Assembly: GCA_963697895.1 (NCBI GenBank) | Contig: OY969100.1 | Coordinates: 2,027,726 to 2,091,725 of the forward strand | Length of the DNA stretch: 64,000 bases | From: an uncultured Methanomicrobiales archaeon | GTDB lineage: Archaea > Halobacteriota > Methanomicrobia > Methanomicrobiales > Methanospirillaceae | Direction: 5' to 3' | Part shown: positions 1 through 64,000 of the stretch, piece by piece | Numbering within the stretch: position 1 is the first letter of the stretch | How the letters are laid out: the number at the start of each line of letters is the position of its first letter | The notes under the pieces: generated by a model | The model's input: only the letters and a program-made list of their open reading frames with translations | Told to the model about the DNA's origin: nothing | Databases searched by the model: none | Program-made: the position numbers and the translations under genes

Positions 1-133
1 GAATGCCAAGGTTAGCCGCATCCACATCGCAATCCGCGAGCACAAGGCTCCTTGGAAGCAGGTTGGCGAGCGCTGCGGTGATCATCGTTTTTCCTGTACC
101 CCCTTTACCGCTGATCACCGCGAGCCGGATCAT
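1..133 (-). CDS. MinD/ParA-type P-loop ATPase, 5' part only (second paralog of a tandem pair; runs off window)
   Basis: Manual translation from ATG 133: MIRLAVISGKGGTGKTMITAALANLLPRSLVLADCDVDAANLGI, with deviant Walker A and DCDVD motif. The ATG overlaps the TGA of the upstream paralog. Confidence 0.85.
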   Translation of the reverse strand, partial: MIRLAVISGKGGTGKTMITAALANLLPRSLVLADCDVDAANLGI

Positions 134-981
134 CAGTGCACCCCCGTGAGAGCACAGCATCGGATGAAGAGAGCGAAAAAGCGCTCCTGCCATGCCGGCT
201 CGGCCCGGCAGATCAGGTCTCCATGGTTCTGGACCGCGGCGATCCCCCGATCGAACGGAATTGTCATAAGTACTTGCAATTCATGCTGTGCGCAGAACTC
301 GAGGGTTTTTTCGTCTCTGCCGTCACTCCTGTTGATCACCACCCCGGAAGGTATACCCATCCCGTCTGCCACCTCTGCGGCGAGACGGAGGTCGTGCAGG
401 CCGAAAGGGGTGGATTCTGTGACGAGGATGCAGGCATCACATCCGTCCATTGTCTCGATCACGGCGCAGGCAGTGCCGGGTGCCGCATCATAGATGACCA
501 GATCATCATCTTTTGCCCTCTCCTTTGCCGCCCGGATTACGGGGGTTGCCTGGGGCTTCCCCTCGTCAAGGATCCCCGTGATGAGTTTCAGCCGGGGTGC
601 GGGGGTGGCGACCGTGATCTGACCGATCCGTGCCGGGTCCTCCCGGATGGCGCCCTTCGGGCAGGCCAGCGTACACCCTCCGCACGAGTGACACAGGTCG
701 GGGAAGAAGAGAATCCGGTCTCGGAGCACGGTGATCGCCCCGAACTGGCAAGACTCGGCACACGTACCGCAATGGTCGCAGACACTCTCTTCAAAGGACG
801 GGATCGGCACAGTCACATTAGTAACCGTGGCAGGTGCAGGAAAGAAGAGATGGAGATTGGGCTCTTCTACATCACAGTCCACGAGAGTCACCTCACGGGT
901 CAGGGATACCGAATAGGCGAGGTTTGCTGCCACAAGGGTCTTACCGGTACCCCCCTTCCCGCTTGCTATCGCTACCTTCAT
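133..981 (-). CDS. MinD-family P-loop ATPase with inserted 2x[4Fe-4S] ferredoxin domain
   Basis: SGKGGTGKT, DCDVEEPN, CDHCGTCAESC and CHSCGGCTLACP. Start placed at MKVAIASG. Confidence 0.88.
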   Translation of the reverse strand: MKVAIASGKGGTGKTLVAANLAYSVSLTREVTLVDCDVEEPNLHLFFPAPATVTNVTVPIPSFEESVCDHCGTCAESCQFGAITVLRDRILFFPDLCHSCGGCTLACPKGAIREDPARIGQITVATPAPRLKLITGILDEGKPQATPVIRAAKERAKDDDLVIYDAAPGTACAVIETMDGCDACILVTESTPFGLHDLRLAAEVADGMGIPSGVVINRSDGRDEKTLEFCAQHELQVLMTIPFDRGIAAVQNHGDLICRAEPAWQERFFALFIRCCALTGVH

Positions 982-1038
982 GCGCTGTCCATCTCCGGGA
1001 CATTGGGCCATTGGACTGCTTGAATGCTATTCTTACCC

Positions 1039-1374
1039 CTACCCCGTACGCTTTAGGGTATTTTCCTTAAACTGCCCGTATGCGTCCCGGACGGTCCCAT
1101 TGCCGCGGTATGCGTACATTGCAATGCCCGCCGCGACGAGAACCTCGTGGGCGTTTCCGCCTACCTGACCGCTGACAAGCGCTTTTACCCCGCGATCGAT
1201 GAGTAGCTGGGCGGCTTTCGGACCCACGCCTCCGGCACCGGCTGCGAACTGGTTCTCATGCGCCTCGATAGTATTGCTATCGGTATCGATAAGAATAAAG
1301 TACGGAGCGCGTCCGAATCGCTCTTCTGCCGGGGCATCCAGTGTCGGTCCCTGAGCAGTAATACAAATTTTCAT
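1039..1374 (-). CDS. NifB/NifX-family (FeMo-co-binding-like) small protein
   Basis: RFGRAPYFIL and GGVGPKAAQ motifs. Typical partner of the MinD-ferredoxin pair. Confidence 0.85.
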   Translation of the reverse strand: MKICITAQGPTLDAPAEERFGRAPYFILIDTDSNTIEAHENQFAAGAGGVGPKAAQLLIDRGVKALVSGQVGGNAHEVLVAAGIAMYAYRGNGTVRDAYGQFKENTLKRTG

Positions 1375-1575
1375 TTGATAGTTCTCCCAATATTACTCAT
1401 ATGTGCAAAATAGATAAACATGCTGATGATATTAACCGTACTGAAGTCCTATCATCATATGAACGAAAAAGAGCAGAATGAAAGATAAAACCTCCAGGAA
1501 ACACACCCCCGGGTAGTTTATCGGATATGACGATCGGAGAATCCATCAGGTCACGGTAAGAAACAACAGGTGCGT

Positions 1576-2433
1576 ATGACATCGGAGCTTACGATTACAA
1601 TACTGGTCGACAATAATACCCTCATCGACCGGTATTTTTTCGGGGAACCCGGCCTCTCGCTGCTTGTCGAAGTGGACGGGAATCGAATCCTCTTTGATAC
1701 CGGTTATTCGGATATATTCATCAGCAATGCCGGAAGGATGGGAATCGACCTCCTGACCCTCGATTATGTGGTCTTTTCCCACGGTCATCTGGACCATACC
1801 GGAGGGTTCCCGCACCTTCTCCGTCACCTTACGGAAGCGTCGATCGAGGGGGTATCGCATCCGCTGCCTGAACTCATCACCCATCCCTATGCTTTGTACC
1901 CCCGGCCGAAACCTCCGCTCCCGAATATTGGCTCCCTCGTAAGCAAAGAGGAAGTGGCACGCCACCTCCCCGTCAGGACAAGCCGGAAACCGGTTTGGCT
2001 CACCGAGAATCTGGTCTTCCTCGGGGAGATCCCCCGGAGATTCCCGTTCGAGGAGCAGGACCCTGGGACGCGAAAGATCGTGATGCCGAACGGCAATATG
2101 GAGCCGGATCTACTCATTGACGACTCTGCACTTGCATATCGCTCGGAAAAGGGTCTGGTTATTATTACGGGTTGTTCCCATGCCGGGATAGTAAACATCG
2201 TCACCCATGCACGTCAGGTCTGCGATGAAAAACGGGTGGTGGATATCATCGGCGGTCTGCATCTGCAGAATGCGCCGCAGGAAAAGATCGAGGGAACCTG
2301 TGCCGGTCTGTCCGGCTTGGGTCTCCATGCCCTCCACTGCTGTCACTGCACCTCACTTCCTGCAACGATCGCTCTTGCCGGGTGTTGCCCGGTCCGGGAA
2401 ACGGGTGTGGGGCTTTCAATCACCTACCTATAA
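1576..2433 (+). CDS. MBL-fold metallohydrolase (COG1237, dihydropteroate-synthase-like family)
   Basis: LFDTG, SHGHLDHTGG, ITGCSHAG, IGGLHL and CHCT motifs. Confidence 0.85.
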   Translation: MTSELTITILVDNNTLIDRYFFGEPGLSLLVEVDGNRILFDTGYSDIFISNAGRMGIDLLTLDYVVFSHGHLDHTGGFPHLLRHLTEASIEGVSHPLPELITHPYALYPRPKPPLPNIGSLVSKEEVARHLPVRTSRKPVWLTENLVFLGEIPRRFPFEEQDPGTRKIVMPNGNMEPDLLIDDSALAYRSEKGLVIITGCSHAGIVNIVTHARQVCDEKRVVDIIGGLHLQNAPQEKIEGTCAGLSGLGLHALHCCHCTSLPATIALAGCCPVRETGVGLSITYL

Positions 2434-2454
2434 GTATCGAGGCCGGGGATTTTC

Positions 2455-2463
2455 AAAAAAAAA
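2455..2463 (-). terminator. Oligo-U terminator of the mcr operon
   Basis: T9 run on the minus strand about 10 nt after the mcrA stop. Confidence 0.6.
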
Positions 2464-2473
2464 GGTATTGATC

Positions 2474-4174
2474 TTACCGGGCCGGTATGATCAGGGAACG
2501 CTCTCCGGCGGGCATGAACTCGCGGATGGCACCCTTTGCGAACTCGCGGCGTGGCTCGGAGAAGTCGAACTTCAGGGACGGGTCTGCGAAGCAGATCTTG
2601 ATCAGGGGGGACAGTGCCCATGCGTCGCCGCGGCCGATATGGGCTGCGCCGGCGATTGCGGCATATTCTCCCTGGTGACCCACGTTCATCGCGTAGTTCG
2701 GGTAGTTCGGTCCACGGAGCTCGCCGACCGCACCCTCGTCGGGTCGGACAGAGAGCGAGTTCGTCGAACCGCACTGGTCCTGCAGGTCGTAGCCGAAGAA
2801 GCCGAGACGTGACCATCCTTCCTTGTGCAGGAGCATGGACATGTACCAGCCGTTCAGGCCGGCATTCGAGTTGCCGGTTGCGATTGAAACCGACAGACCT
2901 GATGCTGCGGCCAGGACAGATGCACGCTGGGAACCGCCGAAGTGGTCCTCGAGGGCGGTCGGGAAGCCTTCATATTGCTCCATACCGTACATCGTTACCT
3001 CACTGGCAATATCGTTGACATTCTCCTGGGTCGGCTTGAGCCGGTCTTTCTCAGACGGCATCGCAGCATTGACCTTGTACTTGTCCTTGATGTAGTCCAT
3101 ACCGTAGTAGGTGTAGTCGTCAAGGATGTTGTCCGTGTATGCTGCGGTTGCATACTGGGTGAATCCGACACCACCGGACATGTAGGACCCGAGCCAGATC
3201 TGGTCGAAGAGCATGGTTCCTGCTGCGACGATCTCGAGGGACGCACGTGCCGGGTCGTTCGGGTACTTCCGGTCGGTCTGGATCATGTCGGCGAAGTTGC
3301 CGAACTTGATGCCACCGGGTTCGTTCGGTCCACGGGCACGGCGGGCGGGCAGGATGTCTGCCATCTGGATAACACCGGCGTGCTTTGCGGCGAATGCGAG
3401 GTCCGCGACTGCGGCCTCACCGGCACACATCCGGTACGCACCGATGAAGGACATACCGAGCTGCATGGCGGACCACCTGCTGGTCGTACCGCCATCACAG
3501 GTACGGGAGACGATCGTCGGGATGTGGATCGCCTGCCACAGGGACTTGCCGATCGCTGCCTTTAACTGGGCAGCCTGTTTCGCCGGGAAGAGCTTGTCGA
3601 GCTTGATGACGAACTGGGGCTCGAGTGAGTCGGCCATCTCGTCATCGCCGGTGAATACCTTACAGTAACAGTCCTCGACGAGGGAGGGGTGGGTCTCGAC
3701 CATGTGTTCCTGGACGACGGCCGCACCGGGCATCGCGTGGTTCAGCACGTGGAGGTATTCGTTGATCGTCTCCGGGGTGACTTCCTTGGAGAGACGCTTC
3801 TGCAGGGTCTGGTGAGCGAGGTCCATGTTGACGATGATCGTCCGCCGGATATCGTCCCACATCTGCTGCATTGCGGCGTTGTTGACGAAGTGGAGGTCGT
3901 CACCCTCGACGAATACGCCGGTGGTGCTGACCTCATAGGGTGTCAGCTTGCGCTGCCCGAGCGGGATACCACCAAGGTGGCAGCGCACGGGGTCGTACAT
4001 GCTGATGCCGCGGGCCATCGCCTCTTTCTGCCCTTCTGCGACGAACTCCATCTTGCGGGCGGACTGCTTGAGCCCCTCTCGCGCATAGAACGTGGAGGTG
4101 GACGCCGGGTCTTCGGCGAATTTCTCTTTCAGCGCCTTCAGGAAGAGCTTCTGGGATCTCTCAATTTTTGCCAT
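2474..4174 (-). CDS. mcrA: Methyl-coenzyme M reductase alpha subunit
   Basis: [51 protein letters not shown] and NYAMNVGHQ. Confidence 0.99.
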
Positions 4175-4179
4175 CGTAA

Positions 4180-4944
4180 TCACTCCGTCGGCATAAAGCC
4201 GTATTTGGTCCTCAGCGAGTGGATACGCTGAATATACTCAACGTACTCCTTGTCGTCACGGAATGCGACACCGCCGTTCGAGTTGAAGATGGTGGTGTGC
4301 GCCTTGAGCCACTTCGCGTCAGCGGGCTTGCCAACCTTGACCTCCTTGTCGAGGGGCTCACCGATCTGGTTCTTGACGTACTTCACAATGCCGGATTTCT
4401 TGTCGAGGAGGCAGCGCTGGAGCATATCAAACATCATCCCGTCTTCACCGAGACGGAGCGAGTGCCCGTGCACCGTCGCACCGCGGACACCGGTAAGTGC
4501 CGGGTCAAAGATCTCGGTGTTGACGAGTTCCTTCGCGTACTTCTCGAGGTCACGTTCGCGGCACTCGACGATCTGACGTCCTGACAGGGTTCCCGGGTCG
4601 ACACCGCGGAACCGGTATGCCTCAAGGTAACTCCGCTCGTACGGGTGGCAGGGTGCAAACCACATCGAATCCGTAAACTGGATGTACCGGATACGGTCGC
4701 CGGCCTTCGCGCCGTCGGTCGGGGTCACCATCTTCCGGATCGGGCATGCCGGCTCCTGCTGCTCTGCAAGGGGCGGGTGGGCGGTCGGATATGCTGAACC
4801 CGGGGCACGGTGTCCCATGATCAATACAATATCCTCATCCGACACATCACGTATCTTCTCAAGCTTATGGGCTGGGTCCATGTACTTCCGCCTGTTCTCG
4901 GCGACTGTGGATGAACCGGGTCCATACTGTGCTTTGTAAGCCAT
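4180..4944 (-). CDS. mcrG: Methyl-coenzyme M reductase gamma subunit
   Basis: [15 protein letters not shown] and [12 protein letters not shown]. Confidence 0.99.
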
Positions 4945-4951
4945 TATTTCA

Positions 4952-5587
4952 TCACTTCCTATTTTGGGATGTTTTCATCAGTCTCAACACTGCGTGAATG
5001 ACTTCTGCCATTTTCTCCCGAGTGGGCGTCTGCCCCCGCGTCACACCACTAACGATCGCCATGACCGTCCCTTTTGTCCGGATTTTATCCGGCGGGGGCA
5101 TGACGAGCGCGGTCCTGACACCTACTTTTGCAAAGTCCTCGAAATCAACCGGAGCCTGGGAAACGACAACCGCCTGCACCTCGCAGGCCGAAAGGATATA
5201 CCGTACCTTGTGCACCACGTGAGAACGGACGTTTCCATGGTGTAGGATTGCAATCCGATGCTTCTCGATCTGCCTGACTTCCTTCTCGGTCAGGCCAAAG
5301 CCTGCACCGAGCACCGCTCCTCCGATGTTTGGCGCATCCGGTGGCACCCCGCTCCCTGCATTGAGAACGATGGTGCTGATGCTGTATTCTATTCCCTGTT
5401 GCCGTAATGCCGAGGTGATATCACAGACCGGTTTGGTCACGTGCCGGCGGCCGGGGGACATCCCCACTACAATGACATCCGGATACCGGGTCTCCGATAT
5501 CGTGCCACGCTGGGCGATCCCTCCGCCTTTTCCGGTACCCATCGCCTCACGGCAATCGACTACCTGGGTGACTCTTCCCATCGGCAT
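4952..5587 (-). CDS. mcrC: MCR operon protein C
   Basis: VVDCRE..G.GKGGGIAQRGT and GRRHVTKPVCDIT; expected position in the operon. Confidence 0.97.
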   Translation of the reverse strand: MPMGRVTQVVDCREAMGTGKGGGIAQRGTISETRYPDVIVVGMSPGRRHVTKPVCDITSALRQQGIEYSISTIVLNAGSGVPPDAPNIGGAVLGAGFGLTEKEVRQIEKHRIAILHHGNVRSHVVHKVRYILSACEVQAVVVSQAPVDFEDFAKVGVRTALVMPPPDKIRTKGTVMAIVSGVTRGQTPTREKMAEVIHAVLRLMKTSQNRK

Positions 5588-5589
5588 GG

Positions 5590-6060
5590 TTATTTCGTTC
5601 CCTGAAGAATGATCGGACCGCTCCGACTCTTTGGATCGGCCATTCCAATAATAGCCTTGTCGGCATCGGGTCCGTACTTTGCATAATCTGTCAATGATGC
5701 CTCGGTCTTCATGAACCGTCCTTCCGTCATCTGATAAGTCAGGTCAGAAAGGATCAGGTCGCATGCGACTTTTATCGCGGGTATAACATCCTTACTTTCG
5801 AGTTCAAGTATGATCGTGCCAACATGGACCTCCAGTTCTATCTCCTGATCACCCACATGAATCTCTTTCCTCATCTCGTGAGGATTCGGGGTACCATGGG
5901 CCGGTCCATAGGGGACGGCAGGGGGGAGGCTTGGTCCGTTCAGGACCATCCTCCTCACCCCTTCTGTGGTAACGATCAGGTTCAGGAGCCGTTCAACCCG
6001 CTCCGGGTTGATAAGCCGCATGGGAACGATTCGTACCTGAGGATATATGGCGTCTGTCAT
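5590..6060 (-). CDS. mcrD: MCR operon protein D
   Basis: GPSLP..VPYGPAHG and DYAKYGP. Start at MTDAIYPQ (ATG 6060). Confidence 0.96.
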   Translation of the reverse strand: MTDAIYPQVRIVPMRLINPERVERLLNLIVTTEGVRRMVLNGPSLPPAVPYGPAHGTPNPHEMRKEIHVGDQEIELEVHVGTIILELESKDVIPAIKVACDLILSDLTYQMTEGRFMKTEASLTDYAKYGPDADKAIIGMADPKSRSGPIILQGTK

Positions 6061-6076
6061 TCGTATCCTGAGAGAT

Positions 6077-7384
6077 TTACGCGGATTTTGCGATGGTCTG
6101 CATCGGCTTCTTGAATTCTTCAAGCTGGCCGAATGTGTCCTGGTAGATCTTCGAGGTCGCCTCTGGTCCGAACATCTGGGTTCCTGCATCGAGCGCACAG
6201 GCGGCAACGATACAGGGGATACCTACACCGGCCGCATGACGGGTCACGACGTGGTTACCGTTGAAGACTCCGGGACCGCCGCCACCATAGATCGAGTGGC
6301 TGAAGAACGAGAACCCAACCGCGACACCCATGACTCGCCCGAAGTCACAGCCGGGGAGACCGGTCTCGTGCTCGAGGAGATCGTTGAAGTACAGGAGGGT
6401 CGCAGATACTGCCTGCGCAAACCGCCCGGCACCACAGTTCACCATGGTTGCCGCAAGCGTTCCCGCTGCCGCATAGGCGTTCCAGAGCATCGGGTCCTTG
6501 GTATCGTAGAAGATATACCCGGACTTGCCCTTCTTGCCTGCCTTGATGACTTTGTCCTCAATGGCACGCTCGACAAGACTCTGGACGACGGTTCCGATGG
6601 TTCCGGTCTTCCCGTTCTTCTTGACGAGGTCGTAGACGATGTTGTTCGCGTTCAGGCCCTGGTATGCATAGAGAAGCAACTGTGCACGCTCGAATGGCCC
6701 GATTGCCATACCCATCTCGAACTCTCCCGCATGTTCGAAGGTGGACGAGAGTGCCGATGCCTGGATGGCATTCCGGTGGGTCATCATCGCCGCATGGTTA
6801 GCGGGGATGTTCCTGAGCGCATAACCGAGACCTTCGTTGTTCTGGGGGATGGAAAGGATCGAGACGATGTTTCCGCCCTGCATGTCCATCGTCTGCGGGT
6901 ATGCACCCCAGACGCAGGACTTGACAAACGCCCCGTCGAACATGCCGACCTTGTACTGCTCGATTATAGCATAGGTCGTAGCCGCTGCAACCGCAGTCGA
7001 TGCCGCATCATAGGTTGCGGCTGCCTCGAGGCGGGAGCTGGGGACTTCGACGAGGAGCATCTTGCCGCCGCCGACCTTCGTGATCTTGGTGTTGTCCCCG
7101 TCGGTGACCGAGACCATCTTCTTGATCTTGTCGGAGAGGGCATCCACGTCCTTTACGACGTCTGCCTTGATGCTCCGGCCAAGGATCTGTTGGTCCTTCC
7201 CGATCTTACCGGTCTTTAACGCATTGTCGATACCGGCGACGTTGATGGCTACCGTCCTCTTGGTGAGGTCGATGATCTTCTTTGCACCCGGGTTGATCAG
7301 GGGGCTGATCTTTTCGAGGGTTACACCACTCTTTAACAGTTTTCCCTCGTCATCGTAGAGGTCTACTGTCTCTTTATATTTCAT
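6077..7384 (-). CDS. mcrB: Methyl-coenzyme M reductase beta subunit
   Basis: NEGLGYALRNI and SFFSHSIYGGGGPGVFNGNHVVTRH. SD GGAGG precedes ATG 7384. Confidence 0.99.
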   Translation of the reverse strand: MKYKETVDLYDDEGKLLKSGVTLEKISPLINPGAKKIIDLTKRTVAINVAGIDNALKTGKIGKDQQILGRSIKADVVKDVDALSDKIKKMVSVTDGDNTKITKVGGGKMLLVEVPSSRLEAAATYDAASTAVAAATTYAIIEQYKVGMFDGAFVKSCVWGAYPQTMDMQGGNIVSILSIPQNNEGLGYALRNIPANHAAMMTHRNAIQASALSSTFEHAGEFEMGMAIGPFERAQLLLYAYQGLNANNIVYDLVKKNGKTGTIGTVVQSLVERAIEDKVIKAGKKGKSGYIFYDTKDPMLWNAYAAAGTLAATMVNCGAGRFAQAVSATLLYFNDLLEHETGLPGCDFGRVMGVAVGFSFFSHSIYGGGGPGVFNGNHVVTRHAAGVGIPCIVAACALDAGTQMFGPEATSKIYQDTFGQLEEFKKPMQTIAKSA

Positions 7385-7540
7385 AAATTTTCCTCCAAAT
7401 AGTCTATTTCGCCACAATATACGTTACGTTTACTGAACACTGAGTGTGCTGGAATTGAACGCTGACAGGAGATGTCGGTGACTATGCACGTCCCCTCACG
7501 GGACATCAGATAATACTATATGTCGTGATATAAGTATTCC
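7385..7540 (-). promoter_or_regulatory. mcr promoter (BRE/TATA) and ~120-nt 5' leader
   Basis: Minus strand GGAATACTTATAT (TATA at 7528-7534), 7-bp hairpin at 7488-7506, and an AT-rich upstream block. Confidence 0.5.
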
Positions 7541-7835
7541 GATCTGCATTCAAATAATATTTTATATAATAGTATTAAAATATTTATGAAAATTAGGGGA
7601 ATATTCAAATATTAGATATATTTTTGGTTTCAAGTGTTTGGGGAGTATTACGATTTTTAAAAAATATGTGATATTATGTTATTGATATCGACAATTTTTC
7701 AGAAAATCCGTTGCGCTTCCCGCTTGGTGGGGAACACATTTTTCACCGATTTTTGAAGGAGATCGGGTAAGGATACAATGACATGTTCTTCAGCTGAATC
7801 AGTACCCACCCGGAGATGCCGCTCAAAAAAAAATA

Positions 7836-8636
7836 TCAGATCTTCTGATATAACTTTCCATATACCGTCTGTCCTTTTCTCTTGCGGTGACGTTCCCCGA
7901 GGTCTCCTTCGTAGAATGCAAATTTGGCCTTTTCGCCCTCGCACTCGAGGTCGACGTCTTCCACGTACCGGAATCCCGGCATCATCACGTCGATCGTGCC
8001 GAAGACGCAGATCTCACCCTCGACCATCTGGCCGCCGACCCGGCTCTTTGCGTTTCCCTTGATGACGATCTTTCCGCCTTCTGCATGAGTCCCGACATGG
8101 ACATCAGCATTCCCGTCGATGACGATCTCGCCACCATTCATGAATGTGCCGATGTCGCTCCCGGCATTACCCTTCACATGGATTTTTCCGCCCTGCATTC
8201 CGCGCCAGTCACCCCGGTACGCCGCCCCGAGGTAATTGCCTGCATCTCCATCGACGACAAGCTCTCCGCCCTTCATGGCGATACCTGAAAAGGCATCGAC
8301 ATTTCCTTTCACATGGATTTTTCCGCCCTGCATCCAGCCGCCGACATACATATCCGCACTGCCTTCGATCTCGATCTCTCCGGCGCTCATCTTCGTTCCG
8401 ATGTATTTTAACCGCGAGAGATCTCCTTTGAGAACGATTTTTGTGTCAGCCGGAGTCGCCCCGGGTGCACCCGAAATGTCGAAATACTCGCCGAGTGTCG
8501 AAGAGGTCCTGCCCTCATAGACCGGGAGGCTTGCGATCTCTGTCACCTTTTTACCGGCAAATGCATCGGGGGTGATGCTGTCCACCTCCAGGTAGAGGCC
8601 GGGCTGGGTTTTCATTGTGAGTGTTACCGTTTCCAT
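7836..8636 (-). CDS. fwdC: Formylmethanofuran dehydrogenase subunit C
   Basis: Gly-rich beta-helix repeats (M.GG.I.V.G) and YRGDWRGM. Confidence 0.96.
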   Translation of the reverse strand: METVTLTMKTQPGLYLEVDSITPDAFAGKKVTEIASLPVYEGRTSSTLGEYFDISGAPGATPADTKIVLKGDLSRLKYIGTKMSAGEIEIEGSADMYVGGWMQGGKIHVKGNVDAFSGIAMKGGELVVDGDAGNYLGAAYRGDWRGMQGGKIHVKGNAGSDIGTFMNGGEIVIDGNADVHVGTHAEGGKIVIKGNAKSRVGGQMVEGEICVFGTIDVMMPGFRYVEDVDLECEGEKAKFAFYEGDLGERHRKRKGQTVYGKLYQKI

Positions 8637-8648
8637 CTCCTCATCCCC

Positions 8649-10361
8649 TCAGTGGGTTGCATCCACCTCGATGATTCTCGGGTTCGGTGCATAGTGGCTC
8701 TGGACTTCGTAGTTGCCCTGGTTCACGCTGTAGAATTTCAGGAACTTATCCTGGACATCCCGGACGACCTGCGGGTTGTCATTGACGGTTGGATTGACCC
8801 ATATCGTCCGCTTGTTTCCGTTGCTGACAATCTCCCCGTCCTTAACGACAGGTACACCCGTCTTAAAGACATAAGCCGCAGCGCTGAATGCCTTCTCGAT
8901 GGCATCCGGTGTAAATGGCTTCTCCGGGTTCAGGTCATAGAGCACGACGTCCGCATCCATCCCTGGCATCAGTCCGCCATAGATACTTCCGAGACCGAGC
9001 GACTTCGCAGGTCCTGCACGGGTCATCTGGGCGATCTCGTACAGACCGAGCTCACGGTCGATTCCGGCGATATTGCTTCCTGAAACGACCTTGTCGCTGT
9101 ACTTGAAGGCATCGATCTGGGCCTTCCGGGCTTTCTCGCTCATGAGCCACTTGATAACCCGCGGGTACCGGATGAACGGCCCGGCATTCGGGTGGTCGGT
9201 GGTGATAAACGTCCGCATCGGGTCTTTGGTGAGCAGCCCCAGCTCAAGCCCGATCGCCCACTGTATCCCGCACACCTTTATGTCCGGGCTGTACACGTAG
9301 GGTACGATCCCGGCAGCGGTCTCGAGCTCGACATCCACGTTTGCCCATTTCAGGTGGTTCAGCTCGGTAAGGTGATGTTCGAACGGTCCGTCGGCGGTCA
9401 TTGTCGTCGTCTCGTCGAGTGTCACGCAGCCGAGGTCGATCGTGAGATTTTTATTCTTATTGACGTAATCTATGACCTCTGGTGCCTTCGACTCGAAATT
9501 TCCCCAGTTATCCCCACCGTAGGAGTGGAACTGGAGATGCGTGGAATGAAGGACCTGTTCACGTCCAAACTTGTTCTTCGGCTTTATTCCTTCGGCAAGC
9601 TTCAGGGTATCCAGGGTCACCTTGTAGTTGCCCGGGTCGCCCAGGCTGTTCTGGTGAACATGGACCGAATGGGGCAGACCGAGATACTCATTCGTCTCGA
9701 TCAGTCCTTTGACGATCTGGGCAGGGGTAATATCGAAGTAAGGGACAGGATCGTCGATTGTGAGACAGTTGAGCCCCCAGCCCCACGCCTCCGTTCCACC
9801 GGGGTTCACGACCTTAATCGCGAATCCCTTGGTCACTTTCAGCAGCCATGCGGCATAGGCGGCCATGTTCTCGATCTCGTCGTTCTTGAGATACTCGAGA
9901 ACGAACCAGTTATTGCCAAAGACCGGGAATGCACCCTCGTCGATGATAGGGGTATCCTTGATCTCTTCATGGACATGCCGTGCGTACAGCGGCGGCATCG
10001 CTGCTTCCATCGCGACGGTGTAACCCATCCGGGCATAATCATACCCGGTCTTGAATGTGGTTGGAATGGAGAATCCGCCGGCCATCCTGGTGGTCCCGGT
10101 CCCTTTCCGGTATGCCACCTGGAGTTTATCTTCGGGCCGGTAGTTTCTTCCTTCGTTGACTTTCGGACCCGCAATATGGGCATGGATCTCCACCGCACCA
10201 GCCATGACCGTCTTTCCTGCTGCATCGATCGTCTTTGCCTTGCCGGAAAGAGCGGAACTCTCTACGATTTTGCCATCCTTTATGGCGATATCTTTCTTGT
10301 CACCCTTGATCCCTTGGACCGGATCAAAGACAAACCCGTTCTTGACGAGGTATTCCGACAT
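8649..10361 (-). CDS. fwdA: Formylmethanofuran dehydrogenase subunit A
   Basis: EIHAHIAG, KVVNPGG, HLQFHSYG and TTDHPNAGPF amidohydrolase motifs. Confidence 0.98.
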   Translation of the reverse strand: MSEYLVKNGFVFDPVQGIKGDKKDIAIKDGKIVESSALSGKAKTIDAAGKTVMAGAVEIHAHIAGPKVNEGRNYRPEDKLQVAYRKGTGTTRMAGGFSIPTTFKTGYDYARMGYTVAMEAAMPPLYARHVHEEIKDTPIIDEGAFPVFGNNWFVLEYLKNDEIENMAAYAAWLLKVTKGFAIKVVNPGGTEAWGWGLNCLTIDDPVPYFDITPAQIVKGLIETNEYLGLPHSVHVHQNSLGDPGNYKVTLDTLKLAEGIKPKNKFGREQVLHSTHLQFHSYGGDNWGNFESKAPEVIDYVNKNKNLTIDLGCVTLDETTTMTADGPFEHHLTELNHLKWANVDVELETAAGIVPYVYSPDIKVCGIQWAIGLELGLLTKDPMRTFITTDHPNAGPFIRYPRVIKWLMSEKARKAQIDAFKYSDKVVSGSNIAGIDRELGLYEIAQMTRAGPAKSLGLGSIYGGLMPGMDADVVLYDLNPEKPFTPDAIEKAFSAAAYVFKTGVPVVKDGEIVSNGNKRTIWVNPTVNDNPQVVRDVQDKFLKFYSVNQGNYEVQSHYAPNPRIIEVDATH

Positions 10362-10363
10362 CC

Positions 10364-11677
10364 TTATACCCCCTGCATTGCGGTAACCCGGTCGCGGACA
10401 CGGGTCAGGAACTCCACATCCGTAAGCATTCCTTCGGGCGGATCAACGACCTTGCGTGCCTCGATCGGCACATTATCCATCCGATAGCAGTTGCCTCCGA
10501 CCTCAACCCCGACAAATGCAACCGGTACATGCAGCTTTGACACTTCAGTGGTGGGCGTGATATGCGGATCGATAGCGACAGAGGGCAGCTTGGAGATCTG
10601 TTTTACCGAGCTGATCGGGAAGTGGGCACCGGGGTCGCTGCCGATCACGAAGACCGCGTCCACTTCGCCTCTCCGGAGGAGGTCATTGGAACTGCTGTCA
10701 CCGGGGTTGTACCGGGCAAATCCCCGGGATAAATCCACACAGTACGGGAAGCCGAACTGCCAGCCGAGTACCTGGCCGGAACCGGTGACATTATAATGAC
10801 CACGCATCGCAATGATGCTGAATTTTGTATATTCGTTCATATCCTTGGTAACCATGATCGCTTCATCGATGTTGTGATTTTTGCCAAGCGACTGTGTTAC
10901 CCCCATCCCGAAGAAGATGACTCCGAACCGGCCGCTCTTGAGCATCTCCACGGCTTCGTATATCTTTTCCTTCGGAATGCCGGCTACTATATCAGGCAGG
11001 GTTTCGCCCCGGATTGCAACACGGAAGGCATCGAGAAGTTCATAGTCACGTCCCTGCTCTATCTGCAGGTGAATATCCGCCATCTTTGCGGTATCTGTGT
11101 TTCTCGGGTCGACCACGACCAGTTTCCGGTTTTTATGTCCTTTGTTTACAAAGAAGCCCCGCGGGAAGATAGAATACCGGGCCATATGGCGCGGATGTGC
11201 ATGAGTAGGGTTGGACCCCCAGAAAATGATGCGGTCAGCACGGTTTTTAACCTCTCCCAGTGTGCAGCTCGGGATCCCCACGTCCTGAATTGCGAGCAGG
11301 GATGAGCCGTGACACACCGTCGCAGTGTTATCCACGACGGCCCCGACCTTCTCCGCGATCTCGTGACCGATACTCTGGGCATCGCAGCTCGTCGAGCTCC
11401 ATCCATACATGAGCGGCTTTTTCGATTTTACCAGCATCTGTGCGGTATATTCGACCGCTTCATCATAGGATACTTCCTTGTACGAACCGTCCGGCTGCTG
11501 CATCCGGGGACGCGTAATCCGGTCAGTTGCCTGGGAATGAAGGAACTTCGACGCACCGATCACGCATGCATTATAGACATCTTCGATCTTTTTGCCGTCG
11601 TCGGAGACAACGATCTCCAGATCATCGCAAAGAGTCCCGCAGAACGGGCAAATTACATCGGGTACTGTCTTTGACAT
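10364..11677 (-). CDS. fwdB: Formylmethanofuran dehydrogenase subunit B (Cys form)
   Basis: CPFCGTLCDD, ATVCHG and MRGHYNV. Confidence 0.98.
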   Translation of the reverse strand: MSKTVPDVICPFCGTLCDDLEIVVSDDGKKIEDVYNACVIGASKFLHSQATDRITRPRMQQPDGSYKEVSYDEAVEYTAQMLVKSKKPLMYGWSSTSCDAQSIGHEIAEKVGAVVDNTATVCHGSSLLAIQDVGIPSCTLGEVKNRADRIIFWGSNPTHAHPRHMARYSIFPRGFFVNKGHKNRKLVVVDPRNTDTAKMADIHLQIEQGRDYELLDAFRVAIRGETLPDIVAGIPKEKIYEAVEMLKSGRFGVIFFGMGVTQSLGKNHNIDEAIMVTKDMNEYTKFSIIAMRGHYNVTGSGQVLGWQFGFPYCVDLSRGFARYNPGDSSSNDLLRRGEVDAVFVIGSDPGAHFPISSVKQISKLPSVAIDPHITPTTEVSKLHVPVAFVGVEVGGNCYRMDNVPIEARKVVDPPEGMLTDVEFLTRVRDRVTAMQGV

Positions 11678-12078
11678 CAGATCTCACCTCTGCACTTCTT
11701 CTGGACCAGTTCTATGGAATTCAGCACGGGTTCATTCATTGCAACTTCCACCTCGATAGGAGTTCCCTTGAAGGTAGGCATACCGGTGGAATAGGTGTTC
11801 GGGTTGACGACCGAATTTGCCCAGGGCCCCATCGGGATGTAACCGAGGCCGGGATGCGGCCCCTGTGTCGTCTCGATCGCCTTTACCACCACACTTCCGA
11901 ACTCACTGGTAACCCGCACATTGGTATTGCGCCAGGCACCCAGTTTCCGGAAGTCTGCGATATCCAGCTCGATGATGCCGCACGCTTTTCGATAGGCATC
12001 TTTCTCCTTACCGCCCTCCATGGCGACGCCCTGCTGGATCGAGCGCCCCGAAATAAGATTCAGCGAAATTTTAGCCAC
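11677..12078 (-). CDS. fwdD: Formylmethanofuran dehydrogenase subunit D
   Basis: GRSIQQG and IPMGPWAN...GMPTFKG; GTG start. Confidence 0.96.
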   Translation of the reverse strand: MAKISLNLISGRSIQQGVAMEGGKEKDAYRKACGIIELDIADFRKLGAWRNTNVRVTSEFGSVVVKAIETTQGPHPGLGYIPMGPWANSVVNPNTYSTGMPTFKGTPIEVEVAMNEPVLNSIELVQKKCRGEI

Positions 12079-12092
12079 GCTCCTTTCCTCCC

Positions 12093-12518
12093 TTATCTGG
12101 TCAGATCGGGGAGCGGGCTCGGGCCGAGATCGCGGACGGTCTTGATCACATCATCAACCACTTTTGCCCACTTCGCTCCCTCAGATGCCGATACGAATGT
12201 CATCCGGAGCCGCTTATCTTCAAGACCAATGTTCCTCAGGAGGCTCTTTAAGATGAACATCCGTTTTGCGGCTTTATAGTTCCCTTCAAGATAATGACAG
12301 TCCCCGAAATGGCACCCGGAGACGAGAACACCATCTGCACCATCACTGAACGCCTTCAGGATGAAGAGCGGGTCGACACGACCGGTGCACATGACACGGA
12401 CGATCCGGATGTCCGGCTGATACTGGGTCCGGGCACTTCCGGCCAGGTCTGCACCGGCATAAGAGCACCAGTTGCAGACGATACCGAGGATTTTGGGTTT
12501 CCACTCTGGATCTGCCAT
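12093..12518 (-). CDS. mvhD: MvhD/FlpD [2Fe-2S] subunit
   Basis: CNWCSYAGAD, VMCTGRV and GCHFGDCHY. Confidence 0.97.
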   Translation of the reverse strand: MADPEWKPKILGIVCNWCSYAGADLAGSARTQYQPDIRIVRVMCTGRVDPLFILKAFSDGADGVLVSGCHFGDCHYLEGNYKAAKRMFILKSLLRNIGLEDKRLRMTFVSASEGAKWAKVVDDVIKTVRDLGPSPLPDLTR

Positions 12519-14626
12519 TACTTCGCACCTCCCAGGAGGAAAGCGTCAATCTGTGCCACGATCTGCGGGGTTGCAAAGTGCTGCATCCATATTGCGCCAC
12601 CCGGGCAGAATCCGCCGCAGGTACCACAGCCTTTGCATTTAGCCTCCGTGACCTGCATCACTTTTCGTCCGTCTTTCTCGACGAGGGAAAGCGCATTGTA
12701 CGGGCAGAGGTTCACGCACATACCACATCCGGCACATTTCTCCTCCATACACTGGGCGAAGTAGGGTTCGAGCTCGACTTCCCCCCGCTGGATCGGGATA
12801 CTTGCCGCCGATGCGGCTCCCTCCGCGGAGGCGACGGTATCGGGGATATCCTTCGGTCCCTGGCAGACACCGGCAAGGAATACTCCGGCCGTGGTTGTTC
12901 CGCAGGGGTTCAGCTTGGGGTGTGCCTCCATGAGCCATCCGTCCATGGAACAGGAGACCCCGAAGAGTTTCCTGGTCCGGTCCGTATCCGAGGAAGGCTG
13001 GACTGCGGCAGCAAGCACCACAAGGTCAGCATCGAGCCTCATCGGACGGTCGAGGAGCGTGTCGTCTGCGATGACGGTGAGATTCTTGCTCTCTGCATCC
13101 TCGAGGATATTCGATACCCGGCCACGGATGAATTTCGCTCCTTCATCCTGGATCCGGTAATAGAACTCCTCGTACATCTTGCCGAATGACCGGATATCCA
13201 TGTAGAATATATATGGTTGTACACCCGGGATCTTCTCGATGATCTGGTGTGCATGCTTCAGGGAATACATGCAGCAGAACCGGGAACAGTATGGTTTTCC
13301 GACTCCGGTGTTGTCACGGGACCCTGCACAGAGGATGAACGCGACCTTCTTCGGAGTCACCCCATCGCTCGGGCGGACCAGGTGGCCGCCGGTCGGTCCG
13401 GATGCACAAATGAGCCGCTCGAATTCAAGGCTCGAGATCACATTATCGAACTTCTTGTACCCCCATTCATCCTTCTTCTCGATGGGGAAGATGTCATAGC
13501 CGAGTGCCAGGATGGCGGTCCCGACCTTGACTTTAACGAACGAATCCTCCTGCTCGAGTTCGATTGCCTTCTTGTCGCCGCAGGCGGTGACACAAAGGCC
13601 GCACTTTATACAGGAGTCCTTGTCGACGGTATAAATGAGCGGGACAACCTGTGGGTGGTTGATATAAATCGCCTTCCGCGGCTTCATCCCCATCTCAAAC
13701 TCGTTCGGCTGGATCACCGGACATACCGGGTCACAGTCACCGCAGCCGTTGCAGCCACCTCCAACGATGCCCTTAGCTTCCGCCTCTGCCGGGGTGAGCA
13801 CACCGCGGGCTTTCTTCCGGAGTGTCACATCGAAATTACCGATATACCCCTCCACAGAGTCTACCTCGGTATAGGTCATGAGCTCGATGTTTTCCGACCT
13901 TCCGACATCCACCATCTTCGGGGTGAGGATACACTGGGAACAGTCCAGGGTCGGGAAAGTCTTGTCCAGCTGGGACATGCGTCCGCCGATCGTCGGGCTC
14001 TTTTCGATCAGATAGGTCTTGATGCCTGCATTTGCAAGATCGAGTGCCGCCTGCATACCGGCGATACCTGCACCGACCACCATTGCCGCCCGTTCTACGG
14101 GGACAGCCTTCGGAATCAGGTCCTCAAGCAGGGAGGCCTTGGCAACCGCAATCCTTACGGCGTCCTTTGCCTTATCTGTGGCGCCCTCGCGGTCATGCAT
14201 ATGTACCCAGGCGTTCTGCTCACGGATATTGGCCATCTCAAAGCGGAAAGGGTTGATACCTCCTTCCTTGGTTGCGGTCCTGAATGTCGGTTCATGGAGC
14301 CGGGGAGAACATGCCGCAACAACCGTGCCAGTGAGGTTATGTTCCTTTATTGCGTCCTCGATGATCTTCTGACCGGGGGTCGAACAGACATACTGGTAAT
14401 TTGCCACGAAGGCTACATTCGGGAGTGTCTTCGCATAATCCTGGACAGCATTGATGTCGATCGAACCCGCGATGTTCGTTCCACAGTGACAGATGAAGAC
14501 ACCGATCCGCGCCTCTTTCGTATCCGGAGACCGCTTTATTGCCGGTGCCGCTTTCGCTTTCACTTCCGCCTTTTGTTCCTTCTTCGATGCAGTTGATTCT
14601 TTCTTTGATTTTTTCGCTTCGGCCAT
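12518..14626 (-). CDS. hdrA: Heterodisulfide reductase subunit A
   Basis: CHCGTNIAG, ACSPRLHE, GAGIAG FAD motif, DKTFPTLDCSQCI, CSRFCC and C-terminal ferredoxin. Confidence 0.98.
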   Translation of the reverse strand: MAEAKKSKKESTASKKEQKAEVKAKAAPAIKRSPDTKEARIGVFICHCGTNIAGSIDINAVQDYAKTLPNVAFVANYQYVCSTPGQKIIEDAIKEHNLTGTVVAACSPRLHEPTFRTATKEGGINPFRFEMANIREQNAWVHMHDREGATDKAKDAVRIAVAKASLLEDLIPKAVPVERAAMVVGAGIAGMQAALDLANAGIKTYLIEKSPTIGGRMSQLDKTFPTLDCSQCILTPKMVDVGRSENIELMTYTEVDSVEGYIGNFDVTLRKKARGVLTPAEAEAKGIVGGGCNGCGDCDPVCPVIQPNEFEMGMKPRKAIYINHPQVVPLIYTVDKDSCIKCGLCVTACGDKKAIELEQEDSFVKVKVGTAILALGYDIFPIEKKDEWGYKKFDNVISSLEFERLICASGPTGGHLVRPSDGVTPKKVAFILCAGSRDNTGVGKPYCSRFCCMYSLKHAHQIIEKIPGVQPYIFYMDIRSFGKMYEEFYYRIQDEGAKFIRGRVSNILEDAESKNLTVIADDTLLDRPMRLDADLVVLAAAVQPSSDTDRTRKLFGVSCSMDGWLMEAHPKLNPCGTTTAGVFLAGVCQGPKDIPDTVASAEGAASAASIPIQRGEVELEPYFAQCMEEKCAGCGMCVNLCPYNALSLVEKDGRKVMQVTEAKCKGCGTCGGFCPGGAIWMQHFATPQIVAQIDAFLLGGAK

Positions 14627-14640
14627 TTTCGTCTCCTCCA

Positions 14641-15537
14641 TCACAGGATCTTCTGCAGGAACGGCTCGCAGCTGATCGCATGGAGATCCAGTGCAAGTTC
14701 CTGCGGGGTCATTCCCTGGGCGAGCCCGAGCAGTTCATTGTAGTGCAGGACGGGAAGGTCATAGCTCACGCCAAACTTTTCCTTTATTTCAATCTGTCCG
14801 CGGTCGAACTGAAGCTGACAGAACGGACAGATATCAGTGAGTGCATCGATGCCCATCTTGGACAGCGTGATCAGTTTCTCGTTGGCAATATCGAGTGCGT
14901 GAACAATATCATAACCGCGGACACCACCACCGGCGCCACAACAGAGCATCTTGTTCCGGTATTCCACCGGCTCTGCGCCGAGGGCCGCGACCATCTCTTC
15001 GATCCAGACCGGGTGCTCTGTGGTTCCGAAGTGACGCTCTTTCCGGGGTTTCATCAGGTGGCAGCCATAATGCACCGCGATTCGGGTGCCCGTGAGCGGG
15101 TTCGTCACACTGTCCCGGATCTTTTTAACACCGACGATCTTCGGGTCGTATAAGAGTTCTGCAAGGTGGTAGACCTCAATGGAGCCCTTATATTCCATAT
15201 CGATCTCTTTCAGTACCTCATTGACCCCGTCACGAAGCTCTTCGTTGTGCTTGAGTTTATGGTTCACTTCCCAGATGGACTTATAGCAGCCATTGCAGAT
15301 CAGAGCGATATCCTTCTTCATCTGTTCCGCAAGCACGATATTCCGGGCAGCCATCGCATACCATACATTCAGGTCAATCGATCCAAACGCACCTGGTGCG
15401 GGGCAGCAGCTGGCGCCCTCGAGGTCCAATAATTTGATCCCGAGCTTCTCCGAGGTCCGGTACGATGCCGCTTCGGAGCCGGGGTACCGGTTGGGTGCGA
15501 TGCATCCGAGATAAAACGCGTATTCGTGCATCAGCAT
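14641..15537 (-). CDS. hdrB: Heterodisulfide reductase subunit B
   Basis: Two CCG-type domains: SCCPAPG, HYGCH, CCGAGGG and CPFCQLQFD. Confidence 0.98.
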   Translation of the reverse strand: MLMHEYAFYLGCIAPNRYPGSEAASYRTSEKLGIKLLDLEGASCCPAPGAFGSIDLNVWYAMAARNIVLAEQMKKDIALICNGCYKSIWEVNHKLKHNEELRDGVNEVLKEIDMEYKGSIEVYHLAELLYDPKIVGVKKIRDSVTNPLTGTRIAVHYGCHLMKPRKERHFGTTEHPVWIEEMVAALGAEPVEYRNKMLCCGAGGGVRGYDIVHALDIANEKLITLSKMGIDALTDICPFCQLQFDRGQIEIKEKFGVSYDLPVLHYNELLGLAQGMTPQELALDLHAISCEPFLQKIL

Positions 15538-16119
15538 TCACCCCTCTCGTTCCTTAACAATTCTGTCTGCATTCTTCTTCAGCTCGAAATGATCAAGGAT
15601 CTTCTGGATACCCTTGATATAATCGGGTCTCCCGTGTGTTGTCGGGGGGTCTGCGGGAAGACCGAGTTTCACGCGTGCCGCCCTGTTGACATCATTGTTC
15701 GGCACGCCATGGCCCGTGGTATAAATCGCCTGTACCGTCTTCAAGAAATTGACCGGTATGATATCGCGCTTGAATGCGAGATTCCTCATGGCCATGATCA
15801 CATCGGTTGGTGCGATATCCCTCGGGCACCGGTCTGTACAGCTGTAACAGGTTGTGCAGAGCCAGAGGTCCGGGTCAACAAGTGCTTCATTTTCGAGCCC
15901 GAGCAATGCTCTCCGGACAAACTTACGGATTCTATAGGAGCTTCGGGGTGCAGAAGGACATGATGCGGTACAGGTCCCGCACTGGTAGCACATGTGTGGA
16001 ATGGTCATCGAGATCTTTTCCACGGTCTTCGTGAACGCGGGGTTCGAGTCCTCATCGTATAAATTGCGGTCCTTCAGTTTGTTTTCGAGTGCTTCAGGGT
16101 AACCTTTGGTTTTTGCCAT
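15538..16119 (-). CDS. hdrC: Heterodisulfide reductase subunit C
   Basis: CYQCGTCTASCP and WLCTTCYSCTDRCPR. Confidence 0.97.
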   Translation of the reverse strand: MAKTKGYPEALENKLKDRNLYDEDSNPAFTKTVEKISMTIPHMCYQCGTCTASCPSAPRSSYRIRKFVRRALLGLENEALVDPDLWLCTTCYSCTDRCPRDIAPTDVIMAMRNLAFKRDIIPVNFLKTVQAIYTTGHGVPNNDVNRAARVKLGLPADPPTTHGRPDYIKGIQKILDHFELKKNADRIVKEREG

Positions 16120-16129
16120 GTCTCATTCC

Positions 16130-17293
16130 TCACGCCTTCTCCGTAACCTTGAGTTGCACCTCTCCCGGCGTCTCTTCTTTCACCTTGGAAGTCCGGGGTG
16201 TGCAGAGCTTCTCTTTGATCTTATTGTACAGATCCGTCTCTTTACCGGTGATTCGAATGCCTGTCCGGTGAAGGAGAATGATATCCTCACCTGGACATGC
16301 ATTCACGCACGCACCACAAAGAATACAGAGATCTTTGTTCACCGCAATGGTCGGCTCTATCTGGCCTTTCATCTCGGCTGCCGGTTTGGAGCTCGGGAGG
16401 TAAATGGCATTTGCAGGACAGATCTCTACGCAGGTGGAACAGCCACCGGGGCATTTTTCCGCATGGAATTCGATATCGCCCTCAAAGATCTTTTCAACGG
16501 TGATCGCCTCGGTCGGGCAGTTCCGGGAGCACCAGGTGCAGGTACAACAGAGATCCTTGTCGATGTCGACTTTACCGGGCATCTTGTCGCTCTCGATCTG
16601 CCGTTCGACGGTGATACATTCCTCCGGGCACATCTCGACACAGACCATGCATGCATCGCATTTGCTCTCATCCCAGACGACTTCTCCCTGAATATTTCCG
16701 GATTCGGCTGTGAACTCCTTGTGTTTCACATCGATCGCCGGGCAGAGTGCTCCACAGATCCCGCAGAGCGTGCATTTCTCCATATCCACCTTGAATGTGG
16801 TTTTGCTGGTCAGTGCCGTCTGCCGGTCCTTGGCGCCTTCAGCAGCGCCTTCGAACTCGGGGACATTTCTGATGATCGCATCACGCGGGCAGACCTCGTC
16901 ACAGATGGTGCATTTCACGCATTTTTCGTCGCTGATTTCTGCAACGATATTGTACTGTGGGAATCCCTCCTTCTCGATAATGGGAAGGCGTTCCTCGTTA
17001 TCCACTTTGAGCGTCAGTGCATTGAACGGGCACATGATTACACAGACGCCACAGTAAACGCATTTTGTCTCATCGATATCGACCGGAGCCGCATATTCGA
17101 CCACTCCCCGCTTGGTTGCCCCGACGAGCCCGAGGGCAATCGCATCTTCAGGGCATGCCTCAACGCAGACCCCGCACCCCGTGCATACCTCTGCGTTCAG
17201 AATCAGGTCTGAAACTTGCTGGAGAAGCCGCTGCTCTCCGGTAACATTCACACCTTCCCGTTTCTTGGAATATTTAGGATAAATCGTTGTCAT
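16130..17293 (-). CDS. fwdF: Polyferredoxin FwdF
   Basis: Eight CxxCxxCxxxCP-type motifs; position in the operon. Confidence 0.93.
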   Translation of the reverse strand: MTTIYPKYSKKREGVNVTGEQRLLQQVSDLILNAEVCTGCGVCVEACPEDAIALGLVGATKRGVVEYAAPVDIDETKCVYCGVCVIMCPFNALTLKVDNEERLPIIEKEGFPQYNIVAEISDEKCVKCTICDEVCPRDAIIRNVPEFEGAAEGAKDRQTALTSKTTFKVDMEKCTLCGICGALCPAIDVKHKEFTAESGNIQGEVVWDESKCDACMVCVEMCPEECITVERQIESDKMPGKVDIDKDLCCTCTWCSRNCPTEAITVEKIFEGDIEFHAEKCPGGCSTCVEICPANAIYLPSSKPAAEMKGQIEPTIAVNKDLCILCGACVNACPGEDIILLHRTGIRITGKETDLYNKIKEKLCTPRTSKVKEETPGEVQLKVTEKA

Positions 17294-17325
17294 GCAGGTA
17301 CCTCACATTCCTTCACGCTCATTCA

Positions 17326-17589
17326 TCACACCTTTGCCTCTGACATCACGGAACCACGACCTTCCAGCCGGATGACATCATGTGGACATGCTTCGACGCA
17401 TACACCGCACCCCGCGCAGAGCTCTGACTTGAAATCAATCACCATGGATTTTCCATGGCGTACCTTGTAGATCTTCTCATTTGTGACAGGATCTATGGTA
17501 TAGAGTTCAAGCGCATCGACAGGACATGCGACCACACAATTACCGCAGCCAGTACAACGTTCCATGTTTACGTGCACTGCAAATGCCAT
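17326..17589 (-). CDS. fwdG: Ferredoxin-type subunit FwdG
   Basis: CTGCGNCVVACP and CAGCGVCVEACP. Start at MAFAVHVN. Confidence 0.9.
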   Translation of the reverse strand: MAFAVHVNMERCTGCGNCVVACPVDALELYTIDPVTNEKIYKVRHGKSMVIDFKSELCAGCGVCVEACPHDVIRLEGRGSVMSEAKV

Positions 17590-18346
17590 GTTTTTATCAC
17601 GCACCAGATTGGATCGATTAAAAAATCGACTAAAGAAGAATGGTTAACTAATGTAGATAAACTCTTCTGATTTCTCCCTGTTATGACGGCAATTTGGGCG
17701 GGTATGATTAATTATTTGTTTTTATTTAGTAAATAAGTTAACTGAAATACCATAAAATACGCCGGAGACCCCTGCGTTCATCAGGTGCTTTCATTCATTT
17801 CAGTCATAGAATAAAAATCTGTTGGTCTTTTCCTTCTTTTTGTAAAGGAGGGTTATATAGTTGTCTTTTGTGAAATTATTACGTAATATCTAGGTACTCG
17901 GGAAAAAAATCGGGAAATCTTTTAGATTATTTTCGTCATTCCTGAATCCTGTCGTCCCTTCATTTCCCTATTCTAATCCCCGTTTTTATCCGCGTATGGT
18001 TAATGCTTTGATATTGACATAACTGGATTCTCACTCGGGAGACGGGTAGATTAACGGTACGATTTCTGGTTCGATTCCGGATCGGGTTGAATTCCGCGGT
18101 CTCATTCCGGAAAAACTGCAATTGGTTTTCGGCAAAACCGGGATAGGGGTATGATCCTGTTATTGATCCACACCCCGGATATTTCTGCAAAGAATATGGA
18201 GAACCGGGATTCGTCAGGGGATTTTCGGGTTTTCACTTTTTTTTATTTTCTCGGGTTTGATCCATCCGGAGTCCGCTAGGAGAATCGCAATAAGAAAAAG
18301 TTATTTTCATCGCTTACCGTACCTCCTGATGAAACGAGGTTGTGAA
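17590..18346. promoter_or_regulatory. Divergent AT-rich control region for the fwd-hdr operon and ftr
   Basis: About 750 bp, AT-rich, several TATA-like boxes, no credible ORF. Confidence 0.55.
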
Positions 18347-19231
18347 ATGGAACTAAACGGTGTACCGATTGATGATACCTACGCTGAAGCATTTCCGATA
18401 TGGATTTCGAGGGTCATTATCACTGCAGTAACAGAAGAATGGGCCTACAGGGCCGCAACTGAAGCGACAGGATTTGCGACATCTGCGATCGGCTGTCCGT
18501 GCGAGGCAGGAATTGAGAGTATGCTCAGCCCGGATGAGACCCCAGATGGAAGGCCCGGGGTATCAATCCTCATATGCACGGCCAAGAAGAAAATGAAGGA
18601 ACAGCTCATAGAAAGAATTGGAGAGTGTATTTTTACCGCTGCCACAACGGCGGTATTTGACGGTCTTCCGGAAGCAGAAGAAAAAATACCTGTGAAATTA
18701 CACTTCTTCGGGGATGGATATGAATACAAGAAGGAACTGGGGGGACGACAAGTCTGGGCGGTGCCTATCATGTCCGGAGAATACATCGGTGAGGAAGAGT
18801 TCGGGATTATGAAGGGTGTTGCAGGGGGCAACTTCTTTGTGATGGGGGAGAATCAAATGGCTGCACTAATGGGTGCCCAGGCAGCGGTCGATGCAATAGG
18901 TTCTGTTTGTGGAGTAATAACGAGTTTCCCCGGAGGCATCGTAGCCAGCGGCTCGAAGGTGGGTTCGAACAAATATAAATTCATTCCTGCGAGCACAAAT
19001 GAAAAATACTGCCCAACCCTTCGTGATAAGGTCCCGGACAGCAAGGTGCCGAAAGGGGTGAATGCGATGTTCGAGATAGTTATCGATGGTCTGGATGAGA
19101 GCTGCGTATCAGAGGCGATGGCAGAGGGAATCAGGGCGGCAGTCATGGTACCGGGAGTCAAATACATCAGTGCAGGAAATTTTGGAGGCACTCTCGGGCC
19201 ATTTAAATTCGAACTGCATAAAATCCTTTAA
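18347..19231 (+). CDS. ftr: Formylmethanofuran:H4MPT N-formyltransferase
   Basis: IDDTYAEAF, GCPCEAGIE, TPDGRPG, GVAGGNF and SAGNFGGTLG. SD GAGGT precedes ATG 18347. Confidence 0.98.
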   Translation: MELNGVPIDDTYAEAFPIWISRVIITAVTEEWAYRAATEATGFATSAIGCPCEAGIESMLSPDETPDGRPGVSILICTAKKKMKEQLIERIGECIFTAATTAVFDGLPEAEEKIPVKLHFFGDGYEYKKELGGRQVWAVPIMSGEYIGEEEFGIMKGVAGGNFFVMGENQMAALMGAQAAVDAIGSVCGVITSFPGGIVASGSKVGSNKYKFIPASTNEKYCPTLRDKVPDSKVPKGVNAMFEIVIDGLDESCVSEAMAEGIRAAVMVPGVKYISAGNFGGTLGPFKFELHKIL

Positions 19232-19375
19232 TTTTATTTCTGCACCATTTCGATTTCTTTAAATATCTCATTACCGATTATTCTGTTAACGATAATTTCG
19301 GCGACAAAATTTTCCCTTCAGGGGGCATTCGAATTATCAGATCGGAGTATCGGGTAAACGGAAAGGCGGCGATAT

Positions 19376-20269
19376 ATGGCGAATATCCCTGATCCCTATC
19401 TCATTCGCTATCCGCAGATTGTGGCAGTTGCTGATGAGGCAGATGCCCGGATTGAGCTCATCGAATTTTTCGAATGTACCGGCGGGGCGATGTGGTCAAA
19501 GTACCACTACATTCAGAGTCCACTGGTCGAGTCGGTGCGGCATGTCGGGGGGACCATCCGGTATATGCTGAAAACGGGAGCGGTAGATCTCGCACTGGAG
19601 GGATCCCGATTCCCTGCAGGGATATCGGGGGCCTCTGTCAGCAACGACGAGATCATCATCAGCTATATCGGCATCGGCGGGGGTGGCGTCGGTGCTGCGG
19701 GATGCAGGGCAAATGCGGGGGGTGTGCTCCGGTGCGAAAGCGACCCTTCAGGGGGAGGACGACAGGCTGGTGCAACGATCTGGCTTCCAAGGCAGACACG
19801 GGTCCTGATCGGGATCGATGACACGGATACCCCTGAACAGGGAGCTACCTGGACGCTGGTGCATAATATCGCGAAGGCAGTGGAAGATTGTGCGACCCGT
19901 TATCTCTCGCACACTATTGTACAGCTCTATCCCGTGCCGTACCGGACCAAGAACTGCGTCAGTCTGGTATGTGAATTCGCTTCATCCGACCCCCTGACGC
20001 TTATAGAACGGTTTCGACAGCTCCTGGAACGGTATACCCTGTCAGACGAGACGGGTATGGCGGTGTTCAGCGGTTTCGATCCGTCTTTTCTGTATCCATT
20101 TGGAAGGAAAGTGAAATGTGGAGAAATCTCCCGGGATCTCCTGATGGAGATACGGGACCCGAGACTCCGCATCATGATGAATGGCCGCGGTATTATCGGG
20201 GCGGTCGCGGCAATACCGTTCTATACCCGGTATGAGGAGGCGCTTGCACTGTGCGATGGGTCGAGCTGA
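19376..20269 (+). CDS. Methanogenesis marker protein 11 (C-terminal TiaS-like GIDDTD domain)
   Basis: ECTGGAMW, GGGGVGAAGCR, IGIDDTDT.EQGATW, HTIVQLYP..RTKNC and GIIGAVAA. Confidence 0.85.
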   Translation: MANIPDPYLIRYPQIVAVADEADARIELIEFFECTGGAMWSKYHYIQSPLVESVRHVGGTIRYMLKTGAVDLALEGSRFPAGISGASVSNDEIIISYIGIGGGGVGAAGCRANAGGVLRCESDPSGGGRQAGATIWLPRQTRVLIGIDDTDTPEQGATWTLVHNIAKAVEDCATRYLSHTIVQLYPVPYRTKNCVSLVCEFASSDPLTLIERFRQLLERYTLSDETGMAVFSGFDPSFLYPFGRKVKCGEISRDLLMEIRDPRLRIMMNGRGIIGAVAAIPFYTRYEEALALCDGSS

Positions 20270-21222
20270 AAGCGGCGCTGCTCTCCCGGGGGACGGCCCG
20301 CCTGACCGGTGCGCCGGCAGATGCATATATAGCCCGCTCCGCGGCCGGCCCCGGGGCGGGAGGTTCAGGATCGGTTTTTTTTTCCCTGGACAACCGGTGC
20401 GTACGCCTTGCCGTAGATCCGAACAGCAGTATTCTCATCAACCATCAGGGATGCGGAAAGGCAGTGCTCGTTATGGACGGGAATACGTGGTATGGCAGGC
20501 TGGAACCAATCGGTCTCCATTGTCCCCGACAGGCATACATCACGATAAGCGGCAGCTGCATCTACCATTGCCGGTACTGCCCTGTCCCGGCACAGGGAGG
20601 AAGGAGGAAATCAGTGAATGAGATAGTGGAGATGGTCAGTGTGGCGAAGGATCGCATCGATGCTATCGCTATTACGAGTGGTGTCGCGACAGCGATCCGG
20701 GAGGAGGAGGTGTACATGATTTCGGTGATAAAAGCACTCATTCCACTGGGCATCCCGATGGGGGTATCGATATACCCTACACCGGAGACTCCCCGCCTTC
20801 TCCATGAACTGGGGGTCGTGGAGGTCAAATTCAACCTCGAAACGGCGACCCCGGAACTCTTTACACGCCTCTGCCCCGGTCTTGACCGGGACCTGATGTG
20901 GCTGGTACTGAAAGAATCGGTGGATCTCTTCGGTCGGGGGCATGTCTTCTCCAACGTGATCATTGGACTCGGGGAATCCGACGAGGAGATGCGCTCCTGC
21001 ATACGCGCCCTGACGGCCATCGGGGTGATTCCGGTGTTGCGACCCCTGAACCCCGCGGCCGAACTCTCGGGATTTTCGCGTCCTTCACCAGAACGGCTGA
21101 TGCGGCTTGCGGATTTCCACCAAAGAGCGCTTGAAGAGGCAGGACTGGATCCCTGTCAGGCAATTTCGATGTGCACCGCCTGTACCGGGTGCGACCTGGT
21201 ACCCGGGAGGGATATTCCATGA
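20251..21222 (+). CDS. Radical SAM protein, biotin-synthase-related, function unknown
   Basis: CIYHCRYC (CxxxCxxC), NLET, IIGLGESD and C-terminal CTACTGC. Confidence 0.9.
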   Translation: MRWVELKAALLSRGTARLTGAPADAYIARSAAGPGAGGSGSVFFSLDNRCVRLAVDPNSSILINHQGCGKAVLVMDGNTWYGRLEPIGLHCPRQAYITISGSCIYHCRYCPVPAQGGRRKSVNEIVEMVSVAKDRIDAIAITSGVATAIREEEVYMISVIKALIPLGIPMGVSIYPTPETPRLLHELGVVEVKFNLETATPELFTRLCPGLDRDLMWLVLKESVDLFGRGHVFSNVIIGLGESDEEMRSCIRALTAIGVIPVLRPLNPAAELSGFSRPSPERLMRLADFHQRALEEAGLDPCQAISMCTACTGCDLVPGRDIP

Positions 21223-22490
21223 GAGGAGAGGAGGCGATCGCAGAGGCGCTCATGATCTCTGCCGATCGTTGGTACAGTGTCCCGGGGTTTCCTATCACGG
21301 GTCTCGGTGATCGGGTGGGTGCAGAAATGGTCATCAATGAGAAGACAGCGCTTGAGTATGCGCTCGGAGATTCTCTTACGGGACGAAGAGCGGCCATCAT
21401 TGTCAAGAATGTAGGGTTGAATGCATGTGCCGACCCGCTCCTGCAGGCGACGGCACAGGGGCTCATCCGCGGGGTCGTTATTGTTGCGGGGGACGATCCC
21501 GATGCACAGGGATCCCAGACCGCCCAGGACTCGCGATACTACGGAGAACTCGGGGAACTACCGGTGATAGAACCGGACGTAAGAACCTGTTATACGGGTG
21601 TGGAAGCGGCGTTCCAGGCATCGGAGCAGTTTTCACGTGTTGCGATAGTGCGCATCACCCCGGGGATCCTCGGTACGGTCGTCGATCGGCATCCCGTCGA
21701 ACGGCAGGATCGGAATGGCAGGTTGTCCGACCGATCATGGACAATGCAGGGGCGGGTGACAGCCGCTGAAGAACTGTACCGGACGATGTTCACCTGGTCT
21801 TCCCGCTCTCCCCTGAACCGGTGGGAGGGGGATCCGGCAGGGGTAGGTGCGGCAGAAGGAAGGACCCGGATCGTGACGGTTCACCCCATGCCGGAGCAGG
21901 CTGCCGGAATACCGGTGGTGCATGAATCCGGGCGGAGTTTTGTCCGGGACCACCGGGGGCTTCCGCCCCCGGAACCGCAAAAAAGCCCGGAAAAACGGAA
22001 GGACAGAGGATATTACCGGACCTTCTGTGCATCGTGTCCGTTCAGACCCCTGCTGGATATCCTCAAAGAAACAGATATTCAGGTGATCTGTGATGCGGGG
22101 TGTTCGGTGCTCGCGATGACCCCTCCCTATGAAATGGGCGTGGCCAGTTACGGGATGGGTGCGAGTATCGCCGTTGCCGCGAGAAGCACGGGGGTTGCTC
22201 TGATTGGTGACTACGCTATTCTCCATTCGGGAATAAACGCACTTATTGACGTATATGAGAAGAGAATTCCCCTGTTATGTATCGTGATGAAGAACCGATG
22301 TACAGCAATGACCGGAAAGCAGCCGATCCCGGATTCGATCCCTTATCTTGCCTGGGCAAAACCGGTCATCTGTGATGCGGATGACGAGGGCCGGCTGCGG
22401 ATGGTCATCAGACGCCCTGAAATGCCGGGAACCGTGATCGTAGAAGGCGAGTGTCCTGTCGGGGCCACGCACGCATTCGTGGAATGTTAA
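21219..22490 (+). CDS. TPP-dependent enzyme, truncated IorA-like (no C-terminal ferredoxin domain)
   Basis: VPGFP, NEKTALE, KNVGLN..ADP, GDDP..SQ..QDSR, FCASCP, DAGC and the TPP motif IGD...HSG...N..TAMTG. Confidence 0.85.
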   Translation: MRGEEAIAEALMISADRWYSVPGFPITGLGDRVGAEMVINEKTALEYALGDSLTGRRAAIIVKNVGLNACADPLLQATAQGLIRGVVIVAGDDPDAQGSQTAQDSRYYGELGELPVIEPDVRTCYTGVEAAFQASEQFSRVAIVRITPGILGTVVDRHPVERQDRNGRLSDRSWTMQGRVTAAEELYRTMFTWSSRSPLNRWEGDPAGVGAAEGRTRIVTVHPMPEQAAGIPVVHESGRSFVRDHRGLPPPEPQKSPEKRKDRGYYRTFCASCPFRPLLDILKETDIQVICDAGCSVLAMTPPYEMGVASYGMGASIAVAARSTGVALIGDYAILHSGINALIDVYEKRIPLLCIVMKNRCTAMTGKQPIPDSIPYLAWAKPVICDADDEGRLRMVIRRPEMPGTVIVEGECPVGATHAFVEC

Positions 22491-22535
22491 CCGGGGTTCG
22501 TGGAATGAACAGGAATTGCATGGGGGAAACCTGAA

Positions 22536-23666
22536 ATGAAGCCGTGGAATATTGAGATCTGTGATGTAACGTTGAGAGACGGTGAACAGACTCCGGGGGT
22601 GTCGTTCACCTGTGAGGAGAAAGTGAAGATCGCCGGAGTGCTGGACGAGATCGGAATCGACGTCATCGAGGTGGGATTTCCGGTCGTTTCTCCGTACGAA
22701 AAACACTGCGTGACAGCGATCGCTCACCTGGGACTGGATGCCCGCATCTGCTGCCTTGCCCGTGCACGAAAAGTGGATGTGGAGCAGGCGATCGACTGTG
22801 ACGTCGGGATGGTGAGCATCTTCATCGCTACATCTGACCTCCATATCCGGCATAAATATAAGAAACCCCGCGAACAGGTGGTTGGTGAAGCGCTGGAACT
22901 GATCGAATTCGCGCACGATCATGGTGTGGAGGTACGGTTCGCGGCCGAGGATGCATCCCGGACCGACCCTGTCTTCCTCGGGGAAGTGTACCGGCAGGGG
23001 CAGGAATACGGCGCCGACCTGCTTTCTTTCGCCGATACCGTCGGATGCCTTACGCCCCTGGATATGTACCGGATCATGCTGGAACTGGTCTCCGCTCTCG
23101 ATCGACCGCTCTGTGCACACTGCCACAACGATATGGGATGTGCGACGGCAAACACGATCACCGCCGCAGAGGCCGGGGCGTTCCAGCTGCATACAACGGT
23201 AAATGGTATCGGGGAACGTGCCGGCAATGCAGCGCTCGAAGAGGTGCTGGTCGCTGTCAGGATGCGTGGCGGAGTGGACCGGTATGATCTTTCTTATCTC
23301 ACGGGTCTTTCACGGCTTGTCGAAGAGTATTCCGGGATACGGATTGCCAAGACCAAACCGGTCGTCGGTGAACATGCCTTCTCGCACGAGAGCGGGATCC
23401 ATATCGCGGCAATCCTCGAAGATCCATCCACCTATGAATATATCCCCCCTGAACTCGTAGGAGGCGAACGCCGGTTTATCCTTGGAAAACATACGGGAAA
23501 GAAGGCGCTCGAATATGTGGTCTCGACCCTCGGATATCAACTTGATGAAAAGCAGATATGCCGGGTTCTTGACGAAGTAAAGGAGCTTGGGGAGAGTAAA
23601 TGCGGGATAACTCCCGATACGCTCACCGCCCTTATACGCCATGTACAAAAGGAGCAGATCGGATGA
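22536..23666 (+). CDS. aksA: Homocitrate synthase family (2-oxoacid elongation)
   Basis: DVTLRDGEQTPG, HCHND, GERAGNA and HESGIH. Lacks the LeuA regulatory domain; clustered with aksDEF. Confidence 0.85.
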   Translation: MKPWNIEICDVTLRDGEQTPGVSFTCEEKVKIAGVLDEIGIDVIEVGFPVVSPYEKHCVTAIAHLGLDARICCLARARKVDVEQAIDCDVGMVSIFIATSDLHIRHKYKKPREQVVGEALELIEFAHDHGVEVRFAAEDASRTDPVFLGEVYRQGQEYGADLLSFADTVGCLTPLDMYRIMLELVSALDRPLCAHCHNDMGCATANTITAAEAGAFQLHTTVNGIGERAGNAALEEVLVAVRMRGGVDRYDLSYLTGLSRLVEEYSGIRIAKTKPVVGEHAFSHESGIHIAAILEDPSTYEYIPPELVGGERRFILGKHTGKKALEYVVSTLGYQLDEKQICRVLDEVKELGESKCGITPDTLTALIRHVQKEQIG

Positions 23667-24874
23667 GCACTCTTTCGGAACGGATCCTCTGCGGCACGGC
23701 AGGCGAGTATGTGGACCGGCATGTCGACCGTGCGTACGTGCATGACGGAACAGGGGTGCTGACCCTGGATGCATGGCGGAGATTGGGAGAGATGCCCGTG
23801 GCTTATCCGGAACAGTGTGCAATCATCTTTGATCACATCGTTCCGGCAAATACTGCCACGACAGCGATACTGCAAGCGGAGCTCCGTGAATTTGCCTCCT
23901 GTACCGGTATCCGGTTCTCTGAAATCGGTGGCGGGATCTGCCACCAGGTCATGAGCGAGGGAGAGGTGCTGCCCGGTGAGGTGGTGGTGGGCGCCGATTC
24001 CCACACCTGCACCCTCGGGGCCTTCGGTGCGTTTGCAACCGGTGTCGGGGCGACGGACATGGCCGCAATCTGGGCATCAGGCTCCACCTGGTTCCGGGTT
24101 CCCGAGACACTCGCGATCCGGCTGTTGGGGAGGCTCACGGCTCCGGCCGAGCCAAAGGATCTCGCCCTAAAGTACGTCGGGCTCCTTGGGATGGATGGCG
24201 GGGCATACCGGGCGCTCGAATTCGTGGGGGAAGGCGTGGAGAGCATATCGATGGACGGCAGACTCACCCTGTGTAACCTGGCGGTTGAAACCGGTGCGAA
24301 GACCGGGCTCTTTTACGCGGACGGCACGACATGCCGGTATCTCGAGAGGTACGGGCAGACAATCCAACCCCAGGTCCCACAGGACTGCTGTTATGAGCGT
24401 GAGTATCCGATCGAGTGCAGCGAGATCGTTCCTCTGATTGCCATCCCGCCGCGGGTGGATACCATTCGTCCCGTAAGCGATCTAGCAGGTCTCGGAATCG
24501 ACCAGGTTCTGGTGGGAACGTGCACAAACGGCCGCTTTGAAGATCTTGAGCGATTTGCACGGATCGTCCGGGGCAGGAAGGTTGCAGTCAGAACAATTGT
24601 TGCACCCGCCTCCCGCGAAATTCTGGAGAACGCAATCCGAACAGGGGTACTCGCCGATATCGTTGCAGCAGGCTGCACGATCATCACCCCGGGCTGCGGA
24701 CCCTGTCTCGGTGCCCATGCAGGGGTGATCGGGGAGGGGGAGATCTGCCTTTCCACGGCAAACCGGAATTTCCGGAACCGGATGGGTGTCGGAGGGGATA
24801 TATACCTCTCGTCGGTCGCCACCGCAGCGGCGAGCGCTTTGACCGGGGAAATCACCGAACCGGAGGTTTGCTGA
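23663..24874 (+). CDS. aksD: Homoaconitase large subunit
   Basis: GICHQ, GADSHTCT, GTCTNGR, PGCGPCLG and STANRNF. Confidence 0.82.
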   Translation: MSTLSERILCGTAGEYVDRHVDRAYVHDGTGVLTLDAWRRLGEMPVAYPEQCAIIFDHIVPANTATTAILQAELREFASCTGIRFSEIGGGICHQVMSEGEVLPGEVVVGADSHTCTLGAFGAFATGVGATDMAAIWASGSTWFRVPETLAIRLLGRLTAPAEPKDLALKYVGLLGMDGGAYRALEFVGEGVESISMDGRLTLCNLAVETGAKTGLFYADGTTCRYLERYGQTIQPQVPQDCCYEREYPIECSEIVPLIAIPPRVDTIRPVSDLAGLGIDQVLVGTCTNGRFEDLERFARIVRGRKVAVRTIVAPASREILENAIRTGVLADIVAAGCTIITPGCGPCLGAHAGVIGEGEICLSTANRNFRNRMGVGGDIYLSSVATAAASALTGEITEPEVC

Positions 24875-25344
24875 TGCGGATGGAAGGAACGGCGATCTGC
24901 CTCGGGCCGGATATTGATACCGACCAGATCATTGCCGGGCGGTATCTCAGGACGAAGGATCGGCGGATATGGGCTCTGCACGTCTTTGAAGATCTCGATC
25001 CGGGTCTTGCAAACCGCCTGGATGGTGCCGTGATCATCGCCGGGAAAAACTTCGGCTGTGGGTCCTCACGTGAACAGGCTGCAATCGCCCTGAAAGAGGC
25101 GGGACTCAGGGGCGTTATTGCGCCGAGCTTCGCCCGGATATTTTTCCGGAATGCGATTAACATCGGGCTTCCCCTTGCCGAATGTTCCTGTTCCTGCGTT
25201 GAGGGGGCGTTCTTGAGCGCCGACCTCGGTTCAGGAATTGTCGAACTGAACGGGGAACGTTACCGAATCCGGCCACTATCGCCCCGTATGCTCGAAATTC
25301 TCACATCCGGAGGGCTGGTGGAATACTGGAGGGAGAGAGGGTGA
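24874..25344 (+). CDS. aksE: Homoaconitase small subunit
   Basis: IDTDQII, NFGCGSSREQA, and the YLRT loop typical of methanogen homoaconitase rather than LeuD. Confidence 0.87.
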   Translation: MRMEGTAICLGPDIDTDQIIAGRYLRTKDRRIWALHVFEDLDPGLANRLDGAVIIAGKNFGCGSSREQAAIALKEAGLRGVIAPSFARIFFRNAINIGLPLAECSCSCVEGAFLSADLGSGIVELNGERYRIRPLSPRMLEILTSGGLVEYWRERG

Positions 25345-26156
25345 TCTTTCCGCGAGAGTGTAAGGAGGTCGGCTATGCTTCGACAAAACCCTGTGGAGAC
25401 CGGACGTATTTCCTCTCGAGGTACCTGATCCATGAGACCCCTGCCGGAGATGAGATCCTCGAGGTAGAGCCTGACCCTGCCGGGACGGGATTGATGCGGG
25501 ACCTGATCAGAACCCGGGTGATTGCCACCGCTGGGGATGTCCACCGGCATCCTGAAAAGGTGAACCTGTATGACCGTGCGCGTCTCGTACGGATTGCGTC
25601 CGAAAGCGGGTACAGGTGCACGATATTTTCCGGACGGGATGAACATACTACGTTTGTGCTTGATTCCGATCTCTCCTCTTTCCTTACGGTCCACGTCTAT
25701 GATAATTTTCCCCCGCTGCCGGCCCTCTCGTCCGCCATCTGCGAACAGGAGGCGTGCGGGCTATACGGGGAACTCGACATTCTCTTCGAACATCATGTGC
25801 AGGATGTCGGAAGGAGGGCCGCCGACGTCTTCCCCTGCAGGGCTGCCGGCTTCTCGCGGACGCTCGACGCGGACCGGATGCAGGGGGGGGAGCGCATGGC
25901 AGGGTGCCTGACCGGGGCCCAGCTGTATCGTGAATGTTACGACGGGGAATTCACTCTGGAGGATATCTGCCCGGTCTCTTCGGTAATGTCAGAGCCCTTC
26001 ATCACCCGCTGCTGCCGAAGCGAGCGTGAAGGGACAGGGATCCACCATGGGCGGTTCGGTACGATCGTTCACTGGGGTGCCAGTCCATGTACAATTCTCC
26101 GGGCAGTCCACGAGGTGGTTCGGGGGTGGAGGGAGCATGCAGATCGCGGTCGTTGA
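25341..26156 (+). CDS. Cys-rich hypothetical protein
   Basis: 271 aa, overlaps both neighbours. Motifs: CKEVG, PCG..YFLSRYL, FPCRA, GCLTG, ICP and RCCRSER. Confidence 0.8.
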   Translation: MIFPRECKEVGYASTKPCGDRTYFLSRYLIHETPAGDEILEVEPDPAGTGLMRDLIRTRVIATAGDVHRHPEKVNLYDRARLVRIASESGYRCTIFSGRDEHTTFVLDSDLSSFLTVHVYDNFPPLPALSSAICEQEACGLYGELDILFEHHVQDVGRRAADVFPCRAAGFSRTLDADRMQGGERMAGCLTGAQLYRECYDGEFTLEDICPVSSVMSEPFITRCCRSEREGTGIHHGRFGTIVHWGASPCTILRAVHEVVRGWREHADRGR

Positions 26157-27108
26157 GGGGGACGGTATCGGCCACGAAGTGGTACCGGTCGCACGGGATC
26201 TGCTTGCCGTGATGAGACCCGATTTTGAGTTTTTCCAGGTGGAGGTCGGGTTCGGACGGTGGGAGCGCGATGGTCACGCGATCACCGATGAAGACATCCA
26301 AATGCTGGGATCCGCGGATGCAATCCTGTTCGGGGCGGTGACGACCCCACCCACTCCCGAATACCGGAGTGTGGTGGTTCAGATCCGGAAGGCACTCGAT
26401 CTGTTCGCGAACGTCCGTCCTGTATCAGGGGACGATGTGGATCTGGTGATCGTCCGGGAAAATACCGAAGGGCTCTATACGGGGATCGAGACGATCGAGC
26501 CGGACCGGGCGACCACCCTCAGGGTGATAACCCGGAAGGGAACCGAGCGGATTGCCCGGTATGCCTGCGGTCTTGCCAGGCACCGGATGCACCTGACGAT
26601 CGGTCACAAAGCGAATGTTCTCAAATCCGATCTGTTCTTCCGGGGTATCTGCCTGGAGGAGGCAAATCTCGCTGACGTTCCCTGCGGGGAATGTCTCATC
26701 GATGCACTCTGCCTGGACGTTCTCCGCCATCCCCGGGCGTATGACGTGATCGTTACGTCGAACCTTTTTGGGGATATCCTCTCGGATGTCGCGGCATATC
26801 TGGTAGGTGGTCTGGGCATGCTCCCGAGCGCCAATATCGGTGATCGGCATGCCCTCTTTGAACCTGTACACGGGAGCGCCCCTGACATCGCAGGAAGGGA
26901 CCTTGCAAATCCTGTCGCTGCGATACGGAGTGGAGCGATGCTTCTCCGCCATCTTGGGGATGACGGGTCGGCAAGAATGGTCGAGGACGCAGTCACAAAA
27001 ACGCTTGCGCGTGGAGTAAAAACATGCGATATAGGTGGAAACGCAGGCACAAGGAGATTCGGGCGTGAGGTCCGCGATACATTGGCTTCAATGAAGCGAC
27101 CCGGATAA
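26137..27108 (+). CDS. aksF: Homoisocitrate/isopropylmalate dehydrogenase family
   Basis: GDGIGHEV, RENTEGLY, NLFGDILSD and EPVHGSAPDIAG; operon context. Confidence 0.82.
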   Translation: MQIAVVEGDGIGHEVVPVARDLLAVMRPDFEFFQVEVGFGRWERDGHAITDEDIQMLGSADAILFGAVTTPPTPEYRSVVVQIRKALDLFANVRPVSGDDVDLVIVRENTEGLYTGIETIEPDRATTLRVITRKGTERIARYACGLARHRMHLTIGHKANVLKSDLFFRGICLEEANLADVPCGECLIDALCLDVLRHPRAYDVIVTSNLFGDILSDVAAYLVGGLGMLPSANIGDRHALFEPVHGSAPDIAGRDLANPVAAIRSGAMLLRHLGDDGSARMVEDAVTKTLARGVKTCDIGGNAGTRRFGREVRDTLASMKRPG

Positions 27109-27196
27109 GGAACCATACCCTCATTGAACATCGGGATACCCGGGTGTTATTAAGGCGGAGTACAAAAAATGCCTCTGACAACGGAAGAGGTTTCCC

Positions 27197-28048
27197 ATGG
27201 TGAAAGTCGGTGTGCATGTCTCCATCGCGGGTTCGATCGCAAAGGCAGTGGACAGGGCTGGAGAAATCGGGTGTGACACATTCCAGATCTTTTCCCGTAA
27301 TCCCCGCGGATGGCAGTCCAAGCCGCTCTCCGAAGAGGATACTGCACGATTCCGGGATAACCTGGATCGGTCCGGAATCTGGCCGCCGGTCGATCATATG
27401 CCTTACCTTCCGAATCTTGCGACGGAAACCCCGGAGCACTATGAAAAGACTGTGATGACACTCACCGAGGAGCTTGTACGGTGCGAGCGGCTGGGAATTC
27501 CATACCTGGTGACACACCTCGGGCACTACCATGCCGGGGGTATCGGGCAAGGCCGCGAACGGGTTATCGCCGCCATTAACGCCGCACTTACGGAAGTGGA
27601 AAACCCGGTCGTGCTTCTCCTGGAAAACACCGCTGGCGAGAAGAACGGGGTTGGGAACCGGTTCGAGGATATCAGGTCGGTGATCGAGGGAATAACTGAC
27701 CAGAAGCGAATAGGGGTCTGTTTCGACACCTGCCATGCATTCGGTGCGGGATACGAACTCCGGACGGAGAAGGGGCTTGAACTAACCCTTGCCCAATTCG
27801 AGGCTGCAATCGGTATCGGTAAGATGAAAGCAGTTCACTGTAACGACTCCAAGGGCGACCTCGGGAGCGGCCTTGACCGCCATGAGCATATCGGTCTCGG
27901 CTTCATCGGAGAGGAAGGGTTCCGGACTATTCTCCATCATCCTGTCTTCCGGGATCTCCCGCTCATCTGTGAGACGCCTGTGGATGCCCGTCGGGGTGAT
28001 AGCGGGAACATCCGGAAGGTCCGGGAGCTTGCCGGTCCTTTAAAGTAA
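27197..28048 (+). CDS. nfo: Endonuclease IV
   Basis: GVHVSIAG, HMPYLPNLA, LENTAG, DTCH, HCNDSK and DRHEHIG. Confidence 0.95.
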   Translation: MVKVGVHVSIAGSIAKAVDRAGEIGCDTFQIFSRNPRGWQSKPLSEEDTARFRDNLDRSGIWPPVDHMPYLPNLATETPEHYEKTVMTLTEELVRCERLGIPYLVTHLGHYHAGGIGQGRERVIAAINAALTEVENPVVLLLENTAGEKNGVGNRFEDIRSVIEGITDQKRIGVCFDTCHAFGAGYELRTEKGLELTLAQFEAAIGIGKMKAVHCNDSKGDLGSGLDRHEHIGLGFIGEEGFRTILHHPVFRDLPLICETPVDARRGDSGNIRKVRELAGPLK

Positions 28049-28049
28049 A

Positions 28050-28730
28050 TTAAAATCCGGCGAGAAATTCCCGGAGAATCACCTCGCAGAGCCGGTTGCT
28101 CTCTGCCAGATAATGCTCCGAATCCCCGATGATGACCGCCTGCTCATCTTTGTTCATGCCCGTTATCCAATCCAGGATAATGTCTTTTGTTAACTCTAGG
28201 TGAAACTGCAGACCTACGGCACTCCGGTACCGGAACGCCTGGTGGCGTACCCGGTCACCGGTGCAGATCAGTATGCCCCCGTCAGGAATCCCGAATGTAT
28301 CGCAATGGAATTGGAATACCGGAAATGAAGGTGGCAGGGGAAGCCCTCCATGAACCGTTTGAACGGACATCCAACCGGTTTCCTGCAGATACGGCATGAC
28401 CGGCGCACCGAATGCAGCTGCTATCAGCTGAGCGCCGAGGCAGATTCCGAAAACGGGTCGGCCCCTCCGCACATACTCCCGTATCAATACCTTTTCTCCG
28501 CCAAGAAAAGGAAATTCCTGCTCATCATGCACTCCCATCGGTCCGCCTAAAACGACCAGATGCGATGCAGTAACGTTCGGAATCTCTGCCGTTTCATAAA
28601 GCCGTATACAGGAGTACGGAATCTTCCGTTCTTCCAGGAATGAACAGATGATCCCTGGTGGTTCGGAACCCGAGTGCTGGAGGATCGCAACCTGCATATC
28701 AATCGCGTATTCTGTAGGTGGGTTTCGCAT
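28050..28730 (-). CDS. Class I glutamine amidotransferase-like protein
   Basis: LGGPMGV, GICLGAQL and QFHLE triad. True start may be 28697. Confidence 0.9.
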   Translation of the reverse strand: MRNPPTEYAIDMQVAILQHSGSEPPGIICSFLEERKIPYSCIRLYETAEIPNVTASHLVVLGGPMGVHDEQEFPFLGGEKVLIREYVRRGRPVFGICLGAQLIAAAFGAPVMPYLQETGWMSVQTVHGGLPLPPSFPVFQFHCDTFGIPDGGILICTGDRVRHQAFRYRSAVGLQFHLELTKDIILDWITGMNKDEQAVIIGDSEHYLAESNRLCEVILREFLAGF

Positions 28731-28960
28731 GAAAGATTTTGGGTATCGCAGGCTGTAGGGAAGACTTCTACCTCCCGGAAGCAGGAGGACCGCCGGTCCG
28801 ATTGGAATACCGCCGTTCTATGATATCGCAGCATAGGGTTTATCGGAACTGATCTCGGCCAATTTCCTGGCATTGCAAGACAAATTTTTCACCGTTATCC
28901 GTTGGCAAAATCATATGCCTTCGTCTCGCTTATTAGGGTGAAACACCAATAAGAGATGAA

Positions 28961-29968
28961 ATGAAGGCGACATTCGATGGAAAAGGGGTGATCCTCGGCC
29001 CCGACGGCAGGACCCTCTATGAGCAGAGCGGGTACGGGCGGCTGGCCGGGGATGGACTCCGGCTCGCCCCGGAGGAGGCGCTCTATCTCGTTCACCGGGG
29101 CCGGATCGATGTTGCCGGATTCGATTTCAACCAGTTGTTGGCTGTCTTTTGCAGGAAACCGGATATGCTCCGGAACTTTCTGGTGTATCGTGATATCCGG
29201 GAACGGGGGTATGCAATCCAGACCGGTCCGCACGACTTCCGGGTATTCCGACGGGGGGAACGCCCCGGGACTGGGGAATCCCGGTATCTCATCCGGGTCC
29301 TGTCCGAGCGGCAGCTGATCCATTTTTCCGTACTCTTACAGGAAACAACCACCAGTGCGAAGATGCGGAAGCAACATGTGCTTGCGGTCGTGGATGACGA
29401 GAATGAACTCACCTACTATGAGGCGAAGGTTCAGCAGCTGACTGCGATCGCTTCGGCACCGGACTGCCCCTTTCTTGAGGCATTCCTGGCAGGACGCTCC
29501 GCAGTCGTCACGGTATCACCGGATGGACAACCGGTACCCGGATCTCTCGGCATGTGGCTTGATCAGACCAGGCTTCTTCTCTCCCCGATGGAAACCCTGT
29601 ATCTGATTCATTCCGGCTGCCTCAGCCTGCAGGGCCTGGAAGGACCGATCGGGGAGGCAGATTATGTTGCTATCGCTGCAGAGGAAGACCGGGAAATGGT
29701 CGAAAAGACGGCAGTCTATGAAGATCTCCGCAAAAATGGGTACGTTCCGCGTACGGGCTACAAATTCGGGCATCATTTCCGGGTCTATACGGTGAATAAG
29801 GTCCATTCAGATATGCTTGTCCATGCGATCCCGGGAGACGGGAGTCTTCCGATGAGTACCATCTCCCGGTCCGTACGGCTTGCCCACAGCGTGAAAAAGA
29901 AGATGTTGTTTGGCTGTGTACATTCTACGGGAATTTCGTATCTCGAATTTGCACGTATCAAACTGTGA
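28961..29968 (+). CDS. endA: tRNA-splicing endonuclease (two-repeat, alpha2 type)
   Basis: Internal duplication, TGYKFGHHFRVY and VRLAHSVKKK. Confidence 0.95.
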   Translation: MKATFDGKGVILGPDGRTLYEQSGYGRLAGDGLRLAPEEALYLVHRGRIDVAGFDFNQLLAVFCRKPDMLRNFLVYRDIRERGYAIQTGPHDFRVFRRGERPGTGESRYLIRVLSERQLIHFSVLLQETTTSAKMRKQHVLAVVDDENELTYYEAKVQQLTAIASAPDCPFLEAFLAGRSAVVTVSPDGQPVPGSLGMWLDQTRLLLSPMETLYLIHSGCLSLQGLEGPIGEADYVAIAAEEDREMVEKTAVYEDLRKNGYVPRTGYKFGHHFRVYTVNKVHSDMLVHAIPGDGSLPMSTISRSVRLAHSVKKKMLFGCVHSTGISYLEFARIKL

Positions 29969-31234
29969 GTGAACCCAACAATGGAAGGAGCAATCAATCC
30001 CTGGTCAGGCCAGGAATCATTGGATATCGAAAAACTATTCGTCGAATTCGGGATAGAACCGATCGGCACGGTCATTGATCAGCTCCCGGTTGTCCCCGAC
30101 TTCATCCGGCGGGGGATCGTGATCGGTCACCGGGATTATCAGCAGATTGCCATGGCGATCCGGAAGCACCGTCCGTTTCACATACTGACGGGGTTCATGC
30201 CGTCCGGTCACCCCCACCTCGGGCACCTCATGGTGATGAAGGAGGTAGTGTGGCATGTGGAACAGGGGGGGAACGGCTATGTGACCATTGCCGACCGTGA
30301 AGCGCATGCGGTCCGGGATACACCCTGGTCCCTGTGTGAGAGTTACGGGAAGGAGTACCTTTTGTGCCTGTATGCCCTCGGGTTTGAAGGAAAAACATAT
30401 TTCCAAAGCCGCAACAAGGAGTTGAGCAACCTGGCGTTTGAATCAGCCATTAAGGTGAACTTCTCGGAATTGCAGGCGATATATGGCTTTTCGCAGGAAA
30501 CGACACTCGCACATGCGATGAGCGTCATCACCCAGGTGGCCGACATCCTGTACCCCCAGATCGACGACGGGCCGGCACCCACTGTCGTCCCGGTAGGTAT
30601 CGACCAGGACCCCCATATCCGCCTGACCCGGGGCGTGGCGCATAAACTCCGCATGTTTACCATAGTGGACCGGGGCGATCATGTAAGTGTCCGTTCCAAA
30701 AATGCACCGGCAGAAGCGCTCGAAGCGGTCCATGCGGCATTTCCGGGGTCCAAACGATATTCCGGGCATGTGGACATCAGACACCAGCCCTGCGGCACAG
30801 TCAGTGAGCGGGTGAGAACGATCGAGCGGGAACATGGCGGGTTTGGATTCTTCACCCCCTCGTCCACTTATCACCGGTTCATTCCGGGCCTCCAGGGGGG
30901 AAAGATGTCGAGTAGCATACCGGAGAGTATCATCAGCTTTACGGAGCCCGAGGAGATGGTCAGAAAGAAGGTGATGGCCGCATTGACCGGGGGACGTGCC
31001 ACGCTCGCCGAACAGAAGAGGATGGGGGGCGAACCTGAGCGCTGCCCCCTCTATCTGCTTAATCTCTTTCATATGGTATTCGAAGACCGTGAGCTCGAGG
31101 AGATACGGCGCCGGTGTATCACCGGGGAGATGCAGTGCGGAACCTGCAAAAAGGAGACTGCGGATCGGGTAATGACATTTCTCCGGGAATTCCGGGAAAA
31201 GATGGATGCGGTTGCACACCGCGTGGAGGGCTAA
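29969..31234 (+). CDS. trpS: Tryptophanyl-tRNA synthetase
   Basis: GFMPSG.PHLGH, PVGIDQDPH and KMSSS. Confidence 0.96.
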   Translation: MNPTMEGAINPWSGQESLDIEKLFVEFGIEPIGTVIDQLPVVPDFIRRGIVIGHRDYQQIAMAIRKHRPFHILTGFMPSGHPHLGHLMVMKEVVWHVEQGGNGYVTIADREAHAVRDTPWSLCESYGKEYLLCLYALGFEGKTYFQSRNKELSNLAFESAIKVNFSELQAIYGFSQETTLAHAMSVITQVADILYPQIDDGPAPTVVPVGIDQDPHIRLTRGVAHKLRMFTIVDRGDHVSVRSKNAPAEALEAVHAAFPGSKRYSGHVDIRHQPCGTVSERVRTIEREHGGFGFFTPSSTYHRFIPGLQGGKMSSSIPESIISFTEPEEMVRKKVMAALTGGRATLAEQKRMGGEPERCPLYLLNLFHMVFEDRELEEIRRRCITGEMQCGTCKKETADRVMTFLREFREKMDAVAHRVEG

Positions 31235-32688
31235 TGCAGATGGAACTATCTCTGAATGAAAAAAAACTCCTCGAAGCGCTGGAGAAAGAAAAAATTGCAG
31301 ATCCGGCGGCACTTGCGCAGGTCCTGTGTACCCGGGAGGACGCTATAATCCAGCATGCCCATCTGCTTGCTGACCGGGGACTCGCGGTAGTGGAGCGAAC
31401 GGTCGTCCCCCGGTATTCCCTGACCGCTGAGGGGATGCAATACCGGGAATCAGGACTGCCCGAACGACAGCTCCTCGAGTGTTTCGGCGAACGGATACCG
31501 ATGGCTGAACTGACTGCCAACCCGCTTTCCCGCATCGCGATAGGCCAGATGCGGAAGAAAGGATGGATCCGGATCCGTGACGGGGTCGTCGAAAAAACCG
31601 GGAATGCAGAACCCGGCGAGGATGAGCTCGCCCTCAGTTCACCCGGGGAAGCAGGGAGGGGCATGGATGAGCTGATCCGGCGGGGACTCGCGATACGTGA
31701 GGATGAGACGAGCTGGCAGGTCCGGATCACACCGGAAGGAACAGCGCTGGTCCGGAGCGGTCTGAAAATAAACGAAGAGACCGGTACCCTGACACAGGAA
31801 CAGATCGTGTCGGGAGCATGGCGGACACTCCAGTTCAGGCGCTATGATATTTCGAAACTTCCGAAAAGAGTATACCCGGGCAAACTACACCCGTACCAGC
31901 GACTGATCAATGAGATGCGGCAGATCCTTCTGGAAATGGGATTTGAAGAGATCTACGGGGATATTGTTCAGAGCTCGTTCTGGAATTTTGACGCGCTCTT
32001 CCAGCCGCAGGATCACCCGGCCCGGGAGATGCAGGATACGTTTTATCTCTCGGAGTGCATCCCGGTGCCGGCAGGGTATGAGAGAGTACGCGATATGCAT
32101 GAGCACGGGGGAACCACATCCTCTACCGGGTGGGGAGGGACCTGGAGTACGGAGAAAGCGGAACTCTGCGTCCTTCGTACTCATACAACCAGTCTCTCGA
32201 TCCAGCACCTGGCACGCCACCCCGAACCGCCTGTCAAGGCTTTCTGCATAAACAGGGTATATCGGCGTGAAGCGATCGACCCCACTCATCTCCCGGAATT
32301 CGAACAGCTGGAGGGGATCGTAATGGACCGGGGGGTGAGTTTCCGCAATCTGCTCGGGTTTCTCAAGGAATTTTATGGACGAATGGGATTTGAAAATGTC
32401 CGGTTCAGGCCGGCATATTTTCCCTACACAGAACCGAGTGTGGAACCGGAGGTGTATGTGGACGGCCTCGGATGGGTCGAGATGGGAGGTGCGGGGATCT
32501 TCCGCCAGGAGGTGACAGCACCCTGGGGGATTGCTTACCCGGTGCTCGCCTGGGGACTCGGAGTCTCCCGGATGGCGATGCTGACGATGGGTTTGAAGGA
32601 CCTCCGGATGCTGTACCGGAGTGATATCGAATGGATTCGGGATAGTCCATCTTTTAGGTCAGAATTGGGGATACGGAGGCGATCCTGA
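31234..32688 (+). CDS. pheS: Phenylalanyl-tRNA synthetase alpha subunit
   Basis: [28 protein letters not shown] and YFPYTEPS. Confidence 0.97.
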
Positions 32689-34328
32689 TGGCAATCATCA
32701 ACATCCCCTACCGGTACCTCGAGCAGCTCGTGGGAATTGACCACGCCACGATCCTCTCCCGTCTGCCGATGATCGGGTCGGACATCGAACGGGTGTTTGA
32801 GGATCATGCGGATGTCGAATTCTTCCCGGACCGGCCGGACCTGTTCTCTACGGAAGGGGTAGCGCGGGCGATGCGGGGGTTCCTTGGTATCGAGACCGGT
32901 CTCCCCGAGTACCGGGTCCGTCCGTCTGGGATGAGTTTTACTGTCGACCCGCAACTGGCCTGCATCAGGCCGTACCTCGGTTCTGCAGTTATACGAAATG
33001 TATCATTCGATGAAGAGTCGATCGAGAGCCTGATGAGCCTTCAGGAGGCATTGCACTGGGCGGTCGGCCGTGGACGAAGCAAAGTGGCGATCGGGGTGCA
33101 CGACCTTGCACGGATCACTCCCCCATTCCATTATATCGCATCCCCCCGCAGCAGGGAGTTTGTTCCGCTCGATTATGATCGGCCACTCTCCATGGATGAG
33201 ATCCTCCGCGAGCACCCGAAGGGCAGACAGTACGCACATATTGTGAATGAACTCCCGTTATTCCCGCTTATCGTGGATGATTGTGACCGGGTTTTATCAT
33301 TCCCGCCCATCATCAACGGAGAACTCACGAGGGTAACCAGAGACACGACGGATCTGCTCCTCGACACCACAGGCACCGATCAGAAGGCAGTCCTGATGGC
33401 CGTGAACATCATCTGCACCGCACTCATCGAGGGTGGAGCCAAGGTAGAAAGCGTGGAGATCGAAGGAGTGCAATGCCCTGCACTTGCCCCGCAGGCCCGG
33501 ATGGTAAGTGCCCGGGAATGTGCTGATCTTCTGGGTATCGCCCTCTCCCCGGAATCTCTCGCGGGCCTGCTGGAAAAGATGCGTTTCGGAGCAGTACCCG
33601 CGGATCATGGTATGGTACGGGTATTTGTTCCCTGTTACCGTGCCGATATCATGCATGACTGGGACATCTTTGAGGATGCAGCAATTGCACACGGATACGA
33701 GAACTTTGAGGGGACGCTTCCCGAGACGTTTACTATCGGAAATGCACACCCGGTCTCGCTGATTGCCGGAATGGCCCGGCAGATCTGCGTCGGTCTCGGA
33801 TACCAGGAGGTGATCCCTTTCACGCTGACCAATGAACGGATTCTGTACGGACTGATGCAACGTCCGGTATCCAGGACGGCGCTTCGGGTCAGTCATCCTA
33901 TCAGTGAGGAGCATACGGTGGTGAGGACGGAGATCCTTCCCATGCTCCTGGAGATATGCCGCCTCAACCGTCACCGTGAACTCCCCCAGCGGCTGTTTGC
34001 CACAGGTGATGTGGTCTCCGGCCTCTGTACCCACCAGCAGGCGGCATGCGTAAGTATGCATGCGGGGGCGGATTTTTCCGAGGCCTATGCATGCGCCGAC
34101 GGACTCTGCCGGGAGCTGTCCGCCAGCTATGAAGTAGAGGAATCAGAAGATCCTGCATTCATCGAAGGAAGGCGGGGCAATCTTATCATCGGCGGATGTT
34201 GCAGGGGAATATTCGGGGAGATTCATCCGGGGGTTCTGAACGGGTTTGATCTCGAACATCCGGTTGCAGCCCTGGAACTCGACCTCAGAGCCGTACCGGG
34301 ATATCCAGCCGGTCCAGATATTCCTTGA
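32688..34328 (+). CDS. pheT: Phenylalanyl-tRNA synthetase beta subunit
   Basis: DRPDLFS.EG.AR, SFPPIIN and RADIMH..D..ED. Confidence 0.96.
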
Positions 34329-35088
34329 CCTGCCGGATCGTCATCTCGCCGTAGTGAAAGACGCTGGCCGCGAGGCACGCATCTGCCTTTCCTTTCACGA
34401 ACCCGTCGTAAAAATGGGGAAGAGTCCCGACACCCCCGCTTGCGATGACTGGAATTCCGACCGTTTCAGAGATGGCCGCGGTGATCGGGATATCAAAGCC
34501 CTTTTTGGTTCCGTCCGTCTCCATACTCGTGAGAAGGATCTCGCCCGCTCCCCGCGATTCCGCCTCACATGCCCATGTGATGGCATCCATACCGGTCGGG
34601 CTGCTCCCGCCATAGATGACCACTTCATACCAGCAGCACCCTTCTCCCAGATCGACAGGCGTTGCATCCGGATTTTCAGAAAAGTTCCGGCGTACGTCCA
34701 TGGCAACGACCATGCACTGGGTACCGAACCGTCTTGCCCCGCGGCTGATCAGCGCCGGATCCTGGACCGCGCTCGTGTTGATACTCACCTTATCGGCACC
34801 GGCCCTGAGGATCTGCTGGATATCATCCATACTCCGGATACCGCCACCGACAGTGAGGGGAAGAAAAAGCTTGTCGGCTGCACGCTGGATCACGTCGATG
34901 ATTGCACCGCGGTGCTCCTTTGAGGCGGTGATATCCAGAAAGACCACCTCATCCGCACCCTGCTCATTGTACCTTTCCGCCAGCTCCACCGGGTCTCCGG
35001 CATCCCGAAGTTCGAGAAAATGCGTCCCCTTTACCACGCGGCCGTCCTTGAGGTCGAGACAGGGAATGATCCGGCGTGTCAGTACCAT
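34285..35088 (-). CDS. hisF: Imidazole glycerol phosphate synthase cyclase subunit
   Basis: [24 protein letters not shown] and IASGG.G. Confidence 0.97.
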
Positions 35089-35312
35089 GGTAGTACCATC
35101 TCTGTGGTCACACAATAAGCGTTGTGTGAGAATACCCGGAGCCACATAGTCGATGGCAAGGCAGGGGAGACGGATGAATTGCATGTTTAGCAATGAACGA
35201 ACGGCGAGGAAAGGATATGTTCAGATATCCGGGTTACAGGTATTTCAGGGGTGCCGGTTCATAATAATGGTTAGAGGAATAGCGTTCCCTCGGCTGGTGA
35301 GCGTGGGAGAAT

Positions 35313-36551
35313 ATGACAGCAGAACTGATGACGGGTGAACAAAAGATCGACTGGGCCAGGCAGTTTATGCCGGTCCTTTCGTCCATTCGCGAGAAGTTTG
35401 AAGAGGAGATGCCGTTTACCGGTATCAGGATAGGCATGGCGCTCCATGTCGAGGCAAAGACCGCAAACCTGGTTGAGACCCTTGCTGCCGGGGGGGCGCA
35501 GGTCTTTATTACCGGTTGCAACCCGCTTTCGACGCAGGACGATGTGGCCGATGCGTTGAACCGGTTGCCGCAGGTCAGGTGCTATGCACGGCGGGGTGCC
35601 TCGGTGGATGAGTATTATGCCGCTATCGACCGGGTCCTCGATGCGGAACCCCAGATCACTATTGATGACGGAATGGACCTGATACTTCGTATCCATACTC
35701 AACGGAAGGAGCTCCTCCCCCGGGTGATAGGGGGTTGCGAAGAGACCACAACGGGTGTCCACCGCCTCCGGTCGATGACCCGCGATGGGGATCTTAAATT
35801 TCCCGTGATTGCGGTGAATGACACACCGATGAAGCATTTCTTCGATAACGTGCACGGAACCGGCGAGAGCGTGTTAACCGCGATCATGGTGACCACGAAT
35901 GTACTCATCGCCGGCAAACGCGTGGTGATCGCAGGATATGGATATTGCGGAAGGGGACTTGCACGGAAGGCACATGGTCTCGGTGCACGGGTAATTATCA
36001 CGGAGATAGACCCCCGTCGGGCTCTGGAGGCATACATGGACGGGTATTCGGTGATGACCATGGATGATGCAGCCCCGCTCGGGGAGATCTTTGTCACGAC
36101 CACCGGGGATGAACGGGTGATCACCGAACGGCATTTCCGTCGGATGAAAGACGGGGCGATCCTCGCAAATGCCGGTCACTTTAATGTGGAGATCGATGTC
36201 CAGTGGCTCGAAACACATACGGAGCATAGGGAGGGACGTGAGGGGATCGAAACGTACCGCATCGGTGATACCCGCATTCATCTCCTTGCCGAGGGGAGGC
36301 TCGTAAATCTCGCGAGTCCGAAGGGCATGGGCCATCCGATCGAGGTGATGGACCTGAGCTTTGCGTTGCAGGCACTCTGTTCCCATTACATCCTCGTAAA
36401 TGGCAGGAACCTCACTCCGGGGATCTATGATGTTCCGGGGGAGATCGATGACCGGGTCGCAGAGCTGAAACTTGAGGCCCTCGGTATAACCATCGATTCT
36501 CTTACTGAGGAACAGCGTACCTATCTGGAGAGCTGGGATGTCGGGACATAG
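35313..36551 (+). CDS. ahcY: Adenosylhomocysteinase family (probably S-inosylhomocysteine hydrolase)
   Basis: CNPLSTQDD, EETTTG, GYGYCGRG, NAGHF and EGRLVNL. Confidence 0.95.
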   Translation: MTAELMTGEQKIDWARQFMPVLSSIREKFEEEMPFTGIRIGMALHVEAKTANLVETLAAGGAQVFITGCNPLSTQDDVADALNRLPQVRCYARRGASVDEYYAAIDRVLDAEPQITIDDGMDLILRIHTQRKELLPRVIGGCEETTTGVHRLRSMTRDGDLKFPVIAVNDTPMKHFFDNVHGTGESVLTAIMVTTNVLIAGKRVVIAGYGYCGRGLARKAHGLGARVIITEIDPRRALEAYMDGYSVMTMDDAAPLGEIFVTTTGDERVITERHFRRMKDGAILANAGHFNVEIDVQWLETHTEHREGREGIETYRIGDTRIHLLAEGRLVNLASPKGMGHPIEVMDLSFALQALCSHYILVNGRNLTPGIYDVPGEIDDRVAELKLEALGITIDSLTEEQRTYLESWDVGT

Positions 36552-36605
36552 CGCACCCCGACCCCTTAACCGGGTTCTGATCGACCAGTGTCCCTGCACT
36601 GTCGT

Positions 36606-37532
36606 TCAGAAGATCTTTTGTCTACGGGCAAATTCCTGAACAATCTTTTTCCGGTTGGAGAAAAGGTATTCCTGTGCATACCCGGCGTACTCGCCAAAAT
36701 GTTCCCGGGCAAACCGGCGGAACTGCTCGTAACTCCGGCATTCATGACAACCCGCATATGAATTCCGGAGAATCCGCTGTATCCAGACATCGACGGGCAC
36801 CGATTCGTAGTGCCTGAAACCGAAAAGGAGCACGCAATCAGCGACTTTATACCCCACACCCTTCAGGCTGAGAAGATCGGCTCGTGCCTCCTCATATGGA
36901 AGGGCTGCGATTCTTTGGAAAAATAAAGGGTCATCGTTGATTTTACGGGCTGTTTCACAGAGGTAGGGTGCCCGGTACCCGACCTTGCACGCCCTCACCG
37001 CGCATTCATCAACACGCGAAAGCGATTCCGGCGTGGGAAAACCGAAATACATCCTCCCTTCGAACCGGATCGGGTCTCCGAAATTGCGGGCAAGGAGTTC
37101 AATCCGGTTCCGAATCCCGGGGATATTTGCAAAGGTCGCACAGATATAGGAGGCGAGACATTCCCATCCAGGCTGCCTGATAATACGGAGTCCCCTGCAC
37201 CGGTGGATGGCATCGTGGATAAGGGGGTCACGGTCGATCGATGCCAGTATGGGGGGGAGATCGAGGCCGAGCTGGAAATAATCCCTGATGAATTGTTCGG
37301 GGGCTCCGTGATACCGGAGAACTGCCTCCTCCTGCCTGATTTTCATGACGTACGGGCCGACCACTCCGTACCACCATCCGTCACGCTTCTCCCACCGGAA
37401 GACCTGGCCGCACTGCAGGGTAACATCGAGGTCGAACGGCTGACAGGGATCGAGTGAAATAATCGACTTGTCCTTATCCTCTGTTTGCCTGAGCGGGATG
37501 CCGGTTTTCATTCCGGAGAAATCGTTGGTCAC
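36606..37532 (-). CDS. ogg: 8-oxoguanine DNA glycosylase (HhH-GPD)
   Basis: CGQVFRW, GVGYKVADC, PVDVW and AGYAQEYLF. Start is 37532 (GTG) or 37511. Confidence 0.92.
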   Translation of the reverse strand: MTNDFSGMKTGIPLRQTEDKDKSIISLDPCQPFDLDVTLQCGQVFRWEKRDGWWYGVVGPYVMKIRQEEAVLRYHGAPEQFIRDYFQLGLDLPPILASIDRDPLIHDAIHRCRGLRIIRQPGWECLASYICATFANIPGIRNRIELLARNFGDPIRFEGRMYFGFPTPESLSRVDECAVRACKVGYRAPYLCETARKINDDPLFFQRIAALPYEEARADLLSLKGVGYKVADCVLLFGFRHYESVPVDVWIQRILRNSYAGCHECRSYEQFRRFAREHFGEYAGYAQEYLFSNRKKIVQEFARRQKIF

Positions 37533-37635
37533 GATCGGATTTATTTCAGCCGACCGGATTCATGAGACCTGCAAGATCCTCTCTCTTTCATCCTGCAGGG
37601 AGCAGTCTTTTATAGATCAGAACAAATTTACTCGC

Positions 37636-37962
37636 ATGAAAATATCGGAAAATTTACGGTCATTTCTGGAAGGAGCAGAGGACTGGGAACGAAAACAGAC
37701 GTCGCTTCCGGGAGTTTCTATCATCAGGCTGCCCAGCACCAAAACGCGGCCCGCATCTCTGGCAATCGAGATCAATCCGCTCGATCAGAACGGGCGCCCG
37801 ATGAAAAAGAAGGGGATCATGATCATGAACAGGGAGGAAGTGAAGGCATTTTCTGAGATCTTTGCCAGCGAGAAGCTAATCGCGCTCATCGATGCGATGG
37901 AAACGGTCATGCCCGAGAAGAAGCTCCAGAAGAAAGGCCAGGCAGAAGTATTGGAGATATAG
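37636..37962 (+). CDS. Conserved hypothetical protein (~108 aa)
   Basis: Protein-like composition from MKISENL; motif LAIEINP...G.P.KKKG. A TATA-like box (TTTATA) lies about 25 nt upstream. Confidence 0.7.
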   Translation: MKISENLRSFLEGAEDWERKQTSLPGVSIIRLPSTKTRPASLAIEINPLDQNGRPMKKKGIMIMNREEVKAFSEIFASEKLIALIDAMETVMPEKKLQKKGQAEVLEI

Positions 37963-38520
37963 ATGCAGGAGCCGTATACCGGCAGGAGGGTTTCGTTTCC
38001 TGTAATTCGCACGAGTGCTCTGTATACATCGGGGAAATCGCAGGAATTGAACCCATTATCCTGTTCGAGGATTTGTGTCTCCTTTTTTTTCATTGCTCTG
38101 ATCTTCTGCACCGGTATGATCAGCGGGTGCGTAGGGATATCGGAAACTTCCCCTCCCCTCGTCTCATACCACCGTACCGGCGGGATCGCCGGTTTCTCGG
38201 ACGATCTGGCGATTTACGAGAACGGTTCGGTTATGGTGACGGAAAATGGAGTTCCAGGCCACTGCATGCTCGACGATGCCAGCATAGAGGGATTGCGGAT
38301 GATCTTCAGTCAGGCGAATTTCCCGGCACTCGCGGATAACTACCCTGCCCCGACCCCGGGAGCAGATTATTTCCGCTATACCATCACCTATCAGGGAAAG
38401 ACGGTGACTACAGAAACAACCGGTGCGCCTCCGGCGCTCGAACCGGTCATCACCATACTCGACAGACTGGTCACCCGCTGCGGACCCCGGAATGATGGGG
38501 GAATCGTGCCGATGCATTAA
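37963..38520 (+). CDS. Putative lipoprotein, emfourin (M4 protease inhibitor)-like
   Basis: Hydrophobic stretch plus ISGC lipobox; RTGGIAG and GADYFRYTIT motifs. True start may be TTG 38047. Confidence 0.6.
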   Translation: MQEPYTGRRVSFPVIRTSALYTSGKSQELNPLSCSRICVSFFFIALIFCTGMISGCVGISETSPPLVSYHRTGGIAGFSDDLAIYENGSVMVTENGVPGHCMLDDASIEGLRMIFSQANFPALADNYPAPTPGADYFRYTITYQGKTVTTETTGAPPALEPVITILDRLVTRCGPRNDGGIVPMH

Positions 38521-38546
38521 TGCTGACAGGGGAGTTATGAACCATC

Positions 38547-38819
38547 ATGCCAGTAAAACCACAGGTGACCTCCGACAGGGCACGCAGAATCGGCGAACGT
38601 CTGGGGCTCAAATGGGACAAATTTGATCTGGACCAGTTCAGACGGGGTATGGAAGTAGAGCTGGAACACGGCCTCCGGGACCCGGTGACGAATGTGACCG
38701 ATGATGATCTCCTGACAACCGGGAAGATCGCCCTGGCACATCTGAATGAATTTCCGGACTATTACGACCGGCTCGATAAAATGGAAGCCGAAGCGGAGCG
38801 ATTCTGGAAAGGCAAATAA
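38547..38819 (+). CDS. DUF5661-like small protein
   Basis: GMEVELEHG and KIALAHLNEFPDYY.RL. Confidence 0.8.
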   Translation: MPVKPQVTSDRARRIGERLGLKWDKFDLDQFRRGMEVELEHGLRDPVTNVTDDDLLTTGKIALAHLNEFPDYYDRLDKMEAEAERFWKGK

Positions 38820-39044
38820 TCCGCAATGCGATCGCGGCGATTCGCCTCAGCGGGAAATAAGAGCAATAAGGGGCCGAAAATTCTCAAATGAGTACCTCCT
38901 CAATGAGTTAAGAATCCTGAAGGGACTTCCCGCGATAGAAAGACCTCAATCCGGAGTCGAACGAGCAATTCTGGATCTTTGCACGGCTAAATCTTGAGAT
39001 CGCGATAAAAGGCCGGGGGTTCCCGAACACAGCACGCATACGGA

Positions 39045-39734
39045 TTAGTATCCGAGGTGTTCGTTAATCAGGATCAATGTTACCCTGCCAGGGACCGGTT
39101 CATTCGCAAGGATCACACATTTCCCGATACTGCTCGGTATACCGTATGCTTTCTGTGCCCGGGCGTTCTCCAGCGGGTAAGCAAAATTCCTGACCCGTTC
39201 AAGTGCATCGGTGACGGTCGGTACGATCTTATTGACTCCCGCGACGAAGATCAGGTTCTTTGCCGCAATAGGCCATGCCCCCACCCGGCTACCGGTCTTG
39301 TCGCACCCGACCAGTTCACCGGTGCGAGCGATTGCGTTTACTCCGGATAGAAAATATTCGGCCGTAACAGTCATCCGCCTGATATCTGCTCGTTTGTTTG
39401 CATCGTCTTCGGCATTGACAACCCGGTGAAGGTCTTTCCATCCGGAATCTCCGCTCTGCTGGTACTCCTCAAACCCGATCTCAACCAGGGTAGTCGATGA
39501 GCCGTTCATCACCTCACTTCCGCGGGGGATCAGTTCTCTGATCCATGAAAGCGCTTCAGCCCCGTCCCGAACCTTTATCACGCGAATATTATGAGCTTCC
39601 AGCGCTTTTGTAGTATCGGCGATCTCCTCCTCCGATGGTTCCCGGTTCCATCGCACCGGATCCACCCCCGCTTCGGAGAAGAGGTGGATGGCACTGTATT
39701 GCGTTACCTCTGCCATGGTATCCTCGTTATGCAT
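39045..39734 (-). CDS. LUD/DUF162-domain protein
   Basis: GSSTTL, NAIA.TGELV..D.TGSRV, G.NKIV and LGY terminus. Confidence 0.85.
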   Translation of the reverse strand: MHNEDTMAEVTQYSAIHLFSEAGVDPVRWNREPSEEEIADTTKALEAHNIRVIKVRDGAEALSWIRELIPRGSEVMNGSSTTLVEIGFEEYQQSGDSGWKDLHRVVNAEDDANKRADIRRMTVTAEYFLSGVNAIARTGELVGCDKTGSRVGAWPIAAKNLIFVAGVNKIVPTVTDALERVRNFAYPLENARAQKAYGIPSSIGKCVILANEPVPGRVTLILINEHLGY

Positions 39735-39984
39735 CTCTCCTTTATCGGGGTGCTATATAGGTATGACGCAATCCTGTGGTATCCTCGTCAGTCGGATTAG
39801 GAATCGACGGTATTAAGGCACAGGATCAATCGGAATAAGTCGGGAAATGTGACCCTTTTTTCAAAAATAGTGAACGGAGCTATCGGGTCAGGATAACATC
39901 ACCCGGATCTATCGTCAGAAGAGAGGCGAGGTCGGGTTATCCACTGCGGATACGCCCTGATGGACCGCTGCCGAAGGGATCTGA

Positions 39985-40893
39985 TCAATCTGAACAACGC
40001 GAACCGGTATATATGCAGGACTGGACATCTTTTCCGAGCATCCCGATTGCATCCGCCCTGCACCTCTGGCAATGCCGCATCTGCCTGACGTATTGCGCAC
40101 ATTCGTCCTGCATCTTTCGTTTCATCTCCGGGGTCGGCGGGGTGATATCGGCAAACTTGTATTGAGCGATCAGGGGGATCACATTGAAGGTGTAAACCCC
40201 CATCTCTCCCACCTTTTTCGCGATCTCGGGGATGTGTTCTTCGTTGATCCCAGGGATATAGACCGTGTTGATCTTCACGATCATCTTCCGATCGACCGCC
40301 ATCCGGATCCCTTTCATCTGATTATCCAGGAGGATCTTTGCCGCCTCGAGGCCATGATATCGTTTGCCTTTATAGTCGACAAATTGGTAGATCCGCGAAC
40401 CGACCTCAGGATCGATCGCATTCAGCGTGACGGTGATGTTATCGACACCATATTTTTGCAGAAGATCTATCTTGTCCGGCAGAAGGAGGCCATTTGTGCT
40501 GATACAGAGGATGAGATGGGGAAATTCTTCATGGAGGAGGCGAAGGGCCTCGAATGTCTCTTCGTTTGCCAGGGGTTCCCCTGGTCCGGCAATTCCGACG
40601 ACCTTGATATACTCGTACTTCGCCATGACTTTTCTGACCAGTTCTACCGATTCCTGCGCGTTCAGGACCTTCGTCGTAACCCCGGGCCTGCTCTCATTCA
40701 CGCAGTCAAAGTCCCGGATGCAGTAGTTGCACTGGATATTGCACTTTGGCGCGACCGGAATATGACACCTCCCGAATGCATGGCATGCCTTCTCTGAGAA
40801 ACAGGGGTGCTCCGAGATCTTCCTCATCTGTTCCGGATCCCATCTGACCTTCTTTCCTCCCACATCCGCTTCCTTATATTCGTCTTTTGCCAT
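39985..40893 (-). CDS. nifB: Stand-alone radical SAM NifB
   Basis: HPC, PVAPKCNIQCNYC, NESRPG, GIAGPGEPL, STNG and CQRCRADA. No NifX domain. Confidence 0.93.
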   Translation of the reverse strand: MAKDEYKEADVGGKKVRWDPEQMRKISEHPCFSEKACHAFGRCHIPVAPKCNIQCNYCIRDFDCVNESRPGVTTKVLNAQESVELVRKVMAKYEYIKVVGIAGPGEPLANEETFEALRLLHEEFPHLILCISTNGLLLPDKIDLLQKYGVDNITVTLNAIDPEVGSRIYQFVDYKGKRYHGLEAAKILLDNQMKGIRMAVDRKMIVKINTVYIPGINEEHIPEIAKKVGEMGVYTFNVIPLIAQYKFADITPPTPEMKRKMQDECAQYVRQMRHCQRCRADAIGMLGKDVQSCIYTGSRCSD

Positions 40894-41405
40894 GGACAAC
40901 AACCATCTGATCTGGTCTGTTAAGCTATATATAAAATTCAATTCTGCCAGAGGAAATGAATGGATGGCTCCCGCGGGATATAAATGGGAATTCCGCACCA
41001 TTTGCCTGCAGGATCCTCTGTACCGTGTTACATATCCCCTTTCGCAATGTCTTTTTCGGATGATTCGTTATCAGTTCAGACCCCTGTTCCGAAGAATATT
41101 ATATATCTTGAAGCGGGATCGGAACAGGCCGGCCAGGGGAAAAATTTCGACATATGAGGTTTAATTCCTCCTTCCCTGACGTTATTCGCGCGCAGGATTG
41201 TTTAGAATGTACCCCGGGTCGGATTCGTCATTCTATTCCGGGTTGTGATGGGATAATCAAATTAAAATAACCAATAGCGAAGAGGACGCTTCAGCGATCC
41301 GGCCGAATCACCCACCGTTGTTCCGGTTTGGTAACGGGGAGAACCCGGGGAGACCGGATTTCGGTGTGAAGAGAGGGAAGTATATAGGAAAGAATCGCCA
41401 ATAAA

Positions 41406-41957
41406 ATGAGTATGATCGGCAGTCAGAAACGCCGGATTACGAAAACCGGCTTAGTCGTTCTGTCCATAGGCATGGTGCTCCTGGTGGCCGCCATGCTCTC
41501 GGCCGGGTGTACATCCGCTCCGGCCGGTGCGAAGGTGAATGATACCGTTAAAGTGTATTATAATGTTTCTGTAGCGGGTGGTCCCGTCTTTGAGTCCAAT
41601 TTCAATGGAACTCCGATAGAATTTACCATTGGTTCGGGCACATTAATTAAGGGATTTGAGCAGGCAGTGATCGGGATGACCCCCGGAGAAATAAAGCAGG
41701 TCACGATTCCACCCGAGGATGCCTACGGTCCGGTAAAGCCGGAATTGATCAATACATACCCGCGTACGGGAAATCTGAGCACCATGGATCTCCAACCCGG
41801 ATACATGACCTATCAGACGCCCGACGGAAAAACGGGGCAGGTCCTTATCCTGAATGTTACGCCCACGACGGTAACCGTCGATGAGAACCACCCGCTTGCA
41901 GGGAAAACACTGGTTTTCAATATTCAGCTCGTGGAGATCGAGAAGAATACGGCATAA
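41406..41957 (+). CDS. FKBP-type (SlyD-like) peptidyl-prolyl isomerase with lipoprotein signal
   Basis: LSAGC lipobox, LIKGFEQA, PPEDAYG and DENHPLAGKTL.F. Confidence 0.9.
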   Translation: MSMIGSQKRRITKTGLVVLSIGMVLLVAAMLSAGCTSAPAGAKVNDTVKVYYNVSVAGGPVFESNFNGTPIEFTIGSGTLIKGFEQAVIGMTPGEIKQVTIPPEDAYGPVKPELINTYPRTGNLSTMDLQPGYMTYQTPDGKTGQVLILNVTPTTVTVDENHPLAGKTLVFNIQLVEIEKNTA

Positions 41958-42729
41958 CCGGAAAGAAAATCAACACAATATCTCTTTTCCTATTATTGCA
42001 AGAATATGCGGGCATTTCGCGAGGAACCGATGATTGTTATAGGAAACTCCCCGGTTCGGGACGATTCAATTGAAATAAAAACTAATATGCCACCAAATTC
42101 TGAAAAGGAGCAGATAGATTCGTTTAGCTGACCGGTGAGATCACCTCACCGGCCGATACATTCCGATACCTTTTTAGGTTGAATGTAGTATGAGAACTAG
42201 GTGTACCGAATCCCGCTCCATCATCGTATGCCTGTTGTGATGCTTATATTAATGCCACCTTGATTGTAAGGCGTTCATTCAGGCAGCGTCCCCTGCGGAC
42301 CGGTGCACCTATAATCTGGATTCATTCTTTAGGTATATAAATTAGTATACTTACGGACCCTAAATGAGGCTTTTTTGCGTGAGCGTCAGTCAAATTATCA
42401 CGCTTCTGTAAAACAAAGTTCAATACATTCATCTTCATTTAAAATGACCAGATTGGTAAAATAATCTTTATTTATCTTTTATTTTGGATCATCTTTCTGC
42501 GCATGCCTGCAAAAACCGACAGGAGATATTTCCTCTCCGGAGCCCGGGTTCGCATGAATATACTGTCTGAACCGGGGAATCCGGGGGAGGTGCCGCATCG
42601 TTTGGGTGCAGATTTGGGGGGAGTTCTGCATGACAATTTCCCGGATCGAATTGGGGAAACATTCTGGTTTGCCCGCATTTTTCCCGGGAATTTGCCGAAT
42701 CCGCTAAAATAGATGATCAGAACTGCAGA

Positions 42730-42803
42730 TGGGCCCGGCCGGATTCGAACCGGCGACCTCCGCCGTGTAAGGGCGACGTCATAACCGACTAGACCACGAG
42801 CCC
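42730..42803 (-). tRNA. tRNA-Val (TAC)
   Basis: GGGCTCG/CGGGCCC acceptor stem, anticodon loop CTTACAC, GGTTCGAATCC T-arm, no encoded CCA. TATA-like TTTAATA upstream. Confidence 0.97.
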
Positions 42804-43316
42804 CGGTCCTGGTACTATTGGATCCGTTCTTATTAAATTCTTGGCTGAAAGGCGACCTTCGGAATCCCGGTTGGATTATCCAAGAAAAATTGAAAACATC
42901 TTTCACGGTGGAAAAAACCTCCTGCGTTTCATTCATGAGGACAATGAAAGGCGCAGTACCCCGCACGATCGGTAGACTTCCCGTCCATTATTCCTGTGAA
43001 GTCGTCCAATCCTCCTTTGTAAAAAATTCGGTCGCGATGAGCAGGATATTCTCCCCCGATGTCAGATGCCCGATATTTAAAAACAGCTGCCGAAAAGAAT
43101 TTTAAATCTCTTTAATGATAGGGTGATACGACAATTCAGGCAACATTTGTGGCATTTGCGAGCAAATAATAAAACGAAATGCTTAAATATGCATGAACAA
43201 ATAGCCTATCTTCCGTCCCAGCGAGCAAGAGTACCCCTGAATAGAGAACAGGTACCAGAACTCGCCATTGCCAGTACCCGATATCAAAATAATACGATCA
43301 AGGAAGGCGAACTACC

Positions 43317-44162
43317 ATGAAAACAGATACGAAGAGGCTATATGGTCTTATCCTGCTGATATGTCTCGTTCTTTTGCTGCTAACCGCATCGGTAACAGCG
43401 GCAACGACGGGTACAATCTCCATATCGTCGAGCCCGAGCAGGGCTACGATACTACTCGATGGCTCCAGTACAGGGAAGACCACTTCAGCGACCCTTAAAA
43501 ATGTACCGGCAGGAACCCATACGATCACCCTGAAACTGTCGGGTTACCAGGATCTCTCAAAGACGGTACAGGTAAGGGCGGGTCACACGTCCACTCTCAC
43601 CGGCCTGAAACTGGTGAAGATATCCACACCGACTCCAACACCCCGGCCATTGCCGACGGCAACATCGACACCCAGACCTTCGTCCACGTCAACGCCGACC
43701 GTAATTCCCACAACACCGGTTACCCCGGTACCGGGCGACAGCCAGATCTCACGGGTGGAACAGGCAATATTCAAGTACACAAATATTGAACGGCAGAACA
43801 ACGGGAAGGCTCCCTTGATCTGGGACACGAAGCTGGCATCGGCTGCCCGTTCCCACAGCGAAGACATGGCGAAAAACCGGTTCTTTTCTCATACGAGCTA
43901 CGATGGCAGATCTCCGGGCCAGCGGCTGAATGCCCTCGGATTCTATGCATGGGGAGAGAATATCGCGGCGACCGGTTTTTACACCCTGAACAGCGATCCG
44001 GATGCGGTCGGAAAGGGCATCGTGCAGATGTGGATGAACAGCGACGGTCACCGGGCAAATATTCTCGGGGATTCGATCAACTTCAACCGGATCGGGGTTG
44101 GCGTGGCGTACAACTCACAGTACTACGGGTACCTGGCCACCCAGGACTTTGCACGCGTCTGA
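43317..44162 (+). CDS. Secreted PEGA + Thr/Pro linker + CAP/SCP domain protein
   Basis: Signal peptide, PEGA (S.PS.A.I.LDG...G.T), TP-rich linker, HSEDM, GENIA and WMNSDGHRANIL. Confidence 0.9.
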   Translation: MKTDTKRLYGLILLICLVLLLLTASVTAATTGTISISSSPSRATILLDGSSTGKTTSATLKNVPAGTHTITLKLSGYQDLSKTVQVRAGHTSTLTGLKLVKISTPTPTPRPLPTATSTPRPSSTSTPTVIPTTPVTPVPGDSQISRVEQAIFKYTNIERQNNGKAPLIWDTKLASAARSHSEDMAKNRFFSHTSYDGRSPGQRLNALGFYAWGENIAATGFYTLNSDPDAVGKGIVQMWMNSDGHRANILGDSINFNRIGVGVAYNSQYYGYLATQDFARV

Positions 44163-44262
44163 AAATATCGGGGAATTCTTAATATTCCCGGGATCTGGGC
44201 TTTTCTGCCCATCTCTTTTTTCCCCGACCCTCTGATGACCCGATATATATAGCAAAAACAAA

Positions 44263-44925
44263 TTAATGGTCATCGAACCCTCCCAACTTCGGGAGATACC
44301 GCGGTTCTTTTTTAAACGTCGCAACAATCTCCGATCTCAAGCGATCTTCTCCGCGGATTCTCATGCACCACTGCCGCAGGTCGATCCGGACCGGGGTGAG
44401 GAGCGGGAACAGCCCGATAACTTCCTCCGGGGAAAAATAATGGGTGATTATTCCTCCCCCCCGCCGAAGGGTACCAGGTTCAACCATCGTTCCTCTTCCA
44501 GCCCTCATGTCATCGGTTGCAAACGCGGCGAAGAAAATTAGACCATTATTTTTGAGCACCCGTGTCGCTTCTTCCGCACACAGAACCCGTTCGGGGAGGA
44601 AAAGGTGTCCGAGCAGGTGATTGCAGAAGACAGCATCAAATGCACGCTCCCTGAAGGGAAGTCTTGCTGCGTCAGCAATAATAAACCCGTCAACTGATCC
44701 GGCATCCTTCACCTGCCGGCAGAATCCGATGGCGGCAGGGGAGCAGTCGATCGCGGTAATCTGCCATTTGCGATCGATCATCGGACGGATTATGGTGCCG
44801 TTGCCGCAGCCGAGATCAAGGACTTGTGTTCCGGAGGGAAGATCCGGGAGAGGACGCGGAGAACCTCCCCAGAGTCTCCCTCTTACCTGGTATAACCGGT
44901 CCCACGAGTCCCGGAGATTTTTCAC
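44263..44925 (-). CDS. Class I SAM-dependent methyltransferase
   Basis: VLDLGCGNG and ADAARLPF. Likely GTG start at 44925, about 26 nt after an ATATTAAT box; ORF is open to 45024. Confidence 0.88.
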   Translation of the reverse strand: MKNLRDSWDRLYQVRGRLWGGSPRPLPDLPSGTQVLDLGCGNGTIIRPMIDRKWQITAIDCSPAAIGFCRQVKDAGSVDGFIIADAARLPFRERAFDAVFCNHLLGHLFLPERVLCAEEATRVLKNNGLIFFAAFATDDMRAGRGTMVEPGTLRRGGGIITHYFSPEEVIGLFPLLTPVRIDLRQWCMRIRGEDRLRSEIVATFKKEPRYLPKLGGFDDH

Positions 44926-45095
44926 CCGGACGGTTTGATCCGGAAAAAAGATTAATATTGCCCTGTGTTCGTCAGGGGGGGGCCCGGCGAACGGAACTAT
45001 CTCCTGATTCTGGTTTTCGGACATGTCCGGGCAATTGCCCTTTCAGTGTATGCGGAGATGATCTCGGCGGTCACGGGGCAGGGCCTCACCGGTAA

Positions 45096-45265
45096 AAGGG
45101 TTCTCCGGACCGGAGCCTTTTCAATCTGCGGTCCGGGTGCACTAAGGAGACGATTATCAATATCCTGAAAAATGGAAGAAATATCCCGCATTTAGGGGGG
45201 GGCCGGATACCCCCCTTGAAGATGGCGACCAGGTGGCAATCTTTCCTCCTGTTAGCGGCGGGTAA
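45096..45265 (+). pseudogene. Decayed SAMP/MoaD ubiquitin-like sulfur carrier
   Basis: INILKNGRNI in one frame and DTPLEDGDQVAIFPPVSGG* in another. Shift lies at 45185-45202; in-frame TAA at 45093; no start codon. Confidence 0.8.
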
Positions 45266-45271
45266 CGCTCT

Positions 45272-46219
45272 TTACATTAATCCAAACGATTTCAGGGTGA
45301 CATCGGGGTTCACGGCCCCTACATGGTACATGACGCCTTCGGTGAGTTCATTGATAATGACCTCGGCAGGGGAGAACAGAGAAGTGTCAATCTGATAGAA
45401 ATCAAACTTCGCTTCCTTGAAGATCTCATAAAAGGGCTTTCCATAACCCTTGGATTTGTTACTCGGGATACGTTCGAGGTAGTCCTTTATCTCCGGAGCT
45501 TTCATGGTGAGCATGATCCGCCCGTAATAGATCGTTGCATCATTGGTGGTTCCCATCGCTCGTGTCGCATCCTTCTTGACCGGCGGGATAGGAGCCGTAC
45601 CCATGCCGGAGACGATCTTCCGGGTGTCAAATCCGAGCTCGTTCAGTTTATAGATAGCCGTCTCGACGCAGCGGCCGGATACCTGGATCGAACCGACAGT
45701 GGATGCCGTCGGGGCGACCACGGCACACACGTTCGCCACATCGATCTGGCACTCCTCTGCGATCTTCTGCATAACCGCACCGTTGGGGAGATGATCGCTT
45801 TCGAGGGCGATCACTGCCGAATCAAAGTCATCCTCGTAATCGATAACCTCAAACGTATGCTTTGGTTTCAGTGAAAGCGCCCGTGCAGGCCCGCTCCCCA
45901 TCGCAAAATAGTTATTATGCTTTATCGTCCACCCCGCCTTCTGGGCACCAAGACAGGATATCGAGGGAAAGTCCGTAAACACGTCGATAAAGGGCAGAGG
46001 GAATTCCTTGATATGTCCCATCCGGAAATTCACCTCTCCCAGGCCACCCATACAGATCTCGGTAAAAGCTCTCCCGGCTGCATATCCTCCGGTTGTGCTG
46101 ACTCCGCAATCTACAATCCGTGCGCCATTGTCGAGCTCGTGATACGCAGCATTGAACTCTTCAGCATATTCTGCAAGGTTCTCAAATATTTCGAGTGCCA
46201 GTTCATTCACACTGAGCAT
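45272..46219 (-). CDS. mch: Methenyl-H4MPT cyclohydrolase
   Basis: MLSVN, QKAGW, MGSGPARAL, MGTTND and SLFSPA. Confidence 0.97.
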   Translation of the reverse strand: MLSVNELALEIFENLAEYAEEFNAAYHELDNGARIVDCGVSTTGGYAAGRAFTEICMGGLGEVNFRMGHIKEFPLPFIDVFTDFPSISCLGAQKAGWTIKHNNYFAMGSGPARALSLKPKHTFEVIDYEDDFDSAVIALESDHLPNGAVMQKIAEECQIDVANVCAVVAPTASTVGSIQVSGRCVETAIYKLNELGFDTRKIVSGMGTAPIPPVKKDATRAMGTTNDATIYYGRIMLTMKAPEIKDYLERIPSNKSKGYGKPFYEIFKEAKFDFYQIDTSLFSPAEVIINELTEGVMYHVGAVNPDVTLKSFGLM

Positions 46220-46282
46220 TATGAAACCCCCTACACACCACATACCAAATGGTTGTGAACCAGATAAGATTTGTCAAATGTG

Positions 46283-47407
46283 TCAGGAGAGGTAAGAGAG
46301 CACCCGGGCCGGATCGTACCGGAGGCTGATCAACCGGGTTCGTCCCTTCCCCTCCCGGTACTGCAGGTTTACGAGACGCATGGCATCGAATTTTTTGATT
46401 ATTTCGTAAAAACGGGTATATCCGATGCCCATCGACTCCTTGACCGCCTTATAGACCTCTCCCGCATTCATCTCACCCCCTTCACCCGAGCGGACGGCAA
46501 GGGTCCTCAGGAGTTGTTTCTCCTCGTCTTTCAGGGTCTTAACAGAGTATGCGAGATGGAGGTATTTCGAGACGGAATATGCACCACAGATATCCTCCCT
46601 CTCGATCACCTTCCGTGCATTTTTTTCGGCATTAAGGACAGCACGTTTGAGAAGGTCGATCCCCACACGAAGGTCACCACTCTTCAGGGTCTGACTGACG
46701 ACCAGGTCGAACATGGCGTCACCGAGCACGCCGGGATACAAACCCTGGAGGATCCGTTCCCGCATGATCTCAGCAACTTCGTCCTCTGAATATGGGGGAA
46801 AGTAGATATCGGTCGGCCGGAACACCGATGATACCCGGGCGTCCACCACGCGGGAGATGTCCACATCGAGATCGCTGATGATCACGATCACCCCGATCCG
46901 CGTGCCCGGATATGCCTCATGTGACCGGAGCAGGGTATACAGCACCTTGTTGAGCTCATTTTCATAGAGGAGATAGTTCGCATCATCCAGACAGACGAGG
47001 AGGACCTGCTCCTCTTTCTGGAGCAGGCGGGCGATCGCATCGAAGACCTGCTTGAACGAGGTTCCCGATGAGGGAGGAAGATGACCTGACAGTCGGCGAT
47101 AGATCTGGGAGAAGATGGCAAACTTTGTATTGTCGATCTGACAGTTGATATAAACCGGGACCAGTTTCTTCGTCGTCTCCGCGATCTCTCCGAAGAGTTT
47201 CCGGACGCTTGTCGTCTTCCCGGTCCCGGGAAGACCCCTGCAGATGGTGTTGAGCGGGCGTCCTCCCCGCAATCCCGGTCGAATCTGGAAGGCGAGCTCC
47301 CGCATCTGATCCTCCCGGTGATTGAACTGCTCGGGGACGTAATCGAGTTCGAAAACCTCCGGATCCCGAAACAGGGTCTCATCCCACATCAGCAGGTCTT
47401 TCTTCAT
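46283..47407 (-). CDS. cdc6: ORC1/Cdc6 replication initiator family
   Basis: DYVPE, GLPGTGKT, LDDA, FPPYS, GDLRVGI and a winged-helix C-terminus. Confidence 0.95.
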   Translation of the reverse strand: MKKDLLMWDETLFRDPEVFELDYVPEQFNHREDQMRELAFQIRPGLRGGRPLNTICRGLPGTGKTTSVRKLFGEIAETTKKLVPVYINCQIDNTKFAIFSQIYRRLSGHLPPSSGTSFKQVFDAIARLLQKEEQVLLVCLDDANYLLYENELNKVLYTLLRSHEAYPGTRIGVIVIISDLDVDISRVVDARVSSVFRPTDIYFPPYSEDEVAEIMRERILQGLYPGVLGDAMFDLVVSQTLKSGDLRVGIDLLKRAVLNAEKNARKVIEREDICGAYSVSKYLHLAYSVKTLKDEEKQLLRTLAVRSGEGGEMNAGEVYKAVKESMGIGYTRFYEIIKKFDAMRLVNLQYREGKGRTRLISLRYDPARVLSYLS

Positions 47408-47449
47408 ATACACTCCTCAGGATCCACCGTATATAACCTCACCGTTCTT

Positions 47450-48280
47450 TTATCCGGTCTTTTTCATGCAGGATCGGCAGAGGGTCCTGCTTGCAAAAAG
47501 CTGGCTCATCTTCCGCTCGGTCTCGGTGATCGGGGCGCCGCATTCTTCGCAGGTCAGACCCCCTGACGGAGGGGGATTCCCCGCCGGGGACTCAGCGACC
47601 GGTTTTGGGGCTTTTTGTGTTTTGTCACCCGGTGGATGCGTATCATCCGGTAAGGACGGACTTCCGGCCGGGGTACCGGTATAAGGGCGGGGTGACAGGA
47701 CCGGTTTGGGAGAAGAACCCGGAGCGGACGAATCTCTCCTCGCCTGGCCGGGGGGTGAAGCTCCCGGTTTTGCAGGACTCCGGGTCCCGGTAGTTCCTGC
47801 GACTGTCTCTATGGCAGAAGGGCCGGATTTCAGAGTACTTTCCGGGGTAGCGGGATTTCCGGGTGCACCCGGCATGGGATGCATAGAGTGCTCTCCGGCT
47901 GAAGAAGAGGTACCTGGCCGGGCTGCAGGATTCGGGGCTACCGGCTTCTTCCGGGGGGTGTTCGCGGGACCGGTGCCGGGCCGGGTTACATCTGCAAGGA
48001 TATCAGCCGGGAGGGGGCAGACCCCGTCCTGGCAGCCGGCCACGCCGGCCGGAACCCGGTCCGGTGCGTTCCGGGAGAGTACCCGTTGCCGGTAGCTGTC
48101 GATCCGCTCTGCGGTTGCCGGATCTCCCCTTCCCATCTGACCGAGCACGGTGTCGAGATATGCGATGAGATCATTCGCATCTTCTGGAGAATCCACTTCA
48201 CCGTTCACTTCGAGCCGGAGATTCTCATAGTGTTCGAGGTTTACGGTGACACCGATCGCAAGTGTCTTTCGGGATCCCAT
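47450..48280 (-). CDS. Hypothetical protein: small N-terminal domain, Pro-rich linker, C-terminal Zn ribbon
   Basis: VTVNLEHYENLRLEV at the N-terminus and CEECG...LCRSC at the C-terminus. Start ATG 48280. Confidence 0.8.
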   Translation of the reverse strand: MGSRKTLAIGVTVNLEHYENLRLEVNGEVDSPEDANDLIAYLDTVLGQMGRGDPATAERIDSYRQRVLSRNAPDRVPAGVAGCQDGVCPLPADILADVTRPGTGPANTPRKKPVAPNPAARPGTSSSAGEHSMHPMPGAPGNPATPESTLKSGPSAIETVAGTTGTRSPAKPGASPPGQARRDSSAPGSSPKPVLSPRPYTGTPAGSPSLPDDTHPPGDKTQKAPKPVAESPAGNPPPSGGLTCEECGAPITETERKMSQLFASRTLCRSCMKKTG

Positions 48281-48368
48281 AGTACAATAGTCCTCCGGCA
48301 CTCTCTTATGACTTGCGTAAGGAGGGAAGAAAGCGGTAATTATCCCCGGATGATCGGAGTTTGCCTGG

Positions 48369-49910
48369 TCACACCTGGGGAATTGTCCGGACGACCGCAC
48401 CGGAATTCCGGCCGCCGGAAAGGAGCGTGGTTCCACCACAGAGCCCGTCCATGAATTCGCGGAGGGTTTTTTCCAGATCCACCATTCCGGTGTCACCGAT
48501 CGCAAAGAGGACCGGTCCGAATGAGCTCATTCCGTATGCCGGAGCCCCCGCTTCTTCCAGAAAAAAGAGGAGATCCCGGATCGCCTGTGGCTGCATCTCG
48601 CGCTCGGCCTTTTTGAATCCAAGCTGCTGAATCCGGTTCACGGCCGCCCCGAAGAGATCCAGATCTTCTTCGACAAGGCCGGGGAGCAGACGCATCAGGA
48701 TCTCATGGCAGATCTCCCGGACATCGGCTTCCGGTACAGGGCAGCAGCCACTGAACAGGTCCTGTTCACGCCGTCCGCTCACGGTCTCTCCGCCTGACGG
48801 TATCACGAGAAGGATCTTCCAGGCTTCCGGAAACGGATGGTGCACGGTTACCGATGCCGGAATTACCCCGCGGGAGGCCGCGCTCGGAAGGAAACCGGTC
48901 TTCCCGCCATTCGTGCCGAAGGAATGACCACCATCGATGATGAACCCTCCGGTTTCGAAGGCGGCAGTGCCGATCCCCGAGGTGCCCCCTCTCCCGACGA
49001 TCATCGCGAGCTCCCGGACTGTCCGCGGGTACTTATACAGCACACAGAGGGAATGGGCCGCGGCGAGCCCGAGCTGGGTACCGCTTCCGAGTCCTATGTG
49101 GCGTGGGTACCAGGTTTGCAGCCTGAATGAAGCTGCACCGGGGAGCTGGAGGGCCGAGATGGTGGCTTCTGCCGCTCTCCGGATCACGTCCCGGCATCCT
49201 GCATCGCCCCCTTCCACCTGTATCGTGGATGCCTCCTCGGTCCAGAGAATAATGCGGGGCTCCCGGAGGGTGATCCCTATCCCGCCATCCACGCGCCCCA
49301 ACCCTCCGTTCAGGTCGATCAACCCGAGATGAAGCCGTGATGGAGATTCCGTTATTACCCTCTGCCGATCCCGGAATGCATGGCAGGGAAACGTCTCCTG
49401 AATGGCAATCAACGGGGCGCCATTGTGGATGATACGGTATTCACGACTGAGCAGGGGTTCAACGGGGAAAGACGGAAAGGCGCCGCTCGAAGAAGCATCC
49501 GGCGCATGCACCCAGGCCCGCGTGATCTCCCGCCGGGACTCGATCCGATGGGCCTGGAGGATCCTCCCGATGGGGATATCCGCACGCATGAGGTCATCCC
49601 GGATGGCTGATGAGAGCCGGGAGACGGGAGTATCCGATATCGCGTGGATCAACACCTCACCGGTTCGGGTACTCCGGAGTTCCACGACACGGTGGTTTAC
49701 CGGCTCCCCCTCCTGGCATTCGAGGCGCATGGTTGCTATGTGGTCTGCGGGAACCACTTCCTGGAGAAGTGTCCGGATCTCTACCGGGAATCCGGTTGCG
49801 AGTTCAAGCAGCCTCGTGACAGAGCCGTCCGTTCCGAGGAGAACCTTCTGGAGCGGGGATAGCCTCCCGATGCATCCCTCTATCTCGGAGAGCCAGTCGG
49901 AATTTGCCAT
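48369..49910 (-). CDS. mptG: Fusion of chorismate-lyase-like (DUF98) domain and beta-RFAP synthase
   Basis: N-terminal LLGTDGSVT.LL and DIPIGRI; C-terminal SRLHLGLID, HIGLGSGTQ, RGGTSGIG and SSFGP (GHMP fold). Confidence 0.9.
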   Translation of the reverse strand: MANSDWLSEIEGCIGRLSPLQKVLLGTDGSVTRLLELATGFPVEIRTLLQEVVPADHIATMRLECQEGEPVNHRVVELRSTRTGEVLIHAISDTPVSRLSSAIRDDLMRADIPIGRILQAHRIESRREITRAWVHAPDASSSGAFPSFPVEPLLSREYRIIHNGAPLIAIQETFPCHAFRDRQRVITESPSRLHLGLIDLNGGLGRVDGGIGITLREPRIILWTEEASTIQVEGGDAGCRDVIRRAAEATISALQLPGAASFRLQTWYPRHIGLGSGTQLGLAAAHSLCVLYKYPRTVRELAMIVGRGGTSGIGTAAFETGGFIIDGGHSFGTNGGKTGFLPSAASRGVIPASVTVHHPFPEAWKILLVIPSGGETVSGRREQDLFSGCCPVPEADVREICHEILMRLLPGLVEEDLDLFGAAVNRIQQLGFKKAEREMQPQAIRDLLFFLEEAGAPAYGMSSFGPVLFAIGDTGMVDLEKTLREFMDGLCGGTTLLSGGRNSGAVVRTIPQV

Positions 49911-50109
49911 GTCTCTCCATCTCGCTGAGGGCTACTTATATTTACGCACGTCCATGTGCCCGCAGGCCCTGCACCCCTCGAACGAAGATCGTAACCCCGC
50001 CCCGCCTCTTCTTAAGGCATTCCATGACGGGCATTCGTCATTCTCCAGTCCCGGCTGCCTTTTAAGGAGTAAGGTGCTATATTAACCCAGTCGAATATCG
50101 GGGTCGCTG

Positions 50110-50169
50110 CCGGCAGATGATGATAGTTACCCCCACTGACCTGATGATGAAGCACGGGCCTGATGCCGG
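50110..50169 (+). ncRNA. Box C/D methylation-guide sRNA
   Basis: Terminal stem CCGGCA/TGCCGG; C ATGATGA 50117-50123; D' CTGA 50136-50139; C' ATGATGA 50144-50150; D CTGA 50160-50163. TATA-like box upstream and T-run downstream. Confidence 0.92.
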
Positions 50170-50186
50170 TCAGTTGATGCGCTTTT

Positions 50187-51341
50187 TTACCGGCCAAAGA
50201 GGATCGGCAGGAGTTCTCCGGCATCCCGGAGACCGTACCCCCCGCAGGCGGCCTCGCGTTCTGAGAACCGGGTTATCCCATCTATCAGGTGTCCGTACAC
50301 AGCAAAGGGGACCGGGTCGGCGGTATGCGTTCTCAGACGGATGGGGGTCGGATGGTCAGGTAAAACCGCGATCACATCCGGCGATGCATCCAGAACTATC
50401 CCGCACATCTCGTCCACCCGCTCGATCGCGCACACTTTCTCCTCGATACTGCCCATGTGACCGGCCTCGTCGGGAGCCTCCACATGGATGTATACAAAAT
50501 CCAGGTGCCCGAGGGAATCGAGGGCATACCGTGCCTTGGCATGGTAATCGGTATCCAGGAATCCGGTGGCCCCGGGGACCCGGATCACCTCCATCCCCGC
50601 GCACCGGGCGATCCCGTTCAGAAGGTCGACTGCGGAGATCATACCCCCGCTTCTCCCGTACTTCTCCCGGAATTGCATCAAATCGGGTCTCTTTCCGCCA
50701 CTCCATGGCCAGATATCCGTTGCCGGGGGCAATTCTTCCCTTATCCGGGCCTGGTTGACCGGGTGTTCTGCGAAGATCTTCCGGCACTCCTGCATGCATC
50801 TCCGGAGGAGCGACGCGTCCCCGTTCTCCGGCAGGTACCCGGATACCGGTGAACCAACGATATCGTGCGGAGGAACGGTGACGGCCCCCGATCCATCCCG
50901 TACCACGAGGAGGTTCCGGTAGCTGATTCCGGCATGGAGGAGGAGACCGGGAATGCGGTTTCCTACGGCCTTCAGGAGGTCCGCCCCTTCCCTGCTGGAG
51001 ATATGGCCGGCCGAAAAATCGACCATGATCCCGTCCTCGATGGTCACCAGATTACACCGGTACGCGATATCCCGGGGTCCGAGTATGACCCCCATGCTTT
51101 CGGCCTCGAGCGGACCCCGGCCGGTATAAGAGACCCGGGGGTCATACCCGAGGATGGAGAGATTTGCGATGTCGCTCCCGGCCTCGCATCCGGCCGGGAT
51201 TGTCCTGAGCATCCCGCATGCCCCGGTGCGGGCGATTGCGTCCATGTTGGGCGTCTCGGCATACTCGAGGGGGGTCATCCCCGAAAGTGCATCGAGCGGT
51301 TCGTCGGCCATCCCGTCGGCGAGTATAAGGATAGTCTTCAT
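50187..51341 (-). CDS. apgM: Cofactor-independent phosphoglycerate mutase
   Basis: DGMAD, GSDIAN, GRGPLEA, EAPDEAGH and DHPTP. Start at MKTILILADG. Confidence 0.94.
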   Translation of the reverse strand: MKTILILADGMADEPLDALSGMTPLEYAETPNMDAIARTGACGMLRTIPAGCEAGSDIANLSILGYDPRVSYTGRGPLEAESMGVILGPRDIAYRCNLVTIEDGIMVDFSAGHISSREGADLLKAVGNRIPGLLLHAGISYRNLLVVRDGSGAVTVPPHDIVGSPVSGYLPENGDASLLRRCMQECRKIFAEHPVNQARIREELPPATDIWPWSGGKRPDLMQFREKYGRSGGMISAVDLLNGIARCAGMEVIRVPGATGFLDTDYHAKARYALDSLGHLDFVYIHVEAPDEAGHMGSIEEKVCAIERVDEMCGIVLDASPDVIAVLPDHPTPIRLRTHTADPVPFAVYGHLIDGITRFSEREAACGGYGLRDAGELLPILFGR

Positions 51342-51343
51342 TG

Positions 51344-51814
51344 TCAGCCTCCGAACCGGTACATGATCCCCATCGTCGGCAGGGTCAGGATCAGGGCGGC
51401 CACGACTGCACCGGCAATGATGGCCGGAAACGCCTGGCGGAACGGGATCCCGAATGCGAACGCGATGGCGCAGCCGCTCCAGGTGCCCGTGAGGGGCAGC
51501 GGCACCATCACGAAGAGGAAAAGTGCTAACGCCCCCCAACGGGTGACAGAATCTTCGTACTTTCTCGTGCGGGCGAAGACCCACCCGAAGAAATCCGCCA
51601 TGCGGGCGGATCGTGCACTCAAATTCTGCGAGACCGGTTCGAGAAGGAGGAGGAGGGGTATGACCGGAAGGATATTCCCGAGAATCCCCAGCGCAAACGC
51701 CGACGTCGGGGGATATCCCATCACGATCGCCGCAGGTATCGCGTACCGTGCCTCGAAGAACGGCGTGGCGCCGAGCAGGAGAACGACGAGTGCAGAACCG
51801 ATCTCCATGGTCAT
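51344..51814 (-). CDS. COG2426 small multidrug-export-like membrane protein
   Basis: P.FEARYAIP and VPLPLTGTWSG. Confidence 0.88.
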   Translation of the reverse strand: MTMEIGSALVVLLLGATPFFEARYAIPAAIVMGYPPTSAFALGILGNILPVIPLLLLLEPVSQNLSARSARMADFFGWVFARTRKYEDSVTRWGALALFLFVMVPLPLTGTWSGCAIAFAFGIPFRQAFPAIIAGAVVAALILTLPTMGIMYRFGG

Positions 51815-52740
51815 CTGAGCATCGCCCGGACTGCCCGGCGGATGCTTTCCTGTGAACCGAAGGGAGGCGACCAACCAAGAGCTTTGATCCGATCCAGTGA
51901 GAGCTGCATCCGCGGGACATCGCCGACCCAGCCCCGGTCTCCTCCGGTGAACCGGTATTCCACCCGTGACAGGCCCATTTCTGCGACAACTATATCGGCG
52001 ATGGTCCGCACGTCGATCCAGTCCTCCGACCCGATATTGAAGATGTTCAACCGTTCTTTTGCATGATCCGCCCCAAATAACATTGCTTCGGTGCAGGCGG
52101 TGACTTCCAGATAGGATTTGGATTGCCGCCCGTCCCCGAGTATCTCGAGGTGGCCGGGATCTCTCCGGAGCTTCTCTATAAAGTCGTGGATAACCCCGTG
52201 ACCGCTCCGTTCCCCGACGATATTGGCAAACCGGTAGATCCAGCCCCGAATCCCGTAACTGTGGCAGTACCCCGAGATGAGTGCCTCGCAGGCAAGTTTT
52301 GTTGCTCCGTACACGGAGATGGGTTCCATGGGGGCATAGTTCTCGGGTGTAGGGAGGACCTGTGCCTCGCCGTAGACCGTCGAGGTGGAGGTGAACACGA
52401 TCTCCGGGACGCCGTTCACCCGCATCGTCTCGAGGACCCGGTAGGTCGCGACGATGTTGTTCTGTACCTGTGCTTCCGGTGATAATGCGCTCTGCCGGAC
52501 GTCCGGGTCTGCCGCAAGGTGATAGATGCGTCCGGCTCCTCTGAAGGTCTCCTGCCAGCCGTCTTCCCGGAGGTCCTGTTCGATCAACCGGATCCTTCCT
52601 TTGTCAATGCTGCCGAGATTTCCGGGTGACCCCGAGACCAGGGAATCGATCACCCGTACCTCGTCGCCCCGGCCCAGCAGCGCATCCACCAGATGGGAGC
52701 CGATAAAGCCGGCTCCGCCCGTCACCACCGAGATCATCAT
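51811..52740 (-). CDS. NAD-dependent epimerase/dehydratase
   Basis: TGGAGFIGSH, STSTVYG and YGATK. Confidence 0.94.
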   Translation of the reverse strand: MMISVVTGGAGFIGSHLVDALLGRGDEVRVIDSLVSGSPGNLGSIDKGRIRLIEQDLREDGWQETFRGAGRIYHLAADPDVRQSALSPEAQVQNNIVATYRVLETMRVNGVPEIVFTSTSTVYGEAQVLPTPENYAPMEPISVYGATKLACEALISGYCHSYGIRGWIYRFANIVGERSGHGVIHDFIEKLRRDPGHLEILGDGRQSKSYLEVTACTEAMLFGADHAKERLNIFNIGSEDWIDVRTIADIVVAEMGLSRVEYRFTGGDRGWVGDVPRMQLSLDRIKALGWSPPFGSQESIRRAVRAMLR

Positions 52741-52776
52741 ATCCTAATATGTATTCCATGCTATAGGATTAGTGCT

Positions 52777-53649
52777 ATGTTCATCGGGATCGACCACGGA
52801 ACGAGCGCCGTCCGGTTTGCGGGAGGGTCCCGGGAGTTCAAAATTCCCCGGGAGGAAGCCCGCACGTTCTCCTGGCAGGATCTCTCCCGCCTGTGCCCGA
52901 TCCGGGAGATCGAGGGCGTCGCGATCACGTACTCCATGGGGGATAATTTTTCCTCCATTACCCGGGCCGGAGCGCTGGAGAACCGGGGAATTGTCAGCAG
53001 GGAAGGGGCCGGAAAGCATGTCGGCGGAGGAACGCGGGTTTTCGACGAAATATGTGCATCCGGACTCCCTGCGGTCGCTATCCCCGGGTTGCACCGGGGT
53101 TCTCCCACGGATCCCCGGTTCAAGGCCTACTCGCACCAGGCGAGCCCGGAGAAGATCGGGATTGCCTATGAGGTCTGCGGGGACCTGGGCGGAGAGGTTG
53201 TTGTATCCGACATCAGCTCCAATACGGTTACCCTCCTCATATCCGGAGGGCGTATCACGGGAGCGATCGATGCCTGCATCTTCGCCCCGGGCATGAAGCA
53301 CGGTGCGATCGACCTCGATGCGATACGCCGGATCGATCGCCATGAGTGCAGCGCAAACGAGGCTTTTCAGCAGGCGGGCGTGGAGTTTCATCTCCCGGCA
53401 ACGGAACGGGAACGTACCGTCGCACTCTTTTCAGCGATGGAATGCGCCGCGCTCCGGCTCCTGAATCCGGGGGCGAAGGTTGCGGTCGCCGGCACCCTTG
53501 CACCCCGTGTCTCCGCCGAGGTGGAACGGTTGTTAGGGAGCCCCGTTGCCGTATATGATGAATGGTGCGCATCCCGGGGTTTGGCAAAGATCGCCCGGGA
53601 TGTATTCGGGGGTGCCCGCACCGTTCTGGGGATAGACGTTCATCTGTAA
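52777..53649 (+). CDS. Methanogenesis marker protein 12
   Basis: GIDHGT, YSMGD, GAGKHVGGGT, YSHQASPEK and DISSNTV. Confidence 0.87.
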   Translation: MFIGIDHGTSAVRFAGGSREFKIPREEARTFSWQDLSRLCPIREIEGVAITYSMGDNFSSITRAGALENRGIVSREGAGKHVGGGTRVFDEICASGLPAVAIPGLHRGSPTDPRFKAYSHQASPEKIGIAYEVCGDLGGEVVVSDISSNTVTLLISGGRITGAIDACIFAPGMKHGAIDLDAIRRIDRHECSANEAFQQAGVEFHLPATERERTVALFSAMECAALRLLNPGAKVAVAGTLAPRVSAEVERLLGSPVAVYDEWCASRGLAKIARDVFGGARTVLGIDVHL

Positions 53650-53689
53650 ATTTATATGATTAATCGTGTAAGATTCATATGGGATTTTT

Positions 53690-54232
53690 GTGAGAGAGCT
53701 ACGTATCCATGGCAGAGGTGGGCAGGGATCAGTCACCGCCGCTGAATTGATTGCTGTTGCGGCTTTTGCGGGCGGCGTGTATGCACAGGCATTTCCTGCA
53801 TTCGGTGTCGAACGAAGAGGAGCACCGGTCCAGGCGTTTGTCCGGTTCAACAACAGTAAGATCCGGCTGCGAAGCCAGGTATACGAACCCGATTATATCA
53901 TCGTTCAGGACAGCACCCTGATCCGGGACGTCAATGTCTTCCAGGGTGTGAAATCCGGCGGTATCGTGATCGTCAATACTGAAAAAAAGCCTGATTACCC
54001 GATACCTGAAGGAGTACGGGTGATCCTGATCGATGCGACTTCCATAGCCCTCGAAGTTCTCGGGCTCCCGATCACGAACACTGCGCTCATGGGTGCGTTT
54101 GCAGCCGCCAGCGGGGAGATCGCATTCCCGGCACTTGAAGATGCTCTCCGCCACCGGTTCAGCGGTGAGATGGCGGAGAAGAATATCGAGGCATCACGGC
54201 GGGCATTCAACCTCGTGCAGGGGGTGGCATAA
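53690..54232 (+). CDS. porC: Pyruvate:ferredoxin oxidoreductase gamma subunit
   Basis: HGRGGQG and FGVERRGAPV. Confidence 0.94.
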   Translation: MRELRIHGRGGQGSVTAAELIAVAAFAGGVYAQAFPAFGVERRGAPVQAFVRFNNSKIRLRSQVYEPDYIIVQDSTLIRDVNVFQGVKSGGIVIVNTEKKPDYPIPEGVRVILIDATSIALEVLGLPITNTALMGAFAAASGEIAFPALEDALRHRFSGEMAEKNIEASRRAFNLVQGVA

Positions 54233-54492
54233 TGCCGCTCAACATCGGGTGTTGTGCCCGTCCCGGCGGGTCGCGTGCGAATAAAACGGGCTCATGGCGG
54301 GTATTCAAGCCACGGTTCCTCACGGAGAAATGCACAAAATGCGGGATGTGCCGGACGATCTGCCCGGAGGGATGCGTCAGTGAAGGAGAAGACGGGAACT
54401 TCATCGCCGATTACGAGTACTGCAAAGGATGCGGCCTCTGCGCCGAAGAATGCCCGGCCGAAGGGATCGTCATGGAACTGGAGGAAAAATAA
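54232..54492 (+). CDS. porD: Pyruvate:ferredoxin oxidoreductase delta subunit
   Basis: KTGSWR and YCKGCGLCAEECP. Confidence 0.94.
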   Translation: MPLNIGCCARPGGSRANKTGSWRVFKPRFLTEKCTKCGMCRTICPEGCVSEGEDGNFIADYEYCKGCGLCAEECPAEGIVMELEEK

Positions 54493-54550
54493 TGATCTCC
54501 TCACGGGCATCTAAAAGGCATCGTCAGGTGAACGGAAGGGGGTTCCCTTC

Positions 54551-55705
54551 ATGATGGAAATTATGGAGGGTTCGCACGCGGTCGCGGAAGCGGTCGGGTT
54601 CTGCCGGCCACAGGTGATCGCCGCCTATCCTATCACACCCCAGACCCATATCGTGGAAGCCCTGGCCGATATGGTCGCAAACTGCCGGCTGGACTGTGAA
54701 TACATCACGGTCGAGAGCGAATTTTCCGCCCTTTCGGCATGTCTCGGAGCCAGTGCAACCGGTTCCCGGACGTACTCCGCGACCACCTCGCAGGGGCTTG
54801 CCCTCATGTTCGAGGTCTGCTTCAATGTCGCCGGCCTCCGTCTTCCGATCGTCATGACGATCGCAAACCGGGCCCTCGGGGCACCCCTCTCCATCTGGAA
54901 TGATCAGCAGGACTCCATCTCGCTCCGTGATTCGGGGTGGATGCAGCTCTATGCGGAGGACAACCAGGAGGCGACGGACCTGCACTATATCGCCTACCGG
55001 GTGGCGGAGGACCACCGGGTCCTTCTGCCCGCATTCGTCTGTTTCGACGGGTTTATCCTCTCCCACACGTATGAGCCGGTCGATATGCTTACCCAGGAGC
55101 AGGTGGACCGATATCTCCCGCCTTTCTCTCCCTACCAGCGGCTTGATGCGGCCGATCCGATCAGTTTCGGCATGTATGCGACGCCGGATTATTACATGGA
55201 ATTCCGGTATGAGATCGACCAGGCGATGCTTCGGGCGAAAAAAATCATCGCCGGGGCAGGGAAGGAATTTGGTGAGCAGTTCGGTCGCGATTACAGCGCA
55301 CCGGTGGAAGCGTACCGGCTGGAGGATGCGGATGTGGGGATAGTGGCGATGGGGTCCCTCTGCGGGACGGTGAAGGATGCGATCGATGAGCTGCGTGCCG
55401 GCGGAAAGAAGGTCGGGCTCCTCAAGATCCGGTGCTTCCGGCCGTTCCCCTCGGAAGAGGTCAGAAAGGCGCTCTCCGCGGTGCACCGGGTCGCGGTCCT
55501 CGACAAGAACATATCCATCGGGGCGAAAGGAGCCGTGGCGCTCGAGGTGAAGGATGCCCTGTATGGGTCACAGATTCCGGTCCTGGACTATATCATCGGA
55601 CTCGGCGGAAGGGATGTCCGTAAGAAGGATATTGCCGCAATTGTGTCGATGGCGGAGGCGGGCAAAGGGGACCTGTTCTACGGTCTCCGGACGGAGGTGC
55701 TCTGA
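54551..55705 (+). CDS. porA: Pyruvate:ferredoxin oxidoreductase alpha subunit
   Basis: [19 protein letters not shown] and GLGGRD. Confidence 0.95.
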
Positions 55706-56613
55706 TGAAGGCCGAACCCCCGTCCTGTGACCTGTTCGAATGCGGGCACCGTGCCTGCGGCGGGTGTGGTGCGGCACTCGCCTCCCGGCTGATCCTGAAG
55801 GCGGCGGGTCCGGATACGATCGTGTCTTCCGCGACGGGGTGCATGGAGGTCTTCTCCACGCCGTACCCGGAGACCGCCTGGAAGATCCCCTGGATCCACT
55901 CCCTCTTCGAGAATAACTCGGCGGTGGCATCGGGCATTGAAGCATCGCTGAAACGTCAGGGGAGGAAAGAGAAGGTGATCGCGATCGGCGGCGACGGCGC
56001 AACGTTCGATATCGGTGTCCTCTGTATCAGCGGCGCGTTCGAGCGCGGGCATGATTTCACTTATGTCTGCTACGACAACGAGGCCTATATGAACACGGGG
56101 ATCCAGCGGTCCGGTGCGACTCCCTACGATGCGAGCACCACGACAAGCCCCGCCGGGAGATGTTCTTCAGGCAACCCCCGGCCGAAAAAGGATATGCCCG
56201 CGATCCTGGCAGCGCACGGGGCGCCGTTCGTGGCAACTGCATCGATCGCATACCCGATGGACGTCGTGAAGAAGATCGAAAAGGCGATCCGGACACCTGG
56301 ACCCTGCTATGTTCAGCTCCATGCCCCATGCTGCACCGGCTGGGGCTTTGAAGGCGAGAAGACGATCGCCATCGGGAAGCTGGCGATCGAGACCGGTCTC
56401 TGGGTGAACTATGAGATGGAGAACGGCGTTGTTACCCGCGTGAGAAAGGTGGTCCGAAAACCGGTAGAGGAGTACCTGAAAGAGCAGAAACGGTTCCGGC
56501 ACCTCTTCAAACCGAAGCGTAACGATGCGGAGATCGCAAAAATACAGGCAATTGCAGACCGAAACGCGGAGCGCTTCGGGATAGACATCAAACTGAAAAC
56601 AGAAGGGCCGTAA
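55705..56613 (+). CDS. porB: Pyruvate:ferredoxin oxidoreductase beta subunit
   Basis: [12 protein letters not shown] and [13 protein letters not shown]. Confidence 0.95.
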
Positions 56614-56719
56614 ATTAACCCTTTTTTTATCTTTAGTCCCTTAACCAAAGACATCCTCAACAGGAAAGTACTCCCTGCAATGCCTCCGGAGAGGTTTCAC
56701 CAATCACCTGGAGCCCGTA

Positions 56720-57358
56720 TCATGCTCTCTTCTTTCTCCTCCAGGTCATGACGAACGGCAGGAGCAGCACCACGGCGATGACGATCCAGAAGTTCCCGAA
56801 AAGGTACAGGAGAGACTCCCTCTCCTGGTCGTAGAACCGGAGCTCGAAGCTCCGGGTTCCGTTCCAGACGACGGAGATGCTGCTGTTGTCCACCGGGGTG
56901 ATCTGGCCGCCCGGGCTTATAACCCCGAGGAGCGGGTTCCGCACATCATATTCTCCCGGAATAACGACTTCAACCCAGTACGGCTGGTCAAAGGTACCCT
57001 GCAGGTGATTATCCCTGATGGGTCCCTGGTAATGAATGGTGTAACTGCCGGCAGGAAAACTGATCCCGTTGTTGTTGGTCCAGTTGAACGTGCAAGAGGT
57101 GCAATTTCCTGACAGGGAGACATTGGTGACCTGGATCGGCACCCGTTCACCGAGGGGACCCGTCTCATAGAACTCGTAGCCGGTCACATTCCCGGTGGTG
57201 ACGGCTGCCTCGTATGCCGAACCGTTCGGAAAAATGGTATACCGGGCCTCCGGTATCGCGGCGCTCCCGGCAGCGATGGTAAGAAGAATGATCAGGATAA
57301 ATGCAGCGCTGAAAGAAGCGACTGCAGATCGGCGTCGATCTCGGTCGGTGGTTCGCAT
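56720..57358 (-). CDS. Membrane-anchored hypothetical protein (DUF5803-like)
   Basis: N-terminal signal, NPLLG.ISPGG, RFYD.ERE..L and C-terminal TM helix with basic tail. Confidence 0.75.
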   Translation of the reverse strand: MRTTDRDRRRSAVASFSAAFILIILLTIAAGSAAIPEARYTIFPNGSAYEAAVTTGNVTGYEFYETGPLGERVPIQVTNVSLSGNCTSCTFNWTNNNGISFPAGSYTIHYQGPIRDNHLQGTFDQPYWVEVVIPGEYDVRNPLLGVISPGGQITPVDNSSISVVWNGTRSFELRFYDQERESLLYLFGNFWIVIAVVLLLPFVMTWRRKKRA

Positions 57359-58501
57359 TGTCTGATCACGGTATCCGGGTCCTTGAGGAGGTGTCCCGTT
57401 ACCACGCAGACGACCTGCTCATCCCGGTCGATAATTCCCTGTTCCCTGAGTTTCTTTACCCCGGCTACCGATGCGGCCGAAGCCGGTTCGACCCCGATTC
57501 CTTCCTTCCTGGCGAGATCCCGCTGCATGGCAAGTATCTCGTCATCGGTCACTGCCTCCGCGGTTCCCCCCGTGGTCCGTATGGCGACAAGGGCCTTCTC
57601 GGCGTTGACCGGAGCCCCGATCCGGATCGCGGTGGCGACGGTCTCCGGGTGTTCCTCGGGGACCACAACAGGAAGATTATCCCTTATCGCCCGGACGATC
57701 GGCATCGATCCCGCTGCCTGTATACCGGTCATCATCGGAAGCCGGTCGATGAACCCCATCTCCTGCAGCTCCAGGAGCCCCTTGTGAACCGCCGAAATGT
57801 TCCCTGCGTTCCCTACCGGGAGGACGAACCGGTCCGGCACCCCGCCGAGCTGGTCCAGCGCCTCAAATCCGATCGTTTTCTGCCCTTCGAGCCGGTACGG
57901 GTTGACCGAGTTGAGGAGGTACAGACCGTGGGAGATACAGAGCTGCGTGTACCATCTCCAGTGCACGGTCGAAATTTCCCCGGATGGAGATGACCCGGGC
58001 ACCGTGCATCAGCGCCTGGGCCACTTTTCCGACCGCCACCTTCCCGGCCGGAAGGAGAACGACCGCAGGGATACCTGCTTTCGCCGCGTACACGGCCAGG
58101 CTTGCCGAAGTATTCCCGGTGCTTGCGCAGGCCACGCTCTTTTTATCCAGCTGTATGGCCATCGTGACCCCGACGGTCATACCCCGATCCTTGAACGAGC
58201 CGGATGGGTTCATTCCCTCGTGCTTTGCATAGAGCTCCCGGAGCCCCAGCTCGTCTCCGAGCCGCTTCAGGTGGTAGAGCGGGGTTCCGCCCTCCTGCAG
58301 GGTCACCGGCGGGATTCTGACCGGGAGCAGCTCGCGGTACCGCCAGACCGAGAGCGGCCTTTTGTTCCAGGTATCCCTGCTCACGGGTTCCGCGTCCAGG
58401 TCATACCGGACGGCGAGCAGGTGACCACACTTCCGGCAGGTATACAAGACTTCATCCGGGCCGTACTCGGCGGCGCAGTTGACGCACCGGAGCCTGTACA
58501 T
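57292..58501 (-). pseudogene. thrC: Threonine synthase split by a single frameshift (real lesion or sequencing error)
   Basis: 5' ORF carries NPSGSFKDRG and ASTGNT; 3' ORF carries NSVNPYRLEGQKT, PVGNAGN and TGHLLKD. One extra base near 57946-57952. Confidence 0.9.
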
Positions 58502-58594
58502 ATAATAAAATATCGGCCTCCGACCTACATATAGGAGTGCATTTATCCATCGATGCAGATCCGACGGGACCTGCAGACGTTCGGATCGGTTCCT

Positions 58595-59413
58595 TCACGG
58601 ACGACCCGGATCCCCCGCACCCCCGAGCAGCGCGTGATACAGTACATCCCGCCGGTCCGCCTCCACATGAGGAGGGCTGGCGCGGGCCAGCCGAATTACT
58701 GCCGGGTCGAGCGTGGCACATATCAGCTCTTCCCCTGCTCCCGCACGGGCGATGACCTCACCGTCGGGTCCGGCGATGATCGAATTACCGCAATAGGCAT
58801 CCACCGGCGTTATGCCGGTGGTGTTCACCCCGATGATATAAAGCCGCTCCTCGAGTGCCCGGGAACGAATCAACAGCTCCCATGCCCTTACCCGGGAGGC
58901 CGGCCATGCGGACGAGACGATCACCCCGTCGGCCCCCTGTCGTGCATATACCCGGAAGAGGGGTGAGAACCTGAGATCATAACAGATTGCCATGCCAAGG
59001 CAGATATCCCCCAGGGAGAAGAGTACAATATCCTCTCCCGGCAGGTAGTTCTGCTCCTCATTTCCCGGCGAGAAAAGGTGGCACTTTGCATATACACCGA
59101 TCACCACTCCCTGCCTGTCTATCACAAGTGCGGTATTCCGGGGAAGCGGATGATACTGTTCACGGAACGAACCGAGAATCGCGATATTGTGCTTCCGGGC
59201 GAGTTGCCGGAGCGTCTGCACGATCTCACCGGAGAGCCCCTGGATATGCAACCGCGAGGAAGGATCCCATCCGGTGGCGAACTGCTCAGGGAAGCACACG
59301 AGAGAAGCGCCACGTTCCGCTGCGTCATGAATGTACCGTTCGATGGTTTCGATGGTTGCCCGGGGGTTCTCCCAGATACTTCCCACCTGGGCGGCGCAGA
59401 TCCGTTCCGGCAC
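58595..59413 (-). CDS. Nitrilase/carbon-nitrogen hydrolase family
   Basis: FPE, YAKCHLF and ICYDLRF (E-K-C triad). Confidence 0.92.
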   Translation of the reverse strand: MPERICAAQVGSIWENPRATIETIERYIHDAAERGASLVCFPEQFATGWDPSSRLHIQGLSGEIVQTLRQLARKHNIAILGSFREQYHPLPRNTALVIDRQGVVIGVYAKCHLFSPGNEEQNYLPGEDIVLFSLGDICLGMAICYDLRFSPLFRVYARQGADGVIVSSAWPASRVRAWELLIRSRALEERLYIIGVNTTGITPVDAYCGNSIIAGPDGEVIARAGAGEELICATLDPAVIRLARASPPHVEADRRDVLYHALLGGAGDPGRP

Positions 59414-59425
59414 AGTTTCCTCCTT

Positions 59426-60082
59426 TTATGGGACCGTTCCGCCGGAGAGTACCGGAAATGCCGTGATGAGGCCCGCGATCACGAACTGCACCGCGATCGC
59501 GAGGAGCAGTATCCCCATGAGCCGGTTGATCGCCCGGAACTCCTTCTGTCCGATCTTTTTCACAATTATGTCAGCATTCCGCATCGCCAGATAGGTGAGT
59601 GCGATCGCAACAACGATCGCGACGATGACGATGAAGTCCTGTCCCAGGTTCCCACCGGCCTCGCTGATGAGGACGATCGTCGTGGTGATCGCCCCGGGCC
59701 CGGCAATCATCGGAAGGGCGAGGGGCGTGATCGCTACGTCTTCTGCCTCGATCCCCTCGTACTTCTCCGTATCGGTCAGTTTCGTCCGGGACGTCCTCGC
59801 ATAAACCATCTCCATCCCGATGAGAAAGAGGAGGATACCGCCAGCGATCCGGAACGCCTCCAGCGTGATCCCGAAGAGCTGCAGAATCACACCGCCGAGG
59901 ATGGCGAACACAACCAATATGATCAGAGCGTACCGGGAAGCATCCTTTGCGGTCCGGGTCTTCGCTGCCTGATCCATATTCGCCGTGAGGGAGACGAAGA
60001 TAAGGGTGGCCGCAAGGGGATTGACGATGATGATGAGGGAAGAAAAAACGAGCAGGGTAAACGTGAGAATGTCCCCGGCCAT
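59426..60082 (-). CDS. MarC family membrane protein
   Basis: IVNP, FRIAGG, PLALPMIAGPG and RLMGILL. Confidence 0.92.
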   Translation of the reverse strand: MAGDILTFTLLVFSSLIIIVNPLAATLIFVSLTANMDQAAKTRTAKDASRYALIILVVFAILGGVILQLFGITLEAFRIAGGILLFLIGMEMVYARTSRTKLTDTEKYEGIEAEDVAITPLALPMIAGPGAITTTIVLISEAGGNLGQDFIVIVAIVVAIALTYLAMRNADIIVKKIGQKEFRAINRLMGILLLAIAVQFVIAGLITAFPVLSGGTVP

Positions 60083-60256
60083 ATATGCACCCATAGGTGC
60101 TGCCCTCATTAAAGCATTTCTCCCATCCGTTTCCACGCTTCCGTATCGGTGAAGCAACCAGAGACGACGTCAGGAGTGCTTGAAAAATCAGGCGGTCCGG
60201 ACCGTAACATCCTGCCCTCAATAGGGGAGAAAAGGGAAATTCCGGTTATTGCCGGA

Positions 60257-60706
60257 TCACTCGAATAGTATCGGCTCATCCACCCGTTTGTAGGAGATGA
60301 GTTCTTCGGGGGAGAAGTGGATCCCGATCTCACGGTCGGCACTTTCCGGAGAATCGGACGCATGAACAACGTTCCTCCCGATATCCATCGCCATGTCCCC
60401 CCGTATGGTCCCCGGGGATGCCTCGGCCGGATTTGTCGCCCCGACGATCCGCCTGACGATCGGAACGGCATCCTTCCCCTCCCACACCATGAGGAAACAG
60501 GGGCCGCTCATAATATAGTGCCGGAGTGAGGGGAAGAACGGCTTCTCGAGGTGCTCCCGGTACTGTTCCATGACCCGCTTTTCGGTCAGCCGCTCGAACC
60601 GGGCAGCCACCATCTTCAGGCCCTTCGCCTCCAGCCGGCTCACGACGGATCCGACGAGTCCCCTCTGCACGCCGTCCGGTTTGACCATGACGAAGGTGCG
60701 ATCCAT
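60257..60706 (-). CDS. ndk: Nucleoside diphosphate kinase
   Basis: [16 protein letters not shown] and NVVHASD. Confidence 0.97.
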
Positions 60707-60712
60707 GGAAGC

Positions 60713-60904
60713 TCACTCCTTGCCAAGTGCCTTACGTCCAGCTTTTGTCCAGGCAACGCGCCGTGGCACCCGCCCGAGCCGGTAATTTTTCTGGCACTTT
60801 GTTCCGCAGAAATAAAAGATTGTCCCGTCTTTTCTGACGAACATCTTCCCGGTTCCGGGTTCGACCGGTCCCCCGCAGAAGTTGCATGTGCGTATCTCGA
60901 CCAT
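60713..60904 (-). CDS. rpl24e: 50S ribosomal protein L24e
   Basis: CNFCG...PGTG...FCGTKC. Confidence 0.95.
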
Positions 60905-60909
60905 ATGTT

Positions 60910-61119
60910 TCACCGCCTCGAGAGTTTCTTTGCCTCACGTTCGGTCTCGAGGAGCATGATGACATCCCCTTCCCGGATCGGCCCCACCGTATTCCGGGTG
61001 ATGATCCGGCCTTTATTGATCCCATCCAGTATCCGGCATTTCACCTGCATCGCCTCGCCATGCATGCCGGTCGAACCGATCACCTCGATCACCTCTGCGG
61101 GTGTTCCTTCGTCTGCCAT
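60910..61119 (-). CDS. rps28e: 30S ribosomal protein S28e
   Basis: TGMHGE, GPIREGD and ETEREA. Confidence 0.97.
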
Positions 61120-61126
61120 TGTCTCC

Positions 61127-61495
61127 TCACGCTCTCAGGTCGGCGACCTGTTTCGCGATCTCATCCACAAGTTCTTTCGCTTTCCCGGGTTTCACAATGG
61201 CAGCGGCGGTAGAACCGACATCCAGGCCGCTTGCAGTCCCGATATCGTTCTGCTTGTTGATGAAGATGTACGGTATCTTCTTCTCTTCGCAAAGCGGCCC
61301 CAGGTGCATCACGATCTCTTCGGGTTCGACATCGCCCCCGATCAGAACCAGAGTGGCGATACTTCGTTCAATGGCTTTGGTCGCCTCGTTTGCCCCTTTC
61401 TTTATCTTGCCCGTATCCTTTGCGATCTCGAGTGCTTCAAGCGCTTTGTTCTGAATCTCTTCAGGAACCTGGAATTTCACGTAATTCTTTGCCAT
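61127..61495 (-). CDS. rpl7ae: 50S ribosomal protein L7Ae
   Basis: [12 protein letters not shown] and [10 protein letters not shown]. Confidence 0.97.
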
Positions 61496-61545
61496 AACTC
61501 ACCTCATTCAGGAGGAACCCTCCTTCATCACTCATCAGTCAGCGA
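61496..61545 (-). promoter_or_regulatory. K-turn/K-loop-type L7Ae-binding element in the rpl7ae 5' UTR
   Basis: Minus strand CTGA-CTGATGA-GTGATGA-AGGAGG-GTT-CCTC-CTGA immediately before SD GAGGTG. Confidence 0.7.
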
Positions 61546-61647
61546 CGATGTAGCCATATCAATTCAACAGGAACGGAAATAAAGGTTTGTGAATACGCCG
61601 TAACGCCTCCAGGAGCCCCCGATCACCGGTTGTTCGGGCGGAACTTG

Positions 61648-63711
61648 CTAGGCGGGAACGATCCGGTATATCTGGACTCCCTGCTGGTCATAGATCTCAG
61701 AAAGCCCCGTTTCAGGGAGCGATATCTGATACCGCTCCCGTTCGGCGTCCCCGACATAGAGGAGATTCAGACCGTACTTCTCCATGAGGGAAACCGTCTT
61801 CCCGGGATCCTCATAGATCATCCGCACGTCCGTGGCACGATCCCCGTACACCCCGCTCACCTGCCCCCGCCACATGTACTCGTGAAACGGCATGCCGATG
61901 ATAGTGGGAATACCGGTAAACGAGGAGATCCGCGAGTAATAGGTATAGTCTCCCCCCTCTGCCTCGGCGATTCCGGTAACTCCCGGGAGCGACCGGAGGT
62001 ACGCGACCGCCGCGGCATCACCGGGATGAGCCGTCGACAGGTACGAAAGCCCGTCGAGGGTGTGGTCCCGGTAGGGAAAGTCAAGGGGTATAACGAGGGG
62101 AATGGCGAGGAAGAGCGCAATAACCACAACCACCGCGATCCATTTCGCCTTCACGCCCCCGAGACCTGGCCGGATCCGGGGAATGAGCAGCTCACCGAGC
62201 ATGACAAACGCGGCTGTTCCCATGAGGAGCCATGCCGGGAGATAGAGTTTGAAGACGGTGTTCATCCGGTAATACACATCGCCCATATTGTCCTTGAGGT
62301 ACAGGAATTCGCAGAATATGATGATCGCCAGGCCGACTGCGGCGAGTATCTCCGGAACGGTAAGTTTCTTCCGGGCGATAAAGTAACAGAGCGGCACGAG
62401 CGCGATCGCCGCAGCAGGAAAACCGGCGATGGCGACGATGACCGGGATCAGGAGGAGCCAGGGCCGGCGTATGATATCCCGGGCGAGATACCATACGAAG
62501 ATTCCGATGAAAAACCCGTGAATGAGGAGGAACGGGACGGGATCCGTAGGGGTGGTCACCAGGAAGATGCCCTGGACACCGAGCGTATCCATCTGCAGGT
62601 AGTACGGAAGGTAGGCAAGTACCGAAAGAACGGGGACAACAACAAGAAACCCCCATGGGGCGGAGATGAGGGCATTCAGGCGTCCCGGCCCCCGGATGAT
62701 CTGTTTCAGCCCTCCGGTGATGTCCGGGAGGATACGCGATCGGAACGGGGTCTTCTCACTCCGGTACCAGATAATGATACCGAAAAGGAGCGTGATCGGG
62801 GCATAGATGAGCACATCCCAGGTATTTATCGGGGGTAGGGACCCCAGACCGAGCCCGACGAGGGCTGCCAGAACCCAGCGGGCCCCCGGGGTCTGGTCCT
62901 TCCAGGACCGGCATGCCACGATCAGGAGGAGGATGAGGTAGAGTTGTACCCCGATACTAATCACATGGGCATGCAGGTCTCCCCAGACGAATGAGAATGC
63001 CGGGTATTCCTGGATCGTATTCGGGATCGTCCGCGTGCTGTCCCAGAGGACCGCGCCGGGAGCTTTTCCCTGGAGGAGGCCGACGATGAAGGAGGGGTTC
63101 GGGATGAGCAGCGTGAGCAGGGGCAGCCAGCGGAACCGCGGGAGAAGGAGGTGCCCTATGGCGTACAGGTTGACGGCTGCAAGGCCGAAGATCGTCGGAA
63201 GGGCGAGGTTGAAGGTGATGGGGGAGGGGACGGCGCTCACGTTGCCGAGGGCCCCGATCATCCAGTACCCGAGATAGTAGTACGTATTCAGGGTACCGCC
63301 GGCAAACCAGGGATCGAGGGGGGGAACCACCGGATCCCGCATCACCGAAGCGAGGAATGCATGATCCATGAACTTTTCCGCATACGAGATGCTCGGGTTC
63401 ACGAACCGCACCTCGAGCATGAAGAGGAAGAAGATCAGGAATACGGCTTCCCACTTCCATACGCCGTGGAAAGCCTCCCGGGAATATTTGCCGGTGAAAA
63501 AGGCGTATACAAGGAGGATGACAAAAGGCACCATCGCTGCCGCGAGCGGGATCCGGGCGAGCCCGCAGTACCAGGTGATAAGCGTGAACAGGAGAACGCC
63601 TGCCGTGAAAGCGGCAGGATATGCGACCGATCCGAGAACCCGCCTGAGATAAGGCCATACGGCAAGCTGGATAACCGTGATCAGGAGGAGCCAGCGGGCC
63701 ACGTCGAACAA
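61648..63711 (-). CDS. DUF2298 (YYY) multi-pass membrane protein, putative GT-C glycosyltransferase
   Basis: EKFMD, DPWFAG, YYYLG, GDLHAH, NTWD and RMNTVFK. Confidence 0.88.
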   Translation of the reverse strand: MFDVARWLLLITVIQLAVWPYLRRVLGSVAYPAAFTAGVLLFTLITWYCGLARIPLAAAMVPFVILLVYAFFTGKYSREAFHGVWKWEAVFLIFFLFMLEVRFVNPSISYAEKFMDHAFLASVMRDPVVPPLDPWFAGGTLNTYYYLGYWMIGALGNVSAVPSPITFNLALPTIFGLAAVNLYAIGHLLLPRFRWLPLLTLLIPNPSFIVGLLQGKAPGAVLWDSTRTIPNTIQEYPAFSFVWGDLHAHVISIGVQLYLILLLIVACRSWKDQTPGARWVLAALVGLGLGSLPPINTWDVLIYAPITLLFGIIIWYRSEKTPFRSRILPDITGGLKQIIRGPGRLNALISAPWGFLVVVPVLSVLAYLPYYLQMDTLGVQGIFLVTTPTDPVPFLLIHGFFIGIFVWYLARDIIRRPWLLLIPVIVAIAGFPAAAIALVPLCYFIARKKLTVPEILAAVGLAIIIFCEFLYLKDNMGDVYYRMNTVFKLYLPAWLLMGTAAFVMLGELLIPRIRPGLGGVKAKWIAVVVVIALFLAIPLVIPLDFPYRDHTLDGLSYLSTAHPGDAAAVAYLRSLPGVTGIAEAEGGDYTYYSRISSFTGIPTIIGMPFHEYMWRGQVSGVYGDRATDVRMIYEDPGKTVSLMEKYGLNLLYVGDAERERYQISLPETGLSEIYDQQGVQIYRIVPA

Positions 63712-63718
63712 CTGGAAC

Positions 63719-64000
63719 TCAATGGTCAGCCTGACCGACCTCCTTTAATTCACGTTTCAGTGCCTTCCGGATCGTCGGCACCACCCAGTCGCCCATGAAA
63801 TGGATGGAGATGACCCCGCCGGCAAGGGTGACCAGGTTTTTGATCAGGTGGTCGATCACGGCGATGAGTGTTGCTACTGCCGGAGAGACCCCGGCAAGCG
63901 AGAACGTGGCGACCAGTGCCAGTTCATAGGTGCCGATCCCTCCGGGGGTGATCGGGATCGCCTTTACCAGATTCCCGATCACGATCGCAAGGACGATCAC
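63719..64000 (-). CDS. UPF0104/lysylphosphatidylglycerol-synthase-TM (flippase-like) protein, 3' part
   Basis: PITPGGIGTYE motif. Truncated by the window edge. Confidence 0.85.
   Translation of the reverse strand: MIVLAIVIGNLVKAIPITPGGIGTYELALVATFSLAGVSPAVATLIAVIDHLIKNLVTLAGGVISIHFMGDWVVPTIRKALKRELKEVGQADH

Follow-up and report, generated by a model that had tools for sequence, protein, structure and literature searches.

Eight consecutive genes in the 64,000-nucleotide stretch of archaeal DNA analyzed here (the window) probably form one operon that makes coenzyme B, which is 7-mercaptoheptanoylthreonine phosphate, a cofactor required for methane formation. Four of the genes are aks genes, and AksA, AksD/E, and AksF are established for the family as the enzymes that elongate 2-oxoglutarate to 2-oxosuberate. 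Judged by their folds and families, the other four appear to fit the chemistry of the missing late steps, and gene neighborhoods in independent lineages tied all four of these uncharacterized genes to aks genes, directly or via each other. Comparative genomics supported the coenzyme B reading, if unevenly. If it is true, the four genes would be the long-missing late steps of coenzyme B synthesis, joined to the four known early genes; no paper assigning them was found in the literature. The features are as follows.

18257..19231, + strand: ftr, formylmethanofuran:H4MPT formyltransferase (NF002554, 448 bits, above cut-off)
19232..19375, + strand: AT-rich intergenic region; an oligo-T tract immediately follows the ftr stop codon, and position 19258 has a TATA-like box, TTTAAATA (simple pattern scan)
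19376..20269, + strand: mmp11, methanogenesis marker protein 11, 297 aa, IGIDDTD motif (TIGR03280 over residues 12-290, 318.7 bits, cut-off 255.8)
20251..21222, + strand: radical SAM enzyme (PF04055, 51.1 bits versus 29.5)
21219..22490, + strand: cut-down IorA-like TPP enzyme (PF02775, 36 bits; partial IOR_alpha match)
22536..23666, + strand: aksA, short homocitrate-synthase-like enzyme, 376 aa, HMGL-like and HCS_D2 domains only
23663..24874, + strand: aksD, hacA-type homoaconitase large subunit (PF00330; hacA_fam, 459.8 bits)
24874..25344, + strand: aksE, hacB-type homoaconitase small subunit with a YLRT loop (best PDB match 2PKP)
25341..26156, + strand: DUF7714, XcbA-like protein, 271 aa, 13 Cys (PF24830 over the full length, 264.6 bits, gathering threshold 25)
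26137..27108, + strand: aksF, homoisocitrate dehydrogenase type (PF00180, Iso_dh; AksF2_Meth 315 bits, AksF_Meth 299 bits)

The open reading frames (ORFs) and their translations confirmed the gene order, common strand, and junctions given in the preliminary description: mmp11, radical SAM, TPP enzyme, aksA, aksD, aksE, DUF7714, and aksF lie on the plus strand from 19376 to 27108, joined in this order by a 19-nt overlap, ATGA, a 45-bp gap between the TPP gene and aksA, ATGA, TGATG, GTGA, and a 20-nt overlap, with start codons placed from the ORFs and the onset of homolog alignment. The gap before aksA is the sole non-overlapping junction, and a simple pattern scan found no TATA-like match in it. 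The AT-rich region at 19232..19375 is a putative promoter of the operon, and ftr, which lies upstream of mmp11 in six of eight loci of the same order (Methanomicrobiales), is probably an upstream neighbor on a separate transcript. The setting described earlier, after ftr and near the hdr and mcr operons, also held: the operon lies downstream of ftr and faces hdr, fwd-like, and mcr genes, and the minus strand upstream carries mcrBDCGA, fwd-like genes, mvhD-hdrABC, and a polyferredoxin gene. The gene order is beyond chance, because all eight genes keep it in seven of eight Methanomicrobiales loci, which came from six families.

In the pathway we propose, the cut-down IorA-like TPP enzyme would decarboxylate 2-oxosuberate to 7-oxoheptanoate. 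The aldehyde would then gain sulfur, and the XcbA-like DUF7714 protein would reduce the resulting thioaldehyde to 7-mercaptoheptanoate, comparable to the part of XcbA in making bacterial coenzyme M. With ATP, the TiaS-type kinase domain of mmp11 could activate the carboxylate so that it forms an amide with threonine, phosphorylate the threonine hydroxyl, or both; an mmp11 paralog and Mmp4, encoded elsewhere in the genome, are possible co-actors. The two-cluster radical SAM enzyme, seemingly an old partner of mmp11, might deliver the sulfur, which is the least clear of the steps.

That mmp11 is the ligase or kinase of coenzyme B is a tentative assignment, which we place just short of an even chance. 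The protein begins with an N-terminal domain of its own (~140 aa), followed by a TiaS-type kinase domain that carries the IGIDDTD motif and matches TiaS_TCKD (45.5 bits) and TiaS_FLD in Pfam. When an ortholog was modeled (pLDDT 89), the structure matched TiaS 3AMT over ~155 residues (Foldseek E 2.7e-9), and mmp11 thus combines the TCKD kinase fold of TiaS with its DDTD motif. TiaS, the tRNA(Ile2) agmatidine synthetase, activates a carbonyl with ATP for subsequent attack by an amine and also phosphorylates a threonine, the kind of chemistry that the last coenzyme B steps require. Unlike TiaS, with which it has the kinase-domain fold and GIDDTD in common, mmp11 is without the OB and zinc-ribbon RNA-binding domains; only its C-terminal half matches, and it scored 17.9 bits on the TiaS equivalog NF040849 against a cut-off of 600.

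Outside Methanomicrobiales, mmp11 was next to a TPP or radical SAM gene in 10 of 12 loci, and among 80 named loci the radical SAM gene was its partner in 21 and an IorA-like TPP gene accompanied it in 12. Methanomethylicia-type loci (n = 10) were arranged as (aksA-mmp4)-aksD-aksE(YLRS)-IlvB-type TPP-mmp11, with aksA present in seven, mmp4 in eight, and a GMC oxidoreductase gene in nine; the YLRT substrate loop is the rule in homoaconitase small subunits. Methanofastidiosa-type loci (n = 5) had mmp11-aksA, accompanied by an IlvB-type TPP gene in four, and the two Thermoplasmata loci had aksA-mmp11. The aksD-E-F-like genes beside mmp11 in Methanobacteria have a LeuD-type loop, so the linkage there was not counted.

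The distribution of the genes was surveyed in 301 genomes arranged in families, plus named genomes, with mcrA for comparison. Synteny and phylogenetic profiling had been suggested earlier as a check on the four genes; the first gave linkage to aks in independent lineages, direct or via each other, and the match to mcrA was patchy (families f12, f15, f16, and f8). Among the 301 genomes, DUF7714 occurred only in mcrA-holding families. Both DUF7714 and the IorA-like TPP enzyme turned up solely in class-II-type methanogen families and a single Hydrothermarchaeum genome. The Methanocaldococcus jannaschii control gave no DUF7714 match, and neither did four of five named genomes (a Thermoplasmata MAG and those of Methanobacterium, Methanofastidiosum, and Methanomethylicota) or the mcrA-positive families f12 (0/5), f15 (0/38), and f16 (0/4). 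DUF7714 and the IorA-like TPP enzyme are therefore non-universal among coenzyme B users. No mmp11 was found in the five f12 genomes, though all five have mcrA, and in f15 it was present in 1 of 38 genomes, compared with 24 of 38 for mcrA. Eight f8 genomes had mmp11 above the cut-off and no mcrA match, and mmp11 with the radical SAM gene also occurred in named Archaeoglobaceae, Geoglobus, the Bathyarchaeota RBG_16_48_13 MAG, and Hydrothermarchaeum. The near-complete coenzyme B pathway of the preliminary description consequently stands in part: neighborhood links and fitting families speak for it, and the non-universal DUF7714 and IorA-like TPP enzyme and the mmp11-radical SAM pairs in genomes without mcrA limit it.

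These mcrA-less f8 genomes and named pairs, together with the lack of mmp11 in 5/5 f12 and 37/38 f15 genomes, would also be expected if mmp11 and the radical SAM enzyme (joined by Mmp4 in other lineages) were an old module with a product other than coenzyme B, merely located beside aks in Methanomicrobiales. That product could be another thiol or cofactor common to methanogens and some non-methanogens, or a modified macromolecule, and tRNA is the target of TiaS relatives. Methanogenesis markers in non-methanogens are interpreted as repurposed remnants in an excerpt of a published study (PMC9635834). We nevertheless regard such a module as improbable: mmp11 has short aksA-type or YLR(S/T) aksE-type genes as immediate neighbors in arrangements unrelated to one another (Methanomicrobiales, Methanomethylicia-type, Methanofastidiosa-type, Thermoplasmata, and one Methanocella locus), and this 297-aa protein is without the RNA-binding domains of TiaS.

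The chances that DUF7714 acts in forming the coenzyme B thiol are, in our estimate, evenly balanced; by analogy with XcbA it is a candidate Fe-S reductase producing the thiol of 7-mercaptoheptanoate. Five cysteines are invariant (C166, C189, C210, C224, and C225), a pattern compatible with an Fe-S cluster, and the predicted structure has a pLDDT of 92. The XcbA family model NF052538 aligned to the window protein over nearly its full length with an E value of 7e-9, at 35.4 bits versus a cut-off of 150, and all 32 aligned DUF7714 members matched it at E <= 0.001 (best E 2.5e-34). DUF7714 is thus a distant XcbA homolog outside the XcbA family proper. XcbA itself, a [2Fe-2S] thioaldehyde reductase, generates the coenzyme M thiol in bacteria (Xanthobacter), according to an excerpt of PMC9457059. 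The two proteins have several conserved Cys in common and both belong to thiol-cofactor operons, but the host of DUF7714 is archaeal and its neighbors are aks rather than xcb genes. DUF7714 was found beside aksE and/or aksF in all 20 loci from families outside Methanomicrobiales, seven of which also had the IorA-like TPP gene adjoining aksA, and inside the aks block in seven of eight Methanomicrobiales loci.

The same relationship could mean that DUF7714 serves coenzyme M synthesis instead, reducing sulfoethane thioaldehyde like XcbA, its sole characterized relative. DUF7714 is also limited to lineages that we presume to be the reported users of the cysteate route to coenzyme M. Deletion of MMP16 in Methanosarcina acetivorans left residual coenzyme M synthesis, but the excerpt reporting it ascribes this residue to L-ASST (bioRxiv 10.1101/2025.02.10.637553). 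With DUF7714 sitting next to aksE and aksF or between them in the loci counted above, and with no adjoining com gene seen in the loci of the synteny survey, we think a coenzyme M role has a slim chance compared with the part in coenzyme B proposed here. As of 2025, the thiol step of coenzyme B had yet to be assigned according to the same excerpt, which gives the sulfurtransferases MMP16/ComF and L-ASST (COG1900) as the field's candidates for converting the aldehyde to the thiol of coenzyme M and possibly of coenzyme B (bioRxiv 10.1101/2025.02.10.637553). Two COG1900 genes are present in the genome. They are candidates for the same step, but the operon does not contain them, and their sequences show no relationship to DUF7714 or the radical SAM enzyme; their products may act alongside these two proteins or in their place.

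The radical SAM enzyme belongs to its superfamily by PF04055 and a CX3CX2C motif (C103/C107/C110), and it has a second, C-terminal CX2CX2C motif (C308/C311/C314); all 34 relatives conserve both Cys triads. The nearest models (variant_rSAM, MSMEG_0568, and LipS2) all matched weakly and below cut-off. Scores against cut-offs were 53.7/270 bits for LipS2, 19.7/203 for lipoyl synthase, and 19.3/225 for BioB among the sulfur-inserting families, and 58.1/303.7 for MSMEG_0568 (TIGR04043). With MSMEG_0568, LipS2/LipA, and BioB the enzyme thus has CX3CX2C and a second three-Cys cluster motif in common, but it falls below every cut-off. Its mmp11-linked relatives in other lineages scored 221 to 339 bits on MSMEG_0568, two of them above cut-off. 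This clade is not known to insert sulfur. We consider participation of the enzyme in sulfur chemistry rather unlikely, and sulfur supply or insertion is only weakly proposed.

For the TPP enzyme, we lean slightly toward a 2-oxosuberate decarboxylase. It consists of PYR and PP domains, the former aligning with the PYR domain of the genome's true IorA, and the GD-x27-N motif of the PP domain is invariant in 16/16 sequences (G330, D331, and N359), the features of a TPP-dependent enzyme. The IOR_alpha model (TIGR03336) matched in two stretches at 154.8 versus 650.9 bits, short of full-length membership; the true IorA, encoded elsewhere, scored 821 bits. Compared with the latter, the alignment showed that the middle and C-terminal ferredoxin domains are absent, and the cluster has no iorB partner. 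Three invariant cysteines (C270, C273, and C295) align with the IorA cluster motif, and because they are retained, oxidative decarboxylation by the enzyme is possible. The IorA-like gene adjoins aksA or mmp11 in several families, and an IlvB-type TPP enzyme fills the same slot in Methanomethylicia and Methanofastidiosa. The occupation of one slot by two differently built TPP enzymes points to a TPP-dependent step. The proposed function would be analogous to that of ComDE, the sulfopyruvate decarboxylase of coenzyme M synthesis, in converting a 2-oxoacid to the aldehyde on which the thiol is installed, although the window enzyme is not homologous to ComDE in architecture.

Since 2-oxosuberate also feeds biotin, the IorA-like enzyme, with its three cluster cysteines, might instead decarboxylate it oxidatively to a pimeloyl product, with the radical SAM enzyme, a weak match to BioB, LipA, and LipS2, serving biotin or another sulfur cofactor rather than coenzyme B. 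This is very improbable: the cluster is without bio genes and an iorB-like subunit, the enzyme is without a ferredoxin domain, the IlvB-type occupant of the slot in other lineages is of the decarboxylase/carboligase kind, and the TPP gene is tightly linked to the methanogen marker mmp11.

The earlier assignment of the aks genes, as opposed to leucine/isoleucine paralogs, held, and the window set is apparently a second one beside the genome's leu set. AksA is of the short type that lacks the C-terminal regulatory domain of LeuA, and the genome's two other paralogs, located in open frames of 503 and 523 codons, are available for the LeuA and CimA roles. AksD passed the hacA_fam subfamily cut-off of 385.7 bits, and a second aksD-type copy is located in the leuCDB locus. 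The YLRT loop of AksE is common to PDB 2PKP, a homoaconitase small subunit, and the genome's other copy has FLIL there. The other Iso_dh exceeded the 3-isopropylmalate dehydrogenase cut-off (409.3 versus 393 bits), on which AksF scored 239 bits; AksF matched best to LEU3_arch and the AksF models and is distinct from the genome's LeuB. The window Aks proteins scored below the NCBIfam Hac and AksF equivalog cut-offs, as for AksD on HacA_Meth (401 versus 550 bits) and AksE on HacB2_Meth (156 versus 230), models that we assume to be built on other lineages.

Although these missed cut-offs, and the close scores that family models give to Leu and Hac types, would agree with leucine/isoleucine paralogs in a cluster unconnected to coenzyme B, we give that explanation hardly any credence in view of the separate leuC-leuD-leuB locus with its own LeuB-type dehydrogenase, the YLRT small subunit, and the short AksA. 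The Aks pathway of M. jannaschii has the same four enzyme families, including the 2PKP subunit whose loop recurs in the window AksE. There the aks genes are, we presume, scattered, whereas those of the window, below the equivalog cut-offs, stand in one operon interleaved with four more genes.

The eight-gene feature is real and conserved. It lies on the plus strand at 19376-27108 of the window, which occupies G000:C1:2027726-2091725 of the 2.09-Mb single-contig host genome. The genes, taken from ORF listings and translations with families confirmed by Pfam and NCBIfam, are as follows.

19376-20269, plus strand, marker protein 11 gene (mmp11)
20251-21222, plus strand, radical SAM (rSAM) gene
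21219-22490, plus strand, TPP enzyme gene
22536-23666, plus strand, aksA
23663-24874, plus strand, aksD
24874-25344, plus strand, aksE
25341-26156, plus strand, gene for the Cys-rich DUF7714 protein
26137-27108, plus strand, aksF

The seven junctions are, in order, a 19-nt overlap, ATGA, a 45-bp gap, ATGA, TGATG, GTGA and a 20-nt overlap. Upstream, ftr ends at 19231 and is followed by an AT-rich 144-bp spacer up to mmp11 that contains an oligo-T tract and, at 19258, a TATA-like TTTAAATA; a sequence pattern scan found no TATA-like element in the 45-bp gap before aksA. A nine-T run falls within the rSAM coding region (20375-20383), and window 19001-27400 holds five T-runs of at least 5, versus 2.8 expected from shuffles. 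The minus strand upstream of the operon carries mcrBDCGA, fwd-like genes, mvhD-hdrABC and a polyferredoxin gene, in a dense methanogenesis block at window 1-17293.

2474-4183, minus strand, mcrA
4180-4944, minus strand, mcrG
6077-7417, minus strand, mcrB
7836-12078, minus strand, fwd-like genes
12093-12518, minus strand, mvhD
12518-14644, minus strand, hdrA
14641-15537, minus strand, hdrB
15538-16119, minus strand, hdrC
16130-17293, minus strand, polyferredoxin gene

Gene order, strand, junctions and the ftr, hdr and mcr neighbours thus agreed with the preliminary description in every testable point. Its reading of the aks genes as aks rather than leucine genes was supported by the small-subunit loop, the short aksA and a separate leuCDB locus. 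The window Aks proteins score below the cut-offs of the narrow equivalog models HacA_Meth, HacB and AksF, which need not count against this reading. The host genome encodes three HMGL-type synthases, two large and two small aconitase-type subunits, and a pair of Iso_dh proteins. The other isomerase and dehydrogenase genes lie together at 659-662 kb as leuC-leuD-leuB, and the dehydrogenase of this locus exceeds the NCBIfam 3-isopropylmalate dehydrogenase cut-off (409 vs 393), and the window AksF draws its top scores from archaeal LEU3/AksF models. The small-subunit loop that determines substrate specificity reads YLRT in the window, as in 2PKP, the solved homoaconitase small subunit and its best PDB match; the other small-subunit paralog has FLIL at this position. 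The window aksA encodes a short form (376 aa) without the LeuA C-terminal domain, and the open frames that hold its two paralogs are 503 and 523 codons long. At the family level, Aks enzymes are established to yield 2-oxosuberate.

Synteny within the phylum was compared across 20-kb regions containing mmp11, one from each of 20 genomes: eight loci from the window's own order (families f1-f6) and 12 from outside it. The full order mmp11-rSAM-TPP-aksA-aksD-aksE-DUF7714-aksF recurs in seven of the eight own-order loci, across six families; the locus L038 is rearranged, and no TPP gene was found there. Upstream of the cluster lie ftr in six of these eight loci and a tandem mmp11 paralog, 31-33% identical, in five (L035, L036, L037, L040, L041). 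In 6/12 loci outside the order, an IorA-like TPP gene comes after mmp11 (all four from f7, one each from f14 and f24), and in four a radical SAM gene adjoins mmp11 (two from f8, one each from f14 and f16); in two loci, from f10, neither was found adjoining it. DUF7714 directly adjoins aksE and/or aksF in 20/20 further loci from other families, arranged as aksE-DUF7714-aksF in 12, as DUF7714-aksE in one, and in seven as the TPP gene, aksA on the divergent strand, and aksD-aksE-aksF-DUF7714.

Each gene was searched for in one set of 301 genomes from the phylum, with match limits of E <= 1e-20 for mmp11, E <= 1e-15 for the window-type rSAM and E <= 1e-100 for the IorA-like TPP enzyme.

Table. Genomes matched/searched, by family (mmp11; DUF7714; mcrA; window-type rSAM; IorA-like TPP). 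The IorA-like TPP value for f1-f6 is a lower bound from five scored candidates; synteny gives 7/8 loci there, and these tallies are used for the other families only.
f1-f6: 47/47; 47/47; 44/47; 47/47; at least 6/47
f7: 37/37; 37/37; 37/37; 37/37; 34/37
f10: 24/24; 23/24; 18/24; 21/24; 22/24
f14: 15/15; 15/15; 13/15; 14/15; 15/15
f24: 8/8; 8/8; 8/8; 8/8; 7/8
f8: 14/46; 0/46; 5/46; 0/46; 0/46
f12: 0/5; 0/5; 5/5; 2/5; 0/5
f15: 1/38; 0/38; 24/38; 15/38; 0/38
f16: 3/4; 0/4; 3/4; 1/4; 0/4

Both DUF7714 and the IorA-like enzyme are confined to certain lineages, and mmp11 is widespread, with mismatches to mcrA in both directions; because many of the searched genomes are incomplete MAGs, misses are not proof of absence. 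Eight f8 genomes have a high-scoring mmp11 and no mcrA match, and the mmp11-linked rSAM of f8 belongs to a clade other than the window type. Within the phylum of Methanobacterium, mmp11 exceeded the cut-off in 100/101 genomes. DUF7714 was matched in the Methanosarcina acetivorans control and not found by the same search in Methanocaldococcus jannaschii; among five named genomes searched it was present in one, Hydrothermarchaeum. Besides DUF7714, M. acetivorans carries orthologs of mmp11, the IorA-like TPP gene and the clade II rSAM; going by the M. jannaschii result, Methanococcus maripaludis would be expected to lack DUF7714.

An archaea-wide scan with the mmp11 alignment (one genome per species) gave 589 relatives, from which 80 named loci were retained and annotated with HMMs from the phylum loci, Pfam and NCBIfam. 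In 21 of these, mmp11 adjoins a radical SAM gene (Archaeoglobaceae, Geoglobus, a Bathyarchaeota MAG, Methanodesulfokora, NM3, a Methanocellales MAG, Hydrothermarchaeum and others). It adjoins an IorA-like TPP gene in 12 (Methanothrix, Methanolobus, Methanoperedens and Methanocella), and the Methanocella locus L158 reads mmp11-TPP-aksA-aksD-aksE-aksF-DUF7714. Ten loci of Methanomethylicia type have the order aksD-aksE-TPP-mmp11 with a TPP_N/M/C enzyme of 524-537 aa, a YLRS loop in aksE, and a GMC-type oxidoreductase in nine, mmp4 in eight and aksA in seven; one further short contig carries the TPP-mmp11 pair alone. Five Methanofastidiosa-type loci have mmp11-aksA, followed in four by the same IlvB-type TPP enzyme, and two Thermoplasmata loci have aksA-mmp11. 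No mmp11 partner was found in 13 of the 80, mainly short contigs. The strongest single argument for a need of the cluster for TPP-dependent 2-oxoacid decarboxylation is that two differently built TPP enzymes occupy one slot beside aks and mmp11.

The GMC-type FAD oxidoreductase (~390 aa) adjoins mmp11 or the IlvB-type TPP gene in the Methanomethylicia- and Methanofastidiosa-type clusters (loci L092, L095, L109, L110, L114, L118-L120, L125, L128, L136, L137, L139 and L141) and may be a stand-in for DUF7714. Mmp4/MtxX occurs near mmp11 in 15 loci, and the host mmp4 lies at 774132-774878; the function of this protein is still not known according to excerpts of PMC12978539. The Hydrothermarchaeum cluster is mmp11-rSAM-DUF7714; in Candidatus Hydrothermarchaeum profundi (L143:8624-12767) an MtmB-like gene stands directly upstream, and mmp4 follows ~6 kb downstream. 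To our knowledge, this lineage lacks MCR. An mmp11-rSAM pair also occurred on a contig labelled uncultured Acidimicrobiales bacterium (L123), which has a long branch and odd composition and was probably mis-binned.

In Methanobacteria, aksD-E-F-like genes with mixed NCBIfam scores lie 0.7-6.5 kb upstream of mmp11 (16/80 named loci, all Methanobacteriaceae, and 20/20 further loci). We rejected this linkage as support because the small subunit there has a hydrophobic LeuD-type loop (YLVM, YLVL, YLTL or similar), and the YLRT copy stands alone, away from mmp11, in 4/4 genomes checked. Between the aksF-like gene and mmp11, a Methanobacterium locus (L099:7967-9785) carries a SufS-family cysteine desulfurase gene and ribH, and Methanosphaera carries ribH alone.

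The TPP enzyme aligns with the host genome's true IorA (821 bits on TIGR03336) across the PYR and PP domains, retaining GD-x27-N and three invariant cysteines (C270, C273 and C295); it lacks the IorA middle and ferredoxin domains, and no iorB was found near its gene. One in-frame stop was seen within the IorA-like match in eight genomes (TAG in G137, G130 and G106; TGA in G170, G263 and G023; TAA in G182 and G218), which may be read-through, either ahead of the true start or within the variable middle part. The XcbA family model is matched by all 32 aligned DUF7714 members (best E 2.5e-34), and for the window protein (E 7e-9) the match spans almost the entire sequence; the alignment has five invariant cysteines. 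Xanthobacter XcbA is described in PMC9457059 as a [2Fe-2S] protein reducing sulfoethanethioaldehyde to coenzyme M. The DUF7714 AlphaFold model is confident (pLDDT 92); Foldseek found no match at E <= 0.001, and VIA-align gave generic alpha/beta folds over residues 110-271 only (best Z 7.9), which identify nothing. Searches of PDB with the DUF7714 and TPP enzyme sequences found no meaningful match.

For mmp11, the C-terminal half of an ortholog model (pLDDT 89) matches TiaS structures (3AMT, E 2.7e-9, ~25% identity) without the TiaS RNA-binding domains; the GIDDTD motif is invariant in the alignment, and the sequence has a weak PDB match to 3U02 (E 0.1). TiaS activates a carbonyl by phosphorylation for subsequent amine attack and also phosphorylates threonine; both last steps of CoB synthesis require ATP. 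A paralog with 27-33% identity to mmp11, tandem in the five own-order loci, lies apart in the host genome at G000:C1:1592369-1593637, outside the window (123 bits on TIGR03280, below cut-off). The NM3 and Methanodesulfokora loci have two mmp11 copies with mmp4.

Every methyl- or alkyl-coenzyme M reductase reaction requires CoB, and we know of no gene assignments for its decarboxylation, thiol formation, threonine ligation and phosphorylation since labelling traced the pathway. The preliminary description had proposed a near-complete CoB pathway, and, of the possible readings, synteny and protein families best support an extended CoB operon, which we consider somewhat probable. Among the four non-Aks proteins, the TPP enzyme and DUF7714 have the firmest support, mmp11 has good support, and the rSAM enzyme, a putative partner, has the least. 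The TPP enzyme would make 7-oxoheptanoate from the Aks product 2-oxosuberate; sulfur would then be added and the thioaldehyde reduced to the thiol by DUF7714; and mmp11, perhaps aided by its paralog and Mmp4, would join 7-mercaptoheptanoate to threonine and add phosphate, using ATP. The eight-gene set is not a universal CoB pathway and parts of it are lineage-specific: DUF7714 and the TPP gene were matched in f1-f6, f7, f10, f14 and f24, and neither was matched in mcrA-bearing f12, f15 and f16. Elsewhere, different enzymes appear to be used. A check for aks genes in Archaeoglobaceae gave two LeuD-like copies per genome, neither with YLRT.

Excerpts of a 2011 Methanothermobacter gene inventory (PMC3087415) list only Aks-type enzymes for CoB, and a 2025 preprint (bioRxiv 10.1101/2025.02.10.637553) goes no further on the CoB thiol step than to propose that COG1900 proteins may serve it; the host genome has two COG1900 genes, outside the window. 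Methanogenesis markers persist in non-methanogens, according to passages of PMC9635834. Our literature searches, several of which were swamped by unrelated matches, found no paper that gives any of the four genes (mmp11, the operon rSAM, the IorA-like TPP gene, DUF7714) a role in making CoB. The operon and its relatives offer named, testable candidates for each late step, which would give functions to marker protein 11, DUF7714 and perhaps Mmp4, help to complete the gene set for MCR expression in other hosts, provide new methane-inhibitor targets and allow cofactor capacity to be judged better for uncultured archaea.

More tentatively, the late pathway could be a mosaic in which near-universal mmp11 (with its paralog and PTA-like Mmp4) forms the threonine amide and/or phosphate ester, and the decarboxylase (IorA-like or IlvB-like TPP) and thiol-forming reductase (XcbA-like Fe-S protein, GMC flavoprotein or COG1900) are swapped between lineages. 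If so, Archaeoglobaceae, Hydrothermarchaeum and some Bathyarchaeota with mmp11-rSAM-(Mmp4/DUF7714) sets would, although they lack MCR, go on producing CoB or a similar thiol, which could serve, for example, Hdr-type enzymes.

The rSAM protein carries two cysteine triads, the canonical one and a C-terminal CX2CX2C, both present in 34/34 relatives, and its weak PDB match is lipoyl synthase 5EXI (E 0.0039). A quick, provisional tree gave two clades. One is MSMEG_0568-type, with 23/23 rows adjoining mmp11; the other groups the copies of class-II methanogens with Hydrothermarchaeum and with an order-specific, fast-evolving clade that includes the operon copy. Across 19 loci of stand-alone rSAM copies, HMMs from this analysis found no recurring partner. 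The host genome has a second copy outside the window (G000:C1:1774633-1775604, minus strand; 44% identity) with an in-frame TAA, and its counterparts in the related genomes G204 and G284 have one in-frame TGA each. The neighbours of this second copy are an 880-aa fused PAPS-reductase-like/SufS-like gene, nadA and an AIR-synthase-like gene.

Follow-up and report, generated by a model that had tools for sequence, protein, structure and literature searches.

Methyl-coenzyme M reductase takes its electrons from coenzyme B, a cofactor that every methanogen and methane-oxidising archaeon needs. Two described systems offer parallels to the one considered here. The sulfopyruvate decarboxylase ComDE, which acts in the coenzyme M pathway, is ThDP-dependent and decarboxylates a 2-oxoacid non-oxidatively to an aldehyde; thiolation of this aldehyde yields a thiol coenzyme of methanogenesis. 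Within the oxidoreductase superfamily, POR of Pyrococcus sets a precedent for aldehyde formation, being able to give off acetaldehyde in a non-oxidative reaction. For coenzyme B itself, AksA, AksD/E and AksF are assigned in the literature searched, which yielded no genes for the steps past 2-oxosuberate. An excerpt of Kaster (2011; PMC3087415) lists only Aks proteins among the enzymes of coenzyme B and names suberate semialdehyde as one of the intermediates. Outside subscription journals, we found no paper naming a 2-oxosuberate decarboxylase, marker-11, TIGR03280 or DUF7714.

In the window, that is, the whole 64,000-nucleotide stretch of DNA of an uncultured Methanomicrobiales archaeon that was analysed, aks genes directly follow a gene for an IorA-like ThDP protein without ferredoxin domain. 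With fair confidence we read this protein as a ThDP enzyme of IorA/OFOR descent which decarboxylates 2-oxosuberate non-oxidatively to 7-oxoheptanoate; to date it is the strongest candidate for the step from 2-oxosuberate to the C7 building block of coenzyme B.

The target gene and its neighbourhood

The gene (21219-22490, forward strand) opens with an ATG at 21219, encodes 423 aa and closes with a TAA stop at 22488-22490; its annotation as an IorA-like protein and candidate decarboxylase draws on the frame, the start, the IOR_alpha score and membership of a 52-row clade. This ATG shares bases with the stop codon of the radical-SAM gene before it (ATGA), and GGGAGGGA is located 7-14 nt 5' of it. 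Starting from a GTG at 21171, the protein would be 439 aa long, but all homologues among the matches listed (n=120, 68-95% identity) have 418-431 aa, which identifies 21219 as the real start and agrees with the IorA homologue of about 423 aa described in the original prediction.

All genes of the tightly packed string around the target lie on the forward strand, in the order marker-11, radical SAM, target, aksA, aksD, aksE, DUF7714 and aksF. The first encodes methanogenesis marker protein 11, a TiaS-like protein (19376-20269; TIGR03280 318.7 bits against a cut-off of 255.8; Pfam TiaS_TCKD). It is followed by the radical SAM gene (20251-21222; PF04055), whose LipS2, MSMEG_0568 and BioB-type matches are weak and far under the cut-offs. 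The gene for the AksA-type homocitrate/(homo)n-citrate synthase (22536-23666; HMGL-like, HCS_D2; LEU1_arch 442 bits) starts 46 nt past the target stop, so that the predicted position immediately before aksA is correct. The homoaconitase subunits AksD (hacA, large) and AksE (hacB, small; 24868-25344) are encoded together at 23600-25344, with hacA_fam at 459.8 and LEUD_arch at 161.8 bits, both over cut-off. The DUF7714 protein (25341-26156; PF24830 264.6 bits) is a distant relative of the XcbA family (NF052538, E 7e-9, 35 bits against a cut-off of 150). The AksF-type homoisocitrate dehydrogenase comes last (26026-27108; Iso_dh 307.7 bits; AksF2_Meth 315 bits, under the cut-off of 540); its real start is probably near 26137, judging by a family match that begins at residue 38-39.

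A homologue of the target is directly followed by aksA in 65 of 69 related loci, the remaining four ending before the aksA position, and is preceded by the radical-SAM gene in 66 of the 69 related Methanomicrobiales loci. With the same arrangement recurring in 65 of 69 loci, a chance ORF is ruled out. The window as a whole is a dense methanogenesis island with mcr, fwd, hdr, ftr, mch and por genes.

Domain organisation and structure model

Pfam recognises only TPP_enzyme_C in the protein (residues 309-369, 36 bits), and the NCBIfam model IOR_alpha (TIGR03336) matches in two stretches with 154.8 bits against a cut-off of 650.9. Alignment with three full-length IorA sequences shows that the N-terminal pyrimidine-binding (PYR) domain is kept (about residues 1-190; 21219-21790), including N40-E41-K42 and D104-S105-R106 in invariant columns. 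The C-terminal PP domain (about residues 265-417; 22011-22469) carries the diphosphate/Mg motif G330-D331-Y332...N359; G330, D331, H336 and N359 are invariant in the alignments, as is the catalytic Glu E41. Compared with relatives of about 500 aa and with canonical IorA, some 110 middle-domain alignment columns are missing, i.e., domain II is gone, and a short linker (about residues 196-264; 21805-22010) takes its place. Just upstream of the linker, residues 172-179 form the clade motif W-x-L-T-x-x-G-R, of which T175 and G178 are clade-specific.

Four invariant cysteines align with invariant cysteines of canonical IorA and are the putative ligands of a ThDP-proximal cluster: C270 and C273 (FCASCP; C270-x-x-C273 at 22026-22037), C295 (DAGC; 22101-22103) and C412 (GEC; 22452-22454). 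The first two are invariant in the alignment that includes the three canonical IorA and in 19/19 fetched frames (L114-L132). C412 occupies the point at which canonical IorA would continue into its ferredoxin domain, and the chain ends 11 residues past it, without the C-terminal 2x CxxCxxCxxxC domain and without a Fer4 match; the genome's own canonical IorA does match Fer4. The ferredoxin pattern was found in none of the short or approximately 500-aa relatives. The original prediction of an IorA homologue which keeps the pyrimidine- and TPP-binding domains and the proximal CASC/DAGC cysteines, with a shortened middle region and no C-terminal 2x[4Fe-4S] motifs, is therefore well founded, and C412 joins the aligned cysteines.

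An AF2 model of the protein (pLDDT 88.4, pTM 0.91) is least certain in the linker, with residues 205-214 below 50. Residues 1-249 match OFOR alpha chains (Z 20-22, 244-246 residues aligned; 6n2n, 5b47, 9bt4, 5c4i) and residues 265-417 match the OFOR beta chain 5b48_B (Z 13.1). The comparison with IorA that had been proposed as a check shows that PYR and PP are placed alike relative to each other in the models of the target and of canonical IorA. Over the whole chain, the best matches of the target model are PDC-type enzymes (8x3x, 6lpi, 7pt1, 8zk6, 5npu; Z 25-27, 321-331 residues aligned, rmsd 3.2-4.3 A). This likeness to decarboxylases was dropped as functional support, because the canonical IorA control model matches the same entries equally well (Z 23-26); what is matched is just the ThDP core common to all of them, which is silent on function. 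Other searches of the PDB gave no match with the protein sequence alone, weak oxalyl-CoA decarboxylase and HACL matches only with a profile (E ~1e-4), and DC-family matches only, at high rmsd, with Foldseek.

A separate clade and the fate of its cysteines

In a quick IQ-TREE tree (LG+G4, 132 rows), the target falls within one distinct clade of 52 rows (SH-aLRT 100), separate from the canonical IorA clade, and the ferredoxin motif occurs in 0 of these 52 rows. The target has V21 where all of 34 canonical sequences (100%) have Y, and the clade reads GD[Y/F] where canonical IorA reads GDS.

The four aligned cysteines are invariant in 18/18 clade frames taken from families with McrA, and likewise in 3/3 genomes of genus g107. 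They are lost in L133/P0212 (C412 is absent in L133), in P0153, in P0163 and in a branch of 8 rows, one of them a protein with Amycolatopsis in its name, and the cluster cysteines are, judged from these sequences, dispensable in parts of the clade. The McrA-positive genus g104 carries C273S and C412D in 3/3 genomes. Ser and Asp can themselves ligate Fe-S clusters, so that loss of the cluster in this genus is uncertain. The cysteine-less branch was also sought in metagenomes, with no match to the L133 protein and with 3 short loci only for P0237; a plasmid collection searched with P0209 gave no match.

Distribution and gene context in Halobacteriota

The phyletic survey covered 300 Halobacteriota genomes, 166 of them McrA-positive. 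Single-piece matches of at least 399 bits were obtained in families f7 (37/37), f10 (22/24), f14 (15/15), f24 (8/8), f30 (1/1) and f34 (1/1) and in 36/47 Methanomicrobiales. Families f7, f10, f14 and f24 bear McrA, and their clade members adjoin aks genes or marker-11. The other 11 Methanomicrobiales genomes score as two pieces; in each of the 5 checked, both pieces lie in one frame of 389-421 aa, with DUF7714 2.3-3.5 kb away, and absence of the gene from these 11 genomes was rejected on this ground. No clade member was found in families f8, f12, f15, f16, f20, f28, f29 and f32, which account for 43 of the 166 McrA-positive genomes (5 genomes rechecked), and an enzyme of the target type can therefore not be the universal route.

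Outside the Methanomicrobiales, 19 regions were fetched from other families. The clade gene lies beside aksA and an aksD-E-F-DUF7714 set in 2/2 regions of f10 and 3/3 of f14, and beside aksA and aksD in the single region of f34 (1/1). Marker-11 is directly upstream of it in f7 (8/8), f24 (3/3) and f30 (1/1), and the radical-SAM neighbour is absent beside it in f7, f10 and f24. The marker-11/radical-SAM pair occurs also without a target-type gene, and beside the McrA-modifying YcaO/TfuA genes, which is why a role of marker-11 as coenzyme B amide ligase or kinase is left here as speculation.

A second, independent context comes from G030, a non-methanogen genome in which neither McrA nor DUF7714, nor marker-11 over cut-off, was found. 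It holds a co-directional string of bioB, bioW, bioU-like, bioF and bioD, followed by aksA-, aksD-, aksE- and aksF-like genes and then by a clade member without any of the four cysteines; its BioB, BioW, BioF and BioD score over the curated cut-offs. To our knowledge, the routes to coenzyme B and to biotin have only 2-oxosuberate and its C7 decarboxylation product in common. The predicted link of the target to 2-oxosuberate is thus supported from two sides, namely by adjacency to aks genes (Methanomicrobiales, f10, f14, f34) and by the bio-aks string in the absence of McrA.

These contexts also bear on the idea that the target acts on another 2-oxoacid (2-oxoadipate, 2-oxopimelate, sulfopyruvate or arylpyruvate) and is placed beside aks genes merely by a general clustering of methanogenesis genes. 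The density of such genes in the window would fit this idea, as would the marker-11/radical-SAM pairs found without the target gene next to YcaO/TfuA. However, aks adjacency of clade genes recurs in f10, f14, f34 and f19, families of otherwise differing gene order, and by gene content only the C7 product makes sense in the bio string. The genome moreover encodes a ComE-type sulfopyruvate decarboxylase elsewhere (TIGR03846, 226.2 bits against a cut-off of 221.5), the target not being among the 7 TIGR03846 matches at E <= 1e-5, and has a canonical IorA/IorB pair available for arylpyruvates. We consider another substrate highly improbable.

DUF7714 was found in all 12 families with the methanogen-type clade, plus f28, and had no match in the M. 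jannaschii control. This co-occurrence, together with the weak XcbA-family match (E 7e-9), raises the question of whether the target could be a subunit of a late coenzyme B complex, in which decarboxylation would be coupled on the enzyme with the insertion of sulfur and its reduction, the cluster relaying the two electrons required for the conversion of the thioaldehyde to the thiol, with the XcbA-like DUF7714 as a possible partner and perhaps marker-11 and the radical-SAM protein as well. An excerpt on XcbA describes it as a [2Fe-2S] protein which reduces sulfoethanethioaldehyde to coenzyme M (PMC9457059), and the cysteines are kept where such a reduction is needed, i.e., in methanogens, and lost in the biotin context. 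Yet genus g104 has DUF7714 with altered cluster cysteines, f28 has it without a clade member, and in f7 it is encoded far from the clade gene. For the thiolation step, MMP16 and L-ASST have already been proposed by others, according to an excerpt of their preprint (bioRxiv 10.1101/2025.02.10.637553). A complex of this kind appears quite unlikely.

Electron-transfer partners in the genome

No iorB lies beside the target gene. The suggested genome search for a cognate iorB revealed one canonical IorA (821.2 bits) with the single IorB-type gamma domain 54 nt downstream of it, and all 6 POR-gamma (PF01558) matches in the genome lie beside their own OFOR alpha/beta genes, the nearest to the target being porC at about 31 kb. 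The description of the protein as partner-less hence holds for IorB only, since marker-11 is a recurrent neighbour.

A redox function would nevertheless be conceivable if the [4Fe-4S] site accepted electrons from hydroxyalkyl-ThDP and handed them on to a protein docking there (for instance a free ferredoxin, the radical-SAM protein encoded next to it or the Fe-S protein DUF7714), so that 2-oxosuberate would be oxidatively decarboxylated to a pimeloyl product. The target descends from an oxidoreductase family and shares with canonical IorA the four cysteines that are invariant in 18/18 methanogen clade frames, for which a plain non-redox decarboxylase has no obvious need, and the radical-SAM gene overlaps its start. 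BioW, furthermore, needs free pimelate, and the G030 bio string contains no aldehyde dehydrogenase; a direct oxidative product of the clade enzyme may thus occur in that context. On the other hand, the G030 protein, in the very context of pimelate, has none of the four cysteines, the radical-SAM neighbour is absent in f7, f10 and f24, and a CoA-binding gamma domain is present neither in the target nor beside it. By the pathway as generally understood, the oxidation level of a pimeloyl product does not fit 7-mercaptoheptanoate. The target's own genome also shows no visible use for pimeloyl-CoA, since BioF is without a match there at E <= 1e-5 and nothing reaches the BioB cut-off. Taken together, we regard oxidative turnover as unlikely.

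For the non-oxidative part of the original prediction, the missing ferredoxin domain, gamma/IorB domain and domain II and the loss of cysteines in several branches speak in favour, and the invariance of the cysteines in most methanogen copies speaks against; its support is less direct than that for the substrate.

Proposed function and its significance

Domain make-up, a clade of its own without ferredoxin domains, gene context and phyletic distribution are observations; for the preferred reading, a non-oxidative 2-oxosuberate decarboxylase, we infer the substrate, the non-oxidative outcome and a homodimeric state. AksA, AksD/E and AksF, encoded directly downstream, would extend 2-oxoglutarate to 2-oxosuberate. 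The ThDP ylide would then attack C2 of 2-oxosuberate, and CO2 would leave. Since electrons would have no way out in the absence of a ferredoxin domain, and a gamma/IorB domain to bind CoA is missing as well, the enamine would be protonated and not oxidised, and 7-oxoheptanoate would be released towards 7-mercaptoheptanoate and coenzyme B. For the four cysteines that are kept, we assume a structural or redox-sensing role and not a catalytic one.

A wider and more tentative reading, possible though doubtful as a whole, joins these elements. The string of eight genes from marker-11 to aksF would be a near-complete coenzyme B operon, in which a ThDP/[4Fe-4S] 2-oxosuberate decarboxylase of oxidoreductase descent would feed electrons from its cluster to the XcbA-like DUF7714. 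The latter would be the reductase that forms the thiol group in 7-mercaptoheptanoate, and marker-11 and the radical-SAM protein would possibly serve a later step. The cluster-less part of the clade would be the entry to a new archaeal pimelate route to biotin, from 2-oxoglutarate via Aks.

With a concrete, clonable candidate, the decades-old question of the coenzyme B decarboxylase becomes directly testable, and the co-distributed DUF7714/XcbA-like gene opens a further line that can be tested, in this case on how the thiol is formed. If the proposal is true, an oxidoreductase scaffold has been turned into a decarboxylase, and the source of pimelate for biotin is explained in at least one archaeal lineage. 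An enzyme of the target type could possibly also serve as a methanogen-specific target for methane mitigation.

Comparison with known systems

With IorA, the target shares homologous PYR and PP domains, the catalytic Glu, the GD...N motif and the four aligned cysteines; it differs in scoring under the TIGR03336 cut-off, in lacking domain II, the 2x[4Fe-4S] domain and IorB, and in its placement in a separate clade. The folds of domains I and VI are common to the target and to PFOR, OGOR, OOR and Sulfolobus OFOR, whereas domain II is missing from it, as are the CoA-binding domain III and the ferredoxin domain V, on which CoA-dependent oxidative turnover with electron transfer to ferredoxin relies. 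With at most one cluster site, the target would have no electron wire to the surface. The PDC-type enzymes (PDC, KivD/KdcA, IPDC, AHAS and 2-hydroxyacyl-CoA lyase) are its best whole-chain structural matches, though equally so those of canonical IorA, and have the chemistry proposed here, but identity is only 12-17% over the aligned residues, a linker of about 70 residues replaces their middle TH3 domain, and Pfam TPP_enzyme_N and TPP_enzyme_M are unmatched in the target. Finally, ComDE belongs to an unrelated ThDP branch, the target having no TIGR03846 match at E <= 1e-5, yet its role in the coenzyme M pathway is analogous to the one proposed for the target in the synthesis of coenzyme B.

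A candidate 2-oxosuberate decarboxylase encoded among the aks genes

The gene at window positions 21219-22490 (+) probably encodes a non-oxidative 2-oxosuberate decarboxylase, which would form 7-oxoheptanoate in the step that the coenzyme B pathway is expected to require; 'suberate semialdehyde' is given as an intermediate of this pathway (Kaster 2011, PMC3087415, section 14.5). It is the third gene in a co-directional string of eight, with mostly overlapping gene ends: marker-11 (19376-20269; TIGR03280, TiaS-like), a radical-SAM gene (20251-21222), the target gene, aksA (22536-23666), aksD (ending at 24874), aksE (24868-25344), DUF7714 (25341-26156) and aksF (ending at 27108), all on the plus strand. 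As had been noted for its position immediately before aksA, only 46 nt lie between the target stop and the aksA start. The window also holds a dense methanogenesis island (2474-17601 and 45272-56610) with mcrBDCGA, fwdCAB, hdrA2-hdrB-hdrC, a polyferredoxin gene, ftr, mch, the RFAP synthase gene, marker-12 and porCDAB.

The open frame ends in TAA and yields 423 aa from the ATG at 21219, which is preceded by a GGGAGGGA box and overlaps the TGA of the radical-SAM gene (ATGA); starting instead at a GTG 48 nt further upstream, the product would have 439 aa. The best 120 homologues listed are 418-431 aa long (68-95% identity), and these lengths confirm the coordinates 21219-22490. TPP_enzyme_C is the sole Pfam match, and NCBIfam IOR_alpha matches in two stretches with 154.8 bits (cut-off 650.9).

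Aligned with three full-length IorA proteins, one of them the copy from the same genome, and with 17 relatives, the protein bears out the original prediction of an IorA-type protein with pyrimidine- and TPP-binding domains. The N-terminal pyrimidine domain (N40-E41-K42, D104-S105-R106) and the G330-D331...N359 motif are retained, and four cysteines are invariant: the predicted CASC/DAGC residues C270 and C273 (FCASCP) and C295 (DAGC), plus C412 (GEC). The middle domain, as anticipated, is shorter than that of full-length IorA by about 110 alignment columns, and the C-terminal two-cluster ferredoxin domain is indeed absent; by contrast, the canonical IorA of the genome matches Fer4. None of the short and ~500-aa relatives carries the ferredoxin motif. 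The target protein and seven of ten short relatives aligned have the ending H-E-x-x-x-C, whose Cys is the C-terminal residue, and the other three end in Tyr.

As predicted, no iorB accompanies the gene, and in the whole genome (one contig, 2.09 Mb) the only IorB-type gene directly follows the single canonical IorA (821 bits) and all six gamma-domain genes lie within their own OFOR operons. Judged from profile matches, alternative roles for the target are already filled or absent in this genome: another locus encodes a ComE-type sulfopyruvate decarboxylase that exceeds its cut-off, BioF has no match at E <= 1e-5 and no BioB is found over cut-off.

A ferredoxin-less clade and its distribution

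Among 1.84 billion cluster representatives, 78 proteins matched at E <= 1e-30 and formed three groups: a tight group of 370-425 aa, one of ~480-530 aa, and canonical IorA of 550-650 aa. The intermediate group keeps domain II and likewise misses the ferredoxin domain; its named sources include Methanotrichaceae, Methermicoccaceae, Methanosalsum and Methanolapillus. After removal of proteins shorter than 360 or longer than 700 aa and of three whose C-termini were broken, a quick maximum-likelihood tree (132 rows) places 52 rows in one clade (support 100), with the ferredoxin motif in none of them. Within this clade fall the short proteins of Methanomicrobiales (11 rows, support 100), the methanogen proteins of ~500 aa and several branches that have lost the cluster cysteines too. 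Compared with 34 ferredoxin-bearing IorA proteins, its specific residues are V21 (Y in all canonical sequences), W-x-L-T-x-x-G-R/K at 172-179, L/M313, and GD[Y/F] in place of GDS.

A profile search of 300 genomes sampled evenly from the phylum gave single-piece matches of at least 399 bits in 122 genomes; this total includes the own genome and G230, which has a protein outside the clade. At family level, matches occur in 37/37 genomes of f7, 15/15 of f14, 8/8 of f24, the single genomes of f30 and f34, and 22/24 of f10, where the remaining two are only 60% and 78% complete. Methanomicrobiales gave single-piece matches in 36/47 genomes; reading the other 11 as negative was abandoned, as the five rechecked showed a two-piece match within a single frame of 389-421 aa, with DUF7714 2.3-3.5 kb away.

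McrA is present in 166/301 genomes. For 43 of these 166, belonging to families f8 (genus g21), f12, f15, f16, f20, f28, f29 and f32, no clade member was found in the family (canonical-length IorA only, or none; five genomes rechecked). DUF7714 is distributed as the clade is, plus f28: neither was found in the families of 42 of these genomes, and the one McrA-positive f28 genome has DUF7714 only. A search for marker-11 in one f12 and one f15 genome gave no match. These lineages must have another way to make or obtain coenzyme B. Of the named controls, M. jannaschii and M. acetivorans match marker-11, and only M. acetivorans matches DUF7714.

Association with aks and biotin genes

In Methanomicrobiales, aksA follows the target orthologue in 65/69 loci, the other four ending before that point, and the radical-SAM gene precedes it in 66/69; of the remaining three, two begin within the gene and the third has marker-11 in that place. 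Twenty fetched regions gave the context in other families. The clade gene directly adjoins aksA, accompanied by aksD-E-F-DUF7714, in f10 (2/2) and f14 (3/3), and its immediate neighbours in f34 are aksA and aksD; in f7 (8 genera), f24 (3/3) and f30 marker-11 lies directly upstream. As gene order varies among these families, the link to aks genes goes beyond inherited synteny.

We regard as the decisive context case a genome (G030) that lacks McrA and DUF7714 and has no marker-11 match above cut-off. On the minus strand (locus L133, 8986-18911), its string runs bioB (382.6 bits, cut-off 225), bioW (240.6, cut-off 226), a BioU-like gene (342, short of the 600 cut-off), bioF (437.7, cut-off 426), bioD (138.6, cut-off 83), aksA-, aksD-, aksE- and aksF-like genes and the clade member, which has 476 aa and has lost all four cysteines. 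A second genome of the genus, not an independent case, has the same arrangement. BioW uses free pimelate, and beyond the Aks steps the coenzyme B and biotin routes have in common only 2-oxosuberate and the C7 product; the string suggests an archaeal pimelate route starting from 2-oxoglutarate. An IS605/TnpB-type gene follows it (7532-8830).

Oxidative or non-oxidative turnover

The non-oxidative reading is favoured by a complete ThDP site, the lack of CoA-binding and ferredoxin domains, at most one cluster site, and the need of the pathway for this step. It is further supported by the loss or alteration of cluster cysteines within the clade: they are lost in the G030 branch, an eight-row branch and two further proteins (P0153, P0163), and genus g104, which has McrA, marker-11 and DUF7714, carries C273S and C412D in 3/3 genomes. 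Against it, all four cysteines are kept in 3/3 genomes of the sister genus g107 and are invariant in 18 other methanogen clade frames examined, Ser and Asp can also ligate clusters, and the G030 string contains no aldehyde dehydrogenase. The proposed link to 2-oxosuberate is supported by the aks context and the bio string, and non-oxidative turnover, less directly, by the missing domains and the cysteine losses; a plain decarboxylase would have no need of the cysteines invariant in most methanogen copies.

The g104 orthologues (L140-L142; G303, G311, G319) span 597-617 aa by open frame and adjoin neither marker-11 nor aks genes. The eight-row branch (P0209, P0216, P0237, P0242, P0253, P0264, P0173, P0198) includes one protein named by NCBI from Amycolatopsis, and a 386-aa bacterial cluster (Ignavibacteriota) in the protein Atlas has similar features.

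Neighbouring genes

DUF7714 matches the XcbA family weakly (E 7e-9, far below cut-off). XcbA is described as carrying a [2Fe-2S] cluster and as reducing sulfoethanethioaldehyde to coenzyme M (PMC9457059). By analogy, DUF7714 is a candidate for the reductase that forms the thiol, and an XcbA-like reduction would complete 7-mercaptoheptanoate; MMP16 and L-ASST have been proposed by others for thiolation (bioRxiv 10.1101/2025.02.10.637553).

Marker-11 and the radical-SAM gene are also adjacent in two McrA-positive genomes that lack a clade member (L154, 8992-10996; L155, 8899-10906), the radical-SAM proteins being homologous to that of the window pair (19376-21222) at 25-26% identity, and in L155 the pair adjoins TfuA and YcaO of the McrA thioglycine system. 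Since the pair stands on its own, its link to coenzyme B is speculative, and it may act in MCR modification instead. Immediately upstream of marker-11, many Methanomicrobiales encode a further paralogue of it that stays below cut-off, at about 174-212 bits (e.g., G120:C1:2103568-2104437); the own genome lacks it there and has a distant second match of 124 bits.

Comparison with known ThDP enzymes

Sources name the protein only 'IorA' or 'thiamine pyrophosphate-dependent enzyme', and in the openly accessible literature searched, no paper was found that assigns a 2-oxosuberate decarboxylase or gives a role to marker-11 or DUF7714. What we rate as new is a candidate ThDP 2-oxoacid decarboxylase on an oxidoreductase scaffold, through which a long-standing gap in the biosynthesis of methanogen cofactors can be tested directly.

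Over its whole chain, the confident AF2 model (pLDDT 88.4, pTM 0.91) most closely resembles decarboxylase-type ThDP enzymes (Z 25-27 and rmsd 3.2-4.3 A over 321-331 aligned residues), whereas OFORs match only domain-wise (Z 20-22 for residues 1-249, Z 13.1 for residues 265-417). Canonical IorA, folded likewise as a control (pLDDT 86.8), is closest to OFOR alpha chains (Z 30-33), but its PYR and PP domains are also covered by these decarboxylase-type entries (Z 23-26). The fold likeness is therefore put down to the common ThDP core and was rejected as functional evidence.
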